64,000 nucleotides of DNA from an uncultured Myxococcales bacterium. GTDB lineage: Bacteria > Myxococcota_A > Polyangia > Fen-1088. A program made the translations under genes and the position numbers. This document shows, piece after piece, positions 1 to 64,000 of this stretch (positions are counted from its first letter, which is position 1; every line of letters starts with the position of its first letter). The stretch covers positions 168 through 64,167 of the forward strand of contig CAZBFJ010000001.1 of the NCBI GenBank assembly GCA_964491125.1. Direction: 5' to 3'. Under the pieces are notes generated by a model. The model was given only the letters and a program-made list of their open reading frames with translations. It was not told where the DNA came from and did not search any database.

Positions 1-1770
1 CAGCCGGCTGACCGCACCGTCGGTGGTGTACTGCCCGATCGCCACGACCGCGCGCCCGCGCACTTCGGGGCGTCGATCGCCGAGAAGCTGGGCGAGGAAC
101 GGCTCCGCCGCGGGCGCGGTGATTGCCCCGAGCGCATCGATGATGCCGAGGCGAACCGGGCGCTCGTGCCCACGGTAACAGGCCATGAGACGACGGGCCG
201 TCGCGCCGTCGCCGATGCGTCCAAGGGCCCGCAACGACTGCGCGCGCGTTTCCGGATCGCGTTCGAACTGCTGCTCGAGCCGGCGCAGCGCGCGCCGCGA
301 ACGACGGTGCCCGAGCGCCTGCACGACCTCGGCGCGGACCGCCACCGAGGGATCGTCGAGCAGCGGTTCCAGCACCTCGAGAGAATCGAGCGTCTCGTTG
401 GCCGCCAACACCCCGACGGCCGCGCGCCGCACCTCCTCGCGGGGGTCCGCCAGTGCCCGCCCCACGAACTCTCGTTGCTCGGGGCAAGGAGAGATGCGCA
501 TGATCTCGAGCACGAGGGGCGCCTGCGCCTCGGCCAACTCGCGCGCCGCCAAGAGGGCGCGCGTGACCAACCCCGCGTCCATCGCGCCGAGCGCACGCAC
601 CGCGGCCTTGCGCACGGGCTCGGCCGGGTCCGCCAGGCAGCGCAACATCGACGGGACCGCTCCCTCCGCCGCCAGCCCCGCGAGGGCCCGCAACGCCGCC
701 ACCCGTACCCGCGTCTCGCTCGCACCGAGGAGCGCCACGCACGGCTCCGTCGCTTCGGCGATCCCCAGGGCCGCCACCGCCGTCGCCGAAAACACGCGAA
801 CGTCCGGGTCCGCGTGCGCCAGTCCCGCCAGCACGGCCGGGTGCGCCGCCGCCCCCGCGAATACCACCGCGTCGAGCAACGGCTCACCGATGGCGGTGTC
901 CCACGCCGCCTCGACCAGGACGGCGAAGAGGCTGGGGAGCGCCAGCGCCCGGATCACGGCGACAGCCGCCTCCTTGAGCGCGTGCTCGGCCGGCGTCACC
1001 TCGACCTCGCGTCGCGCGAGCAGCGTGACCAACCGATCGTGCACGGCCTTGGCCTCGGCCGAGGCCAGGCGCTGCCACGCCCGACTGCCATCCAGCCCCG
1101 TCGCGTCCACCATACGGCGAATGGCGTTGCCCAGCCCGAGCAGGCAACCGTTGAAGTCGCCCGACGCGACCCGGATCGAGAGGAGCTCGGCCAGGACGGT
1201 CGCGGCCGGAACCGTTGCGATCTTGCCAAGCGCCTCGATGGCCAGCTCAGAGATCGCAGAGTCCGCCGCCACGCGCATGAGCGCATGCACGCTCCCCGGA
1301 TGCGCGATGTCTCCGAGCGCGTGGGCCGCGGCGAAACGCAGCCAGGGATCGGCCTCGAGGACCGCCTCGATGGGCGAGGCCGCGGCCTGGGCGCGCAGCT
1401 TGCCGAGCGCGTCGATGGCCGCCTGCGCCACGTTCAGGTCGGGGTGCTGCAGCAGGCGAATGAGGTGCGGTACCGCCGCCGGGTCGCGGGCCTCGCCGAG
1501 CGCGGTCGCGGCGCACATGACCACGTCGGCCTCGTGCGAACGCAAGGCTCGGATGAGCGCCGAGATGCCGCTCGCCCCGCCGTGCGCGAGCGCATCCAGG
1601 ACGGCGTGACGCTGCGCAAGCTCCTCGCTCGCCGGCAATTCCCGCACCTCTTCCCGCGTAACCGCGGGCGTGGCCGGCCCGGGCGGGGGTTGCGGAGCCG
1701 CGGGATCGGGTCCGCTCAATGCCGCGAGCAAGGTTTCGTCGAGCGACGCCACGGGGCCCTGATGTTCCAT
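1..1770 (-). CDS. PBS-lyase HEAT-like repeat protein (Cpc7-like); partial, the 3' end runs past the window start
   Basis: I reverse-complemented positions 1-1770 by hand. The translation is MEHQGPVASLDETLLAALSG... with many repeats of the form AAxALGxxxDPxAVPxLxxLLxDxDxxVRxxAvxALG (e.g. LLDDPSVAVRAEVVQALGH). It starts at the ATG at 1770-1768, 1 nt after the MCP stop. The frame is still open at position 1. It is absent from the ORF track because it runs off the edge. Confidence 0.75.
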   Translation of the reverse strand, partial: MEHQGPVASLDETLLAALSGPDPAAPQPPPGPATPAVTREEVRELPASEELAQRHAVLDALAHGGASGISALIRALRSHEADVVMCAATALGEARDPAAVPHLIRLLQHPDLNVAQAAIDALGKLRAQAAASPIEAVLEADPWLRFAAAHALGDIAHPGSVHALMRVAADSAISELAIEALGKIATVPAATVLAELLSIRVASGDFNGCLLGLGNAIRRMVDATGLDGSRAWQRLASAEAKAVHDRLVTLLARREVEVTPAEHALKEAAVAVIRALALPSLFAVLVEAAWDTAIGEPLLDAVVFAGAAAHPAVLAGLAHADPDVRVFSATAVAALGIAEATEPCVALLGASETRVRVAALRALAGLAAEGAVPSMLRCLADPAEPVRKAAVRALGAMDAGLVTRALLAARELAEAQAPLVLEIMRISPCPEQREFVGRALADPREEVRRAAVGVLAANETLDSLEVLEPLLDDPSVAVRAEVVQALGHRRSRRALRRLEQQFERDPETRAQSLRALGRIGDGATARRLMACYRGHERPVRLGIIDALGAITAPAAEPFLAQLLGDRRPEVRGRAVVAIGQYTTDGAVSRL

Positions 1771-1771
1771 G

Positions 1772-4129
1772 TTAGACGGTGAAGGTCTCCATCCGCTGCC
1801 GCAAGGACTCGGCCTCGGCGGCCAGGTCCTTGGCAGCAAGATTGAGCTCCTCTACCACCTGGAGATTCTGCCTGGCAACCTCGGCGATCGACTCGGTCGA
1901 CCTGACCACCGTCTCCCCGCCACGCTTCTGCTCGAGCGTGGCCTCGAGCATCGAGCTCGTGAGCGCGCTCATCCGCCGAGACGCGGTCACGATCTCCGCC
2001 GCGCTGCCGGCGTTCTCGCGGGCAGCCACGGCGATCTGCTGGGCGATCCCCGACATGTTCTCGGCGACCCTCAGGGTCTGTCGCGCGGCCTCGCTCTGGC
2101 TCTCGGTGGCGAGGGCGCTGGCCGCGATGATGGTGGACGTCTTGTCGATGGAGGCCATCATCCCCACGAGAACGTCGTCGGTCAAGGTCACGGCCGCGCC
2201 CACGTCCTTCTGCACCCCCTCGATGATGCTGCCGATGTCCCGCGTGGCCTGTGCACTGCGCTCCGCCAAGCGCTTGACCTCGTCGGCGACCACGCCAAAG
2301 CCGCGGCCCGCCTCTCCGGCGCGCGCGGCCTCGATGGCCGCGTTCAAGGCCAGCAGGTTCGTCTGATCGGCGATCTCTTCGATCAGCCGCAGGATCTTGC
2401 TAATCTCCCGCGCCCGCTCGCCAATCGCGCCGATCGAGTGCTGCAGGGTCTCGCTGCCCGATTTGACCGAGCCCAGGGTCGCCTTCGACATCTCGTTGGC
2501 GGTCCGGGCCTGCGCCGTGACCTGCGCGATGTTGGCCGTGAGGCCTCCGAGGTGCATGGTGGCCTCCTGGGAGGACACGAGCAAGGATTGTCCATGCAGC
2601 GCGGTCCGCTCCAAGGTTTCGTACATCCGCTGGAAAGCAGAGGTGGTCTCCTCCACGCTGGCCGACAGGGAGGTGGCGGTCGCGGAGAGCTGTTGGATCT
2701 TCGCGGCGATGTCCCCCATGCTGGTCGAGGTCGTGCTGGTGGCGGCCGACTGGGTCTCCGCGCCCTTGCCGAGCTGCTCTCCCGAGCGTGAGATCCGTTC
2801 GGAAGCCACCGCCACCGTTCGCGAGGCGGCGAGAATGGAACGGATGGTCCCGCGCAGGTTGGCCGCCATCTTGCGCATGGAATGAAGGAGCTGCCCAACC
2901 TCGTCCGTCGAGCGCGTCTCGGCGATCTCGACCGCGAAGTTCTGCGCGGCCAGGCTGTTGGCCGATTCGACCGCCAGGGTGATGGGCACGGTGATACTGC
3001 GGACGATGACCGACACCAGACCGGCCGCCAGGAGCACGGCGATCGCGACCAGCGCCAGCGACCAACGCTCCTGATCCTGGCGCGCCACCACCTTGTCGTT
3101 CAGCTCGCTCCCACGGGTGGCCAGCGCAGCGTCGAAGGTCGCGAACAGCCCGTCGAGAGCGCCGCCCACCTCGGCGCGCAAGGCCGCCACGGTCTCCGCG
3201 CTGCCCGCGTCTTTCGTCGAGCTGGCGAGCTGCTTGGCCACCCCCATCGCCCGTCGCGCCGAGCGGTGCCATTCGTCGAAGGGCGCCTTCACCGGGACCA
3301 CCAGCCGGGGCGCAGGCAGCGGGACGCCCCCTTGCGAGACCTCGATGAGGTCGCGCTCGACGTCGGCCAGGTTCATCGCCAGGGCCTCGCTGGCGCTCAG
3401 CAGCTCGGCGCGGGTCGCGAGCGGGACCTCGTCTCGCAGCAGCCACTTGCCGCCGAGCTCGGCGATGTGCTCGAGGCTCCAGGCCGCTTGCGGCAGTCGG
3501 CGCAGGATCGCGTCGTCGAGATGCGCCGCCCCCGCGGTCAGCACCTCGGTTTCGCTGGCCAACATCGCGAGTTGCAGAAACCAGACCGCCACCGAGTCGC
3601 GCAGCGGCTGGCTCAGATCCGCCGAGGTATCCATCACTGCCTGACCGCTCATGGCGCGCAGCCGGCTGAGCGTCTCGGGCATCCGCAGGCGCGCCAGCTC
3701 GGGGTTGGCCCCACACCCCGCGCTGCCCAGGCTGTCGAGCTCGGCCACCGAAGTCGCCAGGACGCGGCGGGCGTTGCCGAACATCTCGTCCACCTGGGCG
3801 AGCCCGGTGGCGCCGTTCAGCAGGATCTGCTGGCGCAAGATTCGCCGGAGCGGCTGCGCGTAGCTCCCCATGCACTGCATGCGCTTCATGCGGTCCACCT
3901 GGTCCTTACTCTTGCCGACGAAGTCGCGCAGGAAGAACACGGTCGGCAACAAGAGCACGACCATGATGAGCACCAGCTTCCACCAGAGCGTCAGGTGCCG
4001 GAGGAGGGGCGCGCCTTCGACACGGCCCAACCAGAAGCGGCGTCGGTGTTCGCCTGCAGCGGGTTCTGGCGCGCTCTTCTCGCCGCGCACGGCGGCCTCC
4101 AAGCTTGGGGTCCTCACTCGTCGGCTCAT
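1772..4129 (-). CDS. Methyl-accepting chemotaxis protein (TM1 - roughly 300-aa periplasmic sensor - TM2 - HAMP - MA signalling domain)
   Basis: 785-aa ORF. It has the conserved MCP signalling hairpin ([35 protein letters not shown]) and two TM helices ([20 protein letters not shown] and [19 protein letters not shown]). The ATG at 4129 overlaps the cheW stop (ATGA). Confidence 0.9.
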
Positions 4130-4680
4130 GTCGCTTCCCCTTTCGTGGGTGGCGAGGCTGCCTCGTCGCGTAGAAAGCCTTCCGCGTCGAGCAGGGTGAT
4201 CCGCCGGTCCTCGACGCTGCCCACCCCGGTGATACCGGGAACGGCCACGCCCGGGGGCGGCGCCGCGATGTCACCCGAGGCGAGCTTGACCACGCGGGCC
4301 ACGCGGTCCACCAACAGCGCGAGCTGGCGACCGGCAACCTCGACCACCAGCAGTCGCGACTTCGGCGTCGGCAAGCCTCCCGCGAGCCCGGCCCGGGAAC
4401 GAGCGTCCACCACCGGCACGATGTGGCCACGCAGGCTCACGACGCCGCGAACGTGGGCGGGTGCCTCGGGGAGGCGGGTGAGGGTCGACACCCGCACGAT
4501 CTCGCGACACTGCAGGATGGGGACGCCGTATTCGTCGTCGCGCAGAAAGAAGGTCACGTACGCCGTGAGAGCCGTCGCGGACCGAGCCGCCGGCTCCGAT
4601 CCGGGCGCACGCAGGCTGTCCACGAACCCGAGCAACGAGCCATCCGCCACCCCGCCAACCTTCACGGGCTCAGAGGACAT
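4126..4680 (-). CDS. cheW: Chemotaxis coupling protein CheW
   Basis: The C-terminal 180 aa of ORF 4126..5025 is a CheW domain ([23 protein letters not shown]...[22 protein letters not shown]). The N-terminal 115 codons of the track ORF are Arg/Trp-rich junk that overlaps cheA. I chose the ATG at 4680 ([10 protein letters not shown]), which overlaps the cheA stop by 11 nt. Confidence 0.8.
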
Positions 4681-6382
4681 CGCCAAAGGCCTCCTCGCCG
4701 GCCGCGCTCGGCGTGCTTGGCTGCCGGGCCTTCCCGATCCGGCGCACCACCTCCATGCAATCGAGGATCGGCACCACCCGCCCCTGGGCCAGCACCGTCG
4801 CACCGGTGACCAGGTGGCAGGCTGCGAGCGTCCCGTCAAGCGGCTTGACCACGATCTCCTGGACGCCCGCCAGCCAATCGACCAGCAGGACACCGCGGTT
4901 GTTGCCTGCCTGCAGGACCACACCGTAGGGCCGGGTCCACGCCTGGGAGAGCCCCTGGCATCCGAGCAACCGCCCGCCATCCGCCGCGCGCACGAAATCG
5001 CCCCGCCAGGAAACCAGCAGGACACGGTTGATCTCCTGCAAATCGCGCTCGCGGCTCTCGAGGGTGTCGAGCACGAAACCGGCGGGGAGCGCGAAGCTCT
5101 CGCTGTCCACGCCGAAGATGAGCGCCCGCTGCAGCGACACGGTCACCGGCAGGTCCAGCACGAACTCCGTTCCCTTTCCCGGCGTGGAGCGGACGTCGAT
5201 GCCGCCGCCCAACCCCTGCACCGCCGCCGCCACCACGTCGAGCCCCACCCCACGTCCCGCGAGACTGGTGACCACCTTGGCGGTGGAGAAGCCCGCCTGG
5301 AAGATGAGGCGCTGCAGCTCCTGCGGACCCATTCCATCGACGTCCACGCCGTGCGCCTTGGCCTTGGCCGCGATCGCGGCGAGGTCGAGCCCACGACCGT
5401 CGTCGCCAATCCGCACGTCGACCCGGCCCTCCCGGAGCCGCGCGGAGAGCACGATCCTCGCCGCCAGCGGCTTGCCGGCGCGCACACGCTCCTCGGCGGG
5501 CTCGATCCCGTGCGCGACTGCGTTCCGCACGAGGTGGACGAGCGGCTCGAACAGGCGGCCGATGATCGCGCGATCCACGGCGGTCTCGCCGCCCTCGATC
5601 ACGAGCTCGATGGCCTGCCCGCGGTCACGGGCCAGGTCACGCAGGTAGCGCTGGAAGCGCCGGAACAGCGTCCCGATGGGCGCCAACCGGACCCGCAGGA
5701 GCTCGTCGCGCATCCGGCGTGCCAAGCGCCCGAGCTCGGCCACGAGCTGATCCATGAGGGCGACATCGCCGGCCTCGAACTGGTTGCGCGCGAATCGCCC
5801 ATGGATGCGCGCCAGCTCGGCCTGGCCGACGATCGTCTCGCCGCTGAGCTCGAGCAGCTCGTCGAGCGCCCCGTCCGCGATACGCGTGCTTCCCGGTCGA
5901 TCGCCCTCCGTGGCCGCTGCCGCCGGCTCCACCATCGGCACGACGGGGCGCGGGGCGCCTCCCTCGGCGGGCGCGCGCGCCCCCCGCGCCTGGGTCTGGG
6001 CCGCGGCGCGCGCCACGAACGCCTCCACCTCGTCCGCCGGGAGCTCCCCCGACGGAGCCGAGGCAACGAGCCGATCGAGCAGATCGCAACCTTCGATGAG
6101 CGCCTGCGCCAGGGCCGTCGGCTCGCCGGGCGGTGGGTCGGAAACTCGCGGGCACAGGTCCTCGAGCGCGTGCGCCAGCCGCTCGATAGGCCCAAATCCC
6201 ATCATGGCGCCGTTGCCCTTGATGGTGTGCAGGTTGCTGCGAATACCGCGCAGGACCGCGCTCCCGTCCCCGCCCGCCCGCCAGACCTCCTCGAGCTTGA
6301 GCAGGAGGCCCCCCACCTCTTGCGAGAACGGCCGCGTCTCGTCGACGAAGTCGTTGACCAAGGATGAGAAGATCCCTTCCAC
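4670..6382 (-). CDS. cheA: Chemotaxis histidine kinase CheA (HPt - dimerisation - HATPase_c - CheW-like)
   Basis: The HPt phospho-His motif is HTIKGNGAMMGF. The ATP-binding G-boxes are DDGRGLD and GRGVGLDVV. The C-terminal CheW-like domain is present. The track ORF continues upstream to 7132 as low-complexity Arg/Gly sequence overlapping the next gene. I chose the in-frame GTG at 6382 (VEGIFSSLVNDF), which lies after a GAGGGCGGC RBS and 11 nt past the upstream gene's stop. Confidence 0.85.
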   Translation of the reverse strand: MEGIFSSLVNDFVDETRPFSQEVGGLLLKLEEVWRAGGDGSAVLRGIRSNLHTIKGNGAMMGFGPIERLAHALEDLCPRVSDPPPGEPTALAQALIEGCDLLDRLVASAPSGELPADEVEAFVARAAAQTQARGARAPAEGGAPRPVVPMVEPAAAATEGDRPGSTRIADGALDELLELSGETIVGQAELARIHGRFARNQFEAGDVALMDQLVAELGRLARRMRDELLRVRLAPIGTLFRRFQRYLRDLARDRGQAIELVIEGGETAVDRAIIGRLFEPLVHLVRNAVAHGIEPAEERVRAGKPLAARIVLSARLREGRVDVRIGDDGRGLDLAAIAAKAKAHGVDVDGMGPQELQRLIFQAGFSTAKVVTSLAGRGVGLDVVAAAVQGLGGGIDVRSTPGKGTEFVLDLPVTVSLQRALIFGVDSESFALPAGFVLDTLESRERDLQEINRVLLVSWRGDFVRAADGGRLLGCQGLSQAWTRPYGVVLQAGNNRGVLLVDWLAGVQEIVVKPLDGTLAACHLVTGATVLAQGRVVPILDCMEVVRRIGKARQPSTPSAAGEEAFGDVL

Positions 6383-6393
6383 GCCGCCCTCGC

Positions 6394-8127
6394 CTACCCG
6401 GTCTTGCGTTCTCCGAAGATGGCCTCTGGCACGTCGGGGACGGGCCTCGAGCGGCGGAGGAACTCGTTCTCCAGCGCCAGGCCGAGCTGAAAAGCGGCCA
6501 GCTCGAAGATCTCGATGTCGCCGATCGGCCGATCGCGCGAACCGTTGTCCATGTAGATGGCCGCGATCATGCGAGCGCTCCCCGGCACGGGCAGGACCGC
6601 GATCTCCCCGGTACGAGGTCGATCGACCACCTGCGCGAAGCCCGCCGGGAGCTTCGCCTCGTCGTAGTAGACCCGCCGGGGACGACTGTCCGATAGGCAG
6701 TTCTTGAAGATCCCCGCGTCGCCGATGGGGACGATCAGCCCCTTGGTCACCCTCGCCAAGGGCGCGCCTTCGAGCGTGTTGCCGAACGCACCGAGCGCGA
6801 CGAGGCGGTCGAGATGCGGCACGAAGAGCACTCCGCGCTCGAGAGACTCGGCCACGGCCGCCATTAGGTTCGACGACACCGAGGTCCCGAGCAGCCCGGA
6901 GCGCAGGTCGGCGATGATCCGTCGCAAGCGGGCGAAGCTGGTGCGAATTCCCTCGGCGATCGCGACCTCGTTCGCCATGTACTTGCGCTGGCGCGCCGCC
7001 GACTGCATGCAGGCGACGATGGTGGCCGGAACCGCCGAGGTCACCGACAGGACGCCCACCTGGTACATCTCTCGCAACGGCGCGCGTCCCTCGAAGAGCG
7101 CGATGACCGCCGCCCGCGGACGGGACCGGCAAAGCGCCGCCAGCGTGGCCAAGGCGGTCGGCTGGTAGCGCAGGTCGACCACCACGATGGGGGGCGCCTC
7201 GCCGAGGAGGGAGGCGCCGGCATCGCGGAGCGCGACCGCCGAAACGTGGTCACCCCCGAGGGCCAAGAGCGCGTTGAGCTGCGCGCACAGCTCGGCGTCC
7301 GGCGAGACCAATTGGAAGCGAAGGCGGTCGACGGCCGGCATCGGCGTCGGCTCCCTAGGCGAAGAGTCGCGCGGGAGCCCGGGTCTCGCGCCGAGGCCGT
7401 CGCTCGCCTCCGTTTCGGCGACCAGCCCGGCCGGCCGCCTGGCGCCGCCCTTGGTCCCACTCTCCGCCGGCACCGCCTCGAGCTCGGCGCTCTCGCTCAG
7501 CGGCTGCCGGACCGTGACCTGCTCCGGGGGCTGGTCCCCGGTCGTCGCGTCCACGTCGTCCGGAGCCGGGATCACGTCATCGAAGCCCGTCAGCGGCTCT
7601 TCCGCGCCCGCCGACCCGGGCTCGAGCTCGCTCTCCTCGAGCCGCCGCAGGGCCTCCATCAGCACGGCCTGCGTGTCGAGGTCCAGCTTGGGGGCGCCGG
7701 TGAAGCGCGTGACCTCGACCACCGGGGTAAGGTCGTCGACAGCGAACTCGAAAGAGCCCGACTTCCAGGTGCAGATCTCGGCCACCACCCGCTCGATCTC
7801 CTTCGCCATCACGTCGCGGATGACCTCGGGGGTGGTGGCGTTCATCTTGACGAGGTAGTGGCCTATCGGGCGCCGCGGTCGGTCGCCGTTCTGCGCCGCC
7901 AACGCCGCGGCCAAGAGGGTTTGGTCGAGAACCCCGGCCGCCACCAGCAGCTCGCCTACCCGCAAGGTGCGCGCGTTCCACGCGCTCACGATGCGGCCGC
8001 GCTCGAAGCCGATGATCGCTTCCTCTTCCCCGTTGTTGATCGTCAAGCTCCCCGAGTGCCCGCCCACGCGAATGAGCTGCATCACATCCGCCACGGCCAC
8101 GTCCTCGATCATGCCCTGGAAGCTCAT
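6394..8127 (-). CDS. DUF4388 - receiver-like - GAF multidomain signalling protein
   Basis: The N-terminus (IEDVAVADVMQLIRVGGHSGSLTINNGEEEAIIGFERGRIVSA) matches the DUF4388 pattern. The middle segment (PIVVVDLRYQPTALATLAALC...) looks like a divergent receiver fold. The C-terminal roughly 150 aa (VLFVPHLDRLVALGAFGN...IAAIYMDNGSRDRPIGDIEIFELAAFQLGLALEN) is GAF-like. It sits 31 nt downstream of the GAF gene and 11 nt upstream of cheA. Confidence 0.75.
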   Translation of the reverse strand: MSFQGMIEDVAVADVMQLIRVGGHSGSLTINNGEEEAIIGFERGRIVSAWNARTLRVGELLVAAGVLDQTLLAAALAAQNGDRPRRPIGHYLVKMNATTPEVIRDVMAKEIERVVAEICTWKSGSFEFAVDDLTPVVEVTRFTGAPKLDLDTQAVLMEALRRLEESELEPGSAGAEEPLTGFDDVIPAPDDVDATTGDQPPEQVTVRQPLSESAELEAVPAESGTKGGARRPAGLVAETEASDGLGARPGLPRDSSPREPTPMPAVDRLRFQLVSPDAELCAQLNALLALGGDHVSAVALRDAGASLLGEAPPIVVVDLRYQPTALATLAALCRSRPRAAVIALFEGRAPLREMYQVGVLSVTSAVPATIVACMQSAARQRKYMANEVAIAEGIRTSFARLRRIIADLRSGLLGTSVSSNLMAAVAESLERGVLFVPHLDRLVALGAFGNTLEGAPLARVTKGLIVPIGDAGIFKNCLSDSRPRRVYYDEAKLPAGFAQVVDRPRTGEIAVLPVPGSARMIAAIYMDNGSRDRPIGDIEIFELAAFQLGLALENEFLRRSRPVPDVPEAIFGERKTG

Positions 8128-8158
8128 CGCGTCCCTCGCATGGGAGCTGCCCTGGTCA

Positions 8159-8920
8159 TCACCCCTTCTTGACGAGCTTGATCAGCCCCTCCAAGGTTCG
8201 CAGCTTGCGAGCGGCGCGCGCGTAGACGCGCGAGGCAAAGAGCGCCGAGGCCGCGTGCGCGCCCAGAAGATCGAGCAGCTCGCGGTCTTCTTCTTCGAGG
8301 GCGGCCTTGTGCTCGAACAGCTTGGTGACGACGAGCGCCCCGACCGTGACGTCCTGCACGCGCAGGGGCACGACCACCAGCACCGGCGAGCTTTCGGTCG
8401 GGCCGAAGCGCAACAGGCCGTCGAGCAACGACGCGTCGATCAAGGGATCGCCCCCGCTGTACGTCGGCTGGCTCGCCCAGGGAGCCGCGATCTCTCCCTC
8501 GCGCAGGCGGATCTCGAGCGCGCTGCCATCTTCGGCGTGCAGGAGCAGCAGGAAGTGCTCGGCCCCGAGCAGGTTGACCGCGATCTCGGCGATCGTGGAC
8601 TGCACGTCGGCGGGATCCAGCGTGGCGTGTAGCTGGTACGTCGCCACGTAGAGGGTCATCAGGCGCCCGACCTGGTGCTCGACCTCGACCAGGCGAGAGG
8701 CCAGCTCCTCCCGATCGTTCTCGGCCTGGGCCAAGCGAGCCTCGCGCTCCGGAATCTCCGTCGAAGCAGCCCGCTGCTGCACCACGGACTGACTCGCTTC
8801 CTCGATGGCCCTCTGCGCGTCGCGAATGAGCTGCCGGGCGCGCATCAGCGTGGCGAGCGGGTCCGTGCTGTCTAGCCCCGTGCTGGATGAACCGGCGGCC
8901 ATGGCTTCACCGTCCTTCAT
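8159..8920 (-). CDS. Coiled-coil + GAF domain protein
   Basis: 253 aa. The N-terminus is a coiled coil (RARQLIRDAQRAIEEASQSVVQQRAAS...). The C-terminus is a GAF-like fold (NLLGAEHFLLLLHAEDGSALEIRL...VLVVVPLRVQDVTVGALVVTKLFEHK). The ATG at 8920 overlaps the cheY-like stop (ATGA). Confidence 0.7.
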   Translation of the reverse strand: MKDGEAMAAGSSSTGLDSTDPLATLMRARQLIRDAQRAIEEASQSVVQQRAASTEIPEREARLAQAENDREELASRLVEVEHQVGRLMTLYVATYQLHATLDPADVQSTIAEIAVNLLGAEHFLLLLHAEDGSALEIRLREGEIAAPWASQPTYSGGDPLIDASLLDGLLRFGPTESSPVLVVVPLRVQDVTVGALVVTKLFEHKAALEEEDRELLDLLGAHAASALFASRVYARAARKLRTLEGLIKLVKKG

Positions 8921-9324
8921 GGAAGCGTGGGAGCGGAGGTGGGGGCCGGGCTGGTGGTGAGACGCCCGATGATCTTGAGCAGGTCCTCGCGCTGGAACGG
9001 CTTCTTGAGGTAAGCGACGGCTCCCGCCTGGAGCCCGCGGGCCACGTCCTCTTCCTTTCCCTCGGTCGAGACGATGACCACCGGGATCTTCGCGAAGTCG
9101 TCGCTCTGCTTGACCTCCTTCAAGAACTCGAGCCCCGTCATGTGCGGCATGTTGATGTCGAGGATGATGACATCGACGTCCTCGTGCTCGGCCAGCCGGG
9201 CCAGACCTTCACGGCCGTCGTGGGCCGCGATCAGCATGCAGGGCCGCAGCATCACCTCGTACATCTTGTGGATGAGGCGCGAGTCCTCGACCACGAGCAC
9301 CTTGCGAGTCTTGGCGACGTTCAA
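8917..9324 (-). CDS. cheY: CheY-like single-domain response regulator
   Basis: The C-terminus of track ORF 8917..10074. I chose the TTG start at 9324 (MNVAKTRKVLVVEDS...) after a GGGAGG RBS with 6-nt spacing. The receiver has the acidic pair EDS, the phospho-Asp in ILDINMP, VST and LKKP. The upstream part of the track ORF is Pro/Ser/Arg junk. Confidence 0.8.
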   Translation of the reverse strand: MNVAKTRKVLVVEDSRLIHKMYEVMLRPCMLIAAHDGREGLARLAEHEDVDVIILDINMPHMTGLEFLKEVKQSDDFAKIPVVIVSTEGKEEDVARGLQAGAVAYLKKPFQREDLLKIIGRLTTSPAPTSAPTLP

Positions 9325-9712
9325 CGGGAACCTCCCTTGGCGGGGACCAGACGAAGCTGCCGATCGTGCACGGTAGGGCGGCACGACGGGGCGTGCAGTC
9401 ACCTTGTCCCATCTAGAGTTTTCGTCGGAATGTGGGTCTTGCTTGAGGCTGACGAGCTCGCCTCCACGCGACGAGCCAGCCCCGAGCGGAGGCGTAGTCT
9501 GCCATGGTGTCGGCGGCGAGGGCCAGGGGGGGAAAGGTCCTACCCGAGCGCCGGGGAGGCGGTTGTGCGGTGACGCACGGAGGATGCCTCGGCTTTCCCC
9601 CGGCCCGGCTCGAGAGCCTCCGAGAAACGCGGGCGCCGCGAAGAGGACATGAGCGCCGGCTCGCGGTGCCCAGACGTTCCCTCTCTCGCTCAGGCCGCCA
9701 CGGACTGCCGGC

Positions 9713-11986
9713 TCACCGGCGACGCCGACGCGGCTCGACCAGGGCATCCGAGATGGCCACCGCGGTCTCGAGATCGCATCCGAGCCGCCTGGCCGCGGCC
9801 GGCACCCGGAGGCCGCGCGAGAGGTCGGTCGCCAGGCGCTCGAGCTCGTCCGCGCGTACCGCGACTCCGCCCGCCACGGGGAAGCCCAGGGCCAGGCAAG
9901 TCTCGTCGTCGACCTCACTGGCGGGAACGAAGTATGGCTGCCGCGCGGGCGGCAGCTGAAGGGAGATCCCGGGGCCGAGGAAGGCGCGACACAGCGACAG
10001 GCGAACGAGGAGAGCCTCGGGGCGTAACAGGGACACGGCGTAGAGCACGCGTCGACCGAGCTTGATCCCGGCACGACCGAGGCGCCCGCGATCCCCGGGC
10101 TCGAGCTGACTGAGCTGCGCCTGCGCCTGCCCCGCGAGCGCGGTGCCGAGCCCCTGCTCGAGCTGATACACGATCCCGCGCCCCGCCGGCCCTAGCCTGG
10201 ACAACTCCGCGGTCCGCAGCGGCGAGAGCAACGTCTCGGTGAGATCGCGCGCCCAGGCCGTGAGCCGCCGCTGCAGGCGTAAGCGCGCCCCGGGCCCCAG
10301 CCCCGAGGCGGTTACCGTTACCTCGGGCCGCAGGCGATCGGCGCCCCGGCTCATCCGCCCGAGCACCTGCCCCTCCGCGACGATCCGGCCTTCCTCGTCG
10401 AGACCAAAGCGATCGCCGCTCGCCTGCACGAGCTCGTCGACCCACCGGTCGAGATCGGCGGCTGGCGCGCCGGCCTCCTCCGAGTCTCTTTCCACCGCCT
10501 CGCGCAGCTGCTCGCCGAATCGCCCCCGCGGCACGGCGCGCCCCTTGGCGCGACGGCTGCCGGCGTCGACGAAGCGTCGCACCAGACGCTCGTGCAGGGC
10601 ATCGGACAGGTCGTCCTCGAGCTTGCGGGCCTGCTCTTGCCACCCCCGCGCGTCGTCGAGCCAGCGCGGGTGATGGGTGATGTACGTCCAGGTCCGGATG
10701 AACGCCATGCGGGCGAGCAACGTATCGATGTCCCCTTGAAGGTCGGCAAGGCGCTGCAGGTGGCGCGCGATCCAGTCTCTCTCCAGCCGGCCCCGGGGAC
10801 CCGTCAGCTGCAGAAACACGGCCCGCAGGAGCTTGAAGTGGTCGTCGAGCTGGAGCTGCCGGTAGTCGGGGATCTGGCACACCTGCCAGAGGAGCTCGAC
10901 GCTGCCGCGTGCCCGACAGCGGGTGACCACCTCGGGATCTCCAGCCAGCCGGGCGAGGGCACGGCTGTCGTCCGCGCCGTCGACCGGGACGAGGCAGGCG
11001 TGCGGCGGCCGCCGGGCCAGCGATGCCTCGAGCGATTCCAGCGAGCGCAGGTCGAGATCGGCGTTGCGCCAGAAGACCTCCGTCTGCACCGGGAAGCGGT
11101 GCTCTTCGATGGCGCGCACCGTGACCGGCGGCAGGGCTGGCAGGGGCGACAGCGTCACGAACCTGCCAGGGTTGTGGTAGCGCCCGGCGCGCCCCGCGAT
11201 CTGAGCGAGCTCCGCGTCCTCGAGCTCGCGGAGCTTCCGCCCATCGAACTTGCGCAGGTCCGCGAACGCCACGCAGTCGACGTCCATGTTGAGCCCCATG
11301 CCGATCGCGTCGGTGGCCACCATGTAGTCCACCTCGCCGGACTGATAGAGCGCGACCTGCGCGTTGCGTGCCCTCGGCGACAGCGCGCCCATCACCACCG
11401 CCGCGCCACCGCGCCGGGCCCGCAACCGCTCGGCCAGCTCGTAAACGCGGTCCACCGAGAACGCAACCACCGCCGTCCGCGGGGGCAGCCCACGCAAGTT
11501 CACGTTGCCGCCCCAGGACAGGCGCGACATCCTCGGCTTCCGCTCGATGACCGCGGTCGGCACCAGACGTTCGAGGATGGGGCGAATGGTGTCGGCCCCG
11601 AGAAACCACGTCTCGCGCCGGCCCCGCCAGTTGAGCAGGCGGTCCGTGAACACGTGTCCGCGCTCGACGTGGCCGGCCAGGTGGACCTCGTCGACCGCGA
11701 GGAAATCCACGTCCCGCTCGCTCGGCATCGCCTCGACGGTGCAGACGAAGTACCGCGGCCGCGGCGGGACGCGCTTCTCCTCGCCGGTGATGAGCGCGAC
11801 CGCCCCTTCCCCGATTCGCGCCGACACGCGATCGTAGATCTCCCGCGCGAGCAAACGCAGCGGCAGCCCGATCATGCCGCTCTCGTGCGTGAGCATCCGC
11901 TCGACCGCGCGGTGGGTCTTGCCGGTGTTGGTGGGCCCGATCTGCGCGGTGATGCTCGACGCGAGAAGGGACGCGGGGAGAAGCAT
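9713..11986 (-). CDS. SUV3-like ATP-dependent RNA/DNA helicase (superfamily 2)
   Basis: Motif I, GPTNTGKTHRA, is almost identical to the SUV3 GPTNSGKTYHA. Helicase motifs DEVH, VVFSV/SAT-like and QIAGRAGR follow, then a long helical C-terminal extension. I chose the ATG at 11986; a GTG at 12025 is possible. Confidence 0.75.
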   Translation of the reverse strand: MLLPASLLASSITAQIGPTNTGKTHRAVERMLTHESGMIGLPLRLLAREIYDRVSARIGEGAVALITGEEKRVPPRPRYFVCTVEAMPSERDVDFLAVDEVHLAGHVERGHVFTDRLLNWRGRRETWFLGADTIRPILERLVPTAVIERKPRMSRLSWGGNVNLRGLPPRTAVVAFSVDRVYELAERLRARRGGAAVVMGALSPRARNAQVALYQSGEVDYMVATDAIGMGLNMDVDCVAFADLRKFDGRKLRELEDAELAQIAGRAGRYHNPGRFVTLSPLPALPPVTVRAIEEHRFPVQTEVFWRNADLDLRSLESLEASLARRPPHACLVPVDGADDSRALARLAGDPEVVTRCRARGSVELLWQVCQIPDYRQLQLDDHFKLLRAVFLQLTGPRGRLERDWIARHLQRLADLQGDIDTLLARMAFIRTWTYITHHPRWLDDARGWQEQARKLEDDLSDALHERLVRRFVDAGSRRAKGRAVPRGRFGEQLREAVERDSEEAGAPAADLDRWVDELVQASGDRFGLDEEGRIVAEGQVLGRMSRGADRLRPEVTVTASGLGPGARLRLQRRLTAWARDLTETLLSPLRTAELSRLGPAGRGIVYQLEQGLGTALAGQAQAQLSQLEPGDRGRLGRAGIKLGRRVLYAVSLLRPEALLVRLSLCRAFLGPGISLQLPPARQPYFVPASEVDDETCLALGFPVAGGVAVRADELERLATDLSRGLRVPAAARRLGCDLETAVAISDALVEPRRRRR

Positions 11987-12104
11987 CGAGGGAGAGTTAA
12001 GCACAGAGCGCGGGGACGGACACACGCATCGCCCGAGGTGACGATGCGTGAACCGCCCCGGCGGGCGCGATCAGGTCGCGCCCTACCCTCGCGTCAGGAC
12101 GTCC

Positions 12105-13205
12105 TCAGTTTTCGCCGCGGCCGCCCACGCCCTTGGTGTCGGCCGTGATTGCGCGGGCCGGCTCCTTGGGGCGAAGCGAGCGGGTGGCCTTGCCGGCTCG
12201 CCACATCTCGGAGTTGCCCATCTCGGCCAACTCAGCGCCAAGCTTCTGCTGATAGTCCGCGCCGCCGGTGGACTCGAGCACCCGCTTGGTCTCCTTGCCG
12301 GAGGCGACGCGGTCGTAGAGCAGCTCGAAGACCGGCTGCACCGCCTGCTTGAAGCGCGGTCGCCAATCGAGCGCGCCCCGCTGCGCCGTGGCCGAGCAGT
12401 TCGAGTACATCCAGTCCATCCCGTTCTCGCCGACCAGCCGGATCAGGCTCTCGGTCAGCTCCTCGACCGTCTCGTTGAACGCCTCGCTCGGGCTGTGCCC
12501 ATTGGCCCGCAGCACCTCGTACTGGGCGTCCATGATGCCCGCCAGCGCGCCCATCAGCACGCCACGCTCGCCGGTCAGGTCGCTGAAGACCTCCTTCTGG
12601 AACGTCGTCGGGAACAGGTAGCCGGAGCCAACCGCGATGCCGAGGGCCAGGGTCCGCTCGCGCGCGCGCCCGGTGGCATCCTGCTCGACCGCGAAGCTCG
12701 AGTTGATGCCCGCGCCGGAGAGGAAGTTGCGGCGCACCGACGTGCCGGAGCCCTTGGGGGCGACCAGGATGACGTCGACGTCCGCCGGGGGAACCACCCC
12801 GGTCTGGTCTTTGTAGACGATGGAGAAGCCGTGAGAGAAGTAGAGAGCGTCGCCCTTCTTGAGGTGCTTCTTGACCTCCGGCCAGATCGCCTTCTGCGCC
12901 GCGTCGGAGACCAGCATCTGGATGATGGTCCCCTTCTCCGCGGCCTCCTCGATCTCGAACAGCGTCTTGCCGGGGACCCACCCGTCGCGGACCGCCCGGT
13001 CCCAGTCCTTCTTGAACTTCGACGATTGGCCGATGATCACGTTGAAGCCGTTGTCCTTCATGTTGAGCGACTGCGCCGGACCCTGGACGCCATAGCCGAT
13101 GACCGCGATGGTCTCGTTCTTCAGGACCTCGAGCGCCTTCTTCACGGGGAACTCTTCGCGGGTGACGACTTCTTCTTTGACTCCACCGAAATCGATCGTT
13201 GCCAT
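12105..13205 (-). CDS. ilvC: Ketol-acid reductoisomerase
   Basis: 366 aa (MATIDFGGVKEEVVTREEF...IAVIGYGVQGPAQSLNMKDNG...). Full-length class-I KARI with a Rossmann GYGxQG motif. Confidence 0.92.
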   Translation of the reverse strand: MATIDFGGVKEEVVTREEFPVKKALEVLKNETIAVIGYGVQGPAQSLNMKDNGFNVIIGQSSKFKKDWDRAVRDGWVPGKTLFEIEEAAEKGTIIQMLVSDAAQKAIWPEVKKHLKKGDALYFSHGFSIVYKDQTGVVPPADVDVILVAPKGSGTSVRRNFLSGAGINSSFAVEQDATGRARERTLALGIAVGSGYLFPTTFQKEVFSDLTGERGVLMGALAGIMDAQYEVLRANGHSPSEAFNETVEELTESLIRLVGENGMDWMYSNCSATAQRGALDWRPRFKQAVQPVFELLYDRVASGKETKRVLESTGGADYQQKLGAELAEMGNSEMWRAGKATRSLRPKEPARAITADTKGVGGRGEN

Positions 13206-13367
13206 GGATTCTCCTGGGTTTTCTGCTTCCCGGCGCGACGGCGGCCGGTGAGAGGAGGGGACAATCTGCCACCCTGCCCCGCCCTGTCAAGCGGAGCGGT
13301 CGCCCACAACGGGGGTTGACCTTCGTGCGCCCGGCTGGTAGTTACTCCCGCACCCCGCAAGGGGTAT

Positions 13368-13443
13368 GGGGCTGTAGCTCAGCTGGGAGAGCGCCTGAAT
13401 GGCATTCAGGAGGCCGACAGTTCGATCCTGTTCAGCTCCACCA
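13368..13443 (+). tRNA. tRNA-Ala (anticodon GGC)
   Basis: Cloverleaf folded by hand. The acceptor stem is GGGGCTG/CAGCTCC with the G3:U70 alanine identity pair. D-arm GCTC-AGCTGGGA-GAGC. Anticodon stem CCTGA/TCAGG with loop ATGGCAT (GGC). T-loop TTCGATC. The 3' CCA is encoded. Confidence 0.85.
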
Positions 13444-13707
13444 AGTTTTCAATCACTTACGGCGGGACCCGGCCGAGAACGAGCCCCACCCAATTCAAGC
13501 TCTGCTTCTGATGGCCGCGGTCGCGCCCACGAAGGCGCCGCGCTCAGGGCGGCTAGAAGGCCGGGCAAGCACCCGACCGTCTTTGCCATGGCCAAAAGCA
13601 CCGAAATCATCTCGGCGAATTCGTCGAGGACGACGACGAGGTTCTTGGCGGGAGGTTCGGGGTGGCGATGGCGGATCTCCCGGAAGTTGGGGGGTCTTTG
13701 GGACGAC

Positions 13708-16170
13708 TCAGCCCCCGGCCCGGGGCGCCGCCAGGGTCTGGCGGAGGTGCTCGAGGCTCGGTGGCTTGGCCATGTGACGATCGAAGCCGGCCTCGGCCGC
13801 CCGCTGCAGGTCCTCCGGCAGCGCGTAGCCGGTCAGGGCCACGAGCAGGGTTCCCGCGAGCGATTGCTCGGCGCGCAGGGCCCGAGCCACGTCGTAGCCG
13901 TCCATCCCCGGCAGCCCGATGTCGCAGAGCACGACGTCGGGGTGGTGCTCGAGGGCGTGCCGCAGCCCGGCCGGGCCATTGTGCGCGACCCATACCTCGT
14001 GCCCTTCGAGCTCGAGCAGCTCCCGTAGGCTCTCGGCGGCGTCCGCGTGATCTTCGATGATGAGCACGCGTCCCTGGGATACGGGAGAGCTCGCCAAGAG
14101 GGCCTCGTCTCCCTCGGCCGCCGTCATGTCGAGCGGCAGCCGCATCGCGAACTCGGAGCCCTGGCCTGGGCCGCGGCTCTGCGCCTCGACGGTGCCGCCG
14201 TGCAGCTCGACCAGCTCCTTGACGAGGGCCAGGCCGAGCCCCAGCCCGCCCCGGCTGCGATCGAGCGTCGTCTCCGCCTGCATGAAGGGCTGGAACAGAC
14301 GCTCCACGAGCTCGGGCCTCATGCCCATGCCCGTGTCGGCGACGCGCACGACCGCTTGCCGGGTTGCCACGTCGGCGGCGACGGTCGCGGTGACCCGTCC
14401 GCCCCGCGGGGTGAACTTCACCGCGTTGTGCAGAAGGTTCCCCACCGCCTGCGCCATCCGGCTGCGGTCGGCGTTCACCCGGACCGGGACACCCGGCAGC
14501 GCGAGCTCGAGGGCCACGCCCGCCTTGTCGAACTCCAGCCGGTAGTCCTCGCCCGTGCTCCGCACCAGCTCGCCGAGGTCCAGGCGTTGCCTTTGCAGGT
14601 GGATCTTGTTGCGGGTGATACGGGTGACGTCGAGCAGATCGTCGACCAGGCGGGACAGCTGGTCGACCTGGCGATCGATGATGGCCTTCACCCGCCCCGC
14701 CTGCTCGCTCCCCGGGACCGCTTGGTCGAGCACCGCGAGGCAGTTCTTGATCGGGGCGAGCGGGTTCCGCAGCTCGTGCGAGAGCGTGGCCATGAACTCG
14801 TTCTTGCGCTGATCCGCCTCGATGAGCTGCGCGTTGGTGATGCTGAGCGCCCGGCTGGTTTCCATGCGCTGGACGGCGGCGGCGACCTGGTCCGTAACCG
14901 CGCGCATCAGCTCGACCTCGTCCTCGGCGAAGCGCGGTCGGTGCCGCGTGCCAAACGAGAGAGTCCCAAGCACGCGATCGCCCTGTCCGAGCAACGGATG
15001 GCAGCAGTAAGCCTGCAGGCCGTAGCCACGGATGAGCTCGGCGCGCGGGTCATCGGAGTGCTGCAGGTCCTCGGCGAGGATGCGGGTGGCATCCCGTGCC
15101 ACGCAACCGCAGATGGCCACGCCGAAGTCCAGCCGTTCGATCTTGGCGGCCGCGTCGGCCGGGATCCCCGCGAAGGCATTGAGGCGCAGCCGACCTTCGG
15201 CCGGCTCCGCCATGAAGTTGAAGAACGCCTGGCAGTCGAGGTGAGCCATGACCTCGTGGCAGAGCTCGTCGATCACCCGCTGGGGCTCCTCGGCGCGCAG
15301 CAAACGGCCGGCGGTGCGCGCCAGCAAGCGAAAGCGGGCCTCGCTGGCACGCAAGGCGTCCTCGGCGCGCTTGCGCGGGCTGATCTCGGTCGAGACGCCG
15401 AGCACGTGCTCGACCGTCCCGTCGGGGGCGCGCTCGGCCGCCAGCTTGAGCAGGAAGTGCCGTGGTTCTCCCGGCGGATCGAAGGCGAACTCGACCTCCT
15501 CGGAGATCCCGGTGGCGAAGACGCGCGCGATGGCGCGTTCCCAGCGGTCGCACAGGGCCGCCGGCATGCCCATCTCGCGGTTGGTCCTGCCCAGGAATGC
15601 GGAGCTGGCGATGCCGGTCACTTCTTCGGCGCGCCGGCTGAGGTACACCACCCGCTGCTGGCGATCGAAGCGCATCAGGATCGAGGGGATGTTCTCCGCC
15701 AACCCACGGAAGCGGCGCTCGCTGTCTTCCAGGGCCCGGTGCGCGGCCTCGAGCTCCGCGACCCGTCGGGCGAGCTCCGCCTGCTGGAAGTTGAGCTGGA
15801 GCAGGATGCGCGCCTTGCTGGTGAGGATCTTGGGCTCGATGGGCTTGACCAGGAAGTCCACCGCGCCGGCGTCGTACCCGCGGAAGATGCGGACGCGGTC
15901 GTGCATCCCCGCCGTGACGAAGATGATGGGAACGCGTCGGGTGCGCTCGGCGCCGCGCATGAGCTCGGCGAGCTGGAAACCGTCCATCTCCGGCATCTGG
16001 ATGTCCAGGATGGCAAGGTTCACGTCGTAGGCGAGAAGCAGCTCGAGTGCCTCGGCCCCCGAGCTGGCTTCGAGCAGCTCGGCCTCGAGCGAGCGCAACT
16101 GGGCCCGCAGCGCCAACAGATTCTCGGCGCGATCGTCGACGAGGAGGATGGTCGGTCGGGTCATGGTCAT
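13708..16170 (-). CDS. Hybrid sensor histidine kinase (REC - PAS - GAF - HisKA - HATPase_c - REC)
   Basis: 820 aa. N-terminal receiver (ILLVDDRAENL...LDIQMPEMDG). H-box FMATLSHELRNPL. N-, G1-, G2-boxes. C-terminal receiver (VLIIEDHADAAE...VLCDIGLPGMDG). The ATG at 16170 overlaps the cheR stop. Confidence 0.9.
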   Translation of the reverse strand: MTMTRPTILLVDDRAENLLALRAQLRSLEAELLEASSGAEALELLLAYDVNLAILDIQMPEMDGFQLAELMRGAERTRRVPIIFVTAGMHDRVRIFRGYDAGAVDFLVKPIEPKILTSKARILLQLNFQQAELARRVAELEAAHRALEDSERRFRGLAENIPSILMRFDRQQRVVYLSRRAEEVTGIASSAFLGRTNREMGMPAALCDRWERAIARVFATGISEEVEFAFDPPGEPRHFLLKLAAERAPDGTVEHVLGVSTEISPRKRAEDALRASEARFRLLARTAGRLLRAEEPQRVIDELCHEVMAHLDCQAFFNFMAEPAEGRLRLNAFAGIPADAAAKIERLDFGVAICGCVARDATRILAEDLQHSDDPRAELIRGYGLQAYCCHPLLGQGDRVLGTLSFGTRHRPRFAEDEVELMRAVTDQVAAAVQRMETSRALSITNAQLIEADQRKNEFMATLSHELRNPLAPIKNCLAVLDQAVPGSEQAGRVKAIIDRQVDQLSRLVDDLLDVTRITRNKIHLQRQRLDLGELVRSTGEDYRLEFDKAGVALELALPGVPVRVNADRSRMAQAVGNLLHNAVKFTPRGGRVTATVAADVATRQAVVRVADTGMGMRPELVERLFQPFMQAETTLDRSRGGLGLGLALVKELVELHGGTVEAQSRGPGQGSEFAMRLPLDMTAAEGDEALLASSPVSQGRVLIIEDHADAAESLRELLELEGHEVWVAHNGPAGLRHALEHHPDVVLCDIGLPGMDGYDVARALRAEQSLAGTLLVALTGYALPEDLQRAAEAGFDRHMAKPPSLEHLRQTLAAPRAGG

Positions 16171-16985
16171 TGCCTTCGGTAGATTCGCTGGTCCCTCACG
16201 TGTTCGCTGAAAGCCTCGGTATGCGTGGAGAACCGCAGGGTCTCCTTGGCGCCGAGCCCGAGAAACCCCTGGCGCACCAGGGCCTCGGCGAAGAGGCCGA
16301 GCGTGCGGTCCTGCAGGGTCCGATCGAAGTAGATGAGGACGTTCCGGCAGCTCACCAGCTCGACCTCGGCGAAGACCACGTCCGTCGCCAAGCTGTGCTC
16401 GGCAAACAAGATCTTGCGGCGTAGCGAGGAGTCGACGATGGCCGCCCCGTAGCCCACGGCGTAGTGGTCGGCCAGCGAGCCGCGACCGCCCGCCTCGAGA
16501 TACGCGCGGCTGAAGCCCGCCATCCGCTCGAGCGGGTAGATGCCCTTCTCCGCCACCGCCAGGGCCCCCGGAGCGATGTCGGTGGCGTAGATGAGGGCAT
16601 TGTCGAGGAGTCCTTCTTCCCGCAACAAGATGGCGAGCGAGTACGCCTCCTCCCCGGTGCTACATCCTGGAACCCACACCTTGAGAGAGGGACGGGTACG
16701 TAGCCACGCGACCACTTGTTGGCGGATCGCGCGGAAGTACCCAGGATCGCGGAACATCTCACTGACCTGCACGGTCAACATCGAGAGCAGCTGGCCCCAC
16801 GCGTCGGCGTCGTGGAGCACGAGCTCTTGCAGTCCCGAGACCGACCGCACCCGAAAGCGTCGCACGGCGTCTTCGATCCTGCGTCTGATCGAGGATGGGG
16901 CGTAGTGGCGGAAGTCGTGGTGGTACTTGGCGTAGATCGCCTCGAAGAGGAGGGGTATCTCGATGTCCGGCTCGCCGAGCGCCAT
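16167..16985 (-). CDS. cheR: Chemotaxis-type protein-glutamate O-methyltransferase CheR
   Basis: 272 aa. SAM-binding motif VWVPGCSTGEEAYSLAILL plus a conserved CheR N-terminal helical subdomain. There is no TPR or other extension. Confidence 0.88.
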   Translation of the reverse strand: MALGEPDIEIPLLFEAIYAKYHHDFRHYAPSSIRRRIEDAVRRFRVRSVSGLQELVLHDADAWGQLLSMLTVQVSEMFRDPGYFRAIRQQVVAWLRTRPSLKVWVPGCSTGEEAYSLAILLREEGLLDNALIYATDIAPGALAVAEKGIYPLERMAGFSRAYLEAGGRGSLADHYAVGYGAAIVDSSLRRKILFAEHSLATDVVFAEVELVSCRNVLIYFDRTLQDRTLGLFAEALVRQGFLGLGAKETLRFSTHTEAFSEHVRDQRIYRRQ

Positions 16986-16995
16986 CGACCGCCCC

Positions 16996-19900
16996 CTACT
17001 TCGGCAACCACACCTTCATCAACGACACCAGTCGGTCGACATCGAGCGGCTTCGGGACGTAGTCGCTCATCCCCGCGTCGATGCAGGCACGCTGATCATC
17101 CGCCATCGCCTTGGCCGTGAGCCCGATGATCGGCAAATTGGCCCAGCCTCGCCGCCGGCGAATCTCCCGCGTCGCGGTCAAGCCGTCCATGACGGGCATC
17201 ATGACGTCCATCAGCACGAGGTCGATGCCCTGCGACGGGTCCTGTTCGGCGCGCGCCAGCGCATCGACGGCTTCCTGGCCGTTGCGCGCGACCCGCAGCT
17301 TAGCGCCGCGCGGCTCGAGGACGCTCGACAGCGCGAAGATGTTTCGCGCATCGTCCTCGACCACCAGGATGTTCCGCCCTTCGAACCCGGCATCGCGCTG
17401 TCGCGCGACGCGCAGCATCCGCTGCTGTTCCGCCGGCAGGGAGGTCTCGATCTGGTGCAGGAACAACGACACCTCGTCGAGCAGCCGCTCGGGAGTGCGC
17501 GCACCCTTGATGACCACCGAGCTGGCATGGCGCCGCAGTCGCTGCTCTTCTTCGCGCGTGAGCGGCCCCGAGATGTCCACGACGACCGGCGGGTAAGAGC
17601 ACGCTTCGTCCGCCGCCATCCGATCGAGCACATCGTAGACGGACATGTCGGGCAGGGAGAGGTCGAGCACCACGCAATCGAACGCCGTGCTCCTGAGCTG
17701 GGCGAGCGCGTCGCCACCCCTCCCGACCACCACGATCTCGACGCCGTCGTGCTCGAGCAGCGCGCGCACCGATGCGCGCCTGGCCTCCGCCCCCTCCGCG
17801 ACGAGGATCCGGCGCATCGGCTCCACCAGCTTCCGCTCGAGCCGTTCGATCGCCCCGACGAGCTGGTCCCGTTCGGCGGGCTTGAGCACGTACCCGATCG
17901 CGCCGAGCTCCAGCGCCTGTTGGGCATAGTCGTCGACGGAGAGCACGTGGACCGGGATGTGGCGGGTGGCCGGGCTCGCCTTCAGCCGCTCGAGCAAGCC
18001 GAGGCCCGACTGATCGGGCAAGTGCACGTCGAGCAGCACGGCGCTCGGCGGGCAGCGCTCCGCCAGCTCCATCCCCTCCCGACCGGTGGCTGCCACCAGG
18101 CAGCGAAAGCGCCGTTCCCTCACGAGATCCCGCAGGATCCCTGCGAAGGCTGGATCGTCTTCGATCACCAGGATGACCCGTTCGCCGGGGGCCACCTTGC
18201 CGCGGTCGTCTTCCACCCGTGGGCCGGACTGCCGAGACGAATCGTCACGCCCCATGCTCGTCGCGACCGGGTTCGCAAGGGTGGCACCGGGACGCTGCCC
18301 CGGCGGGGGCGTGCACGCGAACACCTTGTCGATGTCGCTCGGCAGGGTCAACGTGAAGGTGCTGCCCTTGCCGACCTCGCTCACGACAGCGAGCGTGCCG
18401 CCGAGACGGTAGGCGAGCTCGCGCGAAATCGTGAGACCGAGGCCGCTGCCGCCGTACTTGCGATCCGTGCTGCCGTCGACTTGACGAAAGGCCTCGAAGA
18501 TCAGCTCGTGCTGGTCCGCGGGGATCCCGAGGCCCGTGTCGCGAACCGAGAAGGCCACGCGACTGTCCGGTGCCGTCGCGATGCGCAGCGCGACCTCGCC
18601 GGTCTCCGTGAACTTGACGGCGTTGGCGAGGAGGTTGCGCAGGATCTGGAGCAGGCGCAACGGGTCCGACTTGATCGAGGGGGGCACGTCCGGCGCCGTC
18701 TCGATGGCGAGAGCGAGACGCTTCTGCCGGGCCATGGGCTCGAAGGTCTTCTTGAGACCGCCCACGATCGTCGTCAACGTCACGGCTTCGGGGCGAATGT
18801 CGACGTGGCCGGCCTCGATGCGCGACAGATCCAGGATGTCGCTGAGCAGGGCGAGCAGATCGGTGCCCGACGCGTGGATGGCCGATGCGTACTTGACCTG
18901 CTCGGAGGTAAGGTTGCCGTCCGGGTTGTCGGCGAGCAGCTTGGCCAGGATGAGCGCGCTGTTGAGCGGCGTACGCAGCTCGTGACTCATGTTGGCCAGG
19001 AACTCCGACTTGTAGCGATTGGCCCGCGCCAACGCCTCCGCCTTCTCGAGTTGCTCGAGCTGCGCCCGTGACAGGTCGTCCCGCTGCTGCTCGAGCACGT
19101 GCGCCTGCTCCTCGAGCTGCGCATTGGTCTGCTCGAGCTCCGCCTGTTGCGCCTCGAGGCGGCTCTGCGATTCGGCGAGCGTCTGGCTCTGCTCCTCCAT
19201 CTCCTCGTTGATGGCTCGCAGCTCCTCTTGCTGGACCTGCAGCTCCTCGGCCTGCTGCTGCGACTCGACCAGCAGGGCGGCCTGGCGTGCGCGATACTCC
19301 GCCGAGCGGAAAGCGATGGCGATCCGCGCGGCGGTCGCCTCGAGAAGATCGACGTCCGGCGCGCCGATCGGGCGCAAGAACCCGATCTCGACCACGGCCT
19401 TGACCTCGCCGTCGATCTGCGCCGGCAAAACAAGCAGATGGGCGGCCCGTGTCCGGCCGAGCGTCGAGCTCACGGGCAGGTAGTCCGCCGGCAGGTTCTC
19501 GAGGCGCAGGATGCGCCGCTCCTTGAGCGCCTGACCGACCAAGGTGTCCCCCGCGCGCAGCACCTCGGGCACGGCGGCGGAGGCGGGGACCGCATAGCTG
19601 GCGCGCCGGCGCAGCTCGCCCCCTGGCCCGGCCACGTACAAGACCCCGATGGGGCTCTCGAGGTAGCCGCACAGGAAGCGGAGGACGTTGTCCGCCAGCC
19701 GCTCGACGCCCTGCTCGCCCTGCATCCGATTGGCGAGCTCGTTGTGGCCCGAGCGAATCCATTCTTGCTCGCGCAGCAGGAGGCTCGTCAGGATGAAGCG
19801 GCGGACCATGACGGCCACGGTCCACAAGGTCACCATCCCGAAGACGCGGTTGACCTCGGAGATGACCACGATGCGCGCCTCCGACACGGGCGAGAGAACG

Positions 19901-20112
19901 AAGCCAATCCCGATGAGCACGCTCGAGACCGCGGCGCTGAGCAGCGGCATCCGGGGCCGCGATTGCTCGAGCATCAACCCCAGCGGGACGAGGTAGAAGA
20001 TCCAGGCGGCGATGCCGATCGGGGTCAGCGCGTCGGCCGCGAAGACCGCCGCGGTGCTGATCCCGGCGGCAAGCAGGAGGGCCGGCCGCTTCTTCCCCAT
20101 CAACCGTTCCAT
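16996..20112 (-). CDS. Membrane hybrid histidine kinase (polytopic N-terminus - GAF - Q/E-rich coiled coil - HisKA - HATPase_c - 3x REC)
   Basis: 1038 aa. N-terminal TM helices. GAF-like segment. An roughly 90-aa Gln/Glu-rich coiled coil. H-box FLANMSHELRTPLNS. ATPase G-boxes. Three receivers (ILVIEDDPAF..., RILVAEGAEAR..., NILVVEDDARN...DLVLMDVMMPVMDG). Confidence 0.88.
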   Translation of the reverse strand: MERLMGKKRPALLLAAGISTAAVFAADALTPIGIAAWIFYLVPLGLMLEQSRPRMPLLSAAVSSVLIGIGFVLSPVSEARIVVISEVNRVFGMVTLWTVAVMVRRFILTSLLLREQEWIRSGHNELANRMQGEQGVERLADNVLRFLCGYLESPIGVLYVAGPGGELRRRASYAVPASAAVPEVLRAGDTLVGQALKERRILRLENLPADYLPVSSTLGRTRAAHLLVLPAQIDGEVKAVVEIGFLRPIGAPDVDLLEATAARIAIAFRSAEYRARQAALLVESQQQAEELQVQQEELRAINEEMEEQSQTLAESQSRLEAQQAELEQTNAQLEEQAHVLEQQRDDLSRAQLEQLEKAEALARANRYKSEFLANMSHELRTPLNSALILAKLLADNPDGNLTSEQVKYASAIHASGTDLLALLSDILDLSRIEAGHVDIRPEAVTLTTIVGGLKKTFEPMARQKRLALAIETAPDVPPSIKSDPLRLLQILRNLLANAVKFTETGEVALRIATAPDSRVAFSVRDTGLGIPADQHELIFEAFRQVDGSTDRKYGGSGLGLTISRELAYRLGGTLAVVSEVGKGSTFTLTLPSDIDKVFACTPPPGQRPGATLANPVATSMGRDDSSRQSGPRVEDDRGKVAPGERVILVIEDDPAFAGILRDLVRERRFRCLVAATGREGMELAERCPPSAVLLDVHLPDQSGLGLLERLKASPATRHIPVHVLSVDDYAQQALELGAIGYVLKPAERDQLVGAIERLERKLVEPMRRILVAEGAEARRASVRALLEHDGVEIVVVGRGGDALAQLRSTAFDCVVLDLSLPDMSVYDVLDRMAADEACSYPPVVVDISGPLTREEEQRLRRHASSVVIKGARTPERLLDEVSLFLHQIETSLPAEQQRMLRVARQRDAGFEGRNILVVEDDARNIFALSSVLEPRGAKLRVARNGQEAVDALARAEQDPSQGIDLVLMDVMMPVMDGLTATREIRRRRGWANLPIIGLTAKAMADDQRACIDAGMSDYVPKPLDVDRLVSLMKVWLPK
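19018..19290 (-). repeat. Q/E-rich heptad coiled-coil segment inside the hybrid HK; resembles MCP methylation helices
   Basis: Residues about 275-365: LLVESQQQAEELQVQQEELRAINEEMEEQSQTLAESQSRLEAQQAELEQTNAQLEEQAHVLEQQRDDL. It is low-complexity Q/E with EE/EQ/QE pairs in heptad register. Coordinates are approximate. Confidence 0.4.
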
Positions 20113-20162
20113 GGTCTGCTTCGGACCTCCTTTGCTCGCGCCGACGGGCCGTTGCGGAGGCT

Positions 20163-21125
20163 TCAGGAGCGCCGCAGGCTCCCTCTCCTAGCACGCCGCT
20201 CCATCCTTGTCAGCCTCGCCGGCCGCGTCCTCCGGCCGGCCCCCCCGGGGCGCGGCCGGGCCGGCGCCGGGCGGGACCGCGGGAAGACCAGGGCGAACGC
20301 CCCTTCCCCGAGCCGCACCAGCGTGACGGCGCCAGGACGGCGCGCGCGCCGGTAGATCGGGTACCAGGGCTCAGCCCGTGCCCTCGGGCTCCTCTCGAGC
20401 AACTCGGGGACGTAGAGATCGAGCGCGACGTAGCGCTCGCCGGCCGACGACGCCAGGGCCGGGCCGAAGCTGTAGGGCGCGAGCTCGCCCTTCGGGTACC
20501 GATCATTGTGCAGGGCGCCCCCGTAGCTCACCACCAGCCGGCTGTTCGGCCGGGCCAGGGCCGCGCGGAGCTGGAACAGAAGCTGGTCACGCGTCAGGCG
20601 CAGCAGGCGATCGAAGTCGACTCCCTGCCCAGTCATCATCGCCTTGTAGTCCCGGCACCCGATCTCGAGGATACCGGGCTCGATGCCGGCGGCCTTCGCC
20701 TGGCGGAGCAGGGTCACCACCTCGCTCTCGGTCCGCCGCGGGCGCTCGGTGGTCGTCTCGACCTGCGCGACGGCGGCCTTCTCGGCCGCACCGCACGCAC
20801 CGGTGGCTCGCCAGGTTTCGACGACGAGGTGGGTGGCGCCGGCCGCGCGCAACGGCGGCAAGAGCTCGGCGGTGAAGCGGGCGAGCGCCGAGCGAACCCG
20901 CGCGGTGGCCCGGGTCTGGTGCAGCTCGCCGACGGCCAGGACGCGCGGACGGCTGGCCAGCACCACCTCGAGGGCGGCGGCCGCGCTCGGGTACACGGCC
21001 GCGCTCGGCGGGCCGGCCGCGGCGGGTTCCGCGGCGCGCGCGACCGCGCCGCCGCCATCGGGCACAGGCGCGAGGCCGGCGGCGAGGAGCGCGAGCATCG
21101 AGCCAAGGACAGCCGGCGCGAGCAT
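20163..21125 (-). CDS. Secreted hypothetical protein, possibly ChaN/Tiki-like
   Basis: Signal peptide MLAPAVLGSMLALLAAGLAP. A VLAVGELHQTRA segment resembles the GExH motif of ChaN/Tiki/TraB proteins. The C-terminal 40 aa are Arg-rich low complexity, so the true stop may lie earlier or there may be a frameshift. Confidence 0.5.
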   Translation of the reverse strand: MLAPAVLGSMLALLAAGLAPVPDGGGAVARAAEPAAAGPPSAAVYPSAAAALEVVLASRPRVLAVGELHQTRATARVRSALARFTAELLPPLRAAGATHLVVETWRATGACGAAEKAAVAQVETTTERPRRTESEVVTLLRQAKAAGIEPGILEIGCRDYKAMMTGQGVDFDRLLRLTRDQLLFQLRAALARPNSRLVVSYGGALHNDRYPKGELAPYSFGPALASSAGERYVALDLYVPELLERSPRARAEPWYPIYRRARRPGAVTLVRLGEGAFALVFPRSRPAPARPRPGGAGRRTRPARLTRMERRARRGSLRRS

Positions 21126-21218
21126 CGGTCGATTCTACATAGCCTCGCCGCCGCCGGCCCGTGAAACCACGCGAACACCCTCCCCCCCCGAGCGGCTCCG
21201 GAGTACCATCGCGGCACC

Positions 21219-22310
21219 ATGGGAACCATCAAGCGCATCGGACTGCTTACCGGGGGCGGCGACTGCCCGGGGCTCAACGCCGTGATTCGCGCCGTCACCA
21301 AGGCGGCGATGAACGAGCACAAGCTCGAGGTGTACGGCGTTCAGGACGGCTTCCTGGGCCTCATCCAGAACCGCATGCACCCGCTGCAGTGGAACGAGGT
21401 CTCGAACATCCTCACCCAGGGGGGAACCATCCTCGGCACCAGCAACCAGGCCAACCCCCAACGCTTCGCCATCGAGCGCGGCGGGAAGACCGAGTGGGTC
21501 GACGTCACCGATCGCGTAATCGATCACGTGCGCGTCAACGAGCTCGACGCCCTGGTGTGCATCGGCGGCGACGGAACCATGACGGGGGCCTCGAACCTCC
21601 TCGAGCACGGCATCAACTGCATCGGCGTTCCCAAGACCATCGACAACGATCTCGAGGGCTGCGAGCGAACCTTCGGCTTCGACACCGCCGTCCACACCGC
21701 CACCGAGTGCTTCGACAAGATCCACACGACGGCCATGAGCCACCATCGCGTGATGGTGGTGGAGGTCATGGGGCGCAACGCCGGGTGGCTGGCACTGCAC
21801 ACGGGCATCGCCTCGGGCGCCGACATCATCCTGATCCCGGAGCTCCCCTATCGCCTCGAAGCCATCGCCGAGGTGCTGCGCTACCGCAGTCGGATCGGCA
21901 AGCGCTTCTCCATCGTGTGCGTCTCCGAGGGCGCCCGGCCCAAGGATGGCGAAGTGGTGGTCCAGCGACGCGTCGAGACCAGCCCGGACCCCATCCGTCT
22001 GGGTGGCATCGCCAACAAGCTGGTCGCCGACATCGAGGAGCTCACGAAGCTCGACTGCCGCGCCACCATCTTGGGCCACATCCAGCGCGGCGGCTCGCCC
22101 ACGCCGGCCGACCGCGTGCTGGCCACCCAGTTCGGCCATCACGCCCTCGAGCTCCTTCTCAGTGGGGCGCGTGGCCAGCTCGTGGTCCAGCAGCACGGCC
22201 GTCTTTCCGAGGTGCCCATCCAGAGCGTCGCCGGCAAGCAGCGCAAGGTCCAGCCGAACGATCCCCTCATCCGTACGGCCCTCGCGGTCGGGACCAGCTT
22301 CGGCGTGTAA
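21219..22310 (+). CDS. pfkA: ATP-dependent 6-phosphofructokinase
   Basis: 363 aa (MGTIKRIGLLTGGGDCPGLNAVIRAV...). Has the GGDG and PKTIDND motifs. Confidence 0.92.
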   Translation: MGTIKRIGLLTGGGDCPGLNAVIRAVTKAAMNEHKLEVYGVQDGFLGLIQNRMHPLQWNEVSNILTQGGTILGTSNQANPQRFAIERGGKTEWVDVTDRVIDHVRVNELDALVCIGGDGTMTGASNLLEHGINCIGVPKTIDNDLEGCERTFGFDTAVHTATECFDKIHTTAMSHHRVMVVEVMGRNAGWLALHTGIASGADIILIPELPYRLEAIAEVLRYRSRIGKRFSIVCVSEGARPKDGEVVVQRRVETSPDPIRLGGIANKLVADIEELTKLDCRATILGHIQRGGSPTPADRVLATQFGHHALELLLSGARGQLVVQQHGRLSEVPIQSVAGKQRKVQPNDPLIRTALAVGTSFGV

Positions 22311-22329
22311 CGTCGGCGTTCCGCCGGCG

Positions 22330-25300
22330 CTACGGCGGCAGGTAGATGATGGTCTTGCAGCCGGCGGTGCACGCGCCGTTGCGGCCATTGTCCGGACCGT
22401 CGTCGCACTCCTCCGGCCCGTTCAGGATGGCGTCTCCGCAGTGAGGCGCCAGCTTGCACTGCGGCGTGCAGCCGCCGTACTCGCCGTTGTTCGTCCCGTC
22501 GTCGCACGCCTCGGGACCGTTCGGAATCCCGTCGCCGCAGTGGGGCGCGTAGATACACGCCGGAGCGCAACCGCCGTACTCACCGTTGTTCAGCAGCTCC
22601 CCGTCGTCGCACTGCTCGGGCGGCTGGATCTTGCCGTCCCCGCAGCCGCCCGGGAAGCGACAGGCCTCCGTGCACGCGGGGTCGTTCGACATGGTCGGCT
22701 CGCACTCCTCGCCGTAGTCCTCCTGCAACTGCCCGTCCCCGCACCTCGGCGCGGGCGAGCAGTCCGGATTGCAGGTGCCGTACGTCCCGTCGTTGGCACC
22801 ATCGTCGCACTGCTCGGTGCCGTTCGTCTGTCCGTCGCCGCAGTAGCCGCCGCGCCGGCAGTTCGCCATGCAGCCGCCATAGCCCTCCGTCGGATCGGTC
22901 GTCGCCAGGTTGCCGTCGGCCTCGTCGCACTCCTCGTCGTAACTCGACTGCACCACGCCGTCGCCGCACCGACCAGGGACCTTGCAGTCCGGCCCGCAGC
23001 CGCCGTCGGAGAGGCCGTACTCGTCGTCGTTCTGGCCGTTGTCGCAGTCCTCGACCCCCTCCTCGACCTTGGCGTCGCCGCAGTACGGACCGAGCCGGCA
23101 CTCCACCGTGCACTCGTTGTAGCCCCCCCGGTTCTCGTCGCCGTTGTCGCACTGCTCGCCGGGCGCCACCACGCCGTCGCCGCAGATGGGCCCGCAGGCG
23201 CTCGGCTCGTCGTTGAAGCCGCTCAGCGTGAGCTTGTAGGTCGACGCCGTCGTCTGCCGCTCGGCCTGGAACACGACGATCTCGTAGACCCCGTGGTTCT
23301 GCATGCCGAGGTTCACCGTCTTCGTCACCCCCGTGCACGTCGTCACCTCGCCAACCCGCGTGCACCCCTCCCCCTCGGTCGGCGTCACCGTCACCGTGGC
23401 CCCGCCGCTGTCGTTGAGCACCAGCTTTCCATTCACCGGCGTGTGAATACCGCCCATGTCCACCGCCAGCTTGCGGTTCACGAACACCCAGACGTCGTCG
23501 TCACCCGTGAACTCCAGGGTATAGCTGTTCTCGGCGATGTAGCTGAACCAGTAGCGCACCTCGCTCGTGAAGCTGAAGTTGTGCAGGGGTTTGCCCGGCT
23601 CGTCTGCCCAGTCACCCCCGTACGACGGCGGGATCTTGGCCGGGCTCATGTCGGTGGCCGACGAGAAGTCGGAGTCGTCGAGGGGGAAGAAGAGCGGGCT
23701 GCCCTCCATCCGGGTGATGTTCGCGACGCACGCGTTGGTGTTGCTCGTGCCCCACGGGGTGCACTGGGCGAAGCACTCCATGCTGCCGTCGTCGACGTAC
23801 GCGGGGGGGTTGCAGTTGGCGCAGGTTCCGGTCTCGCACCAGCGCACGTTGGTGTACCCGAGGTACTGCTCGTCGTCCTTCCACCAGTTGACGAACCCGC
23901 CCTGCCCGTTGTTGTGGAGCAGGATGGTCGAGACGACCGTGCTGTTGGTCCCCGGCACGTCCCGGTACCACTGCCTGAACGAGTCAGCGCTGGTGATCTT
24001 CGCCGCGGTCCCCGAGGTGCCCGAGTACACCGGCTTGCCCTCGCCGTCGAGGGTGTCCTTGACCAGCCCGGTGGTCGCCCTGAAGCTGCCGGTGATGCTC
24101 TCCTCGAAGTCCGGGTGCCCGAACTTGAAGTCGCGGTAGGTGACCGGCACGGCCATCGTGTCGGCGCCGTTGTCCGGCTGGTGGCACTCCCAGCCCTCCT
24201 CGGTCTTGCACTCGCTCGAGCACCCGTCGCTGTCGTTGGTGTTGCCGTCGTCGCAGTCCTCGTTGACCACCAGGCCGTCGCCGCACTTCGAGGTGCACGT
24301 CCCCGCCGCCGAGTCGCACTTGGGCTCGAAGTGGCAGGTCGGCGAGCAGCCGTCGTTCGGGACGGTGTTGCCGTCATCGCACCCTTCCGAACCCTCGAGC
24401 TTGCCGTCGCCGCACTTCGTCTCGTGGCAATTGGGAGGAGTGCCATTGCAGGCCCAGCCGGGGTTGTACCGGCACGTGCTCGAGCAGGCCTTGTCCATGT
24501 TGGTGCCCGGCCCGGCGGGGTCGCACTGCTCGTAGGGCGAGAGCACCGTACCGTCGCCGCAATCGGGCACGCACGGCGCATTGAAGAACGGACAGGCGTA
24601 CCCTGGCTCGACCTTGCACAGGCCCGTGCAGCCATCGCCCGGCGAGTCGTTGCCGTCGTCGCACTCCTCGTCTCCTTCGATCGAGCCGTTGCCGCACTTG
24701 ACGGTAGGGCACTTGCAGAGCGCACCGGGTGAGCAGATACACCCGTCGTCCTTGCCCTTGCAGTCCGCCGAGCAGCCGTCGCCGTCCTGCTGATTGCCGT
24801 CGTCGCACACCTCGCTGAGGGTGCCTTGCACCACGCCGTCCCCGCAGCGCGGAGCCGGCTTGCACGGGCTGCCCGGCACCGGACAAACGAAACCGCCCTC
24901 CACCTGACAGGAGCCGCTGCACCCGTCGTTCGCGTCGGTGTTTCCGTCGTCGCAATTCTCGCCGGCCTCGATGCGTTTGTTACCGCATTGGGAGACCCGT
25001 TCGCAGAGCTGCCCCGCCACGCACTTGAACGCGGGATCCTGCACGGCGCAGTCGGCGCTGCAGCCGTCGCCGTCCTTGGCGTTGTTGTCGTCGCAGACTT
25101 CCCCCGCGCCGATCTCGCCGTCGCCGCATACGATGTTGCGGGTGCACTTGCCCTCCTTGGGGCAGGTCCAGTTCTTCTCGATCTTGCAGACGCCGTTGCA
25201 GCCGTCGCCCGGCAGCACGTTGTTGTCGTCGCATTCCTCGACGCCGCCCTGGTTGTTCATGCCGTCCCCGCACGCTTCGGGGTACTGGGCCTTGCACCCG

Positions 25301-25590
25301 GCGGTGCTGGTCGAGTTGCACACCGCCGACGAGCCGGTGGTTCCCCCCGTGGCGTTCGGCCGACTGGTCACGTCGATGGTGATGCCACCCACGCCGATGC
25401 CGCCCGTGGGATTGCTGCCGCTCGGGTCCTTGACGCCGCCCGAGCCCTTCGAGCCGCCCGGATCCTGGATGGAGGCATTGGTGCACGACACGCCCGCGGC
25501 GCACGCAAGCGCGGCCGCCAAACCGACCGCCGCCAACCCGTGCGTAACCTGGCTACCTTGCACCGGTTTTCTTGCGTCGGCTGTTGTCAT
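22330..25590 (-). CDS. Large secreted lipoprotein: Myxococcus-type cysteine-rich repeats flanking a fibro-slime/PA14-like domain
   Basis: About 1086 aa from the ATG at 25590 (MTTADARKPVQGSQVTHGLAAVGLAAALAC-AAG; lipobox-like ALAC). There are about 25 copies of CGDGxxxxxEECDDGNxxxGDGCSxxC. The central roughly 320 aa (VTYRDFKFGHPDFE...GDDDVWVFVNRKLAVDMGGIHTP...) match the fibro-slime domain pattern. The track ORF starts 19 codons further upstream, at 25647. Confidence 0.85.
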   Translation of the reverse strand: MTTADARKPVQGSQVTHGLAAVGLAAALACAAGVSCTNASIQDPGGSKGSGGVKDPSGSNPTGGIGVGGITIDVTSRPNATGGTTGSSAVCNSTSTAGCKAQYPEACGDGMNNQGGVEECDDNNVLPGDGCNGVCKIEKNWTCPKEGKCTRNIVCGDGEIGAGEVCDDNNAKDGDGCSADCAVQDPAFKCVAGQLCERVSQCGNKRIEAGENCDDGNTDANDGCSGSCQVEGGFVCPVPGSPCKPAPRCGDGVVQGTLSEVCDDGNQQDGDGCSADCKGKDDGCICSPGALCKCPTVKCGNGSIEGDEECDDGNDSPGDGCTGLCKVEPGYACPFFNAPCVPDCGDGTVLSPYEQCDPAGPGTNMDKACSSTCRYNPGWACNGTPPNCHETKCGDGKLEGSEGCDDGNTVPNDGCSPTCHFEPKCDSAAGTCTSKCGDGLVVNEDCDDGNTNDSDGCSSECKTEEGWECHQPDNGADTMAVPVTYRDFKFGHPDFEESITGSFRATTGLVKDTLDGEGKPVYSGTSGTAAKITSADSFRQWYRDVPGTNSTVVSTILLHNNGQGGFVNWWKDDEQYLGYTNVRWCETGTCANCNPPAYVDDGSMECFAQCTPWGTSNTNACVANITRMEGSPLFFPLDDSDFSSATDMSPAKIPPSYGGDWADEPGKPLHNFSFTSEVRYWFSYIAENSYTLEFTGDDDVWVFVNRKLAVDMGGIHTPVNGKLVLNDSGGATVTVTPTEGEGCTRVGEVTTCTGVTKTVNLGMQNHGVYEIVVFQAERQTTASTYKLTLSGFNDEPSACGPICGDGVVAPGEQCDNGDENRGGYNECTVECRLGPYCGDAKVEEGVEDCDNGQNDDEYGLSDGGCGPDCKVPGRCGDGVVQSSYDEECDEADGNLATTDPTEGYGGCMANCRRGGYCGDGQTNGTEQCDDGANDGTYGTCNPDCSPAPRCGDGQLQEDYGEECEPTMSNDPACTEACRFPGGCGDGKIQPPEQCDDGELLNNGEYGGCAPACIYAPHCGDGIPNGPEACDDGTNNGEYGGCTPQCKLAPHCGDAILNGPEECDDGPDNGRNGACTAGCKTIIYLPP
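22348..23196 (-). repeat. C-terminal block of cysteine-rich tandem repeats (coding)
   Basis: ORF residues about 818-1100. CGDG.{5,12}CD[DEN]G repeats, about 11 copies. Coordinates are approximate. Confidence 0.6.
24178..25272 (-). repeat. N-terminal block of roughly 27-aa cysteine-rich (CGDG...CDDGN...DGC) tandem repeats (coding)
   Basis: ORF residues about 126-490. The same C/D/G periodicity recurs about 13 times. Coordinates are approximate. Confidence 0.6.
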
Positions 25591-25783
25591 TGCGACCTCG
25601 AGTGCCAGACGGGGGTTTCGTAGCGATCCGCACCGTTTGGGTCCCATTGTATCAGCTTTCGCCCAACTTCATTGAGGCGGCGCCACCTCGACCTCGCCCG
25701 AGCGTGGGCCAGGACACGCGGCGATGCGCGACGTGGGATCGCTGCCCACATCGCCCGCGATGGTCTACTTGTGCTACCTCGGG

Positions 25784-27343
25784 CTACTTGGCGAAGTCGA
25801 CCGCTCGCGTTTCGCGCACCACCGAGACCCGGACCTGACCAGGATAGGAGAGCTGGGCCTCCACCTTGCGCGCGATGTCTCGCGAGAGCAGCCGCGCCTG
25901 CTCGTCGCTGACCTGGGTGTTCTCGACGAGGACGCGCACCTCGCGGCCGGCCTGGATGGCGAAGGCCCGCTCGACCCCGGGGAAGTCACGCGCGACCTTT
26001 TCGAGGTCGTCGAGGCGCTGGACGTAGGATTCGAGGGATTCCCGGCGAGCGCCCGGGCGCTGGTTGGCCAGAACGTTCGCGGCGTCGACGATGTGGTCGA
26101 GGACGTCCTCGGCGGGAACCTCGCCGTGATGGGCTTCGATGGCGTGGCAAATGCGCGGGTTCTCCCCGAGCTTGCGAGCCATGACCGCGCCGGCGATGGC
26201 GTGCGACCCCTCGACCTCCTGATCGACGCCGCAGCCGATGTCGTGCAGCAGCCCGGCCCGGCGCGCGGCCTTCACGGAATAGCCGAGCTCTCCCGCGATG
26301 GTGCCGGCCAGGAAGCCGACCTCGATCGAGTGCTGCAAGAGGTTCTGGGCCGTTCCCGAGCGAAAGCGCAACTTGCCGAGGAGGCGTCCGAGCTCAGGGT
26401 GCAAGCGGCCGATCCCGAGGTCGAACGCGGCCTGGTCGCCCGCCTCCTTGCACTGCTGCTCGACCTCGTCGGTGGCCTTGCGCACCATCTCCTCGATGCG
26501 GGTGGGGTGAATGCGACCGTCGGCGATGAGCCGGGTCAGCGCCAGGCGCGCGATCTCGCGGCGCACGGGATTGAAGCACGAGATCACGACCGCCTCGGGG
26601 GTGTCGTCGATGATGAGATCGATGCCCGTCGCGGATTCGAGCGCCCGGATGTTACGACCCTCGCGGCCGATGATACGGCCCTTCATGTCGTCCGAGGGCA
26701 GGGGCACCACCGCCACGGTCCGCTCGGCGACGTACTCGCTCGCGTAGCGCTGCACGGCCGCCCCGAGGATGAGCTGCGCCTTCTGCTTGGCCTGCGCCTG
26801 CGCCTCCTCCTCGACGCGCTTGACCTCGGCCGCCGCCGCCGCCCGCGCGTCGTCCGCCACCTCGGCCGCGAGCAGCTTGCGCGCCTCCGCCTCCCCGAGC
26901 CCCGCCACCTTCTCGAGCCGGGCGCGCGCCTCGGCCGCCGCGCTCGCGGCGGTGCGCGCCACCGTCTCGGCCGCCTGCTCGCGCGCGAGAAGCTGCTTCT
27001 CTTTGCGGGAGAGGTTGTCGCGCTCGGTCTTCATGTCGCGCTCGCGGCGGTCGACGGTCTCCACCCGCGCGCGCACCTCGGCCATGCCGCGGTCCAGCTC
27101 CTGGCGACGGGCGCGCAGCTCCGCCTCCACCTCGCCGCGCACCTTCTGCGCCCCTTCCTTGGCCTCGACGGCCGCCCGGCTCTTGATGGCCTCGGCCTCG
27201 CTGGTCGCGGCGGCCAGGATCCGCTTGCGCTCTTCTTCGCTCTCGGGCACTGCGTCTGGCTTCGACATGCGCCCAAGCAGGAATGCGACGACCCCGGCGG
27301 TCAGGGCCGCCGCGATCGCGCCGATGATGGCGGTTGCAGTCAT
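25784..27343 (-). CDS. rny: Ribonuclease Y
   Basis: 519 aa. N-terminal TM helix (AIIGAIAAALTAGVVAFLLG), coiled coil, KH domain (GRIIGREGRNIRALE) and HD domain (LLHDIG...HH). Confidence 0.92.
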   Translation of the reverse strand: MTATAIIGAIAAALTAGVVAFLLGRMSKPDAVPESEEERKRILAAATSEAEAIKSRAAVEAKEGAQKVRGEVEAELRARRQELDRGMAEVRARVETVDRRERDMKTERDNLSRKEKQLLAREQAAETVARTAASAAAEARARLEKVAGLGEAEARKLLAAEVADDARAAAAAEVKRVEEEAQAQAKQKAQLILGAAVQRYASEYVAERTVAVVPLPSDDMKGRIIGREGRNIRALESATGIDLIIDDTPEAVVISCFNPVRREIARLALTRLIADGRIHPTRIEEMVRKATDEVEQQCKEAGDQAAFDLGIGRLHPELGRLLGKLRFRSGTAQNLLQHSIEVGFLAGTIAGELGYSVKAARRAGLLHDIGCGVDQEVEGSHAIAGAVMARKLGENPRICHAIEAHHGEVPAEDVLDHIVDAANVLANQRPGARRESLESYVQRLDDLEKVARDFPGVERAFAIQAGREVRVLVENTQVSDEQARLLSRDIARKVEAQLSYPGQVRVSVVRETRAVDFAK

Positions 27344-27352
27344 GCGTCTTCC

Positions 27353-27976
27353 TCAGTCGTTTTGTTCCTGGCAACGGACGATGCGCTCGTCGGTCACCAC
27401 GCAGTCCAAGGGAACGTCCCACTCGCCGGTCGGGCAGGCGTCCACCAACTGAAAGTCGAATCCGAAACCCACGAACCGGGCATGGGTGGCGTCGGGGTGG
27501 GCGCGCACATAGGCGGCCAGCTCGTCGTAGTACCCTCCGCCGTAGCCCACCCGGGTTCCCTTGCGGTCGAAGGCGAGCCCCGGAACCATGAACAGGTCGA
27601 TCTCGTGCGCCGCCACCTCGGGGGCTTCGGGGCGCGGCTCGAGCAACCCGAAGATGCCGAACACCAGCTCCGTGCGCTTGGCCCGGTGGAAGCGCAGGCG
27701 CGGCGGCAAGAGTCCCGTGCTGACACGAGGCAGCACCACCTTGGCCCCCCGTCGTCGCAACGCACTGAGCAACGGGTCCGTGTCAATCTCGGAGCGCGTG
27801 GACACGAAGCCGGCCACGGTCCGGGCCGCGCGTGCCTCGGGCAGCCCCAAGAACACCTGCGCAGCGCGCTTCGACAGCGCGACTCGGCGATCGACCGCCA
27901 CGCCGTCACGCCGCTCGGCCATGGCGCGGCGCAGGGCGCGCTTCTCTTCCCTCAGAGAGAGCTCGGCGGGCTGCAT
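27353..27976 (-). CDS. 5-formyltetrahydrofolate cyclo-ligase
   Basis: MTHFS-like (LFMVPGLAFDRKGTRVGYGGGYYD). I chose the ATG at 27976 (MQPAELSLREEKRALR); the track ORF begins 12 codons earlier. Confidence 0.8.
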   Translation of the reverse strand: MQPAELSLREEKRALRRAMAERRDGVAVDRRVALSKRAAQVFLGLPEARAARTVAGFVSTRSEIDTDPLLSALRRRGAKVVLPRVSTGLLPPRLRFHRAKRTELVFGIFGLLEPRPEAPEVAAHEIDLFMVPGLAFDRKGTRVGYGGGYYDELAAYVRAHPDATHARFVGFGFDFQLVDACPTGEWDVPLDCVVTDERIVRCQEQND

Positions 27977-28207
27977 CCCTGCCAGCGACCCGTTCTTGTC
28001 CGGCTGTGGCAAGCCGACCCACGGACCATGCGACCCACCCGCACGGTGGACCGGGCACCAAGAACGAGGACGCCGCCTCGGAGGAAAGGGGTTGAAAGGT
28101 AGGGCATCTATGTCGAACGCCGGCCGCGATCACGATCCGGCCAGCGCGGTGGCCGCACTATACCCGAAAACCACCGGCTACGAACAGGCCCGCTGCCGTT
28201 CCGCTTT

Positions 28208-29884
28208 TCACGAATGGCGCACGGCCTGAGAACGGCGCAGCATCTCGTCGGCGTGGGCGACTGCCTGGGCGGTCTTTGCGGTGCCCCCGAGCATGCGCGC
28301 GATCTCATCGCGCCGTTCCTCGCCCGACAGAACCGACACCCGAACCGTGGTACGCCCTTTCGCCGTCACCTTGGCGACCTTGACGTGCTGGTCGGCGCAG
28401 GCGGCGATCTGGGGCAGGTGCGTGACCGCCAGGACCTGACGATGCCGCGCGATGGCGGCCAGCTTGCGGCCGATCACCTCCGCCGTCCCTCCTCCGACGC
28501 CCGCGTCCACCTCGTCGAACACATAGGTCATGGCCTGCCCCTCCCGGGCGAGGGCCTGCGTCACGGCGAGCATGACGCGAGACAGCTCTCCGCCCGAGGC
28601 AATGCGGTCGAGAGAGCGGGCCTCCTCCCCGGAATTGGGTGCGAAGAGAAAGCGCACCCGGTCGCGTCCCTTGGGCCCAAGGGCCTCGCGCTCCTCGACC
28701 GCGATGGGTACCTTCGCCCCGGGCAAGCCGAGGTCACCGAGCGTCTCGTCGATACGCTTCCCGAGGGTGCGCGCGGCCTTCCGCCGCTGCTCCGCGAGCT
28801 TCTCCGCGACGAGCGCCATCCGCGCCTCGGCCTCGGCCACCGCCGCCCGCCGCGCCGCGAGCCCCTCCTCGAAGGAGCCGAGCTCGGCCAGCTCCTTGGC
28901 GATCTCCTGCTGCCGGCGCAAGGCCTCCTCGACCGAGCCGCCGTGCTTGCGCGCCAGGCGCCCCACCAAGAAGAGCCGCTCTTCGATTTCGGCCAAACGC
29001 TCGGGGTCGAAACGCAGGCGCCCCGCGTAGCGGGAGATCGACTGGGCCGCGTCCTCGATCTGGGCACGCGCCGATTGCAGGCTCTCGACGATGGGTGCCA
29101 GCGCGGGATCGAGCGCCGCCAGCGCCCCGAGCTCGCGCGCCACGCCCGCGACGCGCCCGGCGGCGGCGTCCTCGCCCGAGTACAATGCCTCCTCGCCGCG
29201 CGTGCAGGCGGAGAGGAACTTCTCGGCCCCCTTGCACCGCTCGCGCTCGGCCCGCAAGGACTCGTCCTCGCCGGGCCTGAGCGCCGCCTGCTCGAGCTCG
29301 CTCGCCTGGAAGCGCAGGAGATCCTCGCGCTCGCCACGCGCCCGCGCGTCGGCATCGAAGGTCGCGAGGGCGGCGCGCGCCTCCGAGAGAGCGACGAACG
29401 CGGCCTTGGCCTCGGCCACGAGCACCTGGTGGCCGCCGAAGGCGTCGAGGATGGCGAGCTGACTCTCGGGGTCCATCAGGAGGTGCTGGTCGTGTTGCGA
29501 GGTGATGTCGCACAGCCGGCCCACGGTCGCGGCCAGGTCTGCGGCGGTGGCGAGGCCGCCGCCCAGGTGGACGCGACCACGCCCGTTGCGGGCGATGGCA
29601 CGGCGGACCACCAGCCCCTGCGCGAGCTCGCGACCGTCGGCCACCAGAGAGCGCGCCAGCTCCGAGTCCGGCGGGAGATCGAAGATCCCTTCCACGCGCG
29701 CCTCGTCGGCGCCGGCGCGAATCAGCTCGGCGCTGGCCCGGCCGCCGCGCAGAAGCCCGAGCGCCCCCACGAGAATGCTCTTGCCCGCACCGGTCTCGCC
29801 GGTGATGACCGTGAAGCCTGGGCCGAGCGCCAGCTCGACCTCGTCGATGAGCGCGAACCCGGAAACTCGCAGGAGCGTGAGCAT
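28208..29884 (-). CDS. recN: DNA repair protein RecN
   Basis: 558 aa. Walker A ITGETGAGKSIL, long coiled coils, C-terminal SMC-type signature and Walker B. Confidence 0.92.
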   Translation of the reverse strand: MLTLLRVSGFALIDEVELALGPGFTVITGETGAGKSILVGALGLLRGGRASAELIRAGADEARVEGIFDLPPDSELARSLVADGRELAQGLVVRRAIARNGRGRVHLGGGLATAADLAATVGRLCDITSQHDQHLLMDPESQLAILDAFGGHQVLVAEAKAAFVALSEARAALATFDADARARGEREDLLRFQASELEQAALRPGEDESLRAERERCKGAEKFLSACTRGEEALYSGEDAAAGRVAGVARELGALAALDPALAPIVESLQSARAQIEDAAQSISRYAGRLRFDPERLAEIEERLFLVGRLARKHGGSVEEALRRQQEIAKELAELGSFEEGLAARRAAVAEAEARMALVAEKLAEQRRKAARTLGKRIDETLGDLGLPGAKVPIAVEEREALGPKGRDRVRFLFAPNSGEEARSLDRIASGGELSRVMLAVTQALAREGQAMTYVFDEVDAGVGGGTAEVIGRKLAAIARHRQVLAVTHLPQIAACADQHVKVAKVTAKGRTTVRVSVLSGEERRDEIARMLGGTAKTAQAVAHADEMLRRSQAVRHS

Positions 29885-29929
29885 GTCCTTGTCTCGGCAA
29901 GGCCAGCCTGAAGTTGCGTGCGCTCTACG

Positions 29930-30784
29930 TCAAGCCTTGCGTTCGCCCCAGCCGAGCTTCTGGCGCAGGATCTTGAAGAAGGAATGGCCGGGGCGAAAGA
30001 CGCGCTGGCGACGCTCGAGCCGGTGCACCTCGACCACGTCGCCCGGGCCCATCTCGCGGCTCCAGTGCCCGTCGACGTTGACCACCCCATGGTAAGGCGA
30101 CACGTTGGTCACGGTGATCCCGAGGTTGGCGTGTACGACGAGCGGCCGGTGCGACAGGGTGTGCGGGCAGATGGGCGTCAGCACGATGGCGTCGAGGTCG
30201 GGGCTCAGGATCGGCCCGCCGGCCGAGAGGTTGTACGCGGTCGACCCGGTGGGGCTGCTCAGGATCAGGCCGTCGGCCTTGTAGCTCGTGATGAGGTCGC
30301 CGTTGCTCGAAGCCTGCAGCTCCATCAGGCGCGCGGCTTCGCGCTGATTGATGACGGTCTCGTTGAGCGCGGTCTGGCTCTCGGGAGGCTTGTCCCTCGC
30401 CCGCAGCGTGACGTGCAGGCGCATCCGCTCCTCTACCGGCAAGCGCCCCGCCGCGGCGTCGAGCAGCGCCACCCGCGCCTCCTCGAGGGTGTAGGGCGTG
30501 AGGAAGCCGAGGCTTCCGAGGTTGAGCCCGAGGAGCGGAACGTCGTGCTCGGCGACCAGCTTGGCACCTGAAAGGAAGGTGCCGTCGCCACCCAGGGCCA
30601 CCATCACGTCCACGCGAGCGCCAATCTCGGCCCCCGGCACGGAGGGGAAACCGGGAGGCACCGCCGGCCCGTAGTCCGACACGAAGAGAACGTCTTCGCC
30701 GCGGCCGCGCAGCAACTCGCCGAGCTCCCCCGCCAAGCCAGGGGCCTCGGGGTTGCCGGCGCGGACGATGAACCCGAAGCGCAT
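29930..30784 (-). CDS. nadK: NAD(+) kinase
   Basis: 284 aa. Has the GGDGT motif (VALGGDGTFL), NLGSLGFL and DGLILSSPTGSTAYNLSAGGP. Confidence 0.9.
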   Translation of the reverse strand: MRFGFIVRAGNPEAPGLAGELGELLRGRGEDVLFVSDYGPAVPPGFPSVPGAEIGARVDVMVALGGDGTFLSGAKLVAEHDVPLLGLNLGSLGFLTPYTLEEARVALLDAAAGRLPVEERMRLHVTLRARDKPPESQTALNETVINQREAARLMELQASSNGDLITSYKADGLILSSPTGSTAYNLSAGGPILSPDLDAIVLTPICPHTLSHRPLVVHANLGITVTNVSPYHGVVNVDGHWSREMGPGDVVEVHRLERRQRVFRPGHSFFKILRQKLGWGERKA

Positions 30785-30947
30785 CGGCGCGGATTATGCG
30801 CCCGCGGTAGGGATCGCGCCAAGGGTGTCGTCGTCGCGACGGGGCCCCTGGCAGGACGGCCTTTCGTGGGTGTCGCCGGCCGGCAAGACCAGCCGGTTGA
30901 GAGGCTTGTGAGGAGCGGTCTGGACTACGCGCTCACCAATGCAGCTC

Positions 30948-31130
30948 CTAGGGCTGCATCTCGTAGAAGATGGTGATGCTGAGACAGTGGAACTCGCGAT
31001 CAGAGCTCTGCGTCACGACCTTGTCGATGATCCGAGCCTTGGGGTTGTCGTGAATCCAGCGCGTCAGCACTTCCCCGAGCTCGTCGCGGTCCTTGGCCTT
31101 GGTCGCAGTGAAAACCTTTGCCCCCATCAT
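30948..31130 (-). CDS. Small (60-aa) hypothetical protein
   Basis: MMGAKVFTATKAKDRDELGEVLTRWIHDNPKARIIDKVVTQSSDREFHCLSITIFYEMQP. A strong SD sequence (GGAAGGAGAAG) lies 7 nt upstream of a tandem ATG ATG. Codon usage is GC3-rich like the genome. The track ORF starts 17 codons upstream. Confidence 0.5.
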   Translation of the reverse strand: MMGAKVFTATKAKDRDELGEVLTRWIHDNPKARIIDKVVTQSSDREFHCLSITIFYEMQP

Positions 31131-31362
31131 TGGCGCTTCTCCTTCCGAACTGTCTACGGCACTGTTCGCAAGCTCTCTCACAACCCGCGTGTCCCAGGTC
31201 TACGACGTGATTTGAGAAAGGTAAAGTTCTTTTTTCGTATTTTCGGTTACTACAATTCTATCGGCAGTAACGCGCGGGCGCACGAGACGGTCCTTGACCG
31301 CGAAGATGCGGAATGCTTAATTCTCCCCCTGCCGAAATCGCCCCATCCACCCGGAGGTTTGC
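31131..31362. promoter_or_regulatory. AT-rich divergent intergenic region (probable promoters/leader for rpsU and for the small minus-strand gene)
   Basis: A stretch of only about 35-40% GC (tttgagaaaggtaaagttcttttttcgtattttcggttactacaattctatc) in a 70% GC genome. It contains a TTGAGA ... TATTTT arrangement on the plus strand about 140 nt upstream of rpsU. I infer but cannot confirm promoter function. Confidence 0.35.
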
Positions 31363-31578
31363 TTGGAGACACTGCTCGGACGCCCCCTCGAAGTTGAAGT
31401 TCGGGATTCCATCGAGAAAGCGATGAAAATCCTGAAGCAGAAGATGTCGAAGGAGGGCATCCTGCAAGAGATCAAGCGACGCCGGTACCACGAGAAGCCG
31501 TCGGTCAAGCGCAAGCGCAAGATCCGCGAGGCGCGCAAGCGGCGCCGGCGCGAGGCCAAGAGGCGCGTGCTCCGCTGA
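31363..31578 (+). CDS. rpsU: 30S ribosomal protein S21
   Basis: 71 aa. ...LEVEVRDSIEKAMKILKQKMSKEGILQEIKRRRYHEKPSVKRKRKIREARKRRRREAKRRVLR aligns with S21 (IKVRENE...AGVLAEVRRREFYEKPT.ERKR...). The start is TTG, 5 nt after a GGAGG. Confidence 0.85.
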   Translation: METLLGRPLEVEVRDSIEKAMKILKQKMSKEGILQEIKRRRYHEKPSVKRKRKIREARKRRRREAKRRVLR

Positions 31579-32474
31579 CCGCCTGGCTCGAAGTCCAGAT
31601 CGAAACCCAAGCCGAGGCCGCGGAGATCCTCGCGGCGGAGGTCGGCCCGCTGGTCGGCGGCGTCGAGTTGCGCGACAGCGGCACGCTGCTCGCCACCGAC
31701 CCCGGGCGCACGGCGGTGATCGTGCTGTGCCGGCCGGAGGACAGGACGCATTTGCTGGCCGCCGCGCACCAGGCCCTCGACGCCGCGCGGGCGAGCGGGC
31801 TGGCGGTGGATCCGGTGGTGGTGCGGGAGCGCGCGGCGGACGAGAGCGAGTGGCGCGACGTCTGGAAGCAGTTCTTCCGTGCCACGCGCGTCGGCCGCCG
31901 CTTCGTCGTGCGCCCGAGCTGGGACCCCGGCCCCGCCGTGCCCGCGGAGCTGGTGATCGATCTCGATCCGGGGCGTGCCTTCGGCACCGGCGCCCATCCG
32001 TCCACGCGCCTGGTGATCGGGCTGGCGGAAGAGCTTTGCGAGCGCCGCCCGCAGCTGGCGCGCTTCCTCGATCTCGGCTGCGGGTCCGGCATCCTGTCCA
32101 TCGCGGCGGCGCGTCTCTGGCCGGCCGCGAGCGGCCTGGCCATCGACAACGATCCCGAGGCCACGGCGTGTAGCGCCGAGAACTTCGCGCGCAATCGCAT
32201 CGAGAGCGTGGCGCTGCTCACCGGCACGCTCGAGCGCACGGACGGCGTCTTCGATCTGATCCTGGCGAACATCCAGGCCGACGTGCTCTGCGGGCTGGCC
32301 CCGTCGATGAGCGCGGCCACGGCTGCCGGCGGCTCGGTGATCCTGTCGGGCATCCTGCTCGAGCAGGTCGAGGAGCTGAGCGCCGCCTATCGAGAGGCCG
32401 GGCTGGTGCTGGCCCGCCGCACGGACGAGGGGGAGTGGGCCGGGCTGCTCTTCGAGAAGCCCCCCACCGACTAG
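31575..32474 (+). CDS. prmA: Ribosomal protein L11 methyltransferase
   Basis: SAM motif LDLGCGSGILSIAAA. The frame is open from the rpsU stop: the sequence TAWLEVQIETQAEAAEILAAEV... is conserved-looking PrmA N-terminal domain and lies upstream of the first ATG (31668). The start is therefore probably a non-ATG codon (CTG at 31575, overlapping the rpsU TGA). The exact start is uncertain. Confidence 0.75.
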   Translation: MTAWLEVQIETQAEAAEILAAEVGPLVGGVELRDSGTLLATDPGRTAVIVLCRPEDRTHLLAAAHQALDAARASGLAVDPVVVRERAADESEWRDVWKQFFRATRVGRRFVVRPSWDPGPAVPAELVIDLDPGRAFGTGAHPSTRLVIGLAEELCERRPQLARFLDLGCGSGILSIAAARLWPAASGLAIDNDPEATACSAENFARNRIESVALLTGTLERTDGVFDLILANIQADVLCGLAPSMSAATAAGGSVILSGILLEQVEELSAAYREAGLVLARRTDEGEWAGLLFEKPPTD

Positions 32475-32480
32475 GGCCGC

Positions 32481-33224
32481 ATGCCTCGTCTGTTCGTGCC
32501 TCCCGAGCACCTGCGCGGCGACCGCGCCCTCCTCGACCGGGCCGCCCATCGCCACCTGATCAAGGTGCTCCGCCTCGGCCCAGGAGAGCCGCTCGAGATC
32601 TTCGATGGAACCGGCATCGCGATCGACGCGCGCATCGTCGCGGTGGGGGCGACCTCCGTCGAGGTCACGCTGGGGGCACGGCGACAACTGCCCGCCCCGG
32701 CCTGTGCCATCACCCTCCTCGCCGCGCCACCGCGCGGAGAGCGGATGGACCTCCTCGTGCAGAAGACCACCGAGCTCGGGGTCGGTCGCATCGTCCCCGT
32801 CGAGAGCACGCGCGCCACGGTGAAGGCCAGCCCCCATCAGCGCGCCCGCTGGCAGAGCATCGCGAACGAGGCGGCGCGCCAGTCGGGCCGCGCCGACGTG
32901 CCCGTCGTGACGCAGACCCTGCCGCTCGGTGCAGCCGTCGCCCAGGAGGGAGCCCATGCGCAGGCGCGGCTCATGCTCTGGGAAGGCGAGCGGCGCCGGG
33001 CGCTCGGCGCCGCCTTGACCGGCCGGCCGCAGGCGGTGGCCTTGCTGGTCGGCCCGGAGGGCGGCTTCGCTCCGGAGGAGGCCAGCCTGGCTTCCTCGGC
33101 GGGTTTCGTCGCGGTCGGCCTCGGCCCCCGGGTCCTGCGTTCGGAAACCGCCGCCATCGTTGCCGTGGCCCTGGCCCAAGCGGCGGCGGGCGGGCTCGAC
33201 TGGCCGTCGGCCGAACCACCGTGA
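32481..33224 (+). CDS. rsmE: 16S rRNA (uracil1498-N3)-methyltransferase
   Basis: 247 aa. MPRLFVPPEHL..., a PUA-like N-terminus, and a SPOUT knot with LLVGPEGGF. Confidence 0.88.
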   Translation: MPRLFVPPEHLRGDRALLDRAAHRHLIKVLRLGPGEPLEIFDGTGIAIDARIVAVGATSVEVTLGARRQLPAPACAITLLAAPPRGERMDLLVQKTTELGVGRIVPVESTRATVKASPHQRARWQSIANEAARQSGRADVPVVTQTLPLGAAVAQEGAHAQARLMLWEGERRRALGAALTGRPQAVALLVGPEGGFAPEEASLASSAGFVAVGLGPRVLRSETAAIVAVALAQAAAGGLDWPSAEPP

Positions 33225-33274
33225 CTTCCGCCAATAAACTTGCGGGGGGGCCCGGGCCTTCGCAGAATGGTCGC

Positions 33275-33844
33275 GTGATCAGTTACGCAGCTGTCGCCGA
33301 TGGGATGGGAGAAGCTCCCGCGACTCCGCGTCCGCACGCCGAGGTGGCCCGGGCCTATGCTCGCGAGCGCCCGGTCTTGCGGGTGCGCGCCGCCCGTTTT
33401 CCCCGGCGCCTGGCCGCCGCCCTCGTCGACCTCTCGCTCGTGACCCTGGTCGCCTCCGCCGCCTCCGCGGGTGCCGCCCTGGCGCTCGGCGTGGACTTGC
33501 CGTCGAGCAAGGAGTTCGGCGCAGACTTCGTCATGGCGGGGCTTCTCGATCGCAATCCCATGGTCGCCGGCGCGCTCGGCCTGCTGCTCGGGATGAGCGC
33601 CCTCTACCAGGTCTATCTCGGTGGCATCCTGGGCCAGACGCTCGGCAAGCGCCTCTTCCGGTTGCGTCTCATCTCCGGGCAGGGGCGCGCGCCCGGGCCG
33701 CTCGTGGCCTGCGTCCGCTGCGCGGCGATGGCCCTGTCGGTGGGCCTGGCCGGGCTCGGTTTTCTGTGGTGCATCTTCGATCGCGAGCGGCGCGCCCTGC
33801 ACGATCACCTGGCGGGCACCTACGTGATCGTCGACGAGACCTGA
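33275..33844 (+). CDS. RDD family membrane protein
   Basis: The C-terminal 190 aa of track ORF 32435..33844, with three TM segments and an R..D..D pattern (FRLRLISGQGRAPGP, IFDRERRALHDHLAGTYVI). The start is a GTG at 33275 or an ATG at 33305. Confidence 0.7.
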   Translation: MISYAAVADGMGEAPATPRPHAEVARAYARERPVLRVRAARFPRRLAAALVDLSLVTLVASAASAGAALALGVDLPSSKEFGADFVMAGLLDRNPMVAGALGLLLGMSALYQVYLGGILGQTLGKRLFRLRLISGQGRAPGPLVACVRCAAMALSVGLAGLGFLWCIFDRERRALHDHLAGTYVIVDET

Positions 33845-33869
33845 GGCGCTGGGCCGCACCTGCCGAGCC

Positions 33870-34958
33870 ATGCCCCTCTCCGACATCGCCCGCGCCCTCA
33901 TCCGCCGGGGCGTGATCACCGAGTCCTCCGCGCTGGAGGCCGAGCGACGTAAGAAGCTCTACGGCGGTGGGCTCGACACCGCTCTGCTCGAGCTGCAGGC
34001 CACCGACGAGCCGCGCCTCGTCGCCGAGCTCGCGGAGATCATCGGCGTGCCGCTCGCGACGCCGCAGGCGCTCGCCGAGCCGCCCAACCCCGCCGCCCGC
34101 GCGTGGATGGACGGCGCCACCGCCCAGAAGCTGGGCTTGGTTCCGCGGGCCCTGCAAGGGGACGTGCTCGACGTGTTCGTGCGGCCCGAGCACGACCACG
34201 ACGGCATGGTCGACTGGGCCGCGGCACGCGCCTTGCTCATCGAGCCCGTCTTGGTCTGCGAGGCCCGCTTCCGAGGATTCCTGCACGCTGTGTACGCCCT
34301 GCCCATGCCTCCCCGCTACCTGGCACTGCTCGCTCGTCTGGTCGGCACGACCAGCGCGCGGGCGGTGGTGCGGGACAGCTCCCTGGTCGAGGCCCGCACC
34401 CCGACGCCCGTCGCGACCACGCTCGACCGCATCGACACGCTGCTGGCCGCGGCCCGCCTCGGCGAGCCCGTCGCGCGACGGGCGGCCCTGCGGCGCCTTA
34501 CGCGGCACGTCGGCGAGCCGCGGGTCGTCGCTTTCCGCCACCGCCTGCTGCGCAAGGCGGAGCACGGCGAGCCGGCGATGGCGATCGGCGCCCTCGACTC
34601 GCTGGCCGAGCTGCGCGACAAGAACACGGTTCCGATGATCGCCGAGCTCCTCGAGCGCACCTCGCCCGAGGTGGCGGCCGCCGCCCACGCCGCCCTTGTG
34701 TCCCTGACCTGCGAAGACCTGGGCGGCAAGACTCGCCCCTGGATGGACTGGTGGAGCAAGCACGGCGGCCAGCCGCGCGTCGAGTGGCTGCTCGACGGGT
34801 TGGCCCACAAGAGCCCCGAGATCCGCCTGCAAGCGTCGAGCGACCTGCACGAGCTCTCGCACGCGTACTTCGGTTACCACCACGACCTGCCGGAGCGTGA
34901 TCGGGAAGAAGCCCGCCAGCGCTGGATCGCGTGGTGGCGCGCCCAGAGCGCGAAATAG
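33870..34958 (+). CDS. T2SSE_N (GspE N-terminal/MshEN-like) domain + PBS-lyase HEAT-repeat protein
   Basis: 362 aa. The N-terminus is IARALIRRGVITESSALEAERRKKLYGGGLDTALLEL...IIGVPLATPQ..., which looks like a GspE_N fold. The C-terminus has HEAT-like repeats (AMAIGALDSLAELRDKNTVPMIAELLERTSPEVAAAAHAALVSL). Confidence 0.65.
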   Translation: MPLSDIARALIRRGVITESSALEAERRKKLYGGGLDTALLELQATDEPRLVAELAEIIGVPLATPQALAEPPNPAARAWMDGATAQKLGLVPRALQGDVLDVFVRPEHDHDGMVDWAAARALLIEPVLVCEARFRGFLHAVYALPMPPRYLALLARLVGTTSARAVVRDSSLVEARTPTPVATTLDRIDTLLAAARLGEPVARRAALRRLTRHVGEPRVVAFRHRLLRKAEHGEPAMAIGALDSLAELRDKNTVPMIAELLERTSPEVAAAAHAALVSLTCEDLGGKTRPWMDWWSKHGGQPRVEWLLDGLAHKSPEIRLQASSDLHELSHAYFGYHHDLPERDREEARQRWIAWWRAQSAK

Positions 34959-35024
34959 CCGCCCGCGCCGGACGCCCCCTTCGCCGCTGCCCGGGTCTTG
35001 GGCTGTGGTAGATTGCGCGGCCTC

Positions 35025-36623
35025 ATGTTCGAGACACTGACCAAGGGATTCCGGACCGCCAAGCAGAAGTTCCAGGGGCTGGCGGAGCTCGACGAGAAGA
35101 CCATCGACGAGGCCCTCGCCGACGTGCGCACCTCCCTGCTCGAGGCCGACGTCGGATTCGACGTGGTGCAGGACTTCTGCAGCCAGATTCGCCAGAAGGC
35201 CGTGGGCGTCATCGTCAAGGTCAAGGCGACCGCCAAGGAGAAGGTCCGCCGCGTTACGCCCGAGGATCACTTCGTCAAGCTCTGTCACGACGAGCTCGTC
35301 CACCTGATGGGTCCCGTCGACACGGACCTGCGTTTCGCCAAGAAGGGTCCGACCGGGATCATGATGGTCGGGCTGCAAGGTAGCGGCAAGACCACCACGG
35401 TCGGCAAGCTGGCCCGTTACCTCGAAAAGCGCGGGCGTCGTCCGCTGCTGGTCGCGGCCGACGTCTATCGCCCCGCCGCGATCGACCAGCTCAAGGTGCT
35501 CGGCCAGACGCTCGACATGCCGGTCTTCGCCGAGCCGGGCGGCAGTCCACCGCTCATCTGCGAGAAGGCCCACCGCTTCGCCGCCGAGCACGGCCGCGAC
35601 ACCGTCATCTTCGATACCGCCGGCCGCCTCGCCATCGACGAGCCCTTGATGAACGAGCTCAAGGAGATCAAGCGCCGGACCAACCCGGCCAACATCTTCT
35701 TCGTCATCGACGCGATGATCGGCCAGGACGCCGTCGCCACGGCCAAGACCTTCCACGACTGGCTCGACTACGACGGCGTCATCCTGACCAAGCTCGACGG
35801 CGACGCCCGCGGCGGCGCCGCCCTGTCGGTCAAGGCGGTCACGGGCAAGCCGGTCAAGTTCGTCGGTATGGGCGAGTCCCTCGACCGCCTGGAGGAGTTT
35901 CGCCCCGACGGCATGGCCAGCCGCATCCTCGGCCGCGGCGACGTGGTCGGCCTGGTGCAGCAGTTCGAGGACGTGGTCGACGAAGAGAAGGCCGAGCAGG
36001 ACGCCTTGCGCATGCTCAAGGGGAAGTTCGACATGAACGACTTCCTCGAGCAGATCTCGATCCTCAAGAAGATGGGGCCGCTCTCGGAAATGGTCGAGAA
36101 GATCCCGGGCGTGGCCGACGCCAACATCCAGGTCGACGACAAGGAGCTGGTGCGCATCGGCTCGATCATCTCGTCGATGACCGACGCCGAACGCCGGCAG
36201 CCGGAGCTGTTCGTGATCACCAGCTGGGAAGAGGTGGTCGAGGCCGGCAAGCGCAAGAAGAAGCGCAGCGCCTTCTTCGATCAAAGCCGCCTGGCGCGCG
36301 TGGCCCGCGGCTGCGGTCGCAAGGAAGCCGAGGTCGCCGACCTGCTCAACCGCTTCGCGATGATGCGGCAGATGATGATGCAGCTCGGAGCCTCGTCCGG
36401 CCTCCTCGGCAAGATCCCCGGGTTCAAGCAGCTCGGTCAGCTCAACCAGGCCCGCAAGATGCTCGGCGGGATGGACATGGAGCAGCTCGCCTCGATGATG
36501 AACATGCAGTCGCGCGAGCGCGGCCACTTCCAGGCGCCGACTCGCAACATCGACCGCGCCAAGGACAAGAGGAAGCGCAAGGACGCCCGCAAGGCCCGCA
36601 AGAAGGCCCGGCGCAAGCGCTGA
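35025..36623 (+). CDS. ffh: Signal recognition particle protein Ffh
   Basis: MFETLTKGFR..., GLQGSGKTTT, DTAGR, TKLDGDARGG and a Met-rich M domain with a basic tail. The track ORF starts 9 codons earlier. Confidence 0.93.
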   Translation: MFETLTKGFRTAKQKFQGLAELDEKTIDEALADVRTSLLEADVGFDVVQDFCSQIRQKAVGVIVKVKATAKEKVRRVTPEDHFVKLCHDELVHLMGPVDTDLRFAKKGPTGIMMVGLQGSGKTTTVGKLARYLEKRGRRPLLVAADVYRPAAIDQLKVLGQTLDMPVFAEPGGSPPLICEKAHRFAAEHGRDTVIFDTAGRLAIDEPLMNELKEIKRRTNPANIFFVIDAMIGQDAVATAKTFHDWLDYDGVILTKLDGDARGGAALSVKAVTGKPVKFVGMGESLDRLEEFRPDGMASRILGRGDVVGLVQQFEDVVDEEKAEQDALRMLKGKFDMNDFLEQISILKKMGPLSEMVEKIPGVADANIQVDDKELVRIGSIISSMTDAERRQPELFVITSWEEVVEAGKRKKKRSAFFDQSRLARVARGCGRKEAEVADLLNRFAMMRQMMMQLGASSGLLGKIPGFKQLGQLNQARKMLGGMDMEQLASMMNMQSRERGHFQAPTRNIDRAKDKRKRKDARKARKKARRKR

Positions 36624-36638
36624 CGGCCGCGAACCTGG

Positions 36639-37619
36639 CTAGAACCGCGGGGTCGCGACCAGGAGATCGGCGGTTTCTCCGGTCACGTCCACCTGCCAGC
36701 TCGCCGCGTCGGCCGGGACCAGGACCGTCTGCATGGGAGGCAGCGCCGCGCGGCCCGCCGGCGTCGCCAGGCTCCCCTGCCCCGCCACGCACGTCACCAC
36801 GGCGCAAGCGCCGTCCAGCTCCTGCTCGACACGCCCCCGCAAGCGCTGCTCGCGCAGCCGGAAGTGCTGGCAGTCGATGAGCACCCGCTCTTCGCAACCG
36901 GGCGCGGGCAAGGCGCGCCAGGGCTCGGGCGTGTGCGGGCCGAAGCCGTCCTTGGAGAAATCGATGGTCGCGAGCGACTCGGTGACGTGCAGGGGCCGGG
37001 GCTTGCCATCGAGCCCGAGGCGGTCCCAGTCGTACACACGAAAGGTGATGTCCGAGGTCTGCTGGACCTCGTAGAGCAGGCAGCCCTCCCCGAGGGCGTG
37101 CACGGTGCGCGCCGGGAGGAAGAACACGTCCCCACGCCGAGCCTCGAAGCGGTTCAGGGTCGTCGCCACGTGGTGCTCGCGGAGGGCACGCTCGAACTCG
37201 GCGCGCCCGATCCCGACGCGGGTACCCTGGCAGATCTCGCCCCCGTCGGCCAGGAAGACCCAGCACTCGGTCTTGCCGTGCTGACCGACGCCGAGCTCGC
37301 GCGCGATGGCGTCGTCCGGGTGGACCTGCACGCTGAGGCGCAGGCGGGCGTCGATGAGCTTGACCATCAACGGGAACTCGGTGCCCTGGAAGCCCTGCCC
37401 GACCAGCGCGGGACCGAGCTGCAAGACGAGCTCGTGCAACGAGGCGCCCTCGAGGGGCCCCGCCGCCACCACGCTCATGCCGCGCGGGTGATCCGCGAGC
37501 TCCCAGGCCTCGCCGATGGGTCCGGGAGGCAAGGTCCGCCCCCAGGCCTCCATGCGGCGGCCTCCCCAGACCAGGGGTTGATAGGCGGGACGGAATATCA
37601 GGGGGGCGCGTACTTCCAT
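36639..37619 (-). CDS. manA: Mannose-6-phosphate isomerase, type I (cupin)
   Basis: MEVRAPLIFRPAYQPLVWGG..., QVHPDD and ECWVFL motifs. I chose the ATG at 37619. Confidence 0.8.
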   Translation of the reverse strand: MEVRAPLIFRPAYQPLVWGGRRMEAWGRTLPPGPIGEAWELADHPRGMSVVAAGPLEGASLHELVLQLGPALVGQGFQGTEFPLMVKLIDARLRLSVQVHPDDAIARELGVGQHGKTECWVFLADGGEICQGTRVGIGRAEFERALREHHVATTLNRFEARRGDVFFLPARTVHALGEGCLLYEVQQTSDITFRVYDWDRLGLDGKPRPLHVTESLATIDFSKDGFGPHTPEPWRALPAPGCEERVLIDCQHFRLREQRLRGRVEQELDGACAVVTCVAGQGSLATPAGRAALPPMQTVLVPADAASWQVDVTGETADLLVATPRF

Positions 37620-37641
37620 GGGTGGCGGGATCGTGGCTCGG

Positions 37642-38568
37642 CTAGAGATGTCTACCCAACGCAAGTGCTAGCACAAGTCCGAGGGCGAGGACGAGCGCTG
37701 TTGCGGCGACGACGGTGGCGACCGTGGGGAGACGATTCGGCCGGCTCTCGGGCGAGGCTCCGCCGCCGGCCCGCGCGGCGGAGTCCGGCGGCGCGGCCGC
37801 GAGCCCTTCGCCCTCATCCGTTTCCATCTGGCGCAGGTAGCGCTCTTCCGGATCGACCAGGCGCAGGTGCGTTTCGCCGAGCCTCACGACGTCCCCGTCG
37901 CGGAGCACCCGAGCGCCCACCACGGGCTCGCCGCCCACCTCGACTCCGTTCTTCGACCCGAGGTCGCGAAGCACGAGGCCGACCGCCGCGCGTTCGATGG
38001 CCGCGTGCTCGCGTGAGACGTCGGCGTCGGACAGCACCAGATCGCAGACGTCGCCACGCCCGATCGTGAAGGTACGCTCGCCGCCCGGCAGCTCGAGCGC
38101 CCGCCCCTGGTCCGGTCCGGAAAGCACGATCAGCCTGACACCCTCGGCCGGCGGGCATGCCTCGAAAAGCTCGCGCACCAGTCGCCGGGCGAGCGTCTCC
38201 GTGCCGGCGTCGCGCGGGCCCTCGTCGCTCTTGGCCCGTTCGCCGGCGAGCCGCAGCTCCACGCCCCCGACTTCGAGACAGTCGCCCACCGCGAACGCCT
38301 CGGGCCGGCGTGGCGACAAGCGGCGCCCGCGCAGCCAGGTGCCGTTGCTGCTACCCAGATCCTCGACTCGGTAGCCGCTCCCGGCCGAGAAGATGCGGGC
38401 GTGCCGGGCCGACACGCGGGGGAACGGCAGCTCGATGTCCGCTTGGCGGGCGCGGCCGATCACGACATCGGCAGCGCCCGCCACCTCGACCTCGTGGAAG
38501 CGCGCCTCCGGCGAACCGGGGGTCGGCAGCTCGCCCCGGGGTGCGCGGATCGACAGACGCAGCGGCAC
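37642..38568 (-). CDS. Tandem FHA-domain protein with C-terminal TM anchor
   Basis: Two FHA domains (VVIGRARQADIELPFPRVSARHARI...GSSNGTWLRG and FTIGRGDVCDLVLSDADVSREHAAI...GSKNGVEV), and a C-terminal helix LPTVATVVAATALVLALGLVLALAL. Confidence 0.8.
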   Translation of the reverse strand: MPLRLSIRAPRGELPTPGSPEARFHEVEVAGAADVVIGRARQADIELPFPRVSARHARIFSAGSGYRVEDLGSSNGTWLRGRRLSPRRPEAFAVGDCLEVGGVELRLAGERAKSDEGPRDAGTETLARRLVRELFEACPPAEGVRLIVLSGPDQGRALELPGGERTFTIGRGDVCDLVLSDADVSREHAAIERAAVGLVLRDLGSKNGVEVGGEPVVGARVLRDGDVVRLGETHLRLVDPEERYLRQMETDEGEGLAAAPPDSAARAGGGASPESRPNRLPTVATVVAATALVLALGLVLALALGRHL

Positions 38569-38585
38569 GCCGCCCGCCTATCCGA

Positions 38586-39197
38586 TCAACCCGACGAGTG
38601 CTCGGTCGCCGGTGCTGGGGCAACCTCGGCGCCGGCCGACGCGGCGACGACGGCCACGCCGCCTTCGGCTGGTGCTGGGGCCACGGGCGCCGCGAGCTCA
38701 CCCGGCCCGACGGGCGCGGCGGCCTCGGGCGGCGAGGGGGCCGGAACCGGGCCGGGCTCGATGCCGTGCCGCCGCAGCACGGCCAGGTAGTGGTCCCGTT
38801 CGGCCAACGCCCCGAGGAGCTTGGCGCGCATGACGTCGTTGTTCTGCTTGAGGCGCGAGATCTCGGAGAGGTCCCGTTGCCGGGTCGAGTCGGTCTTGGA
38901 CGCGCGCGCCAGTGCCTTGAGGAACTCGGCCTGCGGGACCTCCTGGAACGGCGTCGAACGGTATTTGCCGACCTCGACCTTTTCGAGGTACCCCTCGGCG
39001 GCCAGGCCGAGCAGCGCGCGGGATACGGCCGCCTCGCTCGCTCCGATGGCCATGGAGACGTCGACAGGCGTGAACACCTGTCCGGTTGGCGCGTGCTTCT
39101 TGAGCTCGTCGAAGAGCTCTTGGCGACCGAGCTTTGCAGAATCCGACCCGCCGCTCGGCATCGAACGTGTGCTGGCGTGACTACGTTTGAGGCTCAT
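38586..39197 (-). CDS. Hypothetical protein (winged-helix-like N-terminus, coiled coil, Pro/Ala-rich tail)
   Basis: 203 aa, 17 nt upstream of the FHA gene on the same strand. No recognisable catalytic motif. Confidence 0.5.
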   Translation of the reverse strand: MSLKRSHASTRSMPSGGSDSAKLGRQELFDELKKHAPTGQVFTPVDVSMAIGASEAAVSRALLGLAAEGYLEKVEVGKYRSTPFQEVPQAEFLKALARASKTDSTRQRDLSEISRLKQNNDVMRAKLLGALAERDHYLAVLRRHGIEPGPVPAPSPPEAAAPVGPGELAAPVAPAPAEGGVAVVAASAGAEVAPAPATEHSSG

Positions 39198-39267
39198 GCG
39201 CTCCCCCCGCGAGTGAGTTAGGAAGAGCCCTTATACCGCAAAACCAGGCTGACGAGCGCGCGGAAGG

Positions 39268-40356
39268 TCAGCGCCGTCGTTTGCGCCGCGGCCCGCGCGC
39301 GGCTCCCGGCCGGGCGGGCGGTGCGGTCAGTGGACGCTCCCAGAAGCGCAGCGCCGTGGGATCCGCGCGCCGGATTCTGAGCAAGAAGTAGAGGAGCACC
39401 GCGCCCGCGACCGCCGAGACGATCCCGATGAGCTGCGACGTGGACAGGGGCCCCACCGAGCCACGGTCCGCGTCACCACGGTAGATCTCGATGATCGACC
39501 GCAGGACGCCGTAGCCCAGCACCCAGCCGAGGAACACCTGTCCCGAGAACGTACGCACGCGGCGCAGCAGCATGACCAGCGCGAACAAGCCGAACGCGGC
39601 GAGAGACTCGTAGATCTGCGTGGGGTGCACCGGAAACGACGCGAGCGCGCTCGGGTCGAGCCCGTGGTTTTGCGTGTGATCCGTGAACGCCGGCGCCCCC
39701 TGGGGAAAACGGATGGCCCACGGCAGGTCATCGGCGCGCCGCCCGTAGTCGCAACCGTACAGGAGACAACCGATGCGGGTGATGGCCGTGCCCAGCACGA
39801 CCGCGGGGGCCGACACGTCCGCCCAACGCAGAAGCTCGATCTTCCGCTTCCGACAGCCGTACCAGCTCGCGAAGAAGCCGCCGAGCATGCCGCCGTACGC
39901 GACCAGCCCGCCCTTGTTGAGCATCACCACCTCGAGCGGGCTCTCGAACTCGCGCCACTCGGTGATGACGTAGAGCAGCCGCGCCCCGATGATCGCCCAC
40001 ACCGCGGTCCACATGTAGATGGCGCCCGCCTGCTCGGAGGGAATGCCATCTTGCTTCGCGAGACGAAGGGCCAGGAACCAGCCCAGCACCATCGAGGTGC
40101 CGAGCATCACGCCGTACGAGAAGATCGGCACCGGCTTCCACTCGCTCGTGAACACGCCCGCCGACGGGATCCACGAGCCACCGCGCAGGCCGAGCAGCAG
40201 CCACGCACCCAGCAGGAGGTACAGCGGCGTCGAACTGCGCGACACCTCCGGGTTGCGCCGGCGGGCGCGGGCGTTCCACAGCGCCGCGCCGATCGCGAGC
40301 AGCAACGCCAGGACGAAGAGGGGCTTCGAGGGCACCTGGGCGAGGATCTGCAGCAT
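39268..40356 (-). CDS. lgt: Prolipoprotein diacylglyceryl transferase
   Basis: 362 aa polytopic. Lgt signature (YGLMLALG-like GVMLGTSMVLGW) plus ...GGMLGGFFASWY... and RIGCLLYGC. Confidence 0.88.
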   Translation of the reverse strand: MLQILAQVPSKPLFVLALLLAIGAALWNARARRRNPEVSRSSTPLYLLLGAWLLLGLRGGSWIPSAGVFTSEWKPVPIFSYGVMLGTSMVLGWFLALRLAKQDGIPSEQAGAIYMWTAVWAIIGARLLYVITEWREFESPLEVVMLNKGGLVAYGGMLGGFFASWYGCRKRKIELLRWADVSAPAVVLGTAITRIGCLLYGCDYGRRADDLPWAIRFPQGAPAFTDHTQNHGLDPSALASFPVHPTQIYESLAAFGLFALVMLLRRVRTFSGQVFLGWVLGYGVLRSIIEIYRGDADRGSVGPLSTSQLIGIVSAVAGAVLLYFLLRIRRADPTALRFWERPLTAPPARPGAARGPRRKRRR

Positions 40357-40489
40357 CGGCCCTATCTACCAGATAGCCGACACCGGGTGAACGAGCAGGG
40401 GAGCCCCGGGGAAAGCGACGCTCGGCGGTTGCCCTTCTCCGCGAAAGGGCCGCTGGGTCACCGGACCCGGCGGCCCGACGATGGCCCCG

Positions 40490-42418
<1,929 letters not shown>

Positions 42419-42559
42419 GATGTTCGTCCCTTCGTGCTGATGTGCGGGCGTTGCGCTGCTTCTAGAGCCGAACCCGCGAACGGCCCGAGGGTAAACACCC
42501 TCGCCCCCCGGTCAAGGCCCATTATCTGCGTCCGCGCTAACCCTCGGAGAACCCGGGGA

Positions 42560-43846
42560 TCAAGGGCGCCGGGCGGGGGAGTCCACGGCGAGATCGGGGC
42601 GTAGCCCGAGCACCCGGCCCAGCCGAAAGAGCCCGGCCATGCTCGGCGTTCCGGGGTCTACCCGCGCGCCCAGCTCCGCGCGCGCGAGGGCGTGGTCGAG
42701 GAGGCGCATGGGCAGGGCCGGATGACGCAGCCAGCGCGCCCCGCCCCCGTCGAGCGCCGGGGTCAGCACCAACATGACGGACAGGGTCACGGTGGCCGCC
42801 AGGCGCGCCCGCCCGAGCCGGCTCGACAGGTGCAGAATGCCCGCGGAGGCCAGCACGGCCGCGGCGCCCACCGCGAGAGGCAGCGCGGCTCGATCCGGCG
42901 CCGGGCCGACCAGACCGCTCGGGCGCGCGAACAACATGGCCGACACGAGGGTCAAGACGAGCCAGGCAGCCGCCGCCGGCGCCCGCCCGGCGACCACCAC
43001 GACGCCAATCGCGGCGAGCAAGCCGCCAACCACGCCCAGCTGATCGGCGAGCTCGAGCGCCGCCGCGAGCAGGGCCGCGCCGGAGTGGACCCCGAGCTGG
43101 CGCAGACCCGAGAAGAGGCCGACCACGGTCGCGGGATGGCGGCTCGCCGCCACCACGGCCAGCGCGGCGGCCCCCCAGCCGGCGACGAACGCGAGCGGGG
43201 CCACGAGCGGCCAGCGGGCGCCCTTGCGCAACGCCCAGAGACCGACGCCCACGAGCAGCGGCCACAGGAGGGGCCCCGCGAGCGCATCGACGCCGAACGA
43301 AAGCCCGGAGAGCCACGCAAGCGCGCCCCCGGCGAGGGCCGAGCCGACATCGCGCAAGAGCGCGACGCCGACGAGCAAGCCGGCGACCAGCACGAGCAAG
43401 GTGGCCGCGGCGCTCCCGGCCGTGCTCGCGATCTCGAAAGTCGAGAGCGAGAGGGCGTGCGCGAGCGCCGCCGCCGTGGCGGCCACGGGCTCGTAGAGGA
43501 ACGTTTGCCTCTCCTGGCGCGCGTTCGGAGGCGGACGCAGGCGTACGAGGACCTGCACGCACAGCCGGCCGAGGAGCATGACCGACACCGCCCCGAGCAC
43601 CGCCGACGCGAGGTTGGCGCGCAGGGCGAGATCGCCGAGCGGCACGAAGGCAACGAGCCGCATGGCCAGCACCGCGAAGACGGCGGGCTGCTGGCTGCTG
43701 TCGAGTGCCACGCCCGCCGCCACGTCCGGAGCGGCCTCGACGCGTGCGAGGCCGAGCGGCACGCCCAGCGCGTAGAGCACGAGCGCGGCCGCGAACAGCG
43801 CGGCGTCGAGCCCGGGCCATTCGCGGCTTCGCACAACCCCGGTCAT
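42560..43846 (-). CDS. Hypothetical polytopic membrane protein
   Basis: 428 aa from the ATG at 43846 (MTGVVRSREWPGLDAALFAAALVLYALG...). At least 10 hydrophobic helices. The track ORF extends 350 codons further upstream as Arg/Gly junk antisense to ribF. Confidence 0.6.
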   Translation of the reverse strand: MTGVVRSREWPGLDAALFAAALVLYALGVPLGLARVEAAPDVAAGVALDSSQQPAVFAVLAMRLVAFVPLGDLALRANLASAVLGAVSVMLLGRLCVQVLVRLRPPPNARQERQTFLYEPVAATAAALAHALSLSTFEIASTAGSAAATLLVLVAGLLVGVALLRDVGSALAGGALAWLSGLSFGVDALAGPLLWPLLVGVGLWALRKGARWPLVAPLAFVAGWGAAALAVVAASRHPATVVGLFSGLRQLGVHSGAALLAAALELADQLGVVGGLLAAIGVVVVAGRAPAAAAWLVLTLVSAMLFARPSGLVGPAPDRAALPLAVGAAAVLASAGILHLSSRLGRARLAATVTLSVMLVLTPALDGGGARWLRHPALPMRLLDHALARAELGARVDPGTPSMAGLFRLGRVLGLRPDLAVDSPARRP

Positions 43847-43978
43847 GCACCGATGAGACGCGAAAGCGCGGCGAATGTCGAGATGCTGCTCCGGGAGCCA
43901 CGGGCGGCGTTCGCGAGCGAGCCCGGCCGGCGGGCGGGTAAGTTGACGAAGGGGGTGCTTGCCGGTATCCCGGAGACA

Positions 43979-44932
43979 GTGCCTACTGTTTCCGGACGCC
44001 GCCGCATCGCCGACCTCGAGGGCGGCGCTCTGCGCGAACCGGCGGTGGCGATCGGCAACTTCGACGGCGTCCATCTCGGCCACCGGGCGCTCCTCGACGA
44101 GGTCAAGCGCCTGGCCCGAGCCTCGGGTGGGCAGACCGCGGTCCTGACGTTCGATCCGCATCCCGCGCGCGTCCTGGCCCCTGCCCTGGCGCCGCCCATG
44201 CTCGCCCCGCTGACGCGCCGCATCGAGTGGCTCGAGGAGGCCGGTATCGAGGTCGTGCTGGTCGAGCCTTTCACCTCGGAGCTCGCCGCCATGCCCGCCG
44301 AGACCTTCGTCGAGCAGGTGCTCGCCAAGGAGATCGGGGCACGCCACGTGGTGGTCGGCGCCGACTTCAGCTTCGGGCGGGGCCGGGAGGGCAACACCGC
44401 GCTGCTCGCGAGCCTCGGCGGCCGGCTCGGGATCGGGGTCTCGGTCGTCCCCCAGGTCACCGCCAGCGGGCTGCCCTGCTCGTCGACCAAGATTCGCGAG
44501 TTCGTGCTCGAGGGCCGCGTGGAGGGCGCGAGCCTGCTCCTCGGACGCCCCTTCGAGCTCGACGGCACGGTGATGCCCGGAGCAGGTCGTGGCCGCAAGC
44601 TCGGTTTCCCCACCGCCAACGTCGTCCTCGACGGCGAGATCCTGCCGAAGACCGGGGTGTACGCGGGGCGGGCCTGTCGCCTCGACGGTGACCGCCGGTG
44701 GTTCGCCGCCGCGATCAGCATCGGGACCAACCCGACCTTCGCCGCGCCGAGCCTGGAGCCCGAGATCCTCGTCGAGGCTCACCTGCTCGACTTCTGGGGC
44801 GATCTGCGGGGCGCCCGCCTGCGCCTGACGTTCGTCGCCCGCCTGCGCGAGCAGCGCCGCTTCGCAAAGGTGGACGACCTGATCGCGGCGATCCGCCACG
44901 ACGTCGCCCGGACGAGGGAGATCTGTCCATGA
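43979..44932 (+). CDS. ribF: Bifunctional riboflavin kinase / FMN adenylyltransferase
   Basis: AIGNFDGVHLGH... and C-terminal PTANV...GVYA motifs. Only the C-terminal third of track ORF 42692..44932 is genuine. I chose the GTG at 43979 (MPTVSGRRRIADLEG...) after a GGAGA. A GTG at 43955 and an ATG at 43883 are alternatives. Confidence 0.85.
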   Translation: MPTVSGRRRIADLEGGALREPAVAIGNFDGVHLGHRALLDEVKRLARASGGQTAVLTFDPHPARVLAPALAPPMLAPLTRRIEWLEEAGIEVVLVEPFTSELAAMPAETFVEQVLAKEIGARHVVVGADFSFGRGREGNTALLASLGGRLGIGVSVVPQVTASGLPCSSTKIREFVLEGRVEGASLLLGRPFELDGTVMPGAGRGRKLGFPTANVVLDGEILPKTGVYAGRACRLDGDRRWFAAAISIGTNPTFAAPSLEPEILVEAHLLDFWGDLRGARLRLTFVARLREQRRFAKVDDLIAAIRHDVARTREICP

Positions 44933-45408
44933 CCACCGACCACCTTTACGAGACCGAGACCATGGCCGAGCTGTGCGCGCGCCAGGGACGCCTGGGAGAG
45001 GCTATCTCCATCTACCGCGCGCTGGCCCAGGGCGCCCCGGATGCCATCACCCGGGCGCGCGCCCAGCAACGGCTCGAGACCCTCGAATCCACCTGGCAGC
45101 CCCTGCGCGAGACCGAGGTCCCGCCGGCCGACGTCCCACTGCCCGTCGAGCCCGGCGTGTCGATGCTGCTTGGCGAGGACCAAATCACGGTGGCCTGGGC
45201 GCTGCCGGCCGACACCTCCCCGCTCGCCCTCGATCTGCTGGTCGTGCAGAAGACCGCGGCGGGCGTGGATGCGCAAAAGAAGCTCTTGCCGCTCGCGACC
45301 CCGTCCGGCCGGCTCGGACTGGCGGTGCCCGCGGTCCACGCCGCCGTGGCCGCGGCCGGCACCGTCCGCGCGGGTCGCTTCGTGCCCCTCGCCCGCTCGG
45401 GCACGTAG
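44929..45408 (+). CDS. Hypothetical protein (TPR-like N-terminus)
   Basis: 159 aa from an ATG that overlaps the ribF stop (ATGA): MTTDHLYETETMAELCARQGRLGEAISIYRALAQGAPD... The track lists a longer version from 44698. Confidence 0.45.
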   Translation: MTTDHLYETETMAELCARQGRLGEAISIYRALAQGAPDAITRARAQQRLETLESTWQPLRETEVPPADVPLPVEPGVSMLLGEDQITVAWALPADTSPLALDLLVVQKTAAGVDAQKKLLPLATPSGRLGLAVPAVHAAVAAAGTVRAGRFVPLARSGT

Positions 45409-45411
45409 CAG

Positions 45412-48400
45412 CTAGCCGCGCGAGCCCGCGACCAGGCGGGGTTCGGGCTCGGCCGCGGCGGCGGTCGCCGCGCGGGCGGCGCGCTCGGCGAGCTCGTCGA
45501 GCTGGCTCGCCCGGCGGTGGTCGCGCGCGAAGAGCACGTAGATCGAGGGCACCACGAAGAGAGTGAACAGGGTACCCACGGCCATGCCGCCGACCAGGAC
45601 GATGCCGATGGACTTGCGCGCCTCGGCCCCGGGGCCGCCGGCGATGGTCAGGGGGAAGAGCCCGGCGATGGTGGCGAGCGAGGTCATGAGAATCGGCCGC
45701 AGGCGCAGCATCGCGGCGGCCTTCACCGCGTCGAGCTTGGCGAGCCCCCGCTGCTGCTGGACGTTCGCGAACTCGACGATGAGAATGCCGTTCTTGGCCA
45801 CCAGCCCGACCAGGGTGACGAGCCCCACCTGCGAGTAGATGTTGAGCGTCACCGTCCAGCCCTCGGTCAGCGCGAAGGTCAGGCCCGGAGGGCCCTGGAA
45901 CTTGAGAAAGGTGAAGATGAGCGCACCGAACATCGCGAGCGGAGCCGAGCCCGCCAGGATGACGAAGGGATCGCGGAACGAGTTGAACTGGGCCGCCAGG
46001 ACGAGAAAGATGAGGAGCAAGGCCAGCACGAAGGCGGGCAGGAACTTGCCGCCCTCCTGACGCAACTGCCGAGATTCGCCGGTGTAGTCGAGCTGGTATC
46101 CGGACGGCAGCAGCTTGGCCGCCTCGGTCTCGAGCACCCGCAGGCCTTGCTCGAGCGATTGGGTCGGCACGCCCGAGAGCTTGACGGCGTTGAGCTGCTG
46201 GAAGCGATTCAAGGTGCGCGGGACGACGTCGGTGCGCAGGCTGGCGATCGCGCTCAGTGGGATCAGCTTGCCCTCCGGCCCGGTCACGTGGATGCGCTTG
46301 AGATCGTCCGGGGTCAGGCGGCCGGCCCGCTCCGTCTGGGCGATGACCTTGTAGGCGCGCCCGTCGATCGTGAAGCGATTGACGAAGTGGCCGCCCAGCA
46401 TGGCCGACAGGTCGCTGCCGATCTGGCGGAGGTTGAGGCCCATGGAGGCGATCTGGTCGCGATCCAGCACCAGCTCGACCTGGGCCTGGTCGATGAGCAC
46501 GTCGGTGAACGGCGGAAACGCGAACTGTCCGCTCTCCGCGGCGGCCTGTTGCAGGCGCTCGACCAGGCGGGTGATCTCCTTGTGGTCGGCGGTCGCGCCG
46601 ATCACCACTTCGACGGGCATCATCCCCGGGCTCGGCAAGGCGGGCGGCAGGAACACGGGAGCCCGTACCCCCGAGATGTTCGCCAGCTTGGCGTTCACCT
46701 CGTCATTGATCGCGAAGATGCTTCGCTCGCGCTGTCCCCAGGGCTTGACCAGCATGCCCCCGAAGCCCTGCGTGGGGAAGGTCATCTGGAAGGTGGACTC
46801 GAACTCGGGGGTCTCCTTGAAGATGCGCGTGACCTCGGCCCGGAACGGATCGATCTGCTCGAGCGTGGCGTTGGGTGGCACCAGCATGGCGCCGAAGACG
46901 ACCCCCTGGTCCTCGTTGGGCGCCAGCTCCTTGGGCGAGAACATGTACATCGGGATGGTCACAAGAGTCAGGACGATCCAGACGGCGTAGACCGCCCCGC
47001 GCGCCGCCAGGGTCTTGCCGAGCAGGTGCCCATAGACGTCGCGGAACCAATCGAAGCCGCGGTCGATGTTGCGCACCAGCCAGCCGGGCGCGTACACCGG
47101 ACGCAGCACCCGCGAGCACATGACGGGCGACAGGGTCAGCGCCACGACTCCCGAGATGAAGACGGCGCCAGCGAGCGTGAAGGCAAACTCGCGGAAGAGC
47201 GAACCGGTGAGCCCGCCCTGGAACCCTATCGGCGCGTACACCGCGGCCAGGGTGATGGTCATGGCGATGATGGGCCGCACCAGCTCGCGCGCGCCGAGGA
47301 AGGCCGCTTCGAGGCGCGAGCGCCCCTCGCGCACGTGCCGCTCGCAGTTCTCGACCACCACGATGGCGTCGTCGACCACCAGCCCGACCGCCAGTACGAT
47401 GGCGAGCAGGGTGAGCAGGTTGACCGTGAACCCGAACACCTGCATGAGGAAGACCGCGCCGATGAGCGAGACCGGAATGGCAATCACCGGGACCAGCACG
47501 GACCGCACGGAGCCGAGGAACAGGTAGAGGACCACGATGACGATGGCGACGGTGAGCACCAGGGTCTCGACCACTTCGTGGATGGCGCTCTTGATGTACG
47601 CCGTCGAGTCGTAGGCCACGCCGGCGGCCATGCCGGTCGGCAGCTCCTTGCGGATGAGGTCGACCTCGCGGTTCACGGCGGCGAGCACGTCGAGGGTGTT
47701 CGCGTTCGGCAGCACCCAGATGCCCATGAACACAGCCTTCTCGCCGTTCATGCGCACGTCCTGATCGTAGTTGTCGGCACCGAGCACGACGTCCGCCACG
47801 TCCTCGAGCCGGATCAGGGCGCCGTTCTCCTCGCGCACCACGAGCTTGCGGAACTCCTCGACCGTGCGCAGATCGGTCGAGGCCGTGAGATCGATCTGGA
47901 CCAGCCTCCCCTTGGTCTGGCCGACCGCGGACAGCGCGTTGTTGCTCGCCAGGGCATTGCGCACCTGCGAGGGGCTGACGTTCAGCGCCGCCATGCGATC
48001 CGGCTTGAGCCAGGCGCGAATGGCGAAGGTCCGGCCGCCCAGGATCTCCGCCCGCTGCACCCCATCGACCGCGGTCAGGCGCGGCTGCACGATGCGGATG
48101 AGGTAGTCGGTCACCTGGTTCTGCTCGAGGATGGTCGAGCGAAACGTCAGGTACATGGCGGCCGTCTGCGCGTCCGAGGGTTGCAGGCTGATCGCCGGAA
48201 TCTCCGATTCCGGCGGCAGGTCGGCCCGCACCTGGTTGACCCGCGTGCTGATGTCGGCCAGCGCCTTGCCGCCGTCGAAGTTGAGCTTGAGGCGAACGTT
48301 GATGGTCGAAAGCCCCGGGACGCTCTGCGATTCGATGTAGTCGATGCCATCGGCCGCGGCGATGGCCTGTTCGAGCGGGGTGGTGACGAAGCCACGCACC

Positions 48401-48573
48401 AGATCGGCGCTGGCGCCCACGTACGCGGTGGTCACCACGATGCTCGCGGACTCGAGCTTCGGGTACTGCCGGACGTTGAGCGTCCGAATCGCCTGCACGC
48501 CCGCGATGACGATGATCAGGTTGACGACGATCGCCAGCACCGGCCGGCGTACGAAGATGTCGACGAAGCGCAT
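45412..48573 (-). CDS. RND multidrug efflux transporter (AcrB/HAE1 family)
   Basis: 1053 aa, 12 TM (MRFVDIFVRRPVLAIVVNLIIVIAG...). Confidence 0.92.
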   Translation of the reverse strand: MRFVDIFVRRPVLAIVVNLIIVIAGVQAIRTLNVRQYPKLESASIVVTTAYVGASADLVRGFVTTPLEQAIAAADGIDYIESQSVPGLSTINVRLKLNFDGGKALADISTRVNQVRADLPPESEIPAISLQPSDAQTAAMYLTFRSTILEQNQVTDYLIRIVQPRLTAVDGVQRAEILGGRTFAIRAWLKPDRMAALNVSPSQVRNALASNNALSAVGQTKGRLVQIDLTASTDLRTVEEFRKLVVREENGALIRLEDVADVVLGADNYDQDVRMNGEKAVFMGIWVLPNANTLDVLAAVNREVDLIRKELPTGMAAGVAYDSTAYIKSAIHEVVETLVLTVAIVIVVLYLFLGSVRSVLVPVIAIPVSLIGAVFLMQVFGFTVNLLTLLAIVLAVGLVVDDAIVVVENCERHVREGRSRLEAAFLGARELVRPIIAMTITLAAVYAPIGFQGGLTGSLFREFAFTLAGAVFISGVVALTLSPVMCSRVLRPVYAPGWLVRNIDRGFDWFRDVYGHLLGKTLAARGAVYAVWIVLTLVTIPMYMFSPKELAPNEDQGVVFGAMLVPPNATLEQIDPFRAEVTRIFKETPEFESTFQMTFPTQGFGGMLVKPWGQRERSIFAINDEVNAKLANISGVRAPVFLPPALPSPGMMPVEVVIGATADHKEITRLVERLQQAAAESGQFAFPPFTDVLIDQAQVELVLDRDQIASMGLNLRQIGSDLSAMLGGHFVNRFTIDGRAYKVIAQTERAGRLTPDDLKRIHVTGPEGKLIPLSAIASLRTDVVPRTLNRFQQLNAVKLSGVPTQSLEQGLRVLETEAAKLLPSGYQLDYTGESRQLRQEGGKFLPAFVLALLLIFLVLAAQFNSFRDPFVILAGSAPLAMFGALIFTFLKFQGPPGLTFALTEGWTVTLNIYSQVGLVTLVGLVAKNGILIVEFANVQQQRGLAKLDAVKAAAMLRLRPILMTSLATIAGLFPLTIAGGPGAEARKSIGIVLVGGMAVGTLFTLFVVPSIYVLFARDHRRASQLDELAERAARAATAAAAEPEPRLVAGSRG

Positions 48574-48620
48574 CGAGGCCTTAGCCTGTCCCGCTCATCA
48601 GCCGCATTCCCCCATGCGGG

Positions 48621-49766
48621 CTAGCGGTTCGCCGGACGCGGCGCGAGCTCGGGCTCGAGCTTGACCGAGTCGTTGAGCGCTACCGACGCACCGTTGCGGA
48701 GCTTGAACGCACCGACGGAGACCACCTGTTGCCCTGGGCTCACCCCCTCGAGGATCTCGACGAAGTCGCCCCGGGTCTCGCCAGCCTTGACGAATTGTTG
48801 GCGGACCACGAGGGCGGGCGAGCCCGGCGGGGCGCCCGGCTTCGCCGGCTGCTGCTCGACCACGAACACCGAGTCGCCGAACGCGGCGTGGACCAGCGCG
48901 GTGACGCCCACGATGGTGACCTTGCGCTTCTCCGGCAGGACGACCGAGACGTTCACGAACATACCGGGGCTCAGGCCGACACCGTCGGCGCTTCTGGGGA
49001 TGGTCGCGCGGACCCGCCCGCTGCGCGCCACCGGATCGAGCGTCGGATCGATCGCGGACACCACCCCTTCGACCTTCGGACCGGAGGAGGTCTCGTTGAT
49101 GCGCACGACCGTTCCCCGGGTCAGCCGCTCGATCTCATGCTGCGGGAGCGCGAAGTCGACGTAGTGGCCTTCGGAGGACTGTAGCTCGGTGATCGGAGTC
49201 CCCGGCGCCAGGAACTGCCCCACGTTGACCATGCGAATTCCGACCTTCCCCGCGAACGGTGCCCGGACGATCTTCCGCTCGATCTGCGCGCTCAGGGCGG
49301 CCGCGTTCGCCGCCGCGGAGCGCCAGGCGCTCTCGTCGGTGTCGAGCTGGGCCTTCGATACCGCTTGCCCCGCGAAGAGGGCGGTCGAGCGCTCGTGCGT
49401 GAGCCGCGCCAGCCGCTCGCGCTCCTTCGCCGACCGGAGCTCGGCCGCCTCGACGCGCGTGTCGAGCTCGATCAGGACTTGACCCGCCTTCACCTGCCGG
49501 CCGGAGTCGAACTTGATCGACCGCACGACCCCCGGAGTCTCGCTGCTGACGGTCACCCCGCGCGCGGGCGCCACCGTCCCGACGGAGTAGAGCCGGTTCT
49601 CCCAACTGTCTTCTCGCGCGAGCATCGCGCCCACCACCTCGGGCGGTGCGCCGGCTGCGGCCGCGGCCTCGCCGAAACCGATCAGGGTCTTTATCTGGCT
49701 GACCTTGAGGCCGGCCAGCAGGCCGACCGTGACGACGATGCCCAAAGTCACAAACAGGTATCGCAT
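48621..49766 (-). CDS. RND efflux periplasmic adaptor (membrane fusion protein)
   Basis: 381 aa. N-terminal anchor, coiled-coil hairpin and beta-barrel domains. Immediately upstream of the RND pump. Confidence 0.88.
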   Translation of the reverse strand: MRYLFVTLGIVVTVGLLAGLKVSQIKTLIGFGEAAAAAGAPPEVVGAMLAREDSWENRLYSVGTVAPARGVTVSSETPGVVRSIKFDSGRQVKAGQVLIELDTRVEAAELRSAKERERLARLTHERSTALFAGQAVSKAQLDTDESAWRSAAANAAALSAQIERKIVRAPFAGKVGIRMVNVGQFLAPGTPITELQSSEGHYVDFALPQHEIERLTRGTVVRINETSSGPKVEGVVSAIDPTLDPVARSGRVRATIPRSADGVGLSPGMFVNVSVVLPEKRKVTIVGVTALVHAAFGDSVFVVEQQPAKPGAPPGSPALVVRQQFVKAGETRGDFVEILEGVSPGQQVVSVGAFKLRNGASVALNDSVKLEPELAPRPANR

Positions 49767-49808
49767 GGGCCTTGGATGCCGGCCTCTGCGCCAGGGCTCA
49801 TGCGGGTC

Positions 49809-50693
49809 TCAATCCAGACCAGGTTTGTCCTCAAGAAGCCTGGCGCAGGCGGCGGGCATCGCGGGCGCGCCTCGCCCCGGGGGAGGCCGCTTGGCCGCCG
49901 CCTTCGCCGCCTCGCCCGAGAGCCACCAGTCGAGGCCCGCGTCGCACCCGTCCCCCGGCGGCAGCGGCGCACCCGGAACGCAGGCGGGACTGCCTCCGGG
50001 ACAGCGCAGCCGGACGTGCAGATGTTCGTCGTGTCCCCACCAAGGGCGTACCGCGCGCAGCCACGGCCCGCGCCGTGCCGGGTCCTGGCAGAGAGCGCGC
50101 TTGACCGCGGGATGAACGAAGATGCGGTCCACCTCCGGCATCTTGCCCGCGAGCTCGAGCAGGCGCGCGACGCGGGGGTTCCACGCGGGCAACATCTTCT
50201 TGGTCCGCAAGCTCACCATCGACGGAGCCGGTGGCGCCGGCTTTCGCCCGGGCACGAAGCCGCCCCTGGGCGGGGCGTACCACAGGTCCACGTCGAGCCC
50301 GCTCTGGTGGCTGCGGTGGCCGGTCGGCGTCGGCCCCCCGCGCGGCTGCCCCAGATCCCCGACGAAGAGGGTCGGGAGCTTCTCGGCCCGCGCCCGGCGG
50401 GCCAACCCGCGCACGAACGCGATCAACGTCGGGTGGCCGAAGTGCCGGTGCCGCTCCGGGCGCACGACGAGGAAACCCGGTCCGCGCAAGGGCAGGGCGT
50501 GCGCGCCCTCGACGCACCCGGCGCCGGGCTGGCCGATGACGACCGGCGGTCCCGGAGACGGCTTCGTGACCACGCTCCAGCGCCGGTCGAAGCCGGTGAC
50601 GGGCGGCGCGAGGATGCCGGCGTCCGGCGGGGGCGCACCCGCATCGATCGGCGGCGGCGCCGCCGCGAACACCAACGCGAGCCAGAGCGGCAT
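49809..50693 (-). CDS. mepA: Penicillin-insensitive murein endopeptidase (peptidase M74)
   Basis: Signal peptide MPLWLALVFAAAPP. Motifs HRSHQSGLDVDLWY and WWGHDEHLHVRL. I chose the ATG at 50693; the track ORF starts 50 codons earlier. Confidence 0.8.
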   Translation of the reverse strand: MPLWLALVFAAAPPPIDAGAPPPDAGILAPPVTGFDRRWSVVTKPSPGPPVVIGQPGAGCVEGAHALPLRGPGFLVVRPERHRHFGHPTLIAFVRGLARRARAEKLPTLFVGDLGQPRGGPTPTGHRSHQSGLDVDLWYAPPRGGFVPGRKPAPPAPSMVSLRTKKMLPAWNPRVARLLELAGKMPEVDRIFVHPAVKRALCQDPARRGPWLRAVRPWWGHDEHLHVRLRCPGGSPACVPGAPLPPGDGCDAGLDWWLSGEAAKAAAKRPPPGRGAPAMPAACARLLEDKPGLD

Positions 50694-50751
50694 GCTCCTC
50701 ACTCTGCGCGCGCCGCTCGGTGGACGCCAGTTTCGCCCACCAAGATGGGCG

Positions 50752-51732
50752 TCAGAACACCCTCCCGAGGAGCGACTGGCCCTTGAGGAAGCGCTGGAAG
50801 TTGTCGAGGAACAGCGCGACCAGACGATCGTACTCGTCGGCATGCCCCCCAGCGACGTGCGGCGTGATCACGCACCTGGGCTCCGACCACAGCGGGTGCT
50901 CGGGCGGCAGCGGCTCGGGCACCGTCACGTCGAGGTACGCGGCGCGCAGGCCGCCCCCGCGGAGCGCGGCCAGCAGCGCGCCCTGGTCCACCGTGGAGCC
51001 CCGTCCGACGTTGACGAACACCGCCCCCGCCTTCATGGCGGCGAGCTTCGGTCCATCGAAGAGCTCGGCCGTGTCGGCCGCCGCGGGCAGTAGATCGACG
51101 ACGATGTCCGCACGCGGGAGCCACGCCGGCAACTCCGACACCGGGTGCGTCTCCACGGGCTCGTCGCCCCGCGGGAGCCGGCGGAAGGCCACCACCCGCA
51201 CCCCGAACGGCGCGAGCAGCTCGACGAGGCGGCTTGCGATGGCGCCGAAGCCGACGAGCAACACCGTCTGCCCCTCGAGCAGCACCGAGGCGGCGCGGGT
51301 GGGGGTGGTCCGCCAGCCACGCTCGCCCCCTTGCTCCCGCACTGATCGGGGCAGCTGGCGCGCGTCCGCCAGCAGGCAGGCGAGGACGTGCTGCGCGCAC
51401 GGCTCGGCGTAGACCGACGAGCTGTGGGTGACCGGGATGGCGCGAGCGATGAGGGCGTCGCGCACGTCGGTCGCATCGAAGGTCGTGTAGCCGGCGCTGG
51501 TGACGTGCAGCCACAGCAGCCGCGTCGAGGCCGCGCACTGGTCGGCCTCCGGCTGTCCGAAGACGATGTCCGCTTCCGGCAGGAGTCGATCAGGGCGGCC
51601 GAGCGGCTGATTGTACTCCGGCATCTCGAGCGCACGGACCAGCCGGTGGGGACCGAGGCCTTGCGTCAGGGCGGCCGCGGTGTCCTCGGGCAGGGGAAGG
51701 TTGCACCACACGGTGAGCGTCGAGGAGGTCAT
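50752..51732 (-). CDS. D-isomer-specific 2-hydroxyacid dehydrogenase (NAD-binding)
   Basis: GFGAIASRLVELLAPFGVRVVA (GxGxxG), catalytic R...E...H pattern (ITPHVAG). I chose the ATG at 51732 (MTSSTLTVW). Confidence 0.82.
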   Translation of the reverse strand: MTSSTLTVWCNLPLPEDTAAALTQGLGPHRLVRALEMPEYNQPLGRPDRLLPEADIVFGQPEADQCAASTRLLWLHVTSAGYTTFDATDVRDALIARAIPVTHSSSVYAEPCAQHVLACLLADARQLPRSVREQGGERGWRTTPTRAASVLLEGQTVLLVGFGAIASRLVELLAPFGVRVVAFRRLPRGDEPVETHPVSELPAWLPRADIVVDLLPAAADTAELFDGPKLAAMKAGAVFVNVGRGSTVDQGALLAALRGGGLRAAYLDVTVPEPLPPEHPLWSEPRCVITPHVAGGHADEYDRLVALFLDNFQRFLKGQSLLGRVF

Positions 51733-51806
51733 GAGCGGTGAACTATACCGTGCCGATCGGAGCGCTCCAGGCACCGGGCGTCACCCCGCCCGGCTTGCCC
51801 GATGCG

Positions 51807-52610
51807 ATGAGGCGCGTCCTCGTTTATGATGGCGGCATGGTCCGCCAGTACCCGCTCACCCCGGCGGCCGGCAAGCGCCTCATCGCCAAAGGCATCGCTG
51901 CCCATCCGTGGGTGACGGAGGCTCTGCGCTCGGCCCGGTTGGTGATTGTCGCCGGCACCACCAACGGCTACGTCGCCGAGGAAGTGCTCACGCAGATAGG
52001 CCAGGTGGTCGGCTTTCAGCGCCGCCACTTCTTCCGCGGCATCACCCTGCCGCCGTCGTTGATCGCGTCGATGGGCTCGCGTCCCCCCGACGCCGATCGC
52101 TTCCCCGGCGACGTGGTGATCGACAAGGGGGTGTGGCAGCGCGCCAAGACGGTGTTCGACATCGCCCCCGAGCTGGGGGCCGGCGACCTCCTCCTCAAGG
52201 GCGCGAATGCTCTCGACCTGGACACCGGGCAGGCCGCCACCTTCATCGAGTTCTCCGACGGCGGGCCGACGGCGATCATCCTGCCGGCGGTGCTCGGCCG
52301 CCATGCCCGACTGCTGGTACCGGTCGGACTCGAGAAGCGGGTCACGGGGGACCTGTTCGCGATTGACCAGCGCCTCACGGCCTTCGCGACGAAGGGCCTG
52401 CGTCTGTGCCCCCTGCCCGGCCAGGCCTTCACCGAGCTCGACGCCATCGCGCAGCTCACCGGGGCGCACGCCACCTTGCTCGGGGCCGGGGGCGTGGCCG
52501 GCGCCGAGGGCGCGATCTGGCTCGCCGTCGAGGGTACCGAGGAACAGCTCGCCGAGGTCGGGACGTTGATGCGCAGGATCCTCGGCGAGCCCGCTTTCGA
52601 CCTTCTATGA
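51807..52610 (+). CDS. Hypothetical protein
   Basis: The first gene of the long plus-strand operon. Its stop is 7 nt before the esterase start. The track start (51738) lies only 5 nt from the divergent dehydrogenase start, so I chose the next ATG at 51807 (MRRVLVYDGG...). No motif recognised. Confidence 0.5.
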   Translation: MRRVLVYDGGMVRQYPLTPAAGKRLIAKGIAAHPWVTEALRSARLVIVAGTTNGYVAEEVLTQIGQVVGFQRRHFFRGITLPPSLIASMGSRPPDADRFPGDVVIDKGVWQRAKTVFDIAPELGAGDLLLKGANALDLDTGQAATFIEFSDGGPTAIILPAVLGRHARLLVPVGLEKRVTGDLFAIDQRLTAFATKGLRLCPLPGQAFTELDAIAQLTGAHATLLGAGGVAGAEGAIWLAVEGTEEQLAEVGTLMRRILGEPAFDLL

Positions 52611-52617
52611 TGGCAAC

Positions 52618-53445
52618 GTGACCTCGACCCGACTCGCTGGCACGGGCGACCCATCGCCGATCCACATCCCTGGCGGAGGGCCTGGCTTGCTCTGCCTGCA
52701 CGGGTTCACCGGCACGCCCTACGAAGTCGCGCCCCTGGCCCGGGCCGCAGGTGCCGCCGGCTTCGCCGTGTCGGCGCCCTTGCTCGCGGGGCACGGCGAG
52801 ACCGCGCGCTCTCTCGCCGCTACCCGCTGGACCGACTGGCTCGCCTCGGCCGACGCCGCCCTCGACCGGCTGCGTGCCGACACGGGCGGCCGGCCGGTGG
52901 CGGTGGCCGGCTTCTCGATGGGGGGGCTCCTCGCCCTGCGCCTCGCCCGCACGCGGCCGGGCGCGGTCGCCGCCTTGGTACTGCTGTCGGTTCCCCTGCG
53001 CTTGCCCGCCTGGCAGGCCGGCTTCCTGCGCGGGTTTCGCCACCTGCCAGGGTTCCTCCGCCGGAGCCGGCCCGCGATGCTGCGCAAGCGGCGTGGCAGC
53101 GACGTCACCGATCCAAAGGTGCGCGGCGAGAACCCGTCGTACCCGGAGATGCCGCTCGCGGGCGTGGCCGAGCTCGCGGCGCTGGCCGAGCTCGTCCGTC
53201 GCGAGCTGAGCCTCGTCACCGTGCCGACGCTCGTGGCGCACGGCGAGCTCGACCGCACCGTGCCACAGACGGCGTCCTTCGAGTTGGCCGGCAGTCTCGC
53301 CTCGGCGACCGTCGAGCGCCTGTGGCTCGCGCACTCGGGCCACCTCGTCCTGGTGGACGTCGAGCACCCGCGCGTCTGCGCCACGGTGACCGACTTCCTC
53401 GCGAGACATCTTCGCGTCGGATCCGCGGAAAGGCCGACCTCGTGA
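52618..53445 (+). CDS. Alpha/beta-hydrolase fold esterase
   Basis: Nucleophile elbow GFSMGG with an [10 protein letters not shown] oxyanion region. GTG start. Its stop overlaps the glpK start (GTGA). Confidence 0.75.
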
Positions 53446-54911
53446 CGCGCGACCTCCTGCTGGCCATCGACCAGGGAACCACCGGCACCACCGCCCTGCT
53501 GGTCGACCAGGACCTCGAGGTGCGGGGCAAGGGCTACCGCGAGATCCCGCAGTGTTACCCCGCCCCGGGCTGGGTCGAGCACGATCCCGAGGCGATCTGG
53601 GCCTCGGTGCTCGCCGCGATCGCCGAGGCTCGCGCCGACGCGGGCGATGGCGCCATCGCCGGCGTCGGCATCGCCAACCAGCGCGAGACGGTGGTCGCCT
53701 GGGACCGCGCCACCGGCCAGCCCTTGCACCCGGCCATCGTCTGGCTGGATCGACGAACCGCCGAACGCTGCGCGGCCCTGCGCGACGCCGGCCTCGAGAC
53801 GCTCTTCCAGCGCCGGACCGGCCTGCTCTGCGACCCCTACTTCTCGGGCACCAAGCTCGCATGGCTCTGCGACCACGTCCCCGGGCTCCGCCAGCGCGCG
53901 GCGGCCGGGAGCGCCGCCCTCGGGACCATCGACAGCTTCCTGATCTGGCGGCTCACCTCGGGTCGCAGCTTCCTGACCGACGTCTCGAACGCCTCGCGCA
54001 CCCTGCTCTTCGACCTCGAGCGGCTCGCGTGGGAGCCCGAGCTCTGCCAGCGGCTCGACGTGCCCAGGACGGCCCTGCCCGAGGTCGGGGCCTCCTCGGG
54101 TCGCCTCGCCGTCGTGCGCGGCGTCCCCGCCATTCCCGACGGCACTCCGATCACCGGGATCGCGGGCGACCAGCAAGCGGCGCTCTTCGGCCAGGACTGC
54201 CTCGAGCCCGGCGACGCCAAGTGCACCTTCGGCACCGGCTCGTTTCTCCTCATGAACGTCGGCGATCGGCCCATCCCCTCGCGGCACCGCCTGCTTGCCA
54301 CCGTGGCCTGGCGCACGGACGAGGGAACGCGCTACGCGCTCGAGGGCAGCGCCTTCGTCTGCGGCGCGCTGGTGCAGTGGCTGCGCGACGGCCTCGGCCT
54401 CATCGACAGCGCCGCCGAGATCGAGCCGCTCGCCGCCTCGGTGCCGGACAGCGGCGGCGTGGTCATCGTGCCCGCACTGGCCGGGCTGGGGGCGCCGCAC
54501 TGGCGGCCCGAGGCCCGCGGCCTCATCACGGGACTTTCGCGCGGCACCACCGCGGCGCACCTCGCCCGCGCGACCCTCGAGGCCATGGCGATGCAGAACG
54601 TGGATCTGGTGCGCGCGATGGAGCAGGACGCGGGTCGCGCCCTGACCCGCCTGCGGGTCGATGGCGGCGCCGCGCGGAACGACCTCCTCATGCAGCTCCA
54701 GGCGGATCTCCTCGGCGTCACCGTCGTGCGACCCGCCATGGTCGAGGCGACCGCTCTCGGCGCCGCCCGCCTCGCGGCGCTAGGCTTGGGGCTTGAAAGC
54801 AGCCGGCGAAAGCCGCCAAACTCAAGGGTGGCGGTCTTCGAGCCCCGGATGACCGCGGCCGAGCGCGACCGCTCGATGACGCGCTGGCGAGACGCCCTCA
54901 CCAGAATCTGA
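53443..54911 (+). CDS. glpK: Glycerol kinase
   Basis: [15 protein letters not shown]..., [17 protein letters not shown] and [18 protein letters not shown]. The start is a GTG at 53443; the upstream part of the track ORF is junk. Confidence 0.92.
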
Positions 54912-54912
54912 A

Positions 54913-55734
54913 GTGACCCCCTCAGCCAAAACCATCCCCGACGGCTCGCACCAGTTCCTGCCCACCAACCTGCGGCTGGAAGCGGCGGCGGCCAGCCACG
55001 CCGGCCAGGTGCGCGAAGCGAACGAGGACGTGCACGGCATCTACCCCGACGAGCGCCTGTTCGTCGTCGCCGACGGCATGGGCGGGCGCTCGGCCGGCGA
55101 GATCGCGGCCCGCCTGGCGGTGGACGCGCTCGCCGACTTCTGTCGCGAGCACCGGGCCCGGCCGGTGGAGGCCTGGCCGTTCCCCTTCGACGCGCGCCAC
55201 TCCCTTGCCGTCAACCTGCTCCGGGTGGGTCTCAAAGTCGCCAACCGGTGCGTGCGCGAGGAGGCCCGGCGCGACCCCGCCTGGTACCGCATGGGCGCCA
55301 CCATCGCGGCCCTGACGTTCGACGAGGACAGCCTGGTCGCCGCGCACGCCGGCGACGTACGCGTCTACCGCTTTCGCCGGGGCACGGCCGCGCGACTGAC
55401 CCGCGACCACTCCATCCTGGAAGAGCTGCGCGCTGCCCGCGCGGTCATCTCCCCGGCGGACCTGGCCGCCATGGGCAACCGGAACATCATCACCCGCGCC
55501 CTGGGCAACCGGCCGGAGCTCGACCCCACCATCTACCAGAACAGCTACGCGGACGGCGACCTCTACCTGCTGTGCTCGGACGGCCTGTGGAACTGCCTTC
55601 CCGACGACGCCATCACCGGCATCGTCCTCGGCACGCCGGAGCTGGAGGCCGCCTGCCACGCCCTGGTCGACGCGGCCAACGGCATGGGCGCCCCGGACAA
55701 CGTCACCGCGCTCTTGGTGCGTGTGCACCGATGA
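54913..55734 (+). CDS. PP2C-family Ser/Thr protein phosphatase
   Basis: FVVADGMGG, metal-binding DG..N and CSDGLW...GAPDNVT. Confidence 0.85.
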   Translation: MTPSAKTIPDGSHQFLPTNLRLEAAAASHAGQVREANEDVHGIYPDERLFVVADGMGGRSAGEIAARLAVDALADFCREHRARPVEAWPFPFDARHSLAVNLLRVGLKVANRCVREEARRDPAWYRMGATIAALTFDEDSLVAAHAGDVRVYRFRRGTAARLTRDHSILEELRAARAVISPADLAAMGNRNIITRALGNRPELDPTIYQNSYADGDLYLLCSDGLWNCLPDDAITGIVLGTPELEAACHALVDAANGMGAPDNVTALLVRVHR

Positions 55735-56867
55735 AGCAGCGGTTGTCGGACAAGAAGACCGTGGTGTGCGTCGGCCCGGGCGGGGTCGGCAAGACCACCA
55801 CGGCCGCCGCCCTGGGCGTGATCGCGGCGCGCTCGGGTCTGCGCACCCTGGTGTGCACCATCGACCCCGCCCCTCGCCTGGCCGACGCGCTCGGGGTGAA
55901 GAGCCTTGGCCCCAAGCCGGCGCCGATCGACGCGGATGTCGCGGCGGCGCTCGGCATCGCCTCGCCGGACACCCTGCACGCCATGCGGGTGGATCCCGCG
56001 GCCGCGTTCGCCCAGCTCGTCGACGAGCAGGTCCCCGACCCGGAGCTGCGCAGCCACATCTTCTCGAACCCGCTCTACCGGCACGTCACCACCGGTCTCA
56101 CCGGCTCGCAAGAATACGCCGCGACCCTCGCCCTCTACGAGCTGCGCCGCGACCGGGACTACCAGCTCGTCGTCCTCGACACCCCGCCAACCGCCAACGC
56201 GCTCGAGTTCCTCGAGACCCCGGCGCGTCTGGCGGCCGCCATCTCCAGCCCGGCGGTGCAGTGGTTCGCGCGTCCCGATCCGAGCGAGAAGCGCTTCTCG
56301 CTCAAACGGCTGGGCGTGGGCGGGGCCATGATCATCCGGCGGGCGGGCCGCCTGATGGGCAGCCAGTTCCTCGACGACCTCGGCGCCTTCCTGCTCGACA
56401 TCCGCGAGGTGCTCGGCGGCTTTCTCGAGCGGGCGCGGGAGATCGAAGCGGTGCTCAAGCAGCCCGACGTCGGCTTCGTCCTGGTGCTCACGCCATGCTT
56501 CGCGGCGGTGAACGAGGCGCTCTTCTTCGCGGGTCGGCTGCGGGCCTCCGGCTCGCCGCTTTGCTGCTTCATCGCGAACCGGACCCTGCCCGAGCCCGCG
56601 GCCTGCACCGCCGCGAGCCTCGGCGCCGTGCTCGCCGAGGCGCCCGAGCTGGCCGGACTCTCCCCGGCCGAGCGCCAGGCCGGCCTCGCGTGCTTGGCCA
56701 GCCTCGGTGACTACCTCGGGCAGATCGCGCACGCCCAGAAGCGGGAGCTCGAGCGGCTGGCGCACGAGGCCCCCGGGGTCGACATCACGACCATCCCGCT
56801 CTTGCCCCACGACGTCTCGACCATCGACTCGCTCCGCGCCATCGCGGATCGCCTCGAACGGACGTAG
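55731..56867 (+). CDS. ArsA/GET3-like anion-transporting ATPase family protein
   Basis: Deviant Walker A VCVGPGGVGKTTTAAAL and VLDTPPTANALEFL (ArsA DTAPTGH-like). The ATG overlaps the PP2C stop (ATGA). Confidence 0.8.
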   Translation: MKQRLSDKKTVVCVGPGGVGKTTTAAALGVIAARSGLRTLVCTIDPAPRLADALGVKSLGPKPAPIDADVAAALGIASPDTLHAMRVDPAAAFAQLVDEQVPDPELRSHIFSNPLYRHVTTGLTGSQEYAATLALYELRRDRDYQLVVLDTPPTANALEFLETPARLAAAISSPAVQWFARPDPSEKRFSLKRLGVGGAMIIRRAGRLMGSQFLDDLGAFLLDIREVLGGFLERAREIEAVLKQPDVGFVLVLTPCFAAVNEALFFAGRLRASGSPLCCFIANRTLPEPAACTAASLGAVLAEAPELAGLSPAERQAGLACLASLGDYLGQIAHAQKRELERLAHEAPGVDITTIPLLPHDVSTIDSLRAIADRLERT

Positions 56868-56872
56868 GCCCG

Positions 56873-57439
56873 ATGCCACGCCTCTTCATCGCCATCGACG
56901 TGCCGGCCGCACAACGACAGGCGGCGGCCGCGGCGTGCGCGGAGGTGCGCGGCGCGCGCCTCACCCGGCCCCATCAGCTCCACCTCACCCTACGCTTCCT
57001 CGGCGCCACCCCCGAGGAACGGCTGCCGCTTTTGCGCGAACGGCTGGCCCAGGTGGCGGTCGCGCCCTTCGACTTGGCGCTGCACGGCGCCGGGACCTTT
57101 CCCCCGCGCGGGTCTCGCCCCACGGTGCTGTGGCTCGGCGTCGCCCCGCACGAGCCGCTCGCGCGCCTCAAGCGCGAGATCGACCACGCCCTCGAAGCAC
57201 CGCCCGGGCCGCTCCTGGCCGAGCCGAGCTCCACGTTTCGGCCGCATTTGACGCTTGCGCGCTGCAAAGGACGCCCCGACGCGAGCCTGACGCGTTTCCT
57301 GCGGGAGCACGCGAGCTTTCGCGGGGATACTTGGCGGGTGGAGTCCTTCCGCCTGTACCAGAGCACCCTCGGCGCCGACGGAGCAGTGCATGAGGCGCTC
57401 GCCACTTATCCCCTGCGCGGGATCTGCCGAGAAGGCTAG
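56873..57439 (+). CDS. thpR: RNA 2',3'-cyclic phosphodiesterase (2H family)
   Basis: Two H-x-T-x motifs (HLTLRF and HLTLAR), about 188 aa. Confidence 0.8.
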   Translation: MPRLFIAIDVPAAQRQAAAAACAEVRGARLTRPHQLHLTLRFLGATPEERLPLLRERLAQVAVAPFDLALHGAGTFPPRGSRPTVLWLGVAPHEPLARLKREIDHALEAPPGPLLAEPSSTFRPHLTLARCKGRPDASLTRFLREHASFRGDTWRVESFRLYQSTLGADGAVHEALATYPLRGICREG

Positions 57440-57444
57440 CAGCC

Positions 57445-58464
57445 GTGTCTTCGGAGAGCTTCCCCACCATGATTACCGACGAGCCTTCCACGCCCGTCCC
57501 GATCGCCGCGGACGGCTTGCCTCGCCGGGTCCGCCTGCCCGTGCTGTCCGGCGCGCCGGCCTTCGAGTTCGACAGCTCGATCTTCGAGCTCATCCTCGAC
57601 CGGGTCGAGGACGGGGTGTACTTCGTGGACCGCGAACGGCGCGTCCGCCTGTGGAACCGCGGCGCCGAGGCCATCACCGGCTTCTCGCGCGAGGACGTGA
57701 CGGGCGAGCCCTGCGGCAACCACTGGCTGTGCCACGTGGACGCCGACGGCCGCGGCCTGTGCTCGGACGGCTGCCCCCTCGAGCGCTCGATCACCGCCCA
57801 GAGCCCGTTCGAGCTGGACGCCTTCTTGCAGCACAAGCTCGGCCACCGCGTCCCGGTGCGCATCAAGACCTGGCCGTTGCACGACCGCGCCGGCCAGCCG
57901 GTCGGCGCGGTACAGGTCTTCCGCTGCACCATCGCCGACCGGCGCCACGAGCAGCTCATCCAGGAGCTCTCTCAGCTCGCTTTGATCGACGACCTGACCC
58001 ACTTGCCGAACCGCCGTCACTTCGACCTGCAGCTCGATCGCCGCCTGGCCGAGATGAATCGTTTCGGCTGGCCGTTCGGCGTGCTCATGATGGACCTCGA
58101 CCACTTCAAGCAGGTCAACGACGGCCATGGCCATCACGTCGGCGACCAGGTCCTGCACCTGGTGGCCCGCACCCTGCTCGCCAACTGCCGCTCGCTCGAC
58201 ACGGTCGCCCGCTGGGGAGGAGAGGAGTTCTCGGCGATCATCGCGAACGTCCGCGAGGAAGAGCTGCGCGTGGTCGCGGAGAAGCTGCGCGCCATGGTCG
58301 AGACGAGCGGCCTGCGCGAGTCGTCGTCCGCCCCGGTGCGGGTGACCATCTCGATCGGCTGCGCGATGGCCCGCCCCAACGAAACCGCCGCCGAGCTCAT
58401 GAAACGGGCCGACGAGAAGCTCTACGCCGCCAAGCGGGCCGGCCGGAATCGGGTCAAGATCTAG
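57445..58464 (+). CDS. PAS-domain diguanylate cyclase (GGDEF)
   Basis: PAS (LILDRVEDGVYFVDRERRVRLWNRGAEAITGFSRE), GGDEF with an intact GGEEF (RWGGEEFSAII). GTG start. Confidence 0.88.
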   Translation: MSSESFPTMITDEPSTPVPIAADGLPRRVRLPVLSGAPAFEFDSSIFELILDRVEDGVYFVDRERRVRLWNRGAEAITGFSREDVTGEPCGNHWLCHVDADGRGLCSDGCPLERSITAQSPFELDAFLQHKLGHRVPVRIKTWPLHDRAGQPVGAVQVFRCTIADRRHEQLIQELSQLALIDDLTHLPNRRHFDLQLDRRLAEMNRFGWPFGVLMMDLDHFKQVNDGHGHHVGDQVLHLVARTLLANCRSLDTVARWGGEEFSAIIANVREEELRVVAEKLRAMVETSGLRESSSAPVRVTISIGCAMARPNETAAELMKRADEKLYAAKRAGRNRVKI

Positions 58465-58584
58465 CCCGCGGTGTTCACGACGACTCGTGCCTGGACGAGC
58501 TCTCCCCGCACACCGTCTTCCGCGCAAGGCCGGGGCTAGCGAGCCGGCAATCTGTGCCGCGGGCGGCGATCTTGTGGTAGGGGT

Positions 58585-59820
58585 ATGGCCTCGATGACTC
58601 GAGCGCAGCTCCCCGACGAGGCCGCGTCACCTGCCCGCGCCCACTGGCCGTGGTGGGTGGCCTTGCTGGCGTCGCTCGCGGGCGTGGCCCTGTCCATCGT
58701 CCTCGAACGAAACCATTACCGGACCCACACGGATCCGGGGTTTCACAGCTTCTGCGCCCTCGGCCGCACCGTGAACTGCGACATCGTCTCGCGCAGCCCC
58801 TACGCCGTGTTCCTCGGCGTGCCCGTCGCGGTCTGGGGCATCTTCGGCTACGTCCTCGCGTCGGTGGTGTCGCTCTGGGGCCTGCTCCGCCGCGGCCCGC
58901 TCCCCGCCGCCTGTGGCCTCGCGCTGTCGATCCTGTACCTCGGGGCCACCGTCGTGCTCGGGGCCACCTCGGCGTGGCTCGTCGCCGCCGTGTGCATTCT
59001 TTGCCTGGCCACCTACGGGGCGAACTTGGTGTTCTTCGCCTGCATGCTCCGGGTGGCCTGGCCGCGGGGCCTCGGCGCGACGCTCGGCGAGCTGCCGCGT
59101 GCCGCGCGCGCCCGTCCCGGCCGAACCGCGGCCGCGCTGGGCCTCTTGGCCGGCGCCACCGTGGCCCTCATCGCCGCGCACCCCCGGTACTGGAAGACCG
59201 CGATCGAGCCGCCACGGCAGGTGGCCGGGGCTCCCGCCCAGCCCCATGGCGTGGAGCCAGGCGGCGGGCACTACCTCGGCGCCGCACACCCCATCCTCAC
59301 CATCACCGAGTTCAGCGACTACGAGTGCCCGTATTGCCGGCAAGCTCACGCGCAGCTCCGCGAGCTGCTCGACCGCTACCCCACCCGCCTGCGCGTGGTC
59401 CATCGCCATTATCCCCTCGACCAGAGCTGCAACCCCTCGATCACCTCCCGCATGCACGAGAACGCCTGCTTTGCCGCGATGGTCGCCGAGTGCGCCGGCC
59501 GTCAGGACCGCTTCTGGCAAGCCAACGACTACCTGTTCGCCGAGGCGCGCGGCTTGCACGCGCGCGGGAACGCCGAGATCGCCCGCGACCTCGGCCTCGA
59601 CCAGGACCGCCTCGAGCGCTGCCTGCGCGAGGAGGGCCCGCGCGCCGTGGCGCTCGACGTCGAGGCGGGCAACCAGTTGCAGATCCAGGGCACGCCGACC
59701 TTCGTCATCGAAGGCAAGGCCCACATGGGCATGCTGCCTTTCTGGGTGCGAAGCCGCCTCGATGCCGCCACGGGCGTCGACAGCGGCGCGGGCGGGCCGC
59801 TACCGGCCAGCCCCCCGTAG
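58585..59820 (+). CDS. VKOR (vitamin K epoxide reductase)-thioredoxin/DsbA fusion protein
   Basis: Five TM with a loop Cys pair and a CILC active site (AVCILCLATYG). C-terminal thioredoxin fold with CPYC. Confidence 0.8.
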   Translation: MASMTRAQLPDEAASPARAHWPWWVALLASLAGVALSIVLERNHYRTHTDPGFHSFCALGRTVNCDIVSRSPYAVFLGVPVAVWGIFGYVLASVVSLWGLLRRGPLPAACGLALSILYLGATVVLGATSAWLVAAVCILCLATYGANLVFFACMLRVAWPRGLGATLGELPRAARARPGRTAAALGLLAGATVALIAAHPRYWKTAIEPPRQVAGAPAQPHGVEPGGGHYLGAAHPILTITEFSDYECPYCRQAHAQLRELLDRYPTRLRVVHRHYPLDQSCNPSITSRMHENACFAAMVAECAGRQDRFWQANDYLFAEARGLHARGNAEIARDLGLDQDRLERCLREEGPRAVALDVEAGNQLQIQGTPTFVIEGKAHMGMLPFWVRSRLDAATGVDSGAGGPLPASPP

Positions 59821-60246
59821 CAGCCGCTCTTCCAGCGCGCGCATGCGCCGCGCCGGGCTCGGCCGATGGTGGTCGTGCCCGAAGAGGTGGCACAGCCCGT
59901 GGATCGCGAGACGCGCGAGCTCGCCGGAAAGACGGCGGCCCGAGCCTCGCCGCAGCGCCGTCTCGACGGAGATGACCACGTCTCCGAGAAACGCACCCTG
60001 GCCCGCCGGATCGGACTCGCCCCGCAGATCCTGCTGGTGAAAGCTGAGGACGTCGGTGGCGCGATCGAGCTTGCGGTAGCGGCGGTTGAGCTCGCGTATC
60101 TCGGGGTCGCCGGTCAAGAGCAGCGTTACTTGCGCGCGCGAGCGGTCGAGTCGGCGCAACGCCGCCCGGACCCGCGCGACCAGCCGCGCGCGCTCCGCCC
60201 GGTCCACCAGCCGCGCAACCTCGGGGCGTATGAGCAGCTCCACCAA
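59800..60246 (-). CDS. ybeY: rRNA maturation endoribonuclease YbeY
   Basis: The C-terminus of track ORF 59800..60540: DVLSFH, GDVVIS and the zinc motif HGLCHLFGHDHH. I chose the TTG at 60246 after a GGAGGGAGG RBS; a GTG at 60243 is an alternative. About 149 aa. Confidence 0.82.
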   Translation of the reverse strand: MVELLIRPEVARLVDRAERARLVARVRAALRRLDRSRAQVTLLLTGDPEIRELNRRYRKLDRATDVLSFHQQDLRGESDPAGQGAFLGDVVISVETALRRGSGRRLSGELARLAIHGLCHLFGHDHHRPSPARRMRALEERLLRGAGR

Positions 60247-60248
60247 AG

Positions 60249-61916
60249 CTAGAGCACCTCCCTCCAGAGCTGGCCTTCGACGAAGACGCGGAGCAGATCG
60301 CGGTCGCACCGGCCGGCGCGAGCCTCGCCGTCGAGGATGGCGAGCGCGCGTTCCAGGGGGACCGCCGCCTTGTAGGGGCGATCGGCGGCCGTCAGGGCGT
60401 CGAAGACGTCGGCGAGGGTCAGGATGCGAGCCTCGATCCCGATCTGGTCCCCGCGCAGGCGAGCCGGGTAGCCGCTGCCATCCAGCAACTCGTGGTGGGC
60501 GCCCGCGATGCTTGGCAGGTCCCGCAGCGTCCGCCCCCACGGTATGGTCTGCAGGAACGCGAGCGTGTGCCCGACGTGGTTTTCGATCTGCGCCCGCTCT
60601 TCGGGTGTCAGGCTGCCGCGCGCCACGGCGAGCGCCGCCCGCTCCTCGGGCAGGAGGTACGGTTGCGGCTGCCCCTGCTCATCGAGGTAGGTCATCGTCG
60701 CGAGCTCCTCGAGACCAGCTCGCGTTGGCCCGTCGAGCGGGATCGGCTCGTTCGCCGCCACCACCACCCGCCAGAAGTCGTCGATCCGGGCGAGCCGCTC
60801 CGCCAAGACCTGGTCCAGCGCCACCAGCTCGTCGGTGGGCACGTCCGCGCTCGTCCGGAAGAGCTCGACCTTGCCGCGCAGCACGTCGGCCTCGAGCAAG
60901 CGTCGGATGTAGCGAAAGCGCTGTGCCACCGCCGCAAGCTGCCAGTCGTAGAGCTTCTTGGCCTTGACGAGCACCTGCTCGCGCACGCCGACCTTGCCGA
61001 AGTCGTGCAGCACGCCGGCATACTCGAGCTGGCGCAGCTCATCGGCCGAGAAACGCACGTGCGCCAGCGGCCCTTCGACGGTGGCGTCCACCCGGCGGGC
61101 GAGCGCGACCGCCAGGGTGGCGACCCGCCGCGAATGACCCGACGTCGTCGGATCCCGCGCCTCGATGGCGGTGACCGAGGCCGCGACGAAGCTCTCGAAG
61201 AGGCGACGAATCTCGTCGTTGAGGATGGCGTTCTCCAGCGACACACCGGCCTGCGAGGCCAGCGCCAGGGCCATCTCCTCCGCGCGCGCGTCGAAGGGGA
61301 CGACCTCGGCCGCGAAATCCGCGGGGGCCCGCAACGGGCGCGCCGGATCGCGCTTCTTGTTGATGAGCTGGATGACACCGATGACGTCGCCCATGGCCGA
61401 CAGCATCGGCACGGTCAGCATCGAACGCGTCTGGTACCCCGTCTTGCGATCGAAGCTGCCATCGTGGGTCAAGCCGGCGCCCGCGCCAGCCAGCGCGGAG
61501 AAGTCGGGGATGTTGCTCGGCTGCCTGGAGAACGCCGCCTCGCCCGCGATCGACGACGCGTCGATCGTGAGGCGCGATTCCTGAAAGTCGACCGCCACCG
61601 AGTCGTTCTGCGAGAGCATGAAGTGCAAAACCGCCTGGCCTCGCCGCCCGGCGCCGAGCGCCGAGGCCCCCGCGCGGGACGCCGAACCCGCCGTCGGGGT
61701 CGCGCCGGCGCCGGTCGAGTCGTCCGGGCCCTCGACGATGTAGACGCTGCCGGCGTCGGCGCCGGTGATCTCCCGGCTCTTGCGCAGGATGAGATCGAGC
61801 AGCTTACGGATGTCCCGCTCCGCCGACAGCGCCCGAGAGATGGCGAGCAGCTCGTCGCGCTCGTAGCGAGCGCGGGCTTCGGCTTGCAGCGCGCTGGCGG
61901 CTTCCGCCCCCTCCAT
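60249..61916 (-). CDS. GAF-domain HD-GYP phosphodiesterase (c-di-GMP)
   Basis: N-terminal GAF (GSVYIVEG...VIGVIQLINKK). HD-GYP with HD (GVLHDFGK) and HHELLDGSGYP. Confidence 0.85.
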   Translation of the reverse strand: MEGAEAASALQAEARARYERDELLAISRALSAERDIRKLLDLILRKSREITGADAGSVYIVEGPDDSTGAGATPTAGSASRAGASALGAGRRGQAVLHFMLSQNDSVAVDFQESRLTIDASSIAGEAAFSRQPSNIPDFSALAGAGAGLTHDGSFDRKTGYQTRSMLTVPMLSAMGDVIGVIQLINKKRDPARPLRAPADFAAEVVPFDARAEEMALALASQAGVSLENAILNDEIRRLFESFVAASVTAIEARDPTTSGHSRRVATLAVALARRVDATVEGPLAHVRFSADELRQLEYAGVLHDFGKVGVREQVLVKAKKLYDWQLAAVAQRFRYIRRLLEADVLRGKVELFRTSADVPTDELVALDQVLAERLARIDDFWRVVVAANEPIPLDGPTRAGLEELATMTYLDEQGQPQPYLLPEERAALAVARGSLTPEERAQIENHVGHTLAFLQTIPWGRTLRDLPSIAGAHHELLDGSGYPARLRGDQIGIEARILTLADVFDALTAADRPYKAAVPLERALAILDGEARAGRCDRDLLRVFVEGQLWREVL

Positions 61917-61933
61917 GTCGCGCGTAGCTTACG

Positions 61934-64000
61934 CTATTTTGCCGGACTCGGGGTGAGCCGGCGGCCGCGCCGGGCGCGCAGCCAGAACCAGGCCAACACG
62001 AGCAGGGTGCCGAGCGTGAGCGCGCCACCCAGCCGGAGGCTCTCCGGAACGAGCTCGAGGCGCACGCGATGCTGCCCAGCCTCGAGCGGAATGGCCCGCA
62101 AGAGATAGTCGGCGCGCAGGATGGGGGTCTCTTGTCCGTCCACCCAGGCTCGCCACCCCGGGTAGAAGATCTCGCTCAGCAACAAGAATGAGCTGCTCGC
62201 GGACGCCGCCTCGAGCTCGAGGCGGTTGGCGCCGTACTCGAGCATGGTCACCCGGTCGGCCGCGGCGCCGGCTCGTCCTGCGGCCGGCAGGTCACGCGCG
62301 TGCCCGTCGGGGTCGGCCTCGAGGAGCACGGTGGTGAACGGATCGAAGGCGGGGTCCTTCAAGATGCGCAGCTGTTCGTTCCGATCGGGAATCAGCACCG
62401 CGCGATGCAGGAGCGACGCGCGCGGCAGGAAGCGCTCGGTGCGCAACAGGTGCTTGCCGCCGGGCGTGAACACGATGCCGTATTTGATGCCAAGGATGCG
62501 TGAGCTGAAGATGGTGCTGGGCTGGAAGAGACCGAGGGCCGGCGTGTGCTGGGCCCAGGTGGGAACCGGCAGGTCGGCCATGGTGTGCAGGAAGACGTAG
62601 AAGTCGTCCAGGCCGCCAGGCACGTAGCCCCCGGCGTTGTAGCAGCCGAACGCACTACAGCGCGATGCCAGCGACATGTTGGCCGGGGAGAAACCGATGG
62701 GGATCAGCACCCGATGGTCGCCGGGGTCTTCCTCGAGCAGTCGCTCGTGCTCGAGCTTGGCCGTCACTTGGTCGAGGCGGACGATCGGGAGTCCGGCCGA
62801 GCTGCGCAGCGCCAGATCCACGAAGACCGTGCCGACCATCAGCACGCTCGCGAGCCGCGATCGACCGAGCCAGGGCCAGCTCGCCAGCAAGGCAACGCCG
62901 AGGCCAAGCGCGACATAGGCCTTGACCATCGCCTTGGACCCCAGGGGAATGGCGAACCCGTGCGCCCCTGCGAGCAGCCCGACGAGCAACAACGGCGCCA
63001 GGACGAGGAGGAAGCGCCGCAGCCAGCGGGCGGACACCCCCGCCCGCAGTGTCTCTGCCCCGAGCCCGGCCAGAACCGCGAGGAACAGGGCCAGCACGCA
63101 CAGGGCGCGCGCCGGCACCCGCGCCTTCCCGAGGAAGGGAACGAGCGCGACGTAGAGGCGGTAGATGGGCGTGTAGCCACCGAGAGCGAAGGTGACCGCG
63201 ACCAAGGCAAGCATCGCCCAGATCAGGATCCGCCGGCGATCCGGCGCCTTCAGCACGGCGACGATCGCCAACACGAGGGGCAGGACGCCGATGGCGCAGG
63301 CGTAGTCCGGTTCCATGCTGAGCGTCGAAAACTGGACGTGCGGGAGCAGCAGGGTCGCGAAGTTCTCGGGCGGCATCGACATGCGGGTTGCGAAGGCGTA
63401 GCTCCCCTCCGCGCGATTCGAGCGTGACAGCAGCTCCTCGGCGGGGAGCAACGCCACCGCCGCCAGACCGAGAGCCGTCGCCGGCACCACCAACCAGGCC
63501 GCCGCCCACCGGTAGCGGCTGCCCGTGCCGACGGTTCGCGGGCCGAGCCAGCTACGCAGGACCACGTAGAGGACGCCGAACACGGCGGTGTACACGCACC
63601 CCTGCAGGTAACCCGACAGCAGCTGCAGGGCGAAGGCCACGCCGGCCAACACCAGGGCGCGCCCGCGGGGTGGGTGGAACGCTCGCTCGAGGTAGTTGAA
63701 GACCCAGGGAAGCCAGGCCGCAGCGTGGAGCAGCACGATGTGGCCGGCGTGGACGCGCATGATCAGATTGCTGCCCAGGCCATACGCCAGGCCTGCCACC
63801 AGCCCGGCCGCGCGCGAACCGGCGAGCGCTCGGGTGAGGGCGTAGGCACCAGCTCCCGCAAGCGCCACGTGCAGAACCAGGTCCGCGCTGAACGCCCATG
63901 GGATGGGCAACGCCAGGAACAAGAGGACGGGCGGGTAGAGAACGGAGTTGGCGAGGTTCGCGAGAAAAGGCTGCCCGCAGTACACATGCGGGTTCCAGAG
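61934..64000 (-). CDS. YfhO-like large polytopic membrane protein (partial; the 5' end lies beyond the window)
   Basis: At least 683 aa with at least 12 TM and a C-terminal soluble domain. The reverse complement of the last bases reads ...LWNPHVYCGQPFL... with no stop, so the gene continues past 64000. Confidence 0.65.
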   Translation of the reverse strand, partial: LWNPHVYCGQPFLANLANSVLYPPVLLFLALPIPWAFSADLVLHVALAGAGAYALTRALAGSRAAGLVAGLAYGLGSNLIMRVHAGHIVLLHAAAWLPWVFNYLERAFHPPRGRALVLAGVAFALQLLSGYLQGCVYTAVFGVLYVVLRSWLGPRTVGTGSRYRWAAAWLVVPATALGLAAVALLPAEELLSRSNRAEGSYAFATRMSMPPENFATLLLPHVQFSTLSMEPDYACAIGVLPLVLAIVAVLKAPDRRRILIWAMLALVAVTFALGGYTPIYRLYVALVPFLGKARVPARALCVLALFLAVLAGLGAETLRAGVSARWLRRFLLVLAPLLLVGLLAGAHGFAIPLGSKAMVKAYVALGLGVALLASWPWLGRSRLASVLMVGTVFVDLALRSSAGLPIVRLDQVTAKLEHERLLEEDPGDHRVLIPIGFSPANMSLASRCSAFGCYNAGGYVPGGLDDFYVFLHTMADLPVPTWAQHTPALGLFQPSTIFSSRILGIKYGIVFTPGGKHLLRTERFLPRASLLHRAVLIPDRNEQLRILKDPAFDPFTTVLLEADPDGHARDLPAAGRAGAAADRVTMLEYGANRLELEAASASSSFLLLSEIFYPGWRAWVDGQETPILRADYLLRAIPLEAGQHRVRLELVPESLRLGGALTLGTLLVLAWFWLRARRGRRLTPSPAK

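Follow-up and report, generated by a model that had tools for sequence, protein, structure and literature searches.

A non-flagellar chemosensory operon of a Polyangia myxobacterium with a proposed Che7-type core and PATAN module

Introduction

The Che7 system of Myxococcus xanthus, described by Darnell et al. in 2014 (J Bacteriol 196:3160), reportedly comprises CheY7, CheA7, CheW7, Mcp7, Des7, CheR7, CheB7 and Cpc7. Its receptor, Mcp7, has neither transmembrane (TM) segments nor a HAMP domain (Moine et al. 2014, PMC3945109), and two further sources provide a precedent for CheY7 acting on Cpc7 (PMC11514114, PMC9040617). A second group of related systems is known from cyanobacteria, where PATAN is the output domain of pilus chemosensory regulators (bioRxiv 10.1101/2021.06.11.447907) and where the Synechocystis domain binds the N-terminus of PilB1 and PilC's N-terminal domain (bioRxiv 10.1101/2021.06.11.447907; PMC11181946). 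The che clusters of the cyanobacterial Tax/Pix/Pil systems (PixG/PixH/PixI/PixJ/PixL) encode a single-domain CheY together with a PATAN protein that has a receiver-like domain, and PixE offers a precedent for a non-phosphorylatable receiver. Here we compare these systems with a chemosensory operon of an uncultured soil or peat myxobacterium of the class Polyangia (Myxococcota), found at one end of a 64-kb stretch of DNA that was analysed as a whole (hereafter the window).

Results

Operon layout and boundaries

Rechecked ORF coordinates and spacing place seven genes within 1–9324, all on the minus strand, with junctions from the response regulator (RR) gene to the HEAT gene of −4 (ATGA), +31, +11, −11, −4 (ATGA) and +1 nt. 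The features are as follows.

9325..9712, minus strand: 388-nt intergenic region preceding the RR gene
8917..9324, minus strand: single-domain CheY-like RR, 135 aa, TTG start (Pfam Response_reg, 2.3e-26)
8159..8920, minus strand: coiled-coil and GAF protein (ccGAF), 253 aa (Pfam GAF_2, GAF_3 and GAF at aa 101–227)
6394..8127, minus strand: PATAN protein (DUF4388, PF14332 PatA_N), 577 aa (Pfam DUF4388, 2e-24)
7798..7965, minus strand: alpha-clip insertion in the PATAN domain, aa 55–110, with two MshEN/GSPII-like helical motifs
6973..7335, minus strand: predicted pseudo-receiver domain of the PATAN protein, aa 265–385, a (beta-alpha)5 fold by DSSP on the AlphaFold model
4670..6382, minus strand: CheA histidine kinase, 570 aa (Pfam Hpt, H-kinase_dim, HATPase_c, CheW)
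4126..4680, minus strand: CheW coupling protein, 184 aa (Pfam CheW, 2.6e-31), overlapping the end of the CheA gene, including its stop codon, by 11 nt
1772..4129, minus strand: two-TM methyl-accepting-type chemoreceptor (MCP), 785 aa (Pfam HAMP and MCPsignal)
2720..2749, minus strand: decayed methylation site, MCP aa 461–470
2636..2665, minus strand: retained methylation-site consensus, MCP aa 489–498
1..1770, minus strand: PBS-lyase-type HEAT-repeat alpha-solenoid, first 590 aa in the window; 644 aa in full in L001, a 99%-identical contig

This gene order, with its domains and spacings, is the one proposed in an earlier sequence-only reading, and both the ORF coordinates and Pfam agree with it. 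Pfam supports every domain call but two: in the DUF4388 protein, the receiver-like and GAF regions lack a significant Pfam match and are backed instead by the AlphaFold model and Foldseek. The two ATGA overlaps are present in the window ORFs, but both are contingent on the choice of start: public gene calls on L001 begin ccGAF at M7 (247 aa, versus the 253-aa reading that overlaps the RR stop codon) and give an MCP of 772 aa.

Past the window edge, L001 carries the end of the HEAT gene, then a convergent DoxX gene, PfkB and a spermine-synthase-like gene; the operon ends with HEAT, and this flank holds no desaturase, CheB or CheR. The upstream neighbours are a helicase and ilvC. Searches with E. 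coli CheB and CheR (tblastn) found neither in 1–9324, in line with the absence reported earlier, and no CheB methylesterase domain was detectable across the whole 64 kb. Searches of the 64 kb turned up no flagellar, pilus, CheZ or CheC/D genes; the L001 flank holds no flagellar, CheZ or CheC/D genes, and neither the window nor L001 carries a pilus or T2SS gene. These results support the reading of the locus as an alternative-function, non-flagellar chemosensory operon. Elsewhere in the window, a CheR-family gene (16167–16985) is flanked by two hybrid histidine kinases; its adjacency to the operon is not conserved in other lineages.

Like Che7, the operon brings together a single-domain CheY, a receiver-less CheA, CheW, an MCP and a PBS-lyase-type HEAT protein in one cluster, and both are non-motility systems of the "alternative cellular function" type. 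The gene complement nevertheless differs, as had been proposed: CheB7, CheR7 and the desaturase Des7 have no counterparts here, and two extra genes absent from Che7, encoding ccGAF and the PATAN protein, separate the RR gene from cheA. To these differences we add the receptor, whose two TM segments and HAMP domain are both lacking in Mcp7.

Response regulator, upstream region and ccGAF

The RR keeps the canonical phospho-acceptor residues E13, D14, D56, S86/T87, Y105 and K108 (alignment to E. coli CheY). It is the sole canonical receiver in the operon and the most conserved of its genes, with 83–91% identity among close-clade orthologs. The 388 nt upstream presumably hold the promoter and 5' leader. 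Alignment of 28 orthologous upstream regions revealed the conserved blocks CTCAAGTC, GACGAAA and GGGTGA, and a small predicted hairpin that would pair with the GGGAGG ribosome-binding site, for which RNAalifold gave a weak −2.8 kcal/mol. The region has no Rfam match, and sigma-70 and terminator scans of it returned no more than chance.

In all loci the ccGAF gene (Pfam GAF_2, 1.6e-7) is a neighbour of both the RR gene and the PATAN gene, with identities of 64–88%, and over 1400 homologs match it at E<=1e-5. Its GAF domain and that of the PATAN protein share no mutual sequence similarity.

PATAN protein

The domain previously listed as DUF4388 is PATAN, a known chemosensory output domain, an equivalence that the sequence-only reading missed. 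In this protein PATAN, with its alpha-clip insertion, is joined by a disordered linker to a pseudo-receiver, after which comes a C-terminal GAF-like domain; the AlphaFold model is confident for aa 1–168, 265–385 and 425–555. The top Foldseek matches comprised a REC-GAF dual-sensor kinase (6ob8), receivers such as the CpaE N-terminal domain, and GAF domains, one of them the cAMP-bound Lcd1 domain. Relatives matching at E<=1e-30 fall into 143 clusters at 50% identity.

The alpha-clip contains two motifs, RVGELLVAAGVLDQTLLAAALAAQ and PIGHYLVKMNATTPEVIRDVMAKE, separated by a 7-aa spacer. Against the 24-residue pattern RLGxxLVxxGxLxxxxLxxxLxxQ the first matches in full and the second in part, lacking the leading Arg and ending in Glu instead of Gln; R56, G58, E59, L61, L72, L76 and Q79 are invariant among 43 homologs. 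Like the c-di-GMP-binding MshEN/GSPII domains of MshE and PilF, which are ATPases of T2SS and type IV pilus machinery, the alpha-clip shows a helical pattern of two motifs, with R, G, L, L, L and Q invariant. Among PDB sequences the strongest match is to the PilF GSPII domain of T. thermophilus (E=0.001; MshE 5htl, E=1.4), whereas against the curated model for the MshE-related c-di-GMP motif (NCBIfam NF053729) the putative motif remains below cutoff (27.9 versus 38 bits).

In the pseudo-receiver only D318 (equivalent to D57) is retained and four of the five catalytic residues are replaced: the acidic pair D12/D13 by S275-P276, T87 by L344/F345 and K109 by T363, in invariant alignment columns. 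Pfam gives a single weak match (VpsR domain, E=0.022). The model and these substitutions support a predicted receiver fold that is not of the phosphorylatable type.

The PATAN gene lies two genes downstream of the RR gene, inside the che cluster, an arrangement that recalls the cyanobacterial Tax/Pix/Pil clusters, and the PATAN domains of both groups bear an alpha-clip that is related to the N-terminus of PilB. PatA-type PATAN-REC proteins differ from the protein described here, in which a GAF-like domain comes after the receiver-like domain and the latter lacks most of its catalytic residues. Furthermore, the myxobacterial operon adds a separate ccGAF and a HEAT protein and, unlike the pilus systems of cyanobacteria, has no pilus genes nearby in its lineage.

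Kinase, receptor and methylation sites

CheA contains P1 (Hpt, HTIKG), P3, P4 and P5 and lacks both P2 and a receiver domain; its matches to the NCBIfam CheA models (1e-81 and 8e-73) are both under the equivalog cutoffs. Hydropathy places the two TM segments of the MCP at about aa 48–68 and 356–376, in agreement with the large periplasmic sensor described before. The periplasmic domain of ~287 aa has no match in Pfam or the PDB.

Two methylation sites of the MCP were compared among 30 orthologous receptors. The site at aa 489–498 fits the consensus in 28 of them; it reads EQ in four of the six MCPs whose clusters have cheB, either intact or as a remnant, and EE in all CheB-less MCPs but one (L014, EA). 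At aa 461–470, which is SAATEETSSS in CheB-containing relatives, the EE pair is kept in 6/6 MCPs with intact or remnant cheB and lost in 24/24 CheB-less ones. Among sister-clade clusters every stage is seen: HEAT'-CheR-CheB, CheB remnants and none. Because the sister clade keeps both genes and methylation-site decay tracks the absence of CheB, comparison of these sequences indicates that the loss of CheB and CheR in the window lineage is derived.

HEAT protein

The call of PBS-type repeats is borne out by Pfam (HEAT_2, 4e-63 over nine stretches; HEAT_PBS, 3.5e-13). The AlphaFold model (pLDDT 88.8) is all-helical with ~38 helices and a disordered aa 1–48, and Foldseek returned generic HEAT solenoids and alphaRep proteins. 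We rejected an assignment as the phycobilin lyase CpcE/F or as NblB: repeats of the HEAT_PBS type are shared and NblB and CpcE match in part, but NCBIfam scores fall far below cutoff (NblB 66.8 bits versus 300, CpcE 48.4 versus 330, CpcF 23.4 versus 220), and at 644 aa and ~38 helices, from a non-phototroph, the protein is unlike these. A scaffold role suits it better than that of a lyase. The gene begins 1 nt past the MCP stop, and 18 of the 20 informative close-clade loci carry it, in most cases starting 0–6 nt beyond the MCP alignment, in keeping with its earlier assignment to the operon.

Gene neighbourhoods in relatives

The order RR-ccGAF-PATAN-CheA-CheW-MCP is kept in every close-clade locus that is long enough and in more than 40 metagenome contigs, although such contigs are not independent lineages and therefore these counts overstate the support. 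HEAT is cleanly missing from two of the 20 close-clade loci (L004 and L063) and from six of seven sister-clade clusters. The RR-ccGAF-PATAN triad is never split where che genes are present, and in two loci (L044 and L066) it occurs without any che or HEAT genes between the same flanks. Since the triad persists without CheA-CheW-MCP-HEAT and HEAT is dispensable in some lineages, the conserved core is the RR, ccGAF and the PATAN-pseudo-receiver-GAF protein, with HEAT outside it. The existence of the triad without CheA also means that the RR may have other kinases.

In all six distant contexts examined, the ~650-aa HEAT family has a single-domain RR, che genes or both as neighbours. These are an RR-HEAT pair with a 4-nt overlap (L087/L088); an RR-HEAT-GAF-PATAN-HEAT string beside a divergent CheA-MCP-CheW-CheR-CheB cluster (L089); an RR-CheA-CheW-MCP-HEAT-CheR-CheB cluster (L090) and an MCP-HEAT-CheR-CheB cluster (L097), both without PATAN or GAF genes; and another two RR-HEAT pairs in the vicinity of che clusters. 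L090 approaches the Che7 complement minus the desaturase, with HEAT placed before CheR-CheB rather than at the end as in Che7 (an order deduced from M. xanthus locus tags). By analogy, the RR-HEAT neighbourhood appears to mirror the CheY7-Cpc7 pairing of Myxococcus. Sister-clade loci place an orphan T2SSF (PilC/GspF-like) gene immediately after the cluster, or after a lone PATAN gene; this adjacency is confined to that clade and could be passive synteny.

Discussion

We consider it somewhat more likely than not that this one operon encodes a non-flagellar chemosensory pathway assembled from two separable modules, with PATAN as the terminal effector. The first would be a Che7-type core of transmembrane MCP, CheW, P2-less CheA, canonical single-domain RR and ~650-aa HEAT solenoid, and the second an RR-associated pair of ccGAF and the PATAN(alpha-clip)-pseudo-receiver-GAF protein. 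Both modules are also found separately elsewhere.

A Che7-like system in which HEAT is the single output for phospho-CheY, in a developmental or stress response, and the GAF proteins are accessory input modulators, is a rather unlikely but serious alternative. The recurrent pairing of RR and HEAT genes (overlapping in L087/L089, in the Che7-like order of L090, and near che clusters), the tight coupling of HEAT to the MCP gene, its presence in 18 of 20 close-clade loci and the CheY7-Cpc7 precedent speak for it, and GAF domains typically sense small molecules, as the cAMP-bound Lcd1 match illustrates. However, HEAT is absent from L004, L063 and most sister-clade clusters while the triad stays unsplit with the che genes, the triad survives without CheA or HEAT, and PATAN is documented as an output rather than an input domain. 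Of the earlier proposal that HEAT is the output, its place in the operon and its recurrent pairing with the RR stand, but its description as "the" output does not, HEAT being dispensable in some lineages and ccGAF/PATAN invariant.

It is improbable that two independent systems merely lie side by side, the triad fed by another kinase and CheA-CheW-MCP-HEAT using an RR encoded elsewhere. Triad-only loci with the same flanks, Che-HEAT clusters without PATAN or GAF genes (L090, L097) and the cross-talk documented in M. xanthus from CheA7 to an orphan RR (PMC9040617) would fit such an arrangement, but the PATAN stop and the cheA start lie just 11 nt apart, over 40 contigs share the gene order, the operon encodes no canonical receiver besides the 135-aa RR, with none on CheA, and L089 joins RR, HEAT, GAF and PATAN genes in a single string. 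A conventional motility chemotaxis cluster with CheB, CheR and flagellar genes just outside the window can be set aside as extremely improbable: sister-clade relatives do carry CheB and CheR within the cluster but the genes on both sides of the operon are of other kinds, no CheB methylesterase or flagellar gene occurs in the 64 kb and one MCP methylation site has decayed.

In the two-module pathway that we favour, a periplasmic ligand would modulate CheA, which would phosphorylate the RR, and the phosphorylated RR would act through protein-protein contacts only. One target would be the HEAT scaffold, by analogy with CheY7 on Cpc7, and the other the ccGAF/PATAN pair, with docking plausibly on the pseudo-receiver; we infer these links of the RR to HEAT, ccGAF and PATAN wholly from gene neighbourhood. 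PATAN, as the terminal effector, may engage the platform or ATPase of a type IV pilus or type II secretion-like system, as it does in cyanobacteria, and the GAF domains and the MshEN-like alpha-clip may be entry points for small molecules such as cyclic nucleotides and c-di-GMP. Methylation-based adaptation would be absent from the pathway. Our verdict is that the operon joins a Che7-type core to a PATAN module and probably dispenses with methylation-based adaptation, which makes it a new combination among chemosensory systems.

Operon structure and gene content

The sequence-only reading had described seven tightly coupled minus-strand genes at 1–9324, and we reproduced both their coordinates and their junctions exactly. 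Its domain calls for all seven proteins were upheld by Pfam search (matching Pfam families are named in brackets).

8917–9324, minus strand: single-domain CheY-like response regulator, RR (Response_reg); TTG start preceded by a GGGAGG ribosome-binding site; ATGA overlap (−4 nt) with the ccGAF gene
8159–8920, minus strand: coiled-coil GAF protein, ccGAF (GAF); +31 nt to the DUF4388 gene
6394–8127, minus strand: DUF4388 protein, hereafter PATAN protein (DUF4388); +11 nt to cheA
4670–6382, minus strand: CheA (Hpt, H-kinase_dim, HATPase_c, CheW); −11 nt to cheW
4126–4680, minus strand: CheW (CheW); ATGA overlap (−4 nt) with the MCP gene
1772–4129, minus strand: MCP (HAMP, MCPsignal); +1 nt to the HEAT gene
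1–1770, minus strand: HEAT-repeat protein (HEAT_2, HEAT_PBS); continues past the window edge

The RR (135 aa) carries the full set of canonical receiver residues, including the Tyr106 equivalent. The MCP has a periplasmic domain of ~287 aa between two TM segments; this sensor domain had no significant Pfam match, and a PDB sequence search with it was empty. An exact-sequence lookup of the window MCP returned no match, and a near-identical contig (L001; Ga0268387_1024406, 41.7 kb), with proteins 96–100% identical to those of the window, was located through its PATAN homolog. Public gene calls on this 99%-identical contig place the start of ccGAF later, at M7, and shorten the MCP to 772 aa by a later start as well, so that both ATGA overlaps are likely rather than certain. 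In L001 the HEAT gene encodes 644 aa and closes the operon; beyond it come convergent DoxX, PfkB and spermine-synthase-like genes, with neither a desaturase nor a CheB, CheR or motility gene found downstream.

On its upstream side the RR gene is flanked by a Suv3-like helicase gene and ilvC, and housekeeping genes make up the remainder of the 64 kb (among them PFK, RNase Y, RecN, Ffh, Lgt, DnaK and AcrB). The 64-kb window contained neither genes for pili, flagella or a T2SS nor a detectable CheB methylesterase domain. One CheR-family gene is present farther upstream:

13708–20112, minus strand: HK–CheR–HK trio, the cluster flanking the CheR-family gene
16167–16985, minus strand: CheR-family methyltransferase, 272 aa, between two hybrid GAF/PAS histidine kinases (REC-PAS-GAF-HisKA-HATPase-REC, and GAF-HisKA-HATPase with three REC stretches)

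We found this trio only in the lineage of the window and L001; that its CheR serves the operon's MCP seems less likely and was set aside, as the gene is not conserved beside the operon in other lineages. Elsewhere in the window, a 1105-aa protein unrelated to the operon (22330–25647, minus strand) carries several DUF4215 repeats (Pfam 3.6e-61), a Cys-rich repeat that typifies proteins secreted by myxobacteria. Just upstream of ffh is a further HEAT-like gene of small size (33870–34958, plus strand; 362 aa; borderline HEAT_2 match of 27.5 bits vs a cutoff of 27.7).

Ahead of the RR gene, the non-coding stretch at 9325–9712 (minus strand) holds conserved blocks, CTCAAGTC, GACGAAA and GGGTGA, in orthologous regions of 28 loci, together with a short UCCCC/GGGAGG hairpin covering the ribosome-binding site, for which RNAalifold support was weak. 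Farther upstream, an ATTGTG...CGTGGCAAAATGG block is kept in most loci and has diverged in the window. A c-di-GMP riboswitch in this leader was considered and rejected, with no Rfam match in the window, chance-level matches in one related locus (L016) and weak RNAalifold support; scans for sigma-70 promoters and terminators performed no better than on shuffled sequence.

Conservation of the operon across relatives

Full-length homologs of the PATAN protein (57–79% identity) occur on many metagenome and MAG contigs, of which the named ones are labeled Polyangia, Myxococcales and, for one MAG, uncultured delta proteobacterium; one is a fen MAG. A single-protein scan of genome contigs recovered four MAG loci. 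We surveyed synteny by tblastn across about 85 loci, whose counts are descriptive only because the contigs are not independent lineages. The gene order seen in the window recurs: RR-ccGAF-PATAN-CheA-CheW-MCP is kept in all loci of sufficient length in the close clade (the nearest loci), and a HEAT ortholog is present in 18 of the 20 that are informative, starting 0–6 nt from the end of the MCP alignment in 13. The HEAT gene is cleanly missing from two loci (L004, L063), which share the DoxX flank and show no trace of the gene. In the sister clade (loci with a PATAN protein 57–60% identical), a HEAT gene after the MCP gene was found in one of seven informative clusters.

Other loci keep only part of the operon. 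RR-ccGAF-PATAN stands alone as a triad in L044 and L066, where CheA-CheW-MCP-HEAT is absent as a block between the same upstream AAA+ gene and DoxX, which in L044 follows directly and in L066 is set off by about 7.5 kb of inserted genes. The PATAN gene is the sole remainder in six further loci (L037–L039, L041, L056, L057).

Loss of CheB and CheR with matching receptor change

That the cluster lacks CheB and CheR, as first read from the window, is correct. Sister-clade clusters carry adaptation genes in the interval from cheW to the MCP gene, and all stages of their decay are represented.

Adaptation genes in sister-clade loci
HEAT'-CheR-CheB: L033, L035, L072
CheR-CheB: L043
CheB only: L045, L047, L049
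CheB remnants: L034, L046
No adaptation genes: L042, L055

Methylation sites were read from an alignment of 30 orthologous MCPs. All six MCPs from clusters with intact or remnant cheB keep the first site, SAATEETSSS; none of the 24 CheB-less MCPs retains its EE pair (the window has AATSTTSTS). The second site (MCP aa 489–498) fits the consensus in 28 of 30; it reads EQ in four of the six MCPs from intact- or remnant-cheB clusters, and EE in all CheB-less MCPs except one (L014, EA). EQ at the second site fits a need for CheB deamidation. Given the sister-clade decay series and the change in MCP methylation sites, the absence of CheB/CheR is a derived evolutionary loss with matching receptor change, and not an assembly edge effect.

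The HEAT protein and its probable response regulator partners

AlphaFold modelled the HEAT protein with confidence (pLDDT 88.8) as an all-helical solenoid of about 38 helices whose Pro-rich N-terminus is disordered, and Foldseek against the PDB returned only generic HEAT and alphaRep solenoids. Since phycobilin-lyase models match far below their cutoffs, we regard it as a scaffold and not a lyase. Orthologs are 56–86% identical and all about 645 aa; a second tier of the family (36–43% identity, about 620–660 aa) occurs in chemosensory contexts in all six cases examined, with RRs 40–43% identical to that of the window:

L087/L088: RR (131 aa)-HEAT pair with a 4-nt overlap
L089:9609–16677: RR-HEAT-GAF-PATAN-HEAT, divergent from a fragmented CheA-MCP-CheW-CheR-CheB cluster
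L090: RR-CheA-CheW-MCP-HEAT-CheR-CheB
Two more RR-HEAT pairs: a few kb from CheA-MCP-CheW-CheR-CheB clusters
L097: MCP-HEAT-CheR-CheB

Gene neighbourhood is thus good evidence that HEAT-family proteins partner with CheY-like RRs. The pairing parallels that of CheY7 and the HEAT-repeat protein Cpc7, reported in Myxococcus xanthus (as cited in PMC11514114 and PMC9040617). In L033 (7469–9445) and L035 (13980–15956), cheW and cheR are separated by a second, paralogous HEAT gene (658 aa, ~31% identity to that of the window), so that L035, like L089, has two HEAT genes in one che cluster. The split of the L089 che genes into short ORFs could reflect long-read-assembly frameshifts or real pseudogenisation.

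The PATAN protein and its precedents

PF14332 (DUF4388) is the PATAN (PatA N-terminal) domain, and an AlphaFold model with Foldseek comparison gave the protein a four-part layout:

aa 1–168: PATAN with an inserted helical alpha-clip
aa 170–264: disordered linker
aa 265–385: (beta-alpha)5 receiver fold
aa 425–555: GAF-like domain

The isolated receiver fold and C-terminal GAF-like domain had no significant Pfam match. The receiver fold retains the Asp57 equivalent as invariant D318, while S275-P276 replace the acidic pair, L344/F345 stand for Thr87 and T363 for Lys109; on these residues it is, by the usual criteria, a pseudo-receiver. The GAF domains of ccGAF and of the PATAN protein were rejected as paralogs (BLASTP E=57). 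The alpha-clip scored 27.9 bits against an MshE-related c-di-GMP motif, under the cutoff of 38, and among PDB sequences it matched best a GSPII domain of PilF, a pilus ATPase (E=0.001). A PAS-GGDEF diguanylate cyclase gene (57445–58464, plus strand) and a gene for a GAF-HD_5 (HD-GYP-like) protein (60249–61916, minus strand) are found some 50 kb away; they possibly encode c-di-GMP turnover enzymes, sharing a neighbourhood with a protein that bears an MshEN-like motif. PATAN-pseudo-receiver-GAF proteins are widespread: 143 clusters at 50% identity match the window's protein at E<=1e-30, many full-length at 30–43% identity. Full-text literature searches found no paper combining DUF4388, CheA and GAF.

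In the cyanobacterial Tax1 system, the single-domain CheY PixH acts against the PATAN-REC regulator PixG; a further cyanobacterial regulator, PixE, is non-phosphorylatable (bioRxiv 10.1101/2021.06.11.447907; PMC11181946). Like Tax1, the window operon has a CheY and a PATAN protein in one che cluster. Sister-clade loci also carry an orphan PilC/GspF-like gene (359 aa, two T2SSF domains) on the same strand, with no ATPase gene adjoining, directly after the che cluster in L034 and L049 and directly after the lone PATAN gene in L037–L039, L041, L056, L057 and L082:

L034:7641–8717: T2SSF gene
L049:12736–13812: T2SSF gene
L037:12030–13106: T2SSF gene
L041:4668–5744: T2SSF gene

This adjacency, confined to the sister clade and absent from the window, is suggestive and recalls the PATAN-PilC interaction known from cyanobacteria.

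Proposed mechanism and alternatives

The reading we lean towards, and hold to be reasonably probable, is a non-flagellar pathway in which the phosphorylated RR acts on both the HEAT scaffold and the ccGAF/PATAN pair. A periplasmic ligand would act on the MCP to control CheA through CheW, CheA would phosphorylate the RR, and the phospho-RR would make protein-protein contacts with the HEAT scaffold and the ccGAF/PATAN pair. PATAN would be the likely terminal effector, the GAF domains and alpha-clip may be second-messenger inputs, and methylation-based adaptation would be absent.

The original proposal that the HEAT protein is the only output seems rather unlikely to us: it shares the RR-HEAT neighbourhoods, set against loci that have lost the HEAT gene and kept RR, ccGAF and PATAN. 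More doubtful is a 'split' PatA-type output, in which phospho-CheY docks in trans on the PATAN pseudo-receiver, the heterodimer of receiver and pseudo-receiver unmasking PATAN. Second messengers would gate this docking through ccGAF, the C-terminal GAF domain and the MshEN-like alpha-clip, and the HEAT solenoid, binding CheY as a sink or scaffold, would have taken on signal termination or adaptation once CheB/CheR were lost. If true, such an output logic would be as yet undescribed among chemosensory systems, and it would apply to the broad family of 143 PATAN-protein clusters. That two independent modules happen to adjoin is improbable, the stand-alone triads notwithstanding, with the order fixed throughout the close clade; and a conventional motility cluster is scarcely credible, with no motility genes found in the window or the L001 flank.

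Relation to known systems and significance

The locus resembles Che7, the M. xanthus chemosensory pathway, in its CheY, CheA, CheW, MCP and HEAT logic, and lacks the CheB/CheR, desaturase and cytoplasmic MCP of that pathway (gene list and Mcp7 features in PMC3945109). It resembles cyanobacterial Tax/Pix in its CheY-plus-PATAN logic, although, unlike there, the receiver of the PATAN protein is not of the phosphorylatable type and pilus genes are not nearby. It is a combination of Che7-like and Tax/Pix-like features, and not a categorically new system.

To our knowledge, the output has been established for only a few chemosensory pathways outside motility. This locus and about 80 related contigs join two partly understood types of output, a CheY-binding HEAT protein and a PATAN effector, in one operon, and offer a concrete testable hypothesis and candidate partners for the PATAN-pseudo-receiver-GAF proteins, a large uncharacterised family of Myxococcota. 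As the lineage appears to be uncultured, with at least one relative being a fen MAG, heterologous biochemistry is the realistic route. The relatives also provide a natural series of adaptation-enzyme loss (HEAT'-CheR-CheB to CheB remnants to none) with parallel decay of one receptor methylation site, which is useful for asking how chemosensory arrays function without methylation.

Follow-up and report, generated by a model that had tools for sequence, protein, structure and literature searches.

A conserved cheY–GAF–PATAN gene trio encoding a pseudo-receiver protein in a chemosensory operon of an uncultured Myxococcales bacterium

On the minus strand of the analyzed window, that is, the whole 64,000-nucleotide stretch of DNA from an uncultured Myxococcales bacterium, cheY is followed by a gene for a 253-residue coiled-coil and GAF protein (hereafter designated GAF1) and by a gene for a 577-residue protein containing a PATAN domain, a pseudo-receiver, and a second GAF domain. 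We propose, with a probability of about 0.45, that these three genes constitute one conserved cassette that serves as the output of a chemosensory pathway whose backbone gene order matches that of the Che7 system of Myxococcus xanthus. The cheY–GAF1–PATAN trio is a previously unstudied cassette, and it is an independent unit, because it is found convergent to the che genes in one locus (L030), beside a che cluster of another kind, which contains CheD and a split CheA, in a second (L033), and alone, without che genes, in two Thermoanaerobaculia loci (L034 and L035) and two further ones (L011 and L014).

The operon continues from the trio into cheA, cheW, an MCP gene, and a HEAT-repeat gene (Table 1). 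The earlier note on this DNA had placed two GAF-domain proteins between the receiver gene and the kinase gene; Pfam identified the flanking genes as a canonical cheY and as cheA, and the reading-frame coordinates and quoted peptides (MIEDVAVADV... at residues 6–49 and PIVVVDLRY at residues 313–321 of the 577-residue protein) proved exact. Translational coupling, which was claimed for both GAF genes, is borne out by the overlap of cheY and GAF1 (ATGA), but not by the spacers of 31 nt between GAF1 and the PATAN gene and 11 nt between the PATAN gene and cheA. Further downstream, cheW overlaps the end of cheA by 11 nt, and the ATG of the MCP gene overlaps the stop codon of cheW. Such a tight operon, with overlaps and short spacers, counts in favor of a single cassette. 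The start codons are TTG for cheY, preceded by GGGAGG, and GTG for cheA; GAF1 has an alternative start at the ATG at 8902, and the database protein P0121, 100% identical to it, has 247 residues. Both the 577- and 253-residue reading frames are real genes, since the former has a GC3 of 0.90, both have full-length homologues numbering in the hundreds with 58–99% identity, and their synteny is conserved. Conservation of the operon ends with the HEAT-repeat gene, whose orthologue in locus L027 encodes 645 residues and is followed by unrelated genes. The CheY sequence shows the canonical active-site residues (E-D, D in VIILDINMP, S in VVIVSTEG, and K in YLKKPF), and the CheA contains neither a P2 domain nor a fused receiver. 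Neither the operon nor the rest of the 64-kb window contains pil, mgl, or other genes for a machinery that PATAN might target, which speaks against the proposed output role, and the operon contains no phosphatase gene other than possibly GAF1.

Table 1 Coordinates of the operon genes and of the domains of the two GAF proteins within the window (aa, residues of the respective protein).
Feature	Residues	Position	Strand	Description and basis
cheY		8917..9324	-	Single-domain response regulator, 135 aa; Pfam Response_reg 92.6 bits
GAF1		8159..8920	-	Coiled-coil and GAF protein, 253 aa
GAF1 helical hairpin / coiled coil (predicted)	aa 21-99	8624..8860	-	Helices 21-52 and 57-99; AF2
GAF1 GAF domain	aa 101-251	8168..8620	-	Pfam, AF2, Foldseek, alignment
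PATAN–linker–pseudo-receiver–GAF protein		6394..8127	-	577 aa; Pfam, AF2, Foldseek
PATAN (DUF4388/PatA_N, PF14332)	aa 4-166	7630..8118	-	E 2.1e-24, 86.3 bits; pLDDT mostly >90
PATAN insert, four helices, MshEN_N-like	aa 53-112	7792..7971	-	Profile matches, motif statistics
Linker, disordered, acidic, Pro-rich	aa 173-260	7348..7611	-	pLDDT <50
Pseudo-receiver, (βα)5 CheY-like	aa 270-384	6976..7320	-	AF2, Foldseek, hhalign against CheY
C-terminal GAF-fold domain	aa 418-558	6454..6876	-	AF2, Foldseek
cheA		4670..6382	-	Hpt (HTIKG), dimerisation, HATPase, and CheW-like domains; Pfam
cheW		4126..4680	-	184 aa; Pfam CheW 108.5 bits
MCP		1772..4129	-	Transmembrane, 785 aa; HAMP and MCPsignal; Pfam
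HEAT-repeat gene		1..1770	-	At least 590 aa, extends beyond window; Pfam HEAT_2 210 bits

By Pfam and AF2, the 577-residue protein consists of four parts, namely, the PATAN domain, a disordered linker that varies in length among homologues (family proteins of 519–611 residues), a (βα)5 receiver-like fold, and a GAF fold. Together with Foldseek, these analyses confirmed the earlier domain reading (DUF4388, a receiver-like segment, and a GAF domain, with a second GAF protein alongside). Neither of the two C-terminal modules has a Pfam match in the window protein, even at E ≤ 10. In the AF2 model, the strands and helices of a CheY-like fold extend over residues 271–384, and Foldseek matched this module to CheY, Spo0F, MtrA, PhoP, and CpaE with TM scores of 0.62–0.69 (for example, MtrA 3nhz, 0.69; CheY 1tmy, 0.68; CpaE 4dn6, 0.67). 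The family profile matches PDB REC chains weakly (E 0.007–0.02). The proposed alignment of Asp12, Asp13, Asp57, Thr87, and Lys109 of CheY, performed with hhalign, yielded an equivalent for Asp57 and for none of the other four. As had been supposed, the phospho-acceptor Asp is retained, as D318 (codon 7174–7176), which is kept in all 65 clade members and in 80 of 84 distant family representatives, and the N-terminal acidic pair is missing, being replaced by S275 and P276 (S or T at 275 and variable at 276 in the wider family). Moreover, the Thr87 position is occupied by F345 or a gap (V, A, I, or T in the wider family), and no member has a Lys within residues 358–368, the wider-family consensus being AGAxAVVP as compared with AGASGYVVKP in CheY. 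According to the established biochemistry of receivers, Mg2+ binding and stabilization of the phosphoryl group depend on the acidic pair, Thr87, and Lys109. Because D318 is all that is retained of this site, the middle module is a pseudo-receiver, and the single-domain CheY is, to judge from the residues present, the only receiver in the operon with a complete phospho-acceptor site. The near-universal conservation of D318 would not be expected of a purely structural pseudo-receiver and counts against our preferred reading.

The assignment of both C-terminal regions to the GAF fold was upheld by fold matches of the structure models. For GAF1, which has 1418 homologues, the Pfam scores over residues 101–227 exceed the cut-offs of three profiles (GAF_2, 32.1 bits against 28.6; GAF_3, 30.3 against 27; GAF, 28.2 against 22.4), and the AF2 model (pLDDT 85), which shows an antiparallel sheet between N- and C-terminal helices, gave 50 PDB matches at E ≤ 1e-3 in Foldseek, nearly all to GAF domains, with Lcd1 (5w10; E 3.4e-7, TM 0.68) at the top. 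In the alignments, a near-universal motif, LYVA(T/S)YQLH, marks the site where the hairpin joins the GAF domain, and W148, Y154, G156-G157-D158, D162, and R171-F172-G173-P174, located between core strands 2 and 3, are invariant. The C-terminal GAF domain of the 577-residue protein matched 3oov (E 1.6e-4) as well as 6ozb, 4g3v, and 5w10 in Foldseek, and F448-G449 and Y525-x-D527-N528-G529 are conserved across the family. Its counterparts are matched by Pfam GAF_2 in 44 of the 65 clade members (E ≤ 1, best 7.9e-6) and by Pfam GAF in 21 of 40 wider members (best 2.5e-8), that of P0300 scoring above the Pfam cut-off (31.8 bits). No ligand can be inferred for either GAF domain, because the NKFDE cyclic-nucleotide signature is absent from both proteins (regular-expression search), GAF1 has no Cys and hence no bilin-type chromophore Cys, and C477 of the 577-residue protein is A, C, S, or V across the wider family, leaving no conserved bilin Cys.

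The best candidate for a nucleotide site, as far as the sequence indicates, is not a GAF domain but the MshEN_N-like insert in the PATAN domain. The c-di-GMP motif consists of two tandem 24-residue sequences, RLGxx(L/V/I)(L/V/I)xxG(L/V/I)(L/V/I)xxxxLxxxLxxQ, separated by a 5-residue spacer (PMC5013675). In the insert, motif 1 (R56–Q79) fits at 23 of the 24 positions, with V for L at position 2 as the exception, and the six key residues of this motif show no variation among the 65 clade members. Motif 2 (residues 87–110), following a 7-residue spacer, fails even the relaxed pattern, with T/A/S/P87 for R38 of MshE, E110 for Q61, and T98, and this variant is itself conserved; the altered Arg38 and Gln61 equivalents are the same positions as in the non-binding XpsE. 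Searches with family profiles against PDB sequences matched the insert to PilF (6f8l, E 3.8e-19), PilB (5zfr, 4e-9), and MshE (5htl, 3.6e-8), and the clade profile of the insert (E 4.7e-7 and 8.9e-4) aligned to MshE residues 5–62, while Pfam T2SSE_N has no match in the 577-residue protein or the clade members. The likeness to the MshEN domains of MshE, PilB, and PilF thus lies in the four helices and the near-perfect first half-site; those domains are N-terminal on an ATPase, whereas the insert is embedded inside a PATAN domain.

Among 26 genome loci from related MAGs, the order cheY–GAF1–PATAN is kept in 17, most of which have cheA–cheW–MCP(–HEAT) downstream, including L022 and L023 with about 40% identity. 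The carriers are uncultured Myxococcota and Acidobacteriota, and all family members come from uncultured MAGs. Across the phyla, identity is 61–63% for the regulator (L034, L035, and L030), 56–62% for GAF1, and 36–37% for the PATAN protein, the regulator and GAF1 thus being better conserved than the third member. Moreover, GAF1 and the PATAN protein are fused in two lineages (P0292, 755 residues; P0323, 724 residues) as GAF1-like, PATAN, pseudo-receiver, and GAF parts, with N-terminal parts 48% (P0292) and 42% (P0323) identical to GAF1; P0323 was found on independent contigs and is the last gene of a che operon. These fusions suggest a physical partnership between the two proteins, and they strengthen the plausible earlier idea of a scaffold feeding in a second signal. 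Family members without an adjacent regulator or GAF1-like gene occur in L032 and L024–L026, which speaks against the proposed cassette. In L024, the PATAN paralogue adjoins a PilW-like minor pilin, a weak hint to the target.

In terms of domain architecture, the trio is best read as a variant of the cyanobacterial PatA-type (PATAN–REC) regulators that is split and carries additional GAF domains. PATAN is the output domain of these regulators and binds PilB1 and PilC; PixL phosphorylates PixG and PixH, and the non-phosphorylatable PixE is under the control of a sensor protein (PMC11181946; bioRxiv 10.1101/2021.06.11.447907). As in PixG (with PixH, PixJ, and PixL) and the PilG/TaxP-type proteins, an N-terminal PATAN domain precedes a CheY-like fold in the setting of a chemosensory operon. 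The arrangement, which the earlier note had not recognized among described che clusters, is therefore not without precedent, since cyanobacterial Tax operons contain a PATAN–REC regulator beside a separate single-domain CheY (PMC11181946). The REC domain of the PatA-type regulators, however, is phosphorylatable and is their sole other domain, whereas the present receiver has lost its acidic pair, Thr87, and Lys109 and is followed by an appended GAF domain, and the protein has a dedicated partner, a coiled-coil GAF protein encoded by an adjacent and sometimes fused gene. In contrast to the Tax operons, CheY comes first, and the hosts are Myxococcota and Acidobacteriota rather than cyanobacteria. 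A further parallel is PixE–PixD of Synechocystis, in which a PATAN regulator with an unphosphorylated receiver has its activity set by a partner sensor, as proposed here; there, however, the partner is a BLUF photoreceptor and not a GAF protein, and PixE lies outside che operons and has no C-terminal GAF domain.

The gene order is similar to that of M. xanthus Che7 (cheY7-cheA7-cheW7-mcp7-cpc7(HEAT)-cheR7-cheB7, where cpc7 is presumably MXAN_6961), with cheY, cheA, cheW, mcp, and HEAT genes in the same succession. The likeness extends to the addition of cheR and cheB in L030 and to CheA, which has Hpt, dimerisation, HATPase, and CheW domains but no receiver attached to them. The Che7 locus tags run from 6965 to 6959 (PMC3945109). 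Differences from Che7 are the two extra genes between cheY and cheA, the absence of cheR and cheB after the HEAT gene in the window clade, and the MCP, a transmembrane protein with HAMP as opposed to the soluble, HAMP-less Mcp7 (PMC3945109). At the level of fold only, the C-terminal half is best matched by a REC–GAF dual-sensor histidine kinase (6oaq/6oap, REC then GAF; 6oaq, E 1.7e-7), with single GAF domains and single REC or pseudo-REC domains ranking next, and the pseudo-receivers of the TadZ/CpaE N-domain and AmiR are among the nearest structural matches to the middle module (TM 0.62–0.67); the 577-residue protein lacks a kinase core and a bilin Cys, and its sequence shows no detectable similarity to these proteins.

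Several other explanations were weighed against an output cassette. GAF domains are typical small-molecule sensors. Thus, the two GAF proteins, encoded directly upstream of cheA, might act on the input side as cytoplasmic sensors or soluble co-receptors that modulate CheA directly, which would be consistent with the clusters of invariant residues in both domains and with the PilZ and additional GAF genes in related loci. We consider this rather unlikely, because the trio travels with the regulator and not with CheA or the MCP, occurring in the four che-free loci and, in L030, on the strand opposite cheA, and because PATAN is an output domain in the characterized cases and the GAF domains have no recognizable ligand motif. 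That the GAF1 and PATAN genes are unrelated neighbors brought together by chance inside the operon, as the paralogues in unrelated contexts (L024–L026 and L032) might suggest, is highly improbable; it is contradicted by the order preserved in 17 of 26 loci and across two phyla, the overlaps and tight spacing, and the two independent fusions. CheY might in fact act on the HEAT protein, as in M. xanthus, where CheY7 binds the HEAT protein Cpc7, in which case the GAF/PATAN pair would have another role.

There is also a small chance that the 577-residue protein is itself a phosphorylatable, GAF-gated regulator, serving either as a further output or as a phosphate sink, with CheA phosphorylating D318. 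The retention of this Asp, an acidic residue, D277, one position past 276 near the end of strand 1, the labeling of some members as response regulators by JGI, and the phosphorylation of the canonical PatA-type PixG by its CheA (PMC11181946) are in its favor. Opposed to these are the replacement or loss of all the other active-site residues (VVP for VVKP at Lys109), the inclusion of known pseudo-receivers (CpaE/TadZ and AmiR) among the nearest structural neighbors, and the Pfam Response_reg profile, which is matched at E ≤ 1 by none of the 65 clade members and by one of 40 wider-alignment rows at a non-significant E of 0.26. The phosphate sink suggested in the earlier note is unlikely in particular, as the Thr87 and Lys109 equivalents are missing here and in the 84 distant representatives as well. 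Comparably improbable is a role of GAF1 as a GAF-regulated CheY~P phosphatase replacing CheZ, CheC, or CheX. Its AF2-predicted hairpin carries a pair, E79...Q83, that we take to be a CheZ- or HisKA_3-like (D/E)xxxQ motif, and in a 56-member alignment, conservation reaches 90% or more at E79, while E81, H82, and Q83 do not vary; D/E-x-E-H-Q is found also in the Acidobacteriota trios, and the high conservation of GAF1 together with the regulator, in an operon with no other phosphatase gene, would be in line with such a role. The resemblance is nevertheless one of a short motif, which is not universal (IENR in L030, AEAQ in L033, and SEHR in the fused P0323), and GAF1 has no match to CheZ, CheX, or CheC by sequence or fold (Pfam and Foldseek).

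Returning to the output cassette, we infer the following course of events. The MCP would control CheA, which probably phosphorylates the single-domain CheY, the only competent receiver of the operon; CheY~P and GAF1 would then probably act on the 577-residue adaptor, whose own receiver may function as a non-phosphorylatable module for docking and relay. This action would alter the availability of the PATAN domain for a cellular target, which, by analogy with the PatA-type regulators, may be a machine for type IV pili or polarity, or else a different localized complex. Presumably, the complex owes its cohesion to the two GAF domains, as the natural fusions would suggest, and these domains may add a small-molecule input, while the MshEN_N-like insert may add an input of the c-di-GMP type. 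More speculatively, and with considerable doubt, the trio might be a self-contained, phylum-spanning coincidence detector, in which CheY~P docks on the pseudo-receiver, and the GAF–GAF partnership and a c-di-GMP-type nucleotide at the PATAN insert together gate the engagement of a PilB-type motor or polarity complex by PATAN. If this is true, the trio would represent a split, second-messenger-gated PatA-type regulator into which different kinases can plug, CheA in the present operon and unlinked kinases elsewhere.

In the window, whose G+C content is ~70%, the genes from cheY through the HEAT-repeat gene form a compact minus-strand operon, in which two genes for GAF-domain proteins stand between cheY and cheA. 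The earlier note had placed these two proteins at 6394-8920, and the coordinates coincide with two minus-strand open reading frames; the observation is real and was well read. The CheY active site is canonical, and CheA comprises Hpt (HTIKG), dimerisation, HATPase, and CheW domains by Pfam. The upstream neighbours of the operon are a Suv3-like helicase gene and ilvC, and the same flanks are found at an orthologous operon on a 325-kb contig of a metagenome-assembled genome (MAG). Scanning upstream of cheY (9250-9800) gave no match to a sigma-70-type promoter or terminator consensus, nor did the sigma-54-like TGGC-N8-TGC match in 9325-9712. The start of the coiled-coil and GAF protein encoded next to cheY (hereafter designated GAF1) is ambiguous between ATG 8920, which overlaps the cheY stop, and ATG 8902, which gives a 247-aa form, as in the database protein P0121 (100% identical).

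Features of the operon, of its surroundings in the window, and of loci in related genomes (L)
Feature	Position	Strand	Remark
cheY	8917-9324	-	TTG start behind GGGAGG
GAF1 gene	8159-8920	-	253 aa; ATG overlaps cheY stop as ATGA
577-aa protein gene	6394-8127	-	31-nt spacer after GAF1
cheA	4670-6382	-	GTG start, 11-nt spacer
cheW	4126-4680	-	11-nt overlap with cheA
MCP gene	1772-4129	-	ATGA overlap with cheW
HEAT-repeat gene	1-1770	-	runs past window edge
PATAN α-helical insertion	7792-7971	-	aa 53-112; four helices in AF2 model
Clade-invariant pseudo-receiver blocks	~7072-7228	-	aa 300-310 and 333-352
Hybrid histidine kinase	13708-16170	-	REC-PAS-GAF-HisKA-HATPase-REC
Orphan CheR-type methyltransferase	16167-16985	-	
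Hybrid histidine kinase	16996-20112	-	GAF-HisKA-HATPase and three REC
1105-aa protein	22330-25647	-	six DUF4215 repeats
GAF and HD-GYP-type (HD_5) protein	60249-61916	-	
Orthologous operon, HEAT gene as its end	L027 16305-19672		then outer-membrane efflux gene
GAF1-PATAN fusion P0292	L031 3192-5459		follows PilZ, GAF and CheB-fragment gene
GAF1-PATAN fusion P0323	L028 8001-10175		also in L029 (independent contigs); closes cheA...MCP-ParA-cheW-cheR-cheB operon in L028
Stand-alone trio, Thermoanaerobaculia	L034 7849-10575		
Stand-alone trio, Thermoanaerobaculia	L035 7744-10668		
Stand-alone trio, fen MAG	L011 6787-9572		
Stand-alone trio, fen MAG	L014 3239-6018		
PATAN-pseudoREC-GAF paralogue	L024 6514-11980		39% identity; directly downstream of GAF-HisKA-HATPase kinase
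Ser/Thr protein kinase gene	L026 9070-10452		immediately downstream of PATAN paralogue
Ser/Thr protein kinase gene	L011 9765-11243		immediately downstream of stand-alone trio
152-aa gene	L028 2172-2630		just upstream of MCP gene
152-aa gene	L030 15571-16029		just upstream of MCP gene; directly after cheW

Three Pfam GAF models matched GAF1 above their gathering thresholds, and its AF2 model (pLDDT 85) has a GAF fold similar to solved GAF domains (e.g., Lcd1 5w10; Foldseek E 3.4e-7), preceded by a long helical hairpin (aa 21-99). In the 577-aa protein, Pfam recognised only DUF4388/PatA_N (hereafter PATAN; aa 4-166, 86 bits), with no match for the C-terminus at the sequence level. The AF2 model, built on 65 homologues and with pLDDT >=90 at 254 residues, comprises PATAN, a disordered linker (aa 173-260), a (βα)5 domain (aa 270-384), and, after a connecting helix, a GAF-like α/β domain (aa 418-558). 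Its best PDB match by Foldseek was a REC-GAF dual-sensor kinase (6oaq, E 1.7e-7), followed by isolated GAF domains and by receivers and pseudo-receivers (CpaE/TadZ, AmiR, MtrA, and CheY at TM 0.6-0.7); a single-sequence phmmer search against PDB sequences gave nothing useful. Moreover, the C-termini of 44 of the 65 members of the clade matched GAF_2 (best 7.9e-6), and wider relatives reached 2.5e-8. The fold and family matches therefore bear out the domain reading made earlier from the sequence, namely, DUF4388, a receiver-like module, and GAF in one protein, with a second GAF protein beside it.

By hhalign, the profile of the C-terminal domain showed no relation to the GAF1 alignment (E 0.84), which speaks against a shared origin of the two GAF domains, and they are not recent duplicates. 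As for the GAF ligand considered in the earlier note (e.g., a cyclic nucleotide or tetrapyrrole), none can be inferred: the NKFDE motif is absent, which argues against cAMP/cGMP binding, and bilin attachment via the clade-invariant C477 and the 'PBS-lyase-like' HEAT protein was rejected, as wider-family members have A, C, S, or V at this position, Cys is absent from GAF1, and the HEAT_PBS matches are generic.

The CheY equivalences of the middle module were taken from a local-mode hhalign profile alignment of low probability, the global mode having failed. As had been proposed, the acceptor Asp57 is kept (D318) and the acidic pair Asp12/Asp13 is missing (S275/P276); Thr87 aligns with F345, beside a gap, and the Lys109 region with T363/S364. 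Of 84 representatives of the wider family at <=50% identity, 80 retain D318; V, A, or I stands at the Thr87 position, and the β5 loop reads AGAxAVVP, as compared with AGASGYVVKP in CheY; a Lys in the Lys109-region loop was found in no family member, and no member checked gave a significant match to Pfam Response_reg. Phosphorylation of a receiver lacking the Mg2+ ligands and Lys109 is improbable by standard receiver biochemistry. Since both are lost here, the middle module is a pseudo-receiver, its phosphorylation being improbable, and free CheY is the sole competent acceptor in the operon. Two blocks of the pseudo-receiver, LRDAGxSLLGE in the region before β3 and CRxRPRA...FxGRAPLR in the β4-α4 loop, are invariant in the clade, without conservation across the wider family, and have the look of an interaction surface.

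The family of the 577-aa protein is large: with the REC-like and GAF half as query, 433 clusters (50% identity) were found at E <=1e-3 and 90 at E <=1e-30, mostly proteins that are 480-570 aa long and carry DUF4388 at the N-terminus. The sources of the 577-aa family are all uncultured (MAGs) and belong to Myxococcota/Polyangia and Acidobacteriota (Thermoanaerobaculia). The order cheY-GAF1-PATAN (the trio, or cassette) occurs in 17 of the 26 genome loci, with cheA-cheW-MCP(-HEAT) downstream in most of the 17, including versions at only ~40% identity. In L030, a genome of 5.2 Mb, the trio runs convergently to cheA-cheW-x-MCP-HEAT-cheR-cheB, and in L033, a Polyangiaceae MAG, it adjoins a che cluster of a different make-up, which includes CheD and a split CheA. 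Furthermore, trios in L034, L035, L011, and L014 stand alone, with no che genes within 8-9 kb on either side; the trio behaves as an independent unit. Across the phyla, the regulator and GAF1 (56-63% identity; 61-63% and 56-62%, respectively) are more conserved than the PATAN protein (36-37%). GAF1 and the PATAN protein are one polypeptide in two lineages (P0292, 755 aa; P0323, 724 aa); in their N-terminal portions, these polypeptides share 48% and 42% identity with GAF1, respectively. These Rosetta-stone fusions argue for a physical or functional partnership of the two proteins.

A few PATAN paralogues occur without the partners (L024-L026 and L032). Beside the L024 paralogue is a gene for a PilW-like minor pilin that carries an N-methylation motif, the sole pointer to type IV pili that emerged. 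The histidine kinase encoded upstream of this paralogue was rejected as a GAF1 homologue for want of specific similarity. No recurrent target gene was found near the stand-alone trios and paralogues, whose neighbours include Ser/Thr kinase, AAA ATPase, and PfkB genes.

The best-supported model is that CheY~P and GAF1 acting on a PATAN adaptor constitute the output of the pathway. Thus, CheA would phosphorylate CheY, CheY~P and GAF1 would act on the non-phosphorylatable adaptor, the GAF domains (and possibly an MshEN-like insert) would add further inputs, and the PATAN domain would engage a cellular target. The interpretation in the earlier note holds in part: scaffolding and integration of a second signal are plausible in view of the GAF1-PATAN fusions, whereas a phosphate sink is unlikely, the Asp12/13, Thr87, and Lys109 equivalents being missing from a degenerate receiver site with no significant Response_reg match. 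Direct phosphorylation of D318 is similarly improbable, given the loss of the Mg2+ ligands and Lys109.

That the GAF proteins are instead input sensors acting on CheA appears rather unlikely. A role of GAF1 as a CheZ-like phosphatase, which would be compatible with the adaptor model, is doubtful: the clade and the Acidobacteriota share a CheZ-like (D/E)xxxQ motif on the hairpin, but it is not preserved in L030, L033, or P0323. Chance neighbourhood of the genes is very hard to credit. Weaknesses of the adaptor model are that its sources are all MAGs, that no target gene recurs among the neighbours, and that CheY may in reality act on the HEAT protein; in Myxococcus xanthus, CheY7 reportedly binds the HEAT protein Cpc7.

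Over aa 52-112 of the 577-aa protein, the family profile matched N-domains of pilus ATPases among PDB sequences, namely, PilF (6f8l; E 3.8e-19 with the wider profile and 4.7e-7 with the clade profile), PilB (5zfr; 4e-9 and 6.7e-4), and the MshE N-domain (5htl; 3.6e-8 and 8.9e-4). In motif 1 (aa 56-79, RVGELLVAAGVLDQTLLAAALAAQ), 23 of the 24 positions agree with the c-di-GMP motif of MshEN, which is 24 residues long (PMC5013675), and all 65 clade members share R56, G58, L61, L72, L76, and Q79. The other half-site, motif 2 (aa 87-110), follows a spacer of 7 residues and is a conserved variant in which the Arg38 equivalent is T/A/S/P87, with an invariant R86 one residue earlier, and the Gln61 equivalent is E110; non-binding XpsE is altered at the same two positions. 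The insert is MshEN_N-like, resembling the c-di-GMP-binding module of PilB, MshE, and PilF, with c-di-GMP as a candidate ligand. The supplement of PMC5013675 aligns M. xanthus proteins that look like PATAN proteins (motif start at ~residue 51-58), so that the PATAN-MshEN relationship is implicit in the literature; discussion of the likeness as a PATAN property was not found in the literature searched.

Elsewhere in the window, the orphan CheR-type methyltransferase gene lies between two GAF-containing hybrid histidine kinase genes, in a block (13708-20112) with no MCP, CheA, or CheW among its genes, and the GAF and HD-GYP-type protein, a possible c-di-GMP phosphodiesterase, shares the window with the MshEN-like PATAN protein. 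In this clade's operon (L027), cheR and cheB are unlinked, unlike in the relative L030. Two related che clusters (L028 and L030) contain an unannotated 152-aa gene with no Pfam match, which is absent from the window operon.

The closest functional analogues are PatA-type regulators of cyanobacterial Tax operons, in which PATAN-REC is encoded beside a single-domain CheY. In these, the output function lies with PATAN, which binds PilB1 and PilC, PixL phosphorylates PixG and PixH, and PixE is non-phosphorylatable and controlled by the sensor protein PixD (PMC11181946; bioRxiv 10.1101/2021.06.11.447907). The present system differs from those known in its degenerate receiver, appended GAF, obligatory GAF partner, and MshEN-like insert. 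The gene order of the che backbone is the same as in M. xanthus Che7, and the present MCP is transmembrane, in contrast to Mcp7. No description of this arrangement was found in the literature on DUF4388 with GAF and chemosensory context or on PATAN, and members are named in databases only as 'DUF4388 domain-containing protein' or 'GAF domain-containing protein'. Collectively, the cassette appears undescribed and is best classed as a PATAN-based output of a chemosensory system, a variant of such outputs.

PATAN proteins are abundant outside cyanobacteria (M. xanthus has more than a dozen) and to our knowledge are almost uncharacterised there; likewise, as far as we know, the route by which chemosensory systems with non-flagellar output reach their targets is a long-standing gap. 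The cassette offers a concrete architecture, in which a competent CheY and a GAF partner, in some cases fused to the adaptor, are combined with a PATAN adaptor; the adaptor has a degenerate receiver and a helical insert similar to the c-di-GMP-binding N-domain found in pilus ATPases. With the cassette, at least 433 clusters (50% identity) now labelled only 'DUF4388 domain-containing protein' gain a starting point for annotation. If the adaptor model is true, phosphorelay, GAF sensing, and possibly c-di-GMP would be joined in one output device, which would explain the functional connection of PATAN domains and PilB-type ATPases.

Follow-up and report, generated by a model that had tools for sequence, protein, structure and literature searches.

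What does a standalone CheR-family methyltransferase do when its gene lies between those of two hybrid histidine kinases? This arrangement occurs in a 64,000-nucleotide stretch of DNA (the window) from an uncultured Myxococcales bacterium (GCA_964491125.1, CAZBFJ010000001.1:168-64167). The initial annotation proposed that CheR methylates the first kinase, or its partner, and pointed to a coiled coil in that kinase as resembling the methylation helices of chemoreceptors.

The three minus-strand genes lie where they had been placed (Table 1). Both junctions also stand as first described, namely a spacing of 10 nt between kinase 1 (HK1) and cheR and an overlap of the cheR stop with the ATG of kinase 2 (HK2) in ATGA, although the HK2 start is ambiguous, as gene callers use a second ATG 2 nt past the cheR stop; for HK1 they start at Met5. 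Because the HK1-CheR-HK2 order is repeated on independent metagenome contigs from independent samples, mis-assembly of the locus was ruled out. An intergenic region of approximately 500 nt precedes ilvC, and scans for consensus promoters and terminators remained at chance level.

Table 1. Positions in the window of the module, its domains and neighboring features.
Feature	Position	Strand	Basis
HK1, 1038 aa: hydrophobic N-terminal region, GAF, long coiled coil, HisKA, HATPase_c, three receivers	16996..20112	-	ORF, translation, Pfam
HK1 residues ~10-115, hydrophobic stretches that probably anchor the protein in the membrane	19768..20085	-	hydropathy peaks
HK1 GAF, residues 135-268	19309..19710	-	Pfam GAF_2, E 9e-12
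HK1 residues 251-395, modeled as an unbroken helix running from the final helix of GAF into DHp helix 1 (His377)	18928..19362	-	AlphaFold2
HK1 MAC core, residues 283-347	19072..19266	-	heptad table, conservation in 120 homologues
HK1 HisKA, residues 368-435, His377	18808..19011	-	Pfam, E 2e-18
HK1 HATPase_c, residues 483-592	18337..18666	-	Pfam, E 1e-29
HK1 receiver 1, about residues 644-757, canonical	17842..18183	-	E/D, D57, S87, K109 equivalents present
HK1 receiver 2, about residues 767-880, degenerate	17473..17814	-	receiver-residue comparison
HK1 receiver 3, residues 915-1031, canonical	17020..17370	-	receiver-residue comparison
Standalone CheR-family methyltransferase, 272 aa	16167..16985	-	Pfam CheR_N plus CheR
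HK2, 820 aa	13708..16170	-	ORF, translation, Pfam
HK2 REC (8-119), PAS (159-268), GAF (294-434), HisKA (456-519), HATPase_c (568-681), REC (about 701-812)			Pfam
tRNA-Ala (GGC), downstream limit of module	13368..13443	+	ARAGORN
CheY-like/GAF/PATAN/CheA/CheW/MCP/HEAT cluster	1..9324	-	
MCP of this cluster	1772..4129	-	

All of the Pfam domains that had been claimed were found, with one correction: receiver 2 of HK1 is degenerate, lacking two of the five residues that receivers conserve (E-G for the acidic pair, Ile for Thr87) and retaining the Asp57 and Lys109 equivalents. HK1 is 44-59% identical to the CheR-preceding kinases of other genomes over aligned lengths of 932-1046 residues. Unlike many homologues, it gave no Pfam match to CHASE3, and in a Polyangia orthologue the position of its hydrophobic N-terminus is occupied by DUF4118. 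Pfam PF28019 is listed for some homologues. The N-terminal REC of HK2 and its kinase plus REC core each show approximately 60% identity to a partner kinase of 516 aa from the Polyangia cassette, relative to which a PAS-GAF module of approximately 280 aa is inserted between the two parts. The N-terminal receiver is canonical and 58-64% identical to the receivers of the cassette partner kinases compared. A phosphorelay linking HK1 and HK2 is plausible from this domain organization, by a putative route: neither an HPt domain nor an output regulator turned up in the module, which counts against the full signaling scheme set out below.

The product of cheR is recognizable as a CheR-type methyltransferase. 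Its two Pfam domains, CheR_N plus CheR (E 3e-35), exceeded the cut-offs of 27 bits with scores of 121.8 and 37.1, and alignment to the solved structures 5FTW and 1BC5 showed that VW..CSTGEE, FR(D/E) and CRNV.IYFD are retained, with residue roles that we take to be those in the Salmonella enzyme. Judged by this alignment, the SAM-binding motifs are intact. The protein belongs to a tight, standalone clade; among the matches listed, those from rank 4 downward are 61-67% identical and all approximately 270-290 aa long. Comparison with its two closest CheB-less relatives gave dN/dS values of 0.12-0.14, and with a third 0.28; by this measure, CheR is under purifying selection within the CheB-less clade.

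The search for HK-cheR-HK synteny that the initial annotation had suggested as a check bore out the arrangement well beyond the window. With CheR as the query, loci were recovered from Methylocaldum, Binatia, Polyangia, plasmids of Agrobacterium and Pseudochrobactrum, Roseococcus, Paracoccus and Pseudogemmobacter, and with HK1 as the query from Myxococcus, Phenylobacterium and Pirellulales; a scan of a genome collection with CheR returned 12 loci. In all 17 informative loci, i.e., those from other organisms with readable flanks, a GAF/coiled-coil hybrid kinase lies 5' of CheR and a receiver-first kinase 3'. They come from Pseudomonadota, Myxococcota, Planctomycetota and Binatia, and in eight a gene for a receiver-less CheB lies between those for CheR and the second kinase.

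This organization corresponds to that of a known class of signaling proteins. According to passages in two citing papers, the MAC2 class was defined by Wuichet and Zhulin in 2010 and is carried in MiST3; MAC proteins are described there as combining receiver and kinase functions in one protein, with CheB/CheR either fused to it (MAC1) or separate (MAC2) (bioRxiv 10.1101/2022.05.07.491037; PMC6943060). Membership of the present locus, assigned from these descriptions rather than from the MiST3 MAC2/CheR-MAC2 profiles, agrees with three features: sensing, kinase and a conserved coiled coil, here between sensor and kinase core, are combined in HK1; a separate CheR of a non-chemotaxis class adjoins it; and at all 17 loci this CheR lineage is inherited together with the coiled-coil kinase and not with CheA, CheW or an MCP. 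The window differs from the other MAC2 cassettes examined in the absence of CheB, present in eight, and in the extra PAS-GAF module of the partner kinase. In MAC1 proteins, whose coiled coils share with that of HK1 a heptad motif of the form xEELxxx, seen as NEEL repeats, the enzymes and the coiled coil form one polypeptide, fused to PAS and histidine kinase domains, in which the coiled coil precedes PAS and does not lead directly into DHp. The methylated-kinase hypothesis is a rediscovery of a known comparative-genomics proposal from 2010.

A described relative is found in Pseudomonas. BmsA, represented by PSEBR_a3082, is a CHASE3/GAF hybrid kinase with three receivers, encoded beside CheR, CheB and a hybrid kinase in a cluster linked to biofilm formation and motility (PMC8175716). 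The clusters of P. alkylphenolica and P. brassicacearum (PSEBR_a3082-3079) resemble that of the window in encoding, in this order, a three-receiver GAF hybrid kinase, CheR and another hybrid kinase, and differ in their periplasmic CHASE3 domain, where HK1 has a multi-pass hydrophobic N-terminus, and in their CheB. Among the top matches of HK1 are Pseudomonas CHASE3/GAF kinases, approximately 51% identical to it from GAF through the coiled coil to the kinase core; that BmsA itself is an orthologue is suggested by the description of that protein and not by its sequence. In a P. brassicacearum hybrid kinase whose cluster matches the cassette by description, the third receiver works in a GacS chimera (PMC8175716).

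Could CheR serve a chemoreceptor instead? The initial annotation held that no MCP, CheA, CheW or CheB is adjacent. This is correct for the immediate neighbors and, for CheB, throughout the window, where tblastn with four cassette CheBs gave only matches with E > 0.1, but a Che cluster on the same strand lies 4.4-12 kb downstream of the module. Its MCP, 9.6 kb from the module, has two strict consensus methylation sites, QQ479/480 and EE493/494, placed two heptads apart, which counts against the kinase as the CheR substrate. The earlier reading overlooked this receptor, and it may be that CheR has a dedicated MCP substrate. No CheR or CheB was found within up to 10 kb of the Che cluster in 32 metagenome loci that conserve it, and in the window and close relatives the module and the cluster share a strand, all of which would suit an enzyme that methylates conventional chemoreceptors, this MCP above all, and lies between the kinases only for co-regulation. 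Against this reading, the same CheR clade is found between the same kinase types in genomes and plasmids with no Che cluster nearby, and ilvC, a helicase gene and the opposite-strand tRNA separate cluster and module in the window. Furthermore, CheR scores higher against the fused CheR domains of MAC1 (34% identity, E about 2e-32 to 4e-32, BLAST) than against solved chemotaxis CheRs (E 2e-22 and 6e-14, phmmer), in searches that are not strictly comparable. We therefore regard service to conventional receptors as unlikely. Exact look-ups with the ilvC and MCP of the window returned no match. A 'METFTV' sequence in the C-terminal part of the MCP was considered as a CheR-tethering pentapeptide and rejected, as it lacks Trp, directly follows the helix and is not at the extreme C-terminus.

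The candidate substrate in HK1 is a long helix. AlphaFold2, run with a 61-sequence alignment (mean pLDDT 88.5), modeled it as fragment residues 132-276, with average values of 93-96 in 10-residue blocks over the MAC core. The Q/E-rich, heptad-patterned segment noted at the outset is real: Glu plus Gln make up 49% of residues 283-347 versus 12% of HK1 as a whole, and Leu or Met occurs at every seventh residue in 10 of 12 heptads. Within the MAC core, Leu occupies heptad position d and polar or small residues position a, and Asn302 and Asn330 are invariant core residues. Three heptads in a row carry a Glu-Glu pair at b,c (289/290, 296/297, 303/304), and acidic/amide pairs fall at e,f (E306/E307, E327/Q328, E334/E335). 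Among 120 homologues with identities of only about 50-69%, the three b,c pairs are conserved at 96-99%, E306/E307 at 88/83% and E334/E335 at 79/88%; the exposed residues E289, E290, Q292, E296, E297, E303, E304, Q322, Q323, E325 and E327 and the two core asparagines reach 95-100%. The next stretch of the helix (residues 348-366) is much more variable, and one orthologue has a one-heptad deletion in the coiled coil.

Resemblance to MCP methylation helices, as originally claimed, proved to be compositional only. The MCP methylation consensus reportedly given by Alexander and Zhulin in 2007, [ASTG][ASTG]xx[EQ][EQ]xx[ASTG][ASTG], has no match in HK1, to which an alignment had been suggested, or in HK2, and two in the MCP of the window. 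A relaxed form is also without a match in HK1 (EELRAI in the window), and the family consensus EELRVS fits only this form. MCPsignal was not matched in HK1 by Pfam at E <= 0.01. Classical MCP/CheR/CheB adaptation shares with the module a CheR-family enzyme, Glu-Glu pairs that recur at heptad spacing on the exposed side of a helix and, by inference, control of a kinase through charge neutralization; the module differs in lacking MCPsignal, the methylation consensus, a hairpin bundle, CheA and CheW, and the CheB of its cassette relatives lacks a receiver domain. In the model, HK1 residues 251-395 form a single straight helix with no turn rather than a hairpin. As this is a monomer model, the oligomeric state, presumably a two-stranded parallel coiled coil, is our inference. 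The predicted geometry departs from the antiparallel four-helix bundle known as the CheR substrate and counts against methylation of the kinase.

Histidine kinases commonly have a long coiled-coil linker ahead of DHp, and the HK1 helix could be a structural signaling element only, with CheR acting on HK2 or a receiver, or non-catalytically. The missing MCP-type consensus agrees with this, as does the statement in a 2022 preprint that MAC proteins are uncharacterized and their methylation not demonstrated (bioRxiv 10.1101/2022.05.07.491037). However, the exposed Glu and Gln residues are near-invariant where a neighboring stretch of the same helix varies, and the same motif pattern recurs in proteins with CheB and CheR fused to the coiled coil. 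A profile of the MAC2 coiled coil picked up the NEEL-repeat segment of fused CheB-CheR-PAS kinases at 22 bits, where the best of 500 composition-matched shuffles reached 12.9, and did not pick up the coiled coils of RNase Y, RecN or the MCP of the window (0.6 bits). Searching proteins with only the coiled coil as query yielded 19 short fragments in which architecture was not readable. HK2, for its part, differs greatly from cassette to cassette: its length runs from 372 to 944 aa, its type is HisKA or HWE, and PAS/GAF may be present or absent. It is therefore a poor candidate for a conserved CheR substrate. We consider a purely structural role quite unlikely. A functional link between CheR and the HK1 coiled coil is supported in these comparisons, because gene order is conserved across phyla, the Glu-Glu pairs are near-invariant and such a coiled coil is fused to CheB-CheR elsewhere.

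It appears fairly probable that the locus is a MAC2 or BmsA-like module that works by CheR methylation of the HK1 coiled coil. With S-adenosylmethionine as methyl donor, CheR would form esters at the conserved Glu-Glu pairs, which lie on the b,c and e,f faces and are exposed there. In a helix with a net charge of about -15 and a polar core, the resulting charge neutralization would alter helix packing in the kinase dimer and, in turn, reset the balance between kinase and phosphatase activity in the DHp domain next to it, amounting to adaptation or gain control as in chemoreceptors but built into a histidine kinase. HK1 would phosphorylate its own receivers and probably also the N-terminal receiver of HK2, which would add PAS and GAF inputs and relay the signal to an output. 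In relatives that carry cheB, methylation would be reversed by the receiver-less CheB; the window lacks this gene, and methyl groups would therefore have to be removed by a CheB from another locus or be lost through protein turnover.

The missing cheB is awkward for a model of reversible adaptation. The gene is missing as well from the closest relatives of the window and from at least three other clades, and a rough neighbor-joining tree placed its loss in at least four separate branches, with cheR retained each time. A cheB remnant between cheR and HK2 was ruled out, as there is neither space nor similarity. In Paracoccus and Pseudogemmobacter, which are CheB-less and retain CheR, some Glu pairs are eroded, which counts against kinase methylation; in the clade of the window all are retained. 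Because PAS is present in HK2 of three of the four CheB-less clades examined and in none of the eight CheB-containing cassettes, there is a hint of a one-way methylation 'latch', reset by turnover alone, with PAS-GAF of HK2 providing esterase-like feedback; this, or a single CheR serving both HK1 and the MCP, we hold to be quite doubtful. That methylation is instead a decaying remnant in which CheR no longer matters, as loss of cheB here and the eroded pairs elsewhere might suggest, is very improbable given the low dN/dS, the intact SAM-binding motifs and Glu pairs, the tight packing of cheR between the kinases and its repeated retention.

For testing, the locus adds nothing beyond the orthologous clusters in cultivable Pseudomonas, Agrobacterium and Myxococcus. 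What it does contribute is a naturally occurring variant that lacks the esterase and has a remodeled partner kinase, and this variant shows that cheR is retained under selection after cheB loss. If a single CheR served both the coiled-coil kinase and the MCP, it would couple a two-component system to a chemosensory pathway. If CheR methylates the histidine kinase directly, chemotaxis-style adaptation would extend to two-component signaling.

Open reading frame analysis and Pfam searches reproduced the three consecutive minus-strand genes that the initial annotation had described as kinase (HK1), CheR and kinase (HK2), including the 10-nt spacing between HK1 and cheR, the overlap of the cheR stop with an HK2 ATG and the domain content of each product: GAF, HisKA, HATPase_c and three receiver stretches in HK1, CheR_N and the CheR SAM-binding domain (E 3e-35) in the middle protein, and REC-PAS-GAF-HisKA-HATPase-REC in HK2. 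On identical metagenome contigs, automatic annotation begins HK2 at the next ATG, 2 nt past the cheR stop, and HK1 at Met5. Receivers 1 and 3 of HK1 contain all conserved receiver residues, while in receiver 2 the acidic pair is replaced by Glu-Gly and the conserved Thr by Ile. Several hydrophobic segments occupy the HK1 N-terminus, a region covered by DUF4118 in a Polyangia orthologue. Because an opposite-strand tRNA-Ala gene and a 500-nt spacer lie between HK2 and ilvC, HK2 is probably the last gene of the module. The G+C content of the window is ~70%, which, with Polyangia or Myxococcus among the best matches, points to a myxobacterial origin. Upstream, 50 nt from HK1 and on the same strand, a gene encodes a protein of 320 aa whose N-terminus resembles a signal peptide and which matches nothing in Pfam; it is kept in the close relatives (L022, L023 and L029), is absent from more distant cassettes and may be part of the HK1 operon.

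Coordinates of the module, its surroundings and compared loci (window positions unless a locus is named)
Feature	Coordinates	Strand	Basis or remark
HK1, 1038 aa	16996-20112	minus	ORF, translation
CheR, 272 aa	16167-16985	minus	ORF, translation
HK2, 820 aa	13708-16170	minus	ORF, translation
tRNA-Ala (GGC)	13368-13443	plus	in spacer between HK2 and ilvC
320-aa protein	20163-21125	minus	
1105-aa protein	22330-25647	minus	seven DUF4215 repeats, weak PA14 match
CheY-like receiver	8917-9324	minus	
GAF protein	8159-8920	minus	
PATAN/DUF4388 protein	6394-8127	minus	
CheA	4670-6382	minus	
CheW	4126-4680	minus	
MCP	1772-4129	minus	
HEAT-repeat protein	1-1770	minus	runs off window
Kinase 2 of the relative with 96% identical CheR, 944 aa	L029 10822-13656		
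ORF overlap, split HK1 homologue, Myxococcus	L026 10334-10424		70-91 nt each
ORF overlap, split HK1 homologue, Phenylobacterium	L027 10181-10259		70-91 nt each
ORF overlap, split HK1 homologue, Pirellulales	L028 10184-10253		70-91 nt each

The CheR protein falls within a tight clade whose members are standalone and ~270-290 aa long, with identities of 61-67% to the listed matches from the fourth downward and Betaproteobacteria, Methylocaldum, Polyangia and Binatia among the named sources. The kinase-CheR-kinase synteny that the initial annotation proposed to seek in other genomes recurs whether CheR or HK1 is the query. With CheR, the order HK1-like kinase, CheR, CheB, receiver-first kinase was found in Methylocaldum, Binatia and Polyangia contigs and on Agrobacterium and Pseudochrobactrum plasmids, the HK1-like kinases being GAF-HisKA-HATPase-REC proteins of 1036-1148 aa and the cassette CheB an esterase domain of 192-209 aa without a receiver. 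With HK1, the homologues of Myxococcus, Phenylobacterium and Pirellulales were each followed by CheR, CheB and a second kinase (3/3), and many homologues carry a CHASE3 sensor where HK1 of the window has its hydrophobic N-terminus. In these same three taxa the HK1 homologue is called as two overlapping ORFs, one for a kinase of 750-807 aa and the other for a multi-receiver protein of 373-421 aa; the gene could be naturally split or contain a frameshift site, or the three loci could share a sequencing or annotation artefact. The cassette is evidently mobile; its CheR type occurs in 88 records of plasmids, among them those of Agrobacterium, Sphingobium, Rhizobium and Ensifer, and 32 of these records are typed as conjugative. 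An IS3 element lies directly after cheR in Sphingobium sp. TKS.

Such gene sets resemble systems already described. According to two sources, proteins of the methyl-accepting coiled-coil (MAC) type unite the roles of receptor and kinase in a single polypeptide, with CheB and CheR built in (MAC1) or as separate enzymes (MAC2) (bioRxiv 10.1101/2022.05.07.491037; PMC6943060), and MiST3 has profiles for both classes (PMC6943060). As described in a study of Pseudomonas brassicacearum, the hybrid kinase 3082 has three receivers, is an orthologue of the CHASE3/GAF kinase BmsA of Pseudomonas alkylphenolica and is encoded next to CheR, CheB and another hybrid kinase in a cluster linked to biofilm formation and motility; in chimeras, its third receiver is able to transfer phosphate to the HPt domain of GacS (PMC8175716). 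The module of the window fits both MAC2 and the BmsA cluster as far as these accounts describe them, but differs in lacking CheB and in its sensor domains. It is thus very probably a member of this cassette family, a placement made by features rather than by curated models.

No CheB is encoded anywhere within the 64-kb window. In its closest relatives, whose CheR proteins are 96%, 79% and 65% identical to that of the window, cheR is likewise followed directly by the receiver of kinase 2, and cheB is also absent from cassettes of Roseococcus, Paracoccus/Pseudogemmobacter and one further proteobacterium. A rough neighbour-joining tree scatters these CheB-less cassettes over at least four positions among those with CheB, which points to repeated loss of cheB. 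Comparison with its two closest relatives gives the CheR of the window a dN/dS of 0.12-0.14, which, together with SAM-binding motifs that align with solved CheR structures, indicates that CheR itself is not decaying.

HK2 is, judged by alignment, the counterpart of the usual partner kinase of the cassette: its receiver and its kinase-receiver core are each ~60% identical to a 516-aa Polyangia partner, and in HK2 ~280 residues of PAS-GAF are inserted between the two. The relative with the 96% identical CheR encodes a kinase 2 with one more PAS domain, and partner kinases of other cassettes range from 372 to 944 aa and are of HisKA or HWE type; the sensor region of kinase 2 turns over fast. The absence of cheB is associated with a PAS domain in this kinase: PAS domains were present in kinase 2 of three of four CheB-less clades (L002-L007 and the window) and in none of eight CheB-containing cassettes (L013-L015, L019, L021, L026-L028), a small sample in which relatedness was ignored.

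The Q/E-rich segment noted in HK1 was confirmed, residues 283-347 being 49% Glu plus Gln compared with 12% in the whole protein. In 10 of 12 heptads, Leu or Met returns at seven-residue spacing, assigned here to position d, and position a is taken by polar or small residues (A, Q, N, S, Q, Q, N, A, R, Q, A, N). Acidic or amide pairs, whose absence the initial annotation had named as counting against its hypothesis, flank these positions, with Glu-Glu at b,c of three successive heptads (289/290, 296/297 and 303/304) and E306/E307, E327/Q328 and E334/E335 at e,f of others. Among 120 homologues with ~50-69% identity to HK1 over GAF to HATPase, the b,c pairs are 96-99% conserved, E306/E307 and E334/E335 79-88% conserved, and Asn302 and Asn330 invariant; residues 348-366, the next stretch of the same helix, are far more variable. 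One orthologue has lost exactly one heptad. AlphaFold2 (61-sequence alignment, mean pLDDT 88.5) predicts a single unbroken helix for residues 251-395, which joins the last GAF helix by way of the coiled coil to the phospho-accepting (DHp) helix with His377.

The likeness of this segment to chemoreceptor methylation helices, which the initial annotation had also proposed, did not hold up. HK1 has no Pfam MCPsignal match and no match, strict or relaxed, to the consensus for chemoreceptor methylation, whereas the same pattern matches the MCP of the window strictly at QQ479/480 and EE493/494, two heptads apart (residues 475-498). Furthermore, the coiled-coil profile of the HK1 family gives this MCP 0.6 bits, and the HK1 model is a straight helix with no hairpin. 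The HK1 coiled coil is MCP-like in no testable sense.

That MCP is a candidate substrate in the main rival explanation. According to the initial annotation, no MCP, CheA, CheW or CheB is adjacent to the module; this stands for the immediate neighbours, and for CheB in the whole window, but a same-strand chemosensory cluster with CheA, CheW and MCP (1-9324) had been missed. Its HEAT-repeat gene presumably recalls the Myxococcus Che7/Cpc7 system. The MCP has canonical methylation sites, yet its cluster encodes no adaptation enzyme, and neither CheR nor CheB was found within up to 10 kb in any of the 32 metagenome loci in which the cluster is conserved, so CheR could serve the MCP, alone or in addition to HK1. 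However, housekeeping genes and the tRNA stand between module and cluster, and many genomes with no such cluster nearby still have a CheR of this clade beside its usual kinases.

Independent evidence bearing on the pairing of CheR with HK1 comes from two loci, recovered by chance, that encode large fusions (CheB-CheR-coiled coil-PAS-kinase and CheR-coiled coil-PAS-kinase), whose CheR domains are ~34% identical to that of the window and whose coiled coils consist of successive 'NEEL' heptads. Each of these coiled coils receives 22 bits from the HK1-family profile, compared with 12.9 for the best of 500 composition-matched shuffles, and the profile does not score on unrelated coiled coils encoded in the window. 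Fusion of the enzymes to such a coiled coil suggests that enzymes and coiled coil work together.

For the module, the architecture, the gene linkage, the pattern of conservation and the prediction of a helix are established, and it is considered moderately likely that methylation by CheR resets the DHp output of HK1, which relays to its own receivers and to HK2. CheR would esterify the conserved Glu pairs of the helix, whose 65 residues include 18 acidic and 3 basic ones and whose a positions are polar, so that its dimer should be only marginally stable; by analogy with chemoreceptor methylation, charge neutralisation would make the dimer tighter and alter what the adjoining DHp puts out. Phosphate would next go from HK1 to its own canonical receivers and probably to the receiver at the N-terminus of HK2; the module showed neither an HPt domain nor an output regulator. 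As CheB is absent, reversal would require protein turnover or an esterase from another locus. The methylation idea of the initial annotation rediscovers a prediction that is already published. The underlying observation was largely right, and the locus adds a CheB-less, PAS-GAF-extended variation to a known cassette family.
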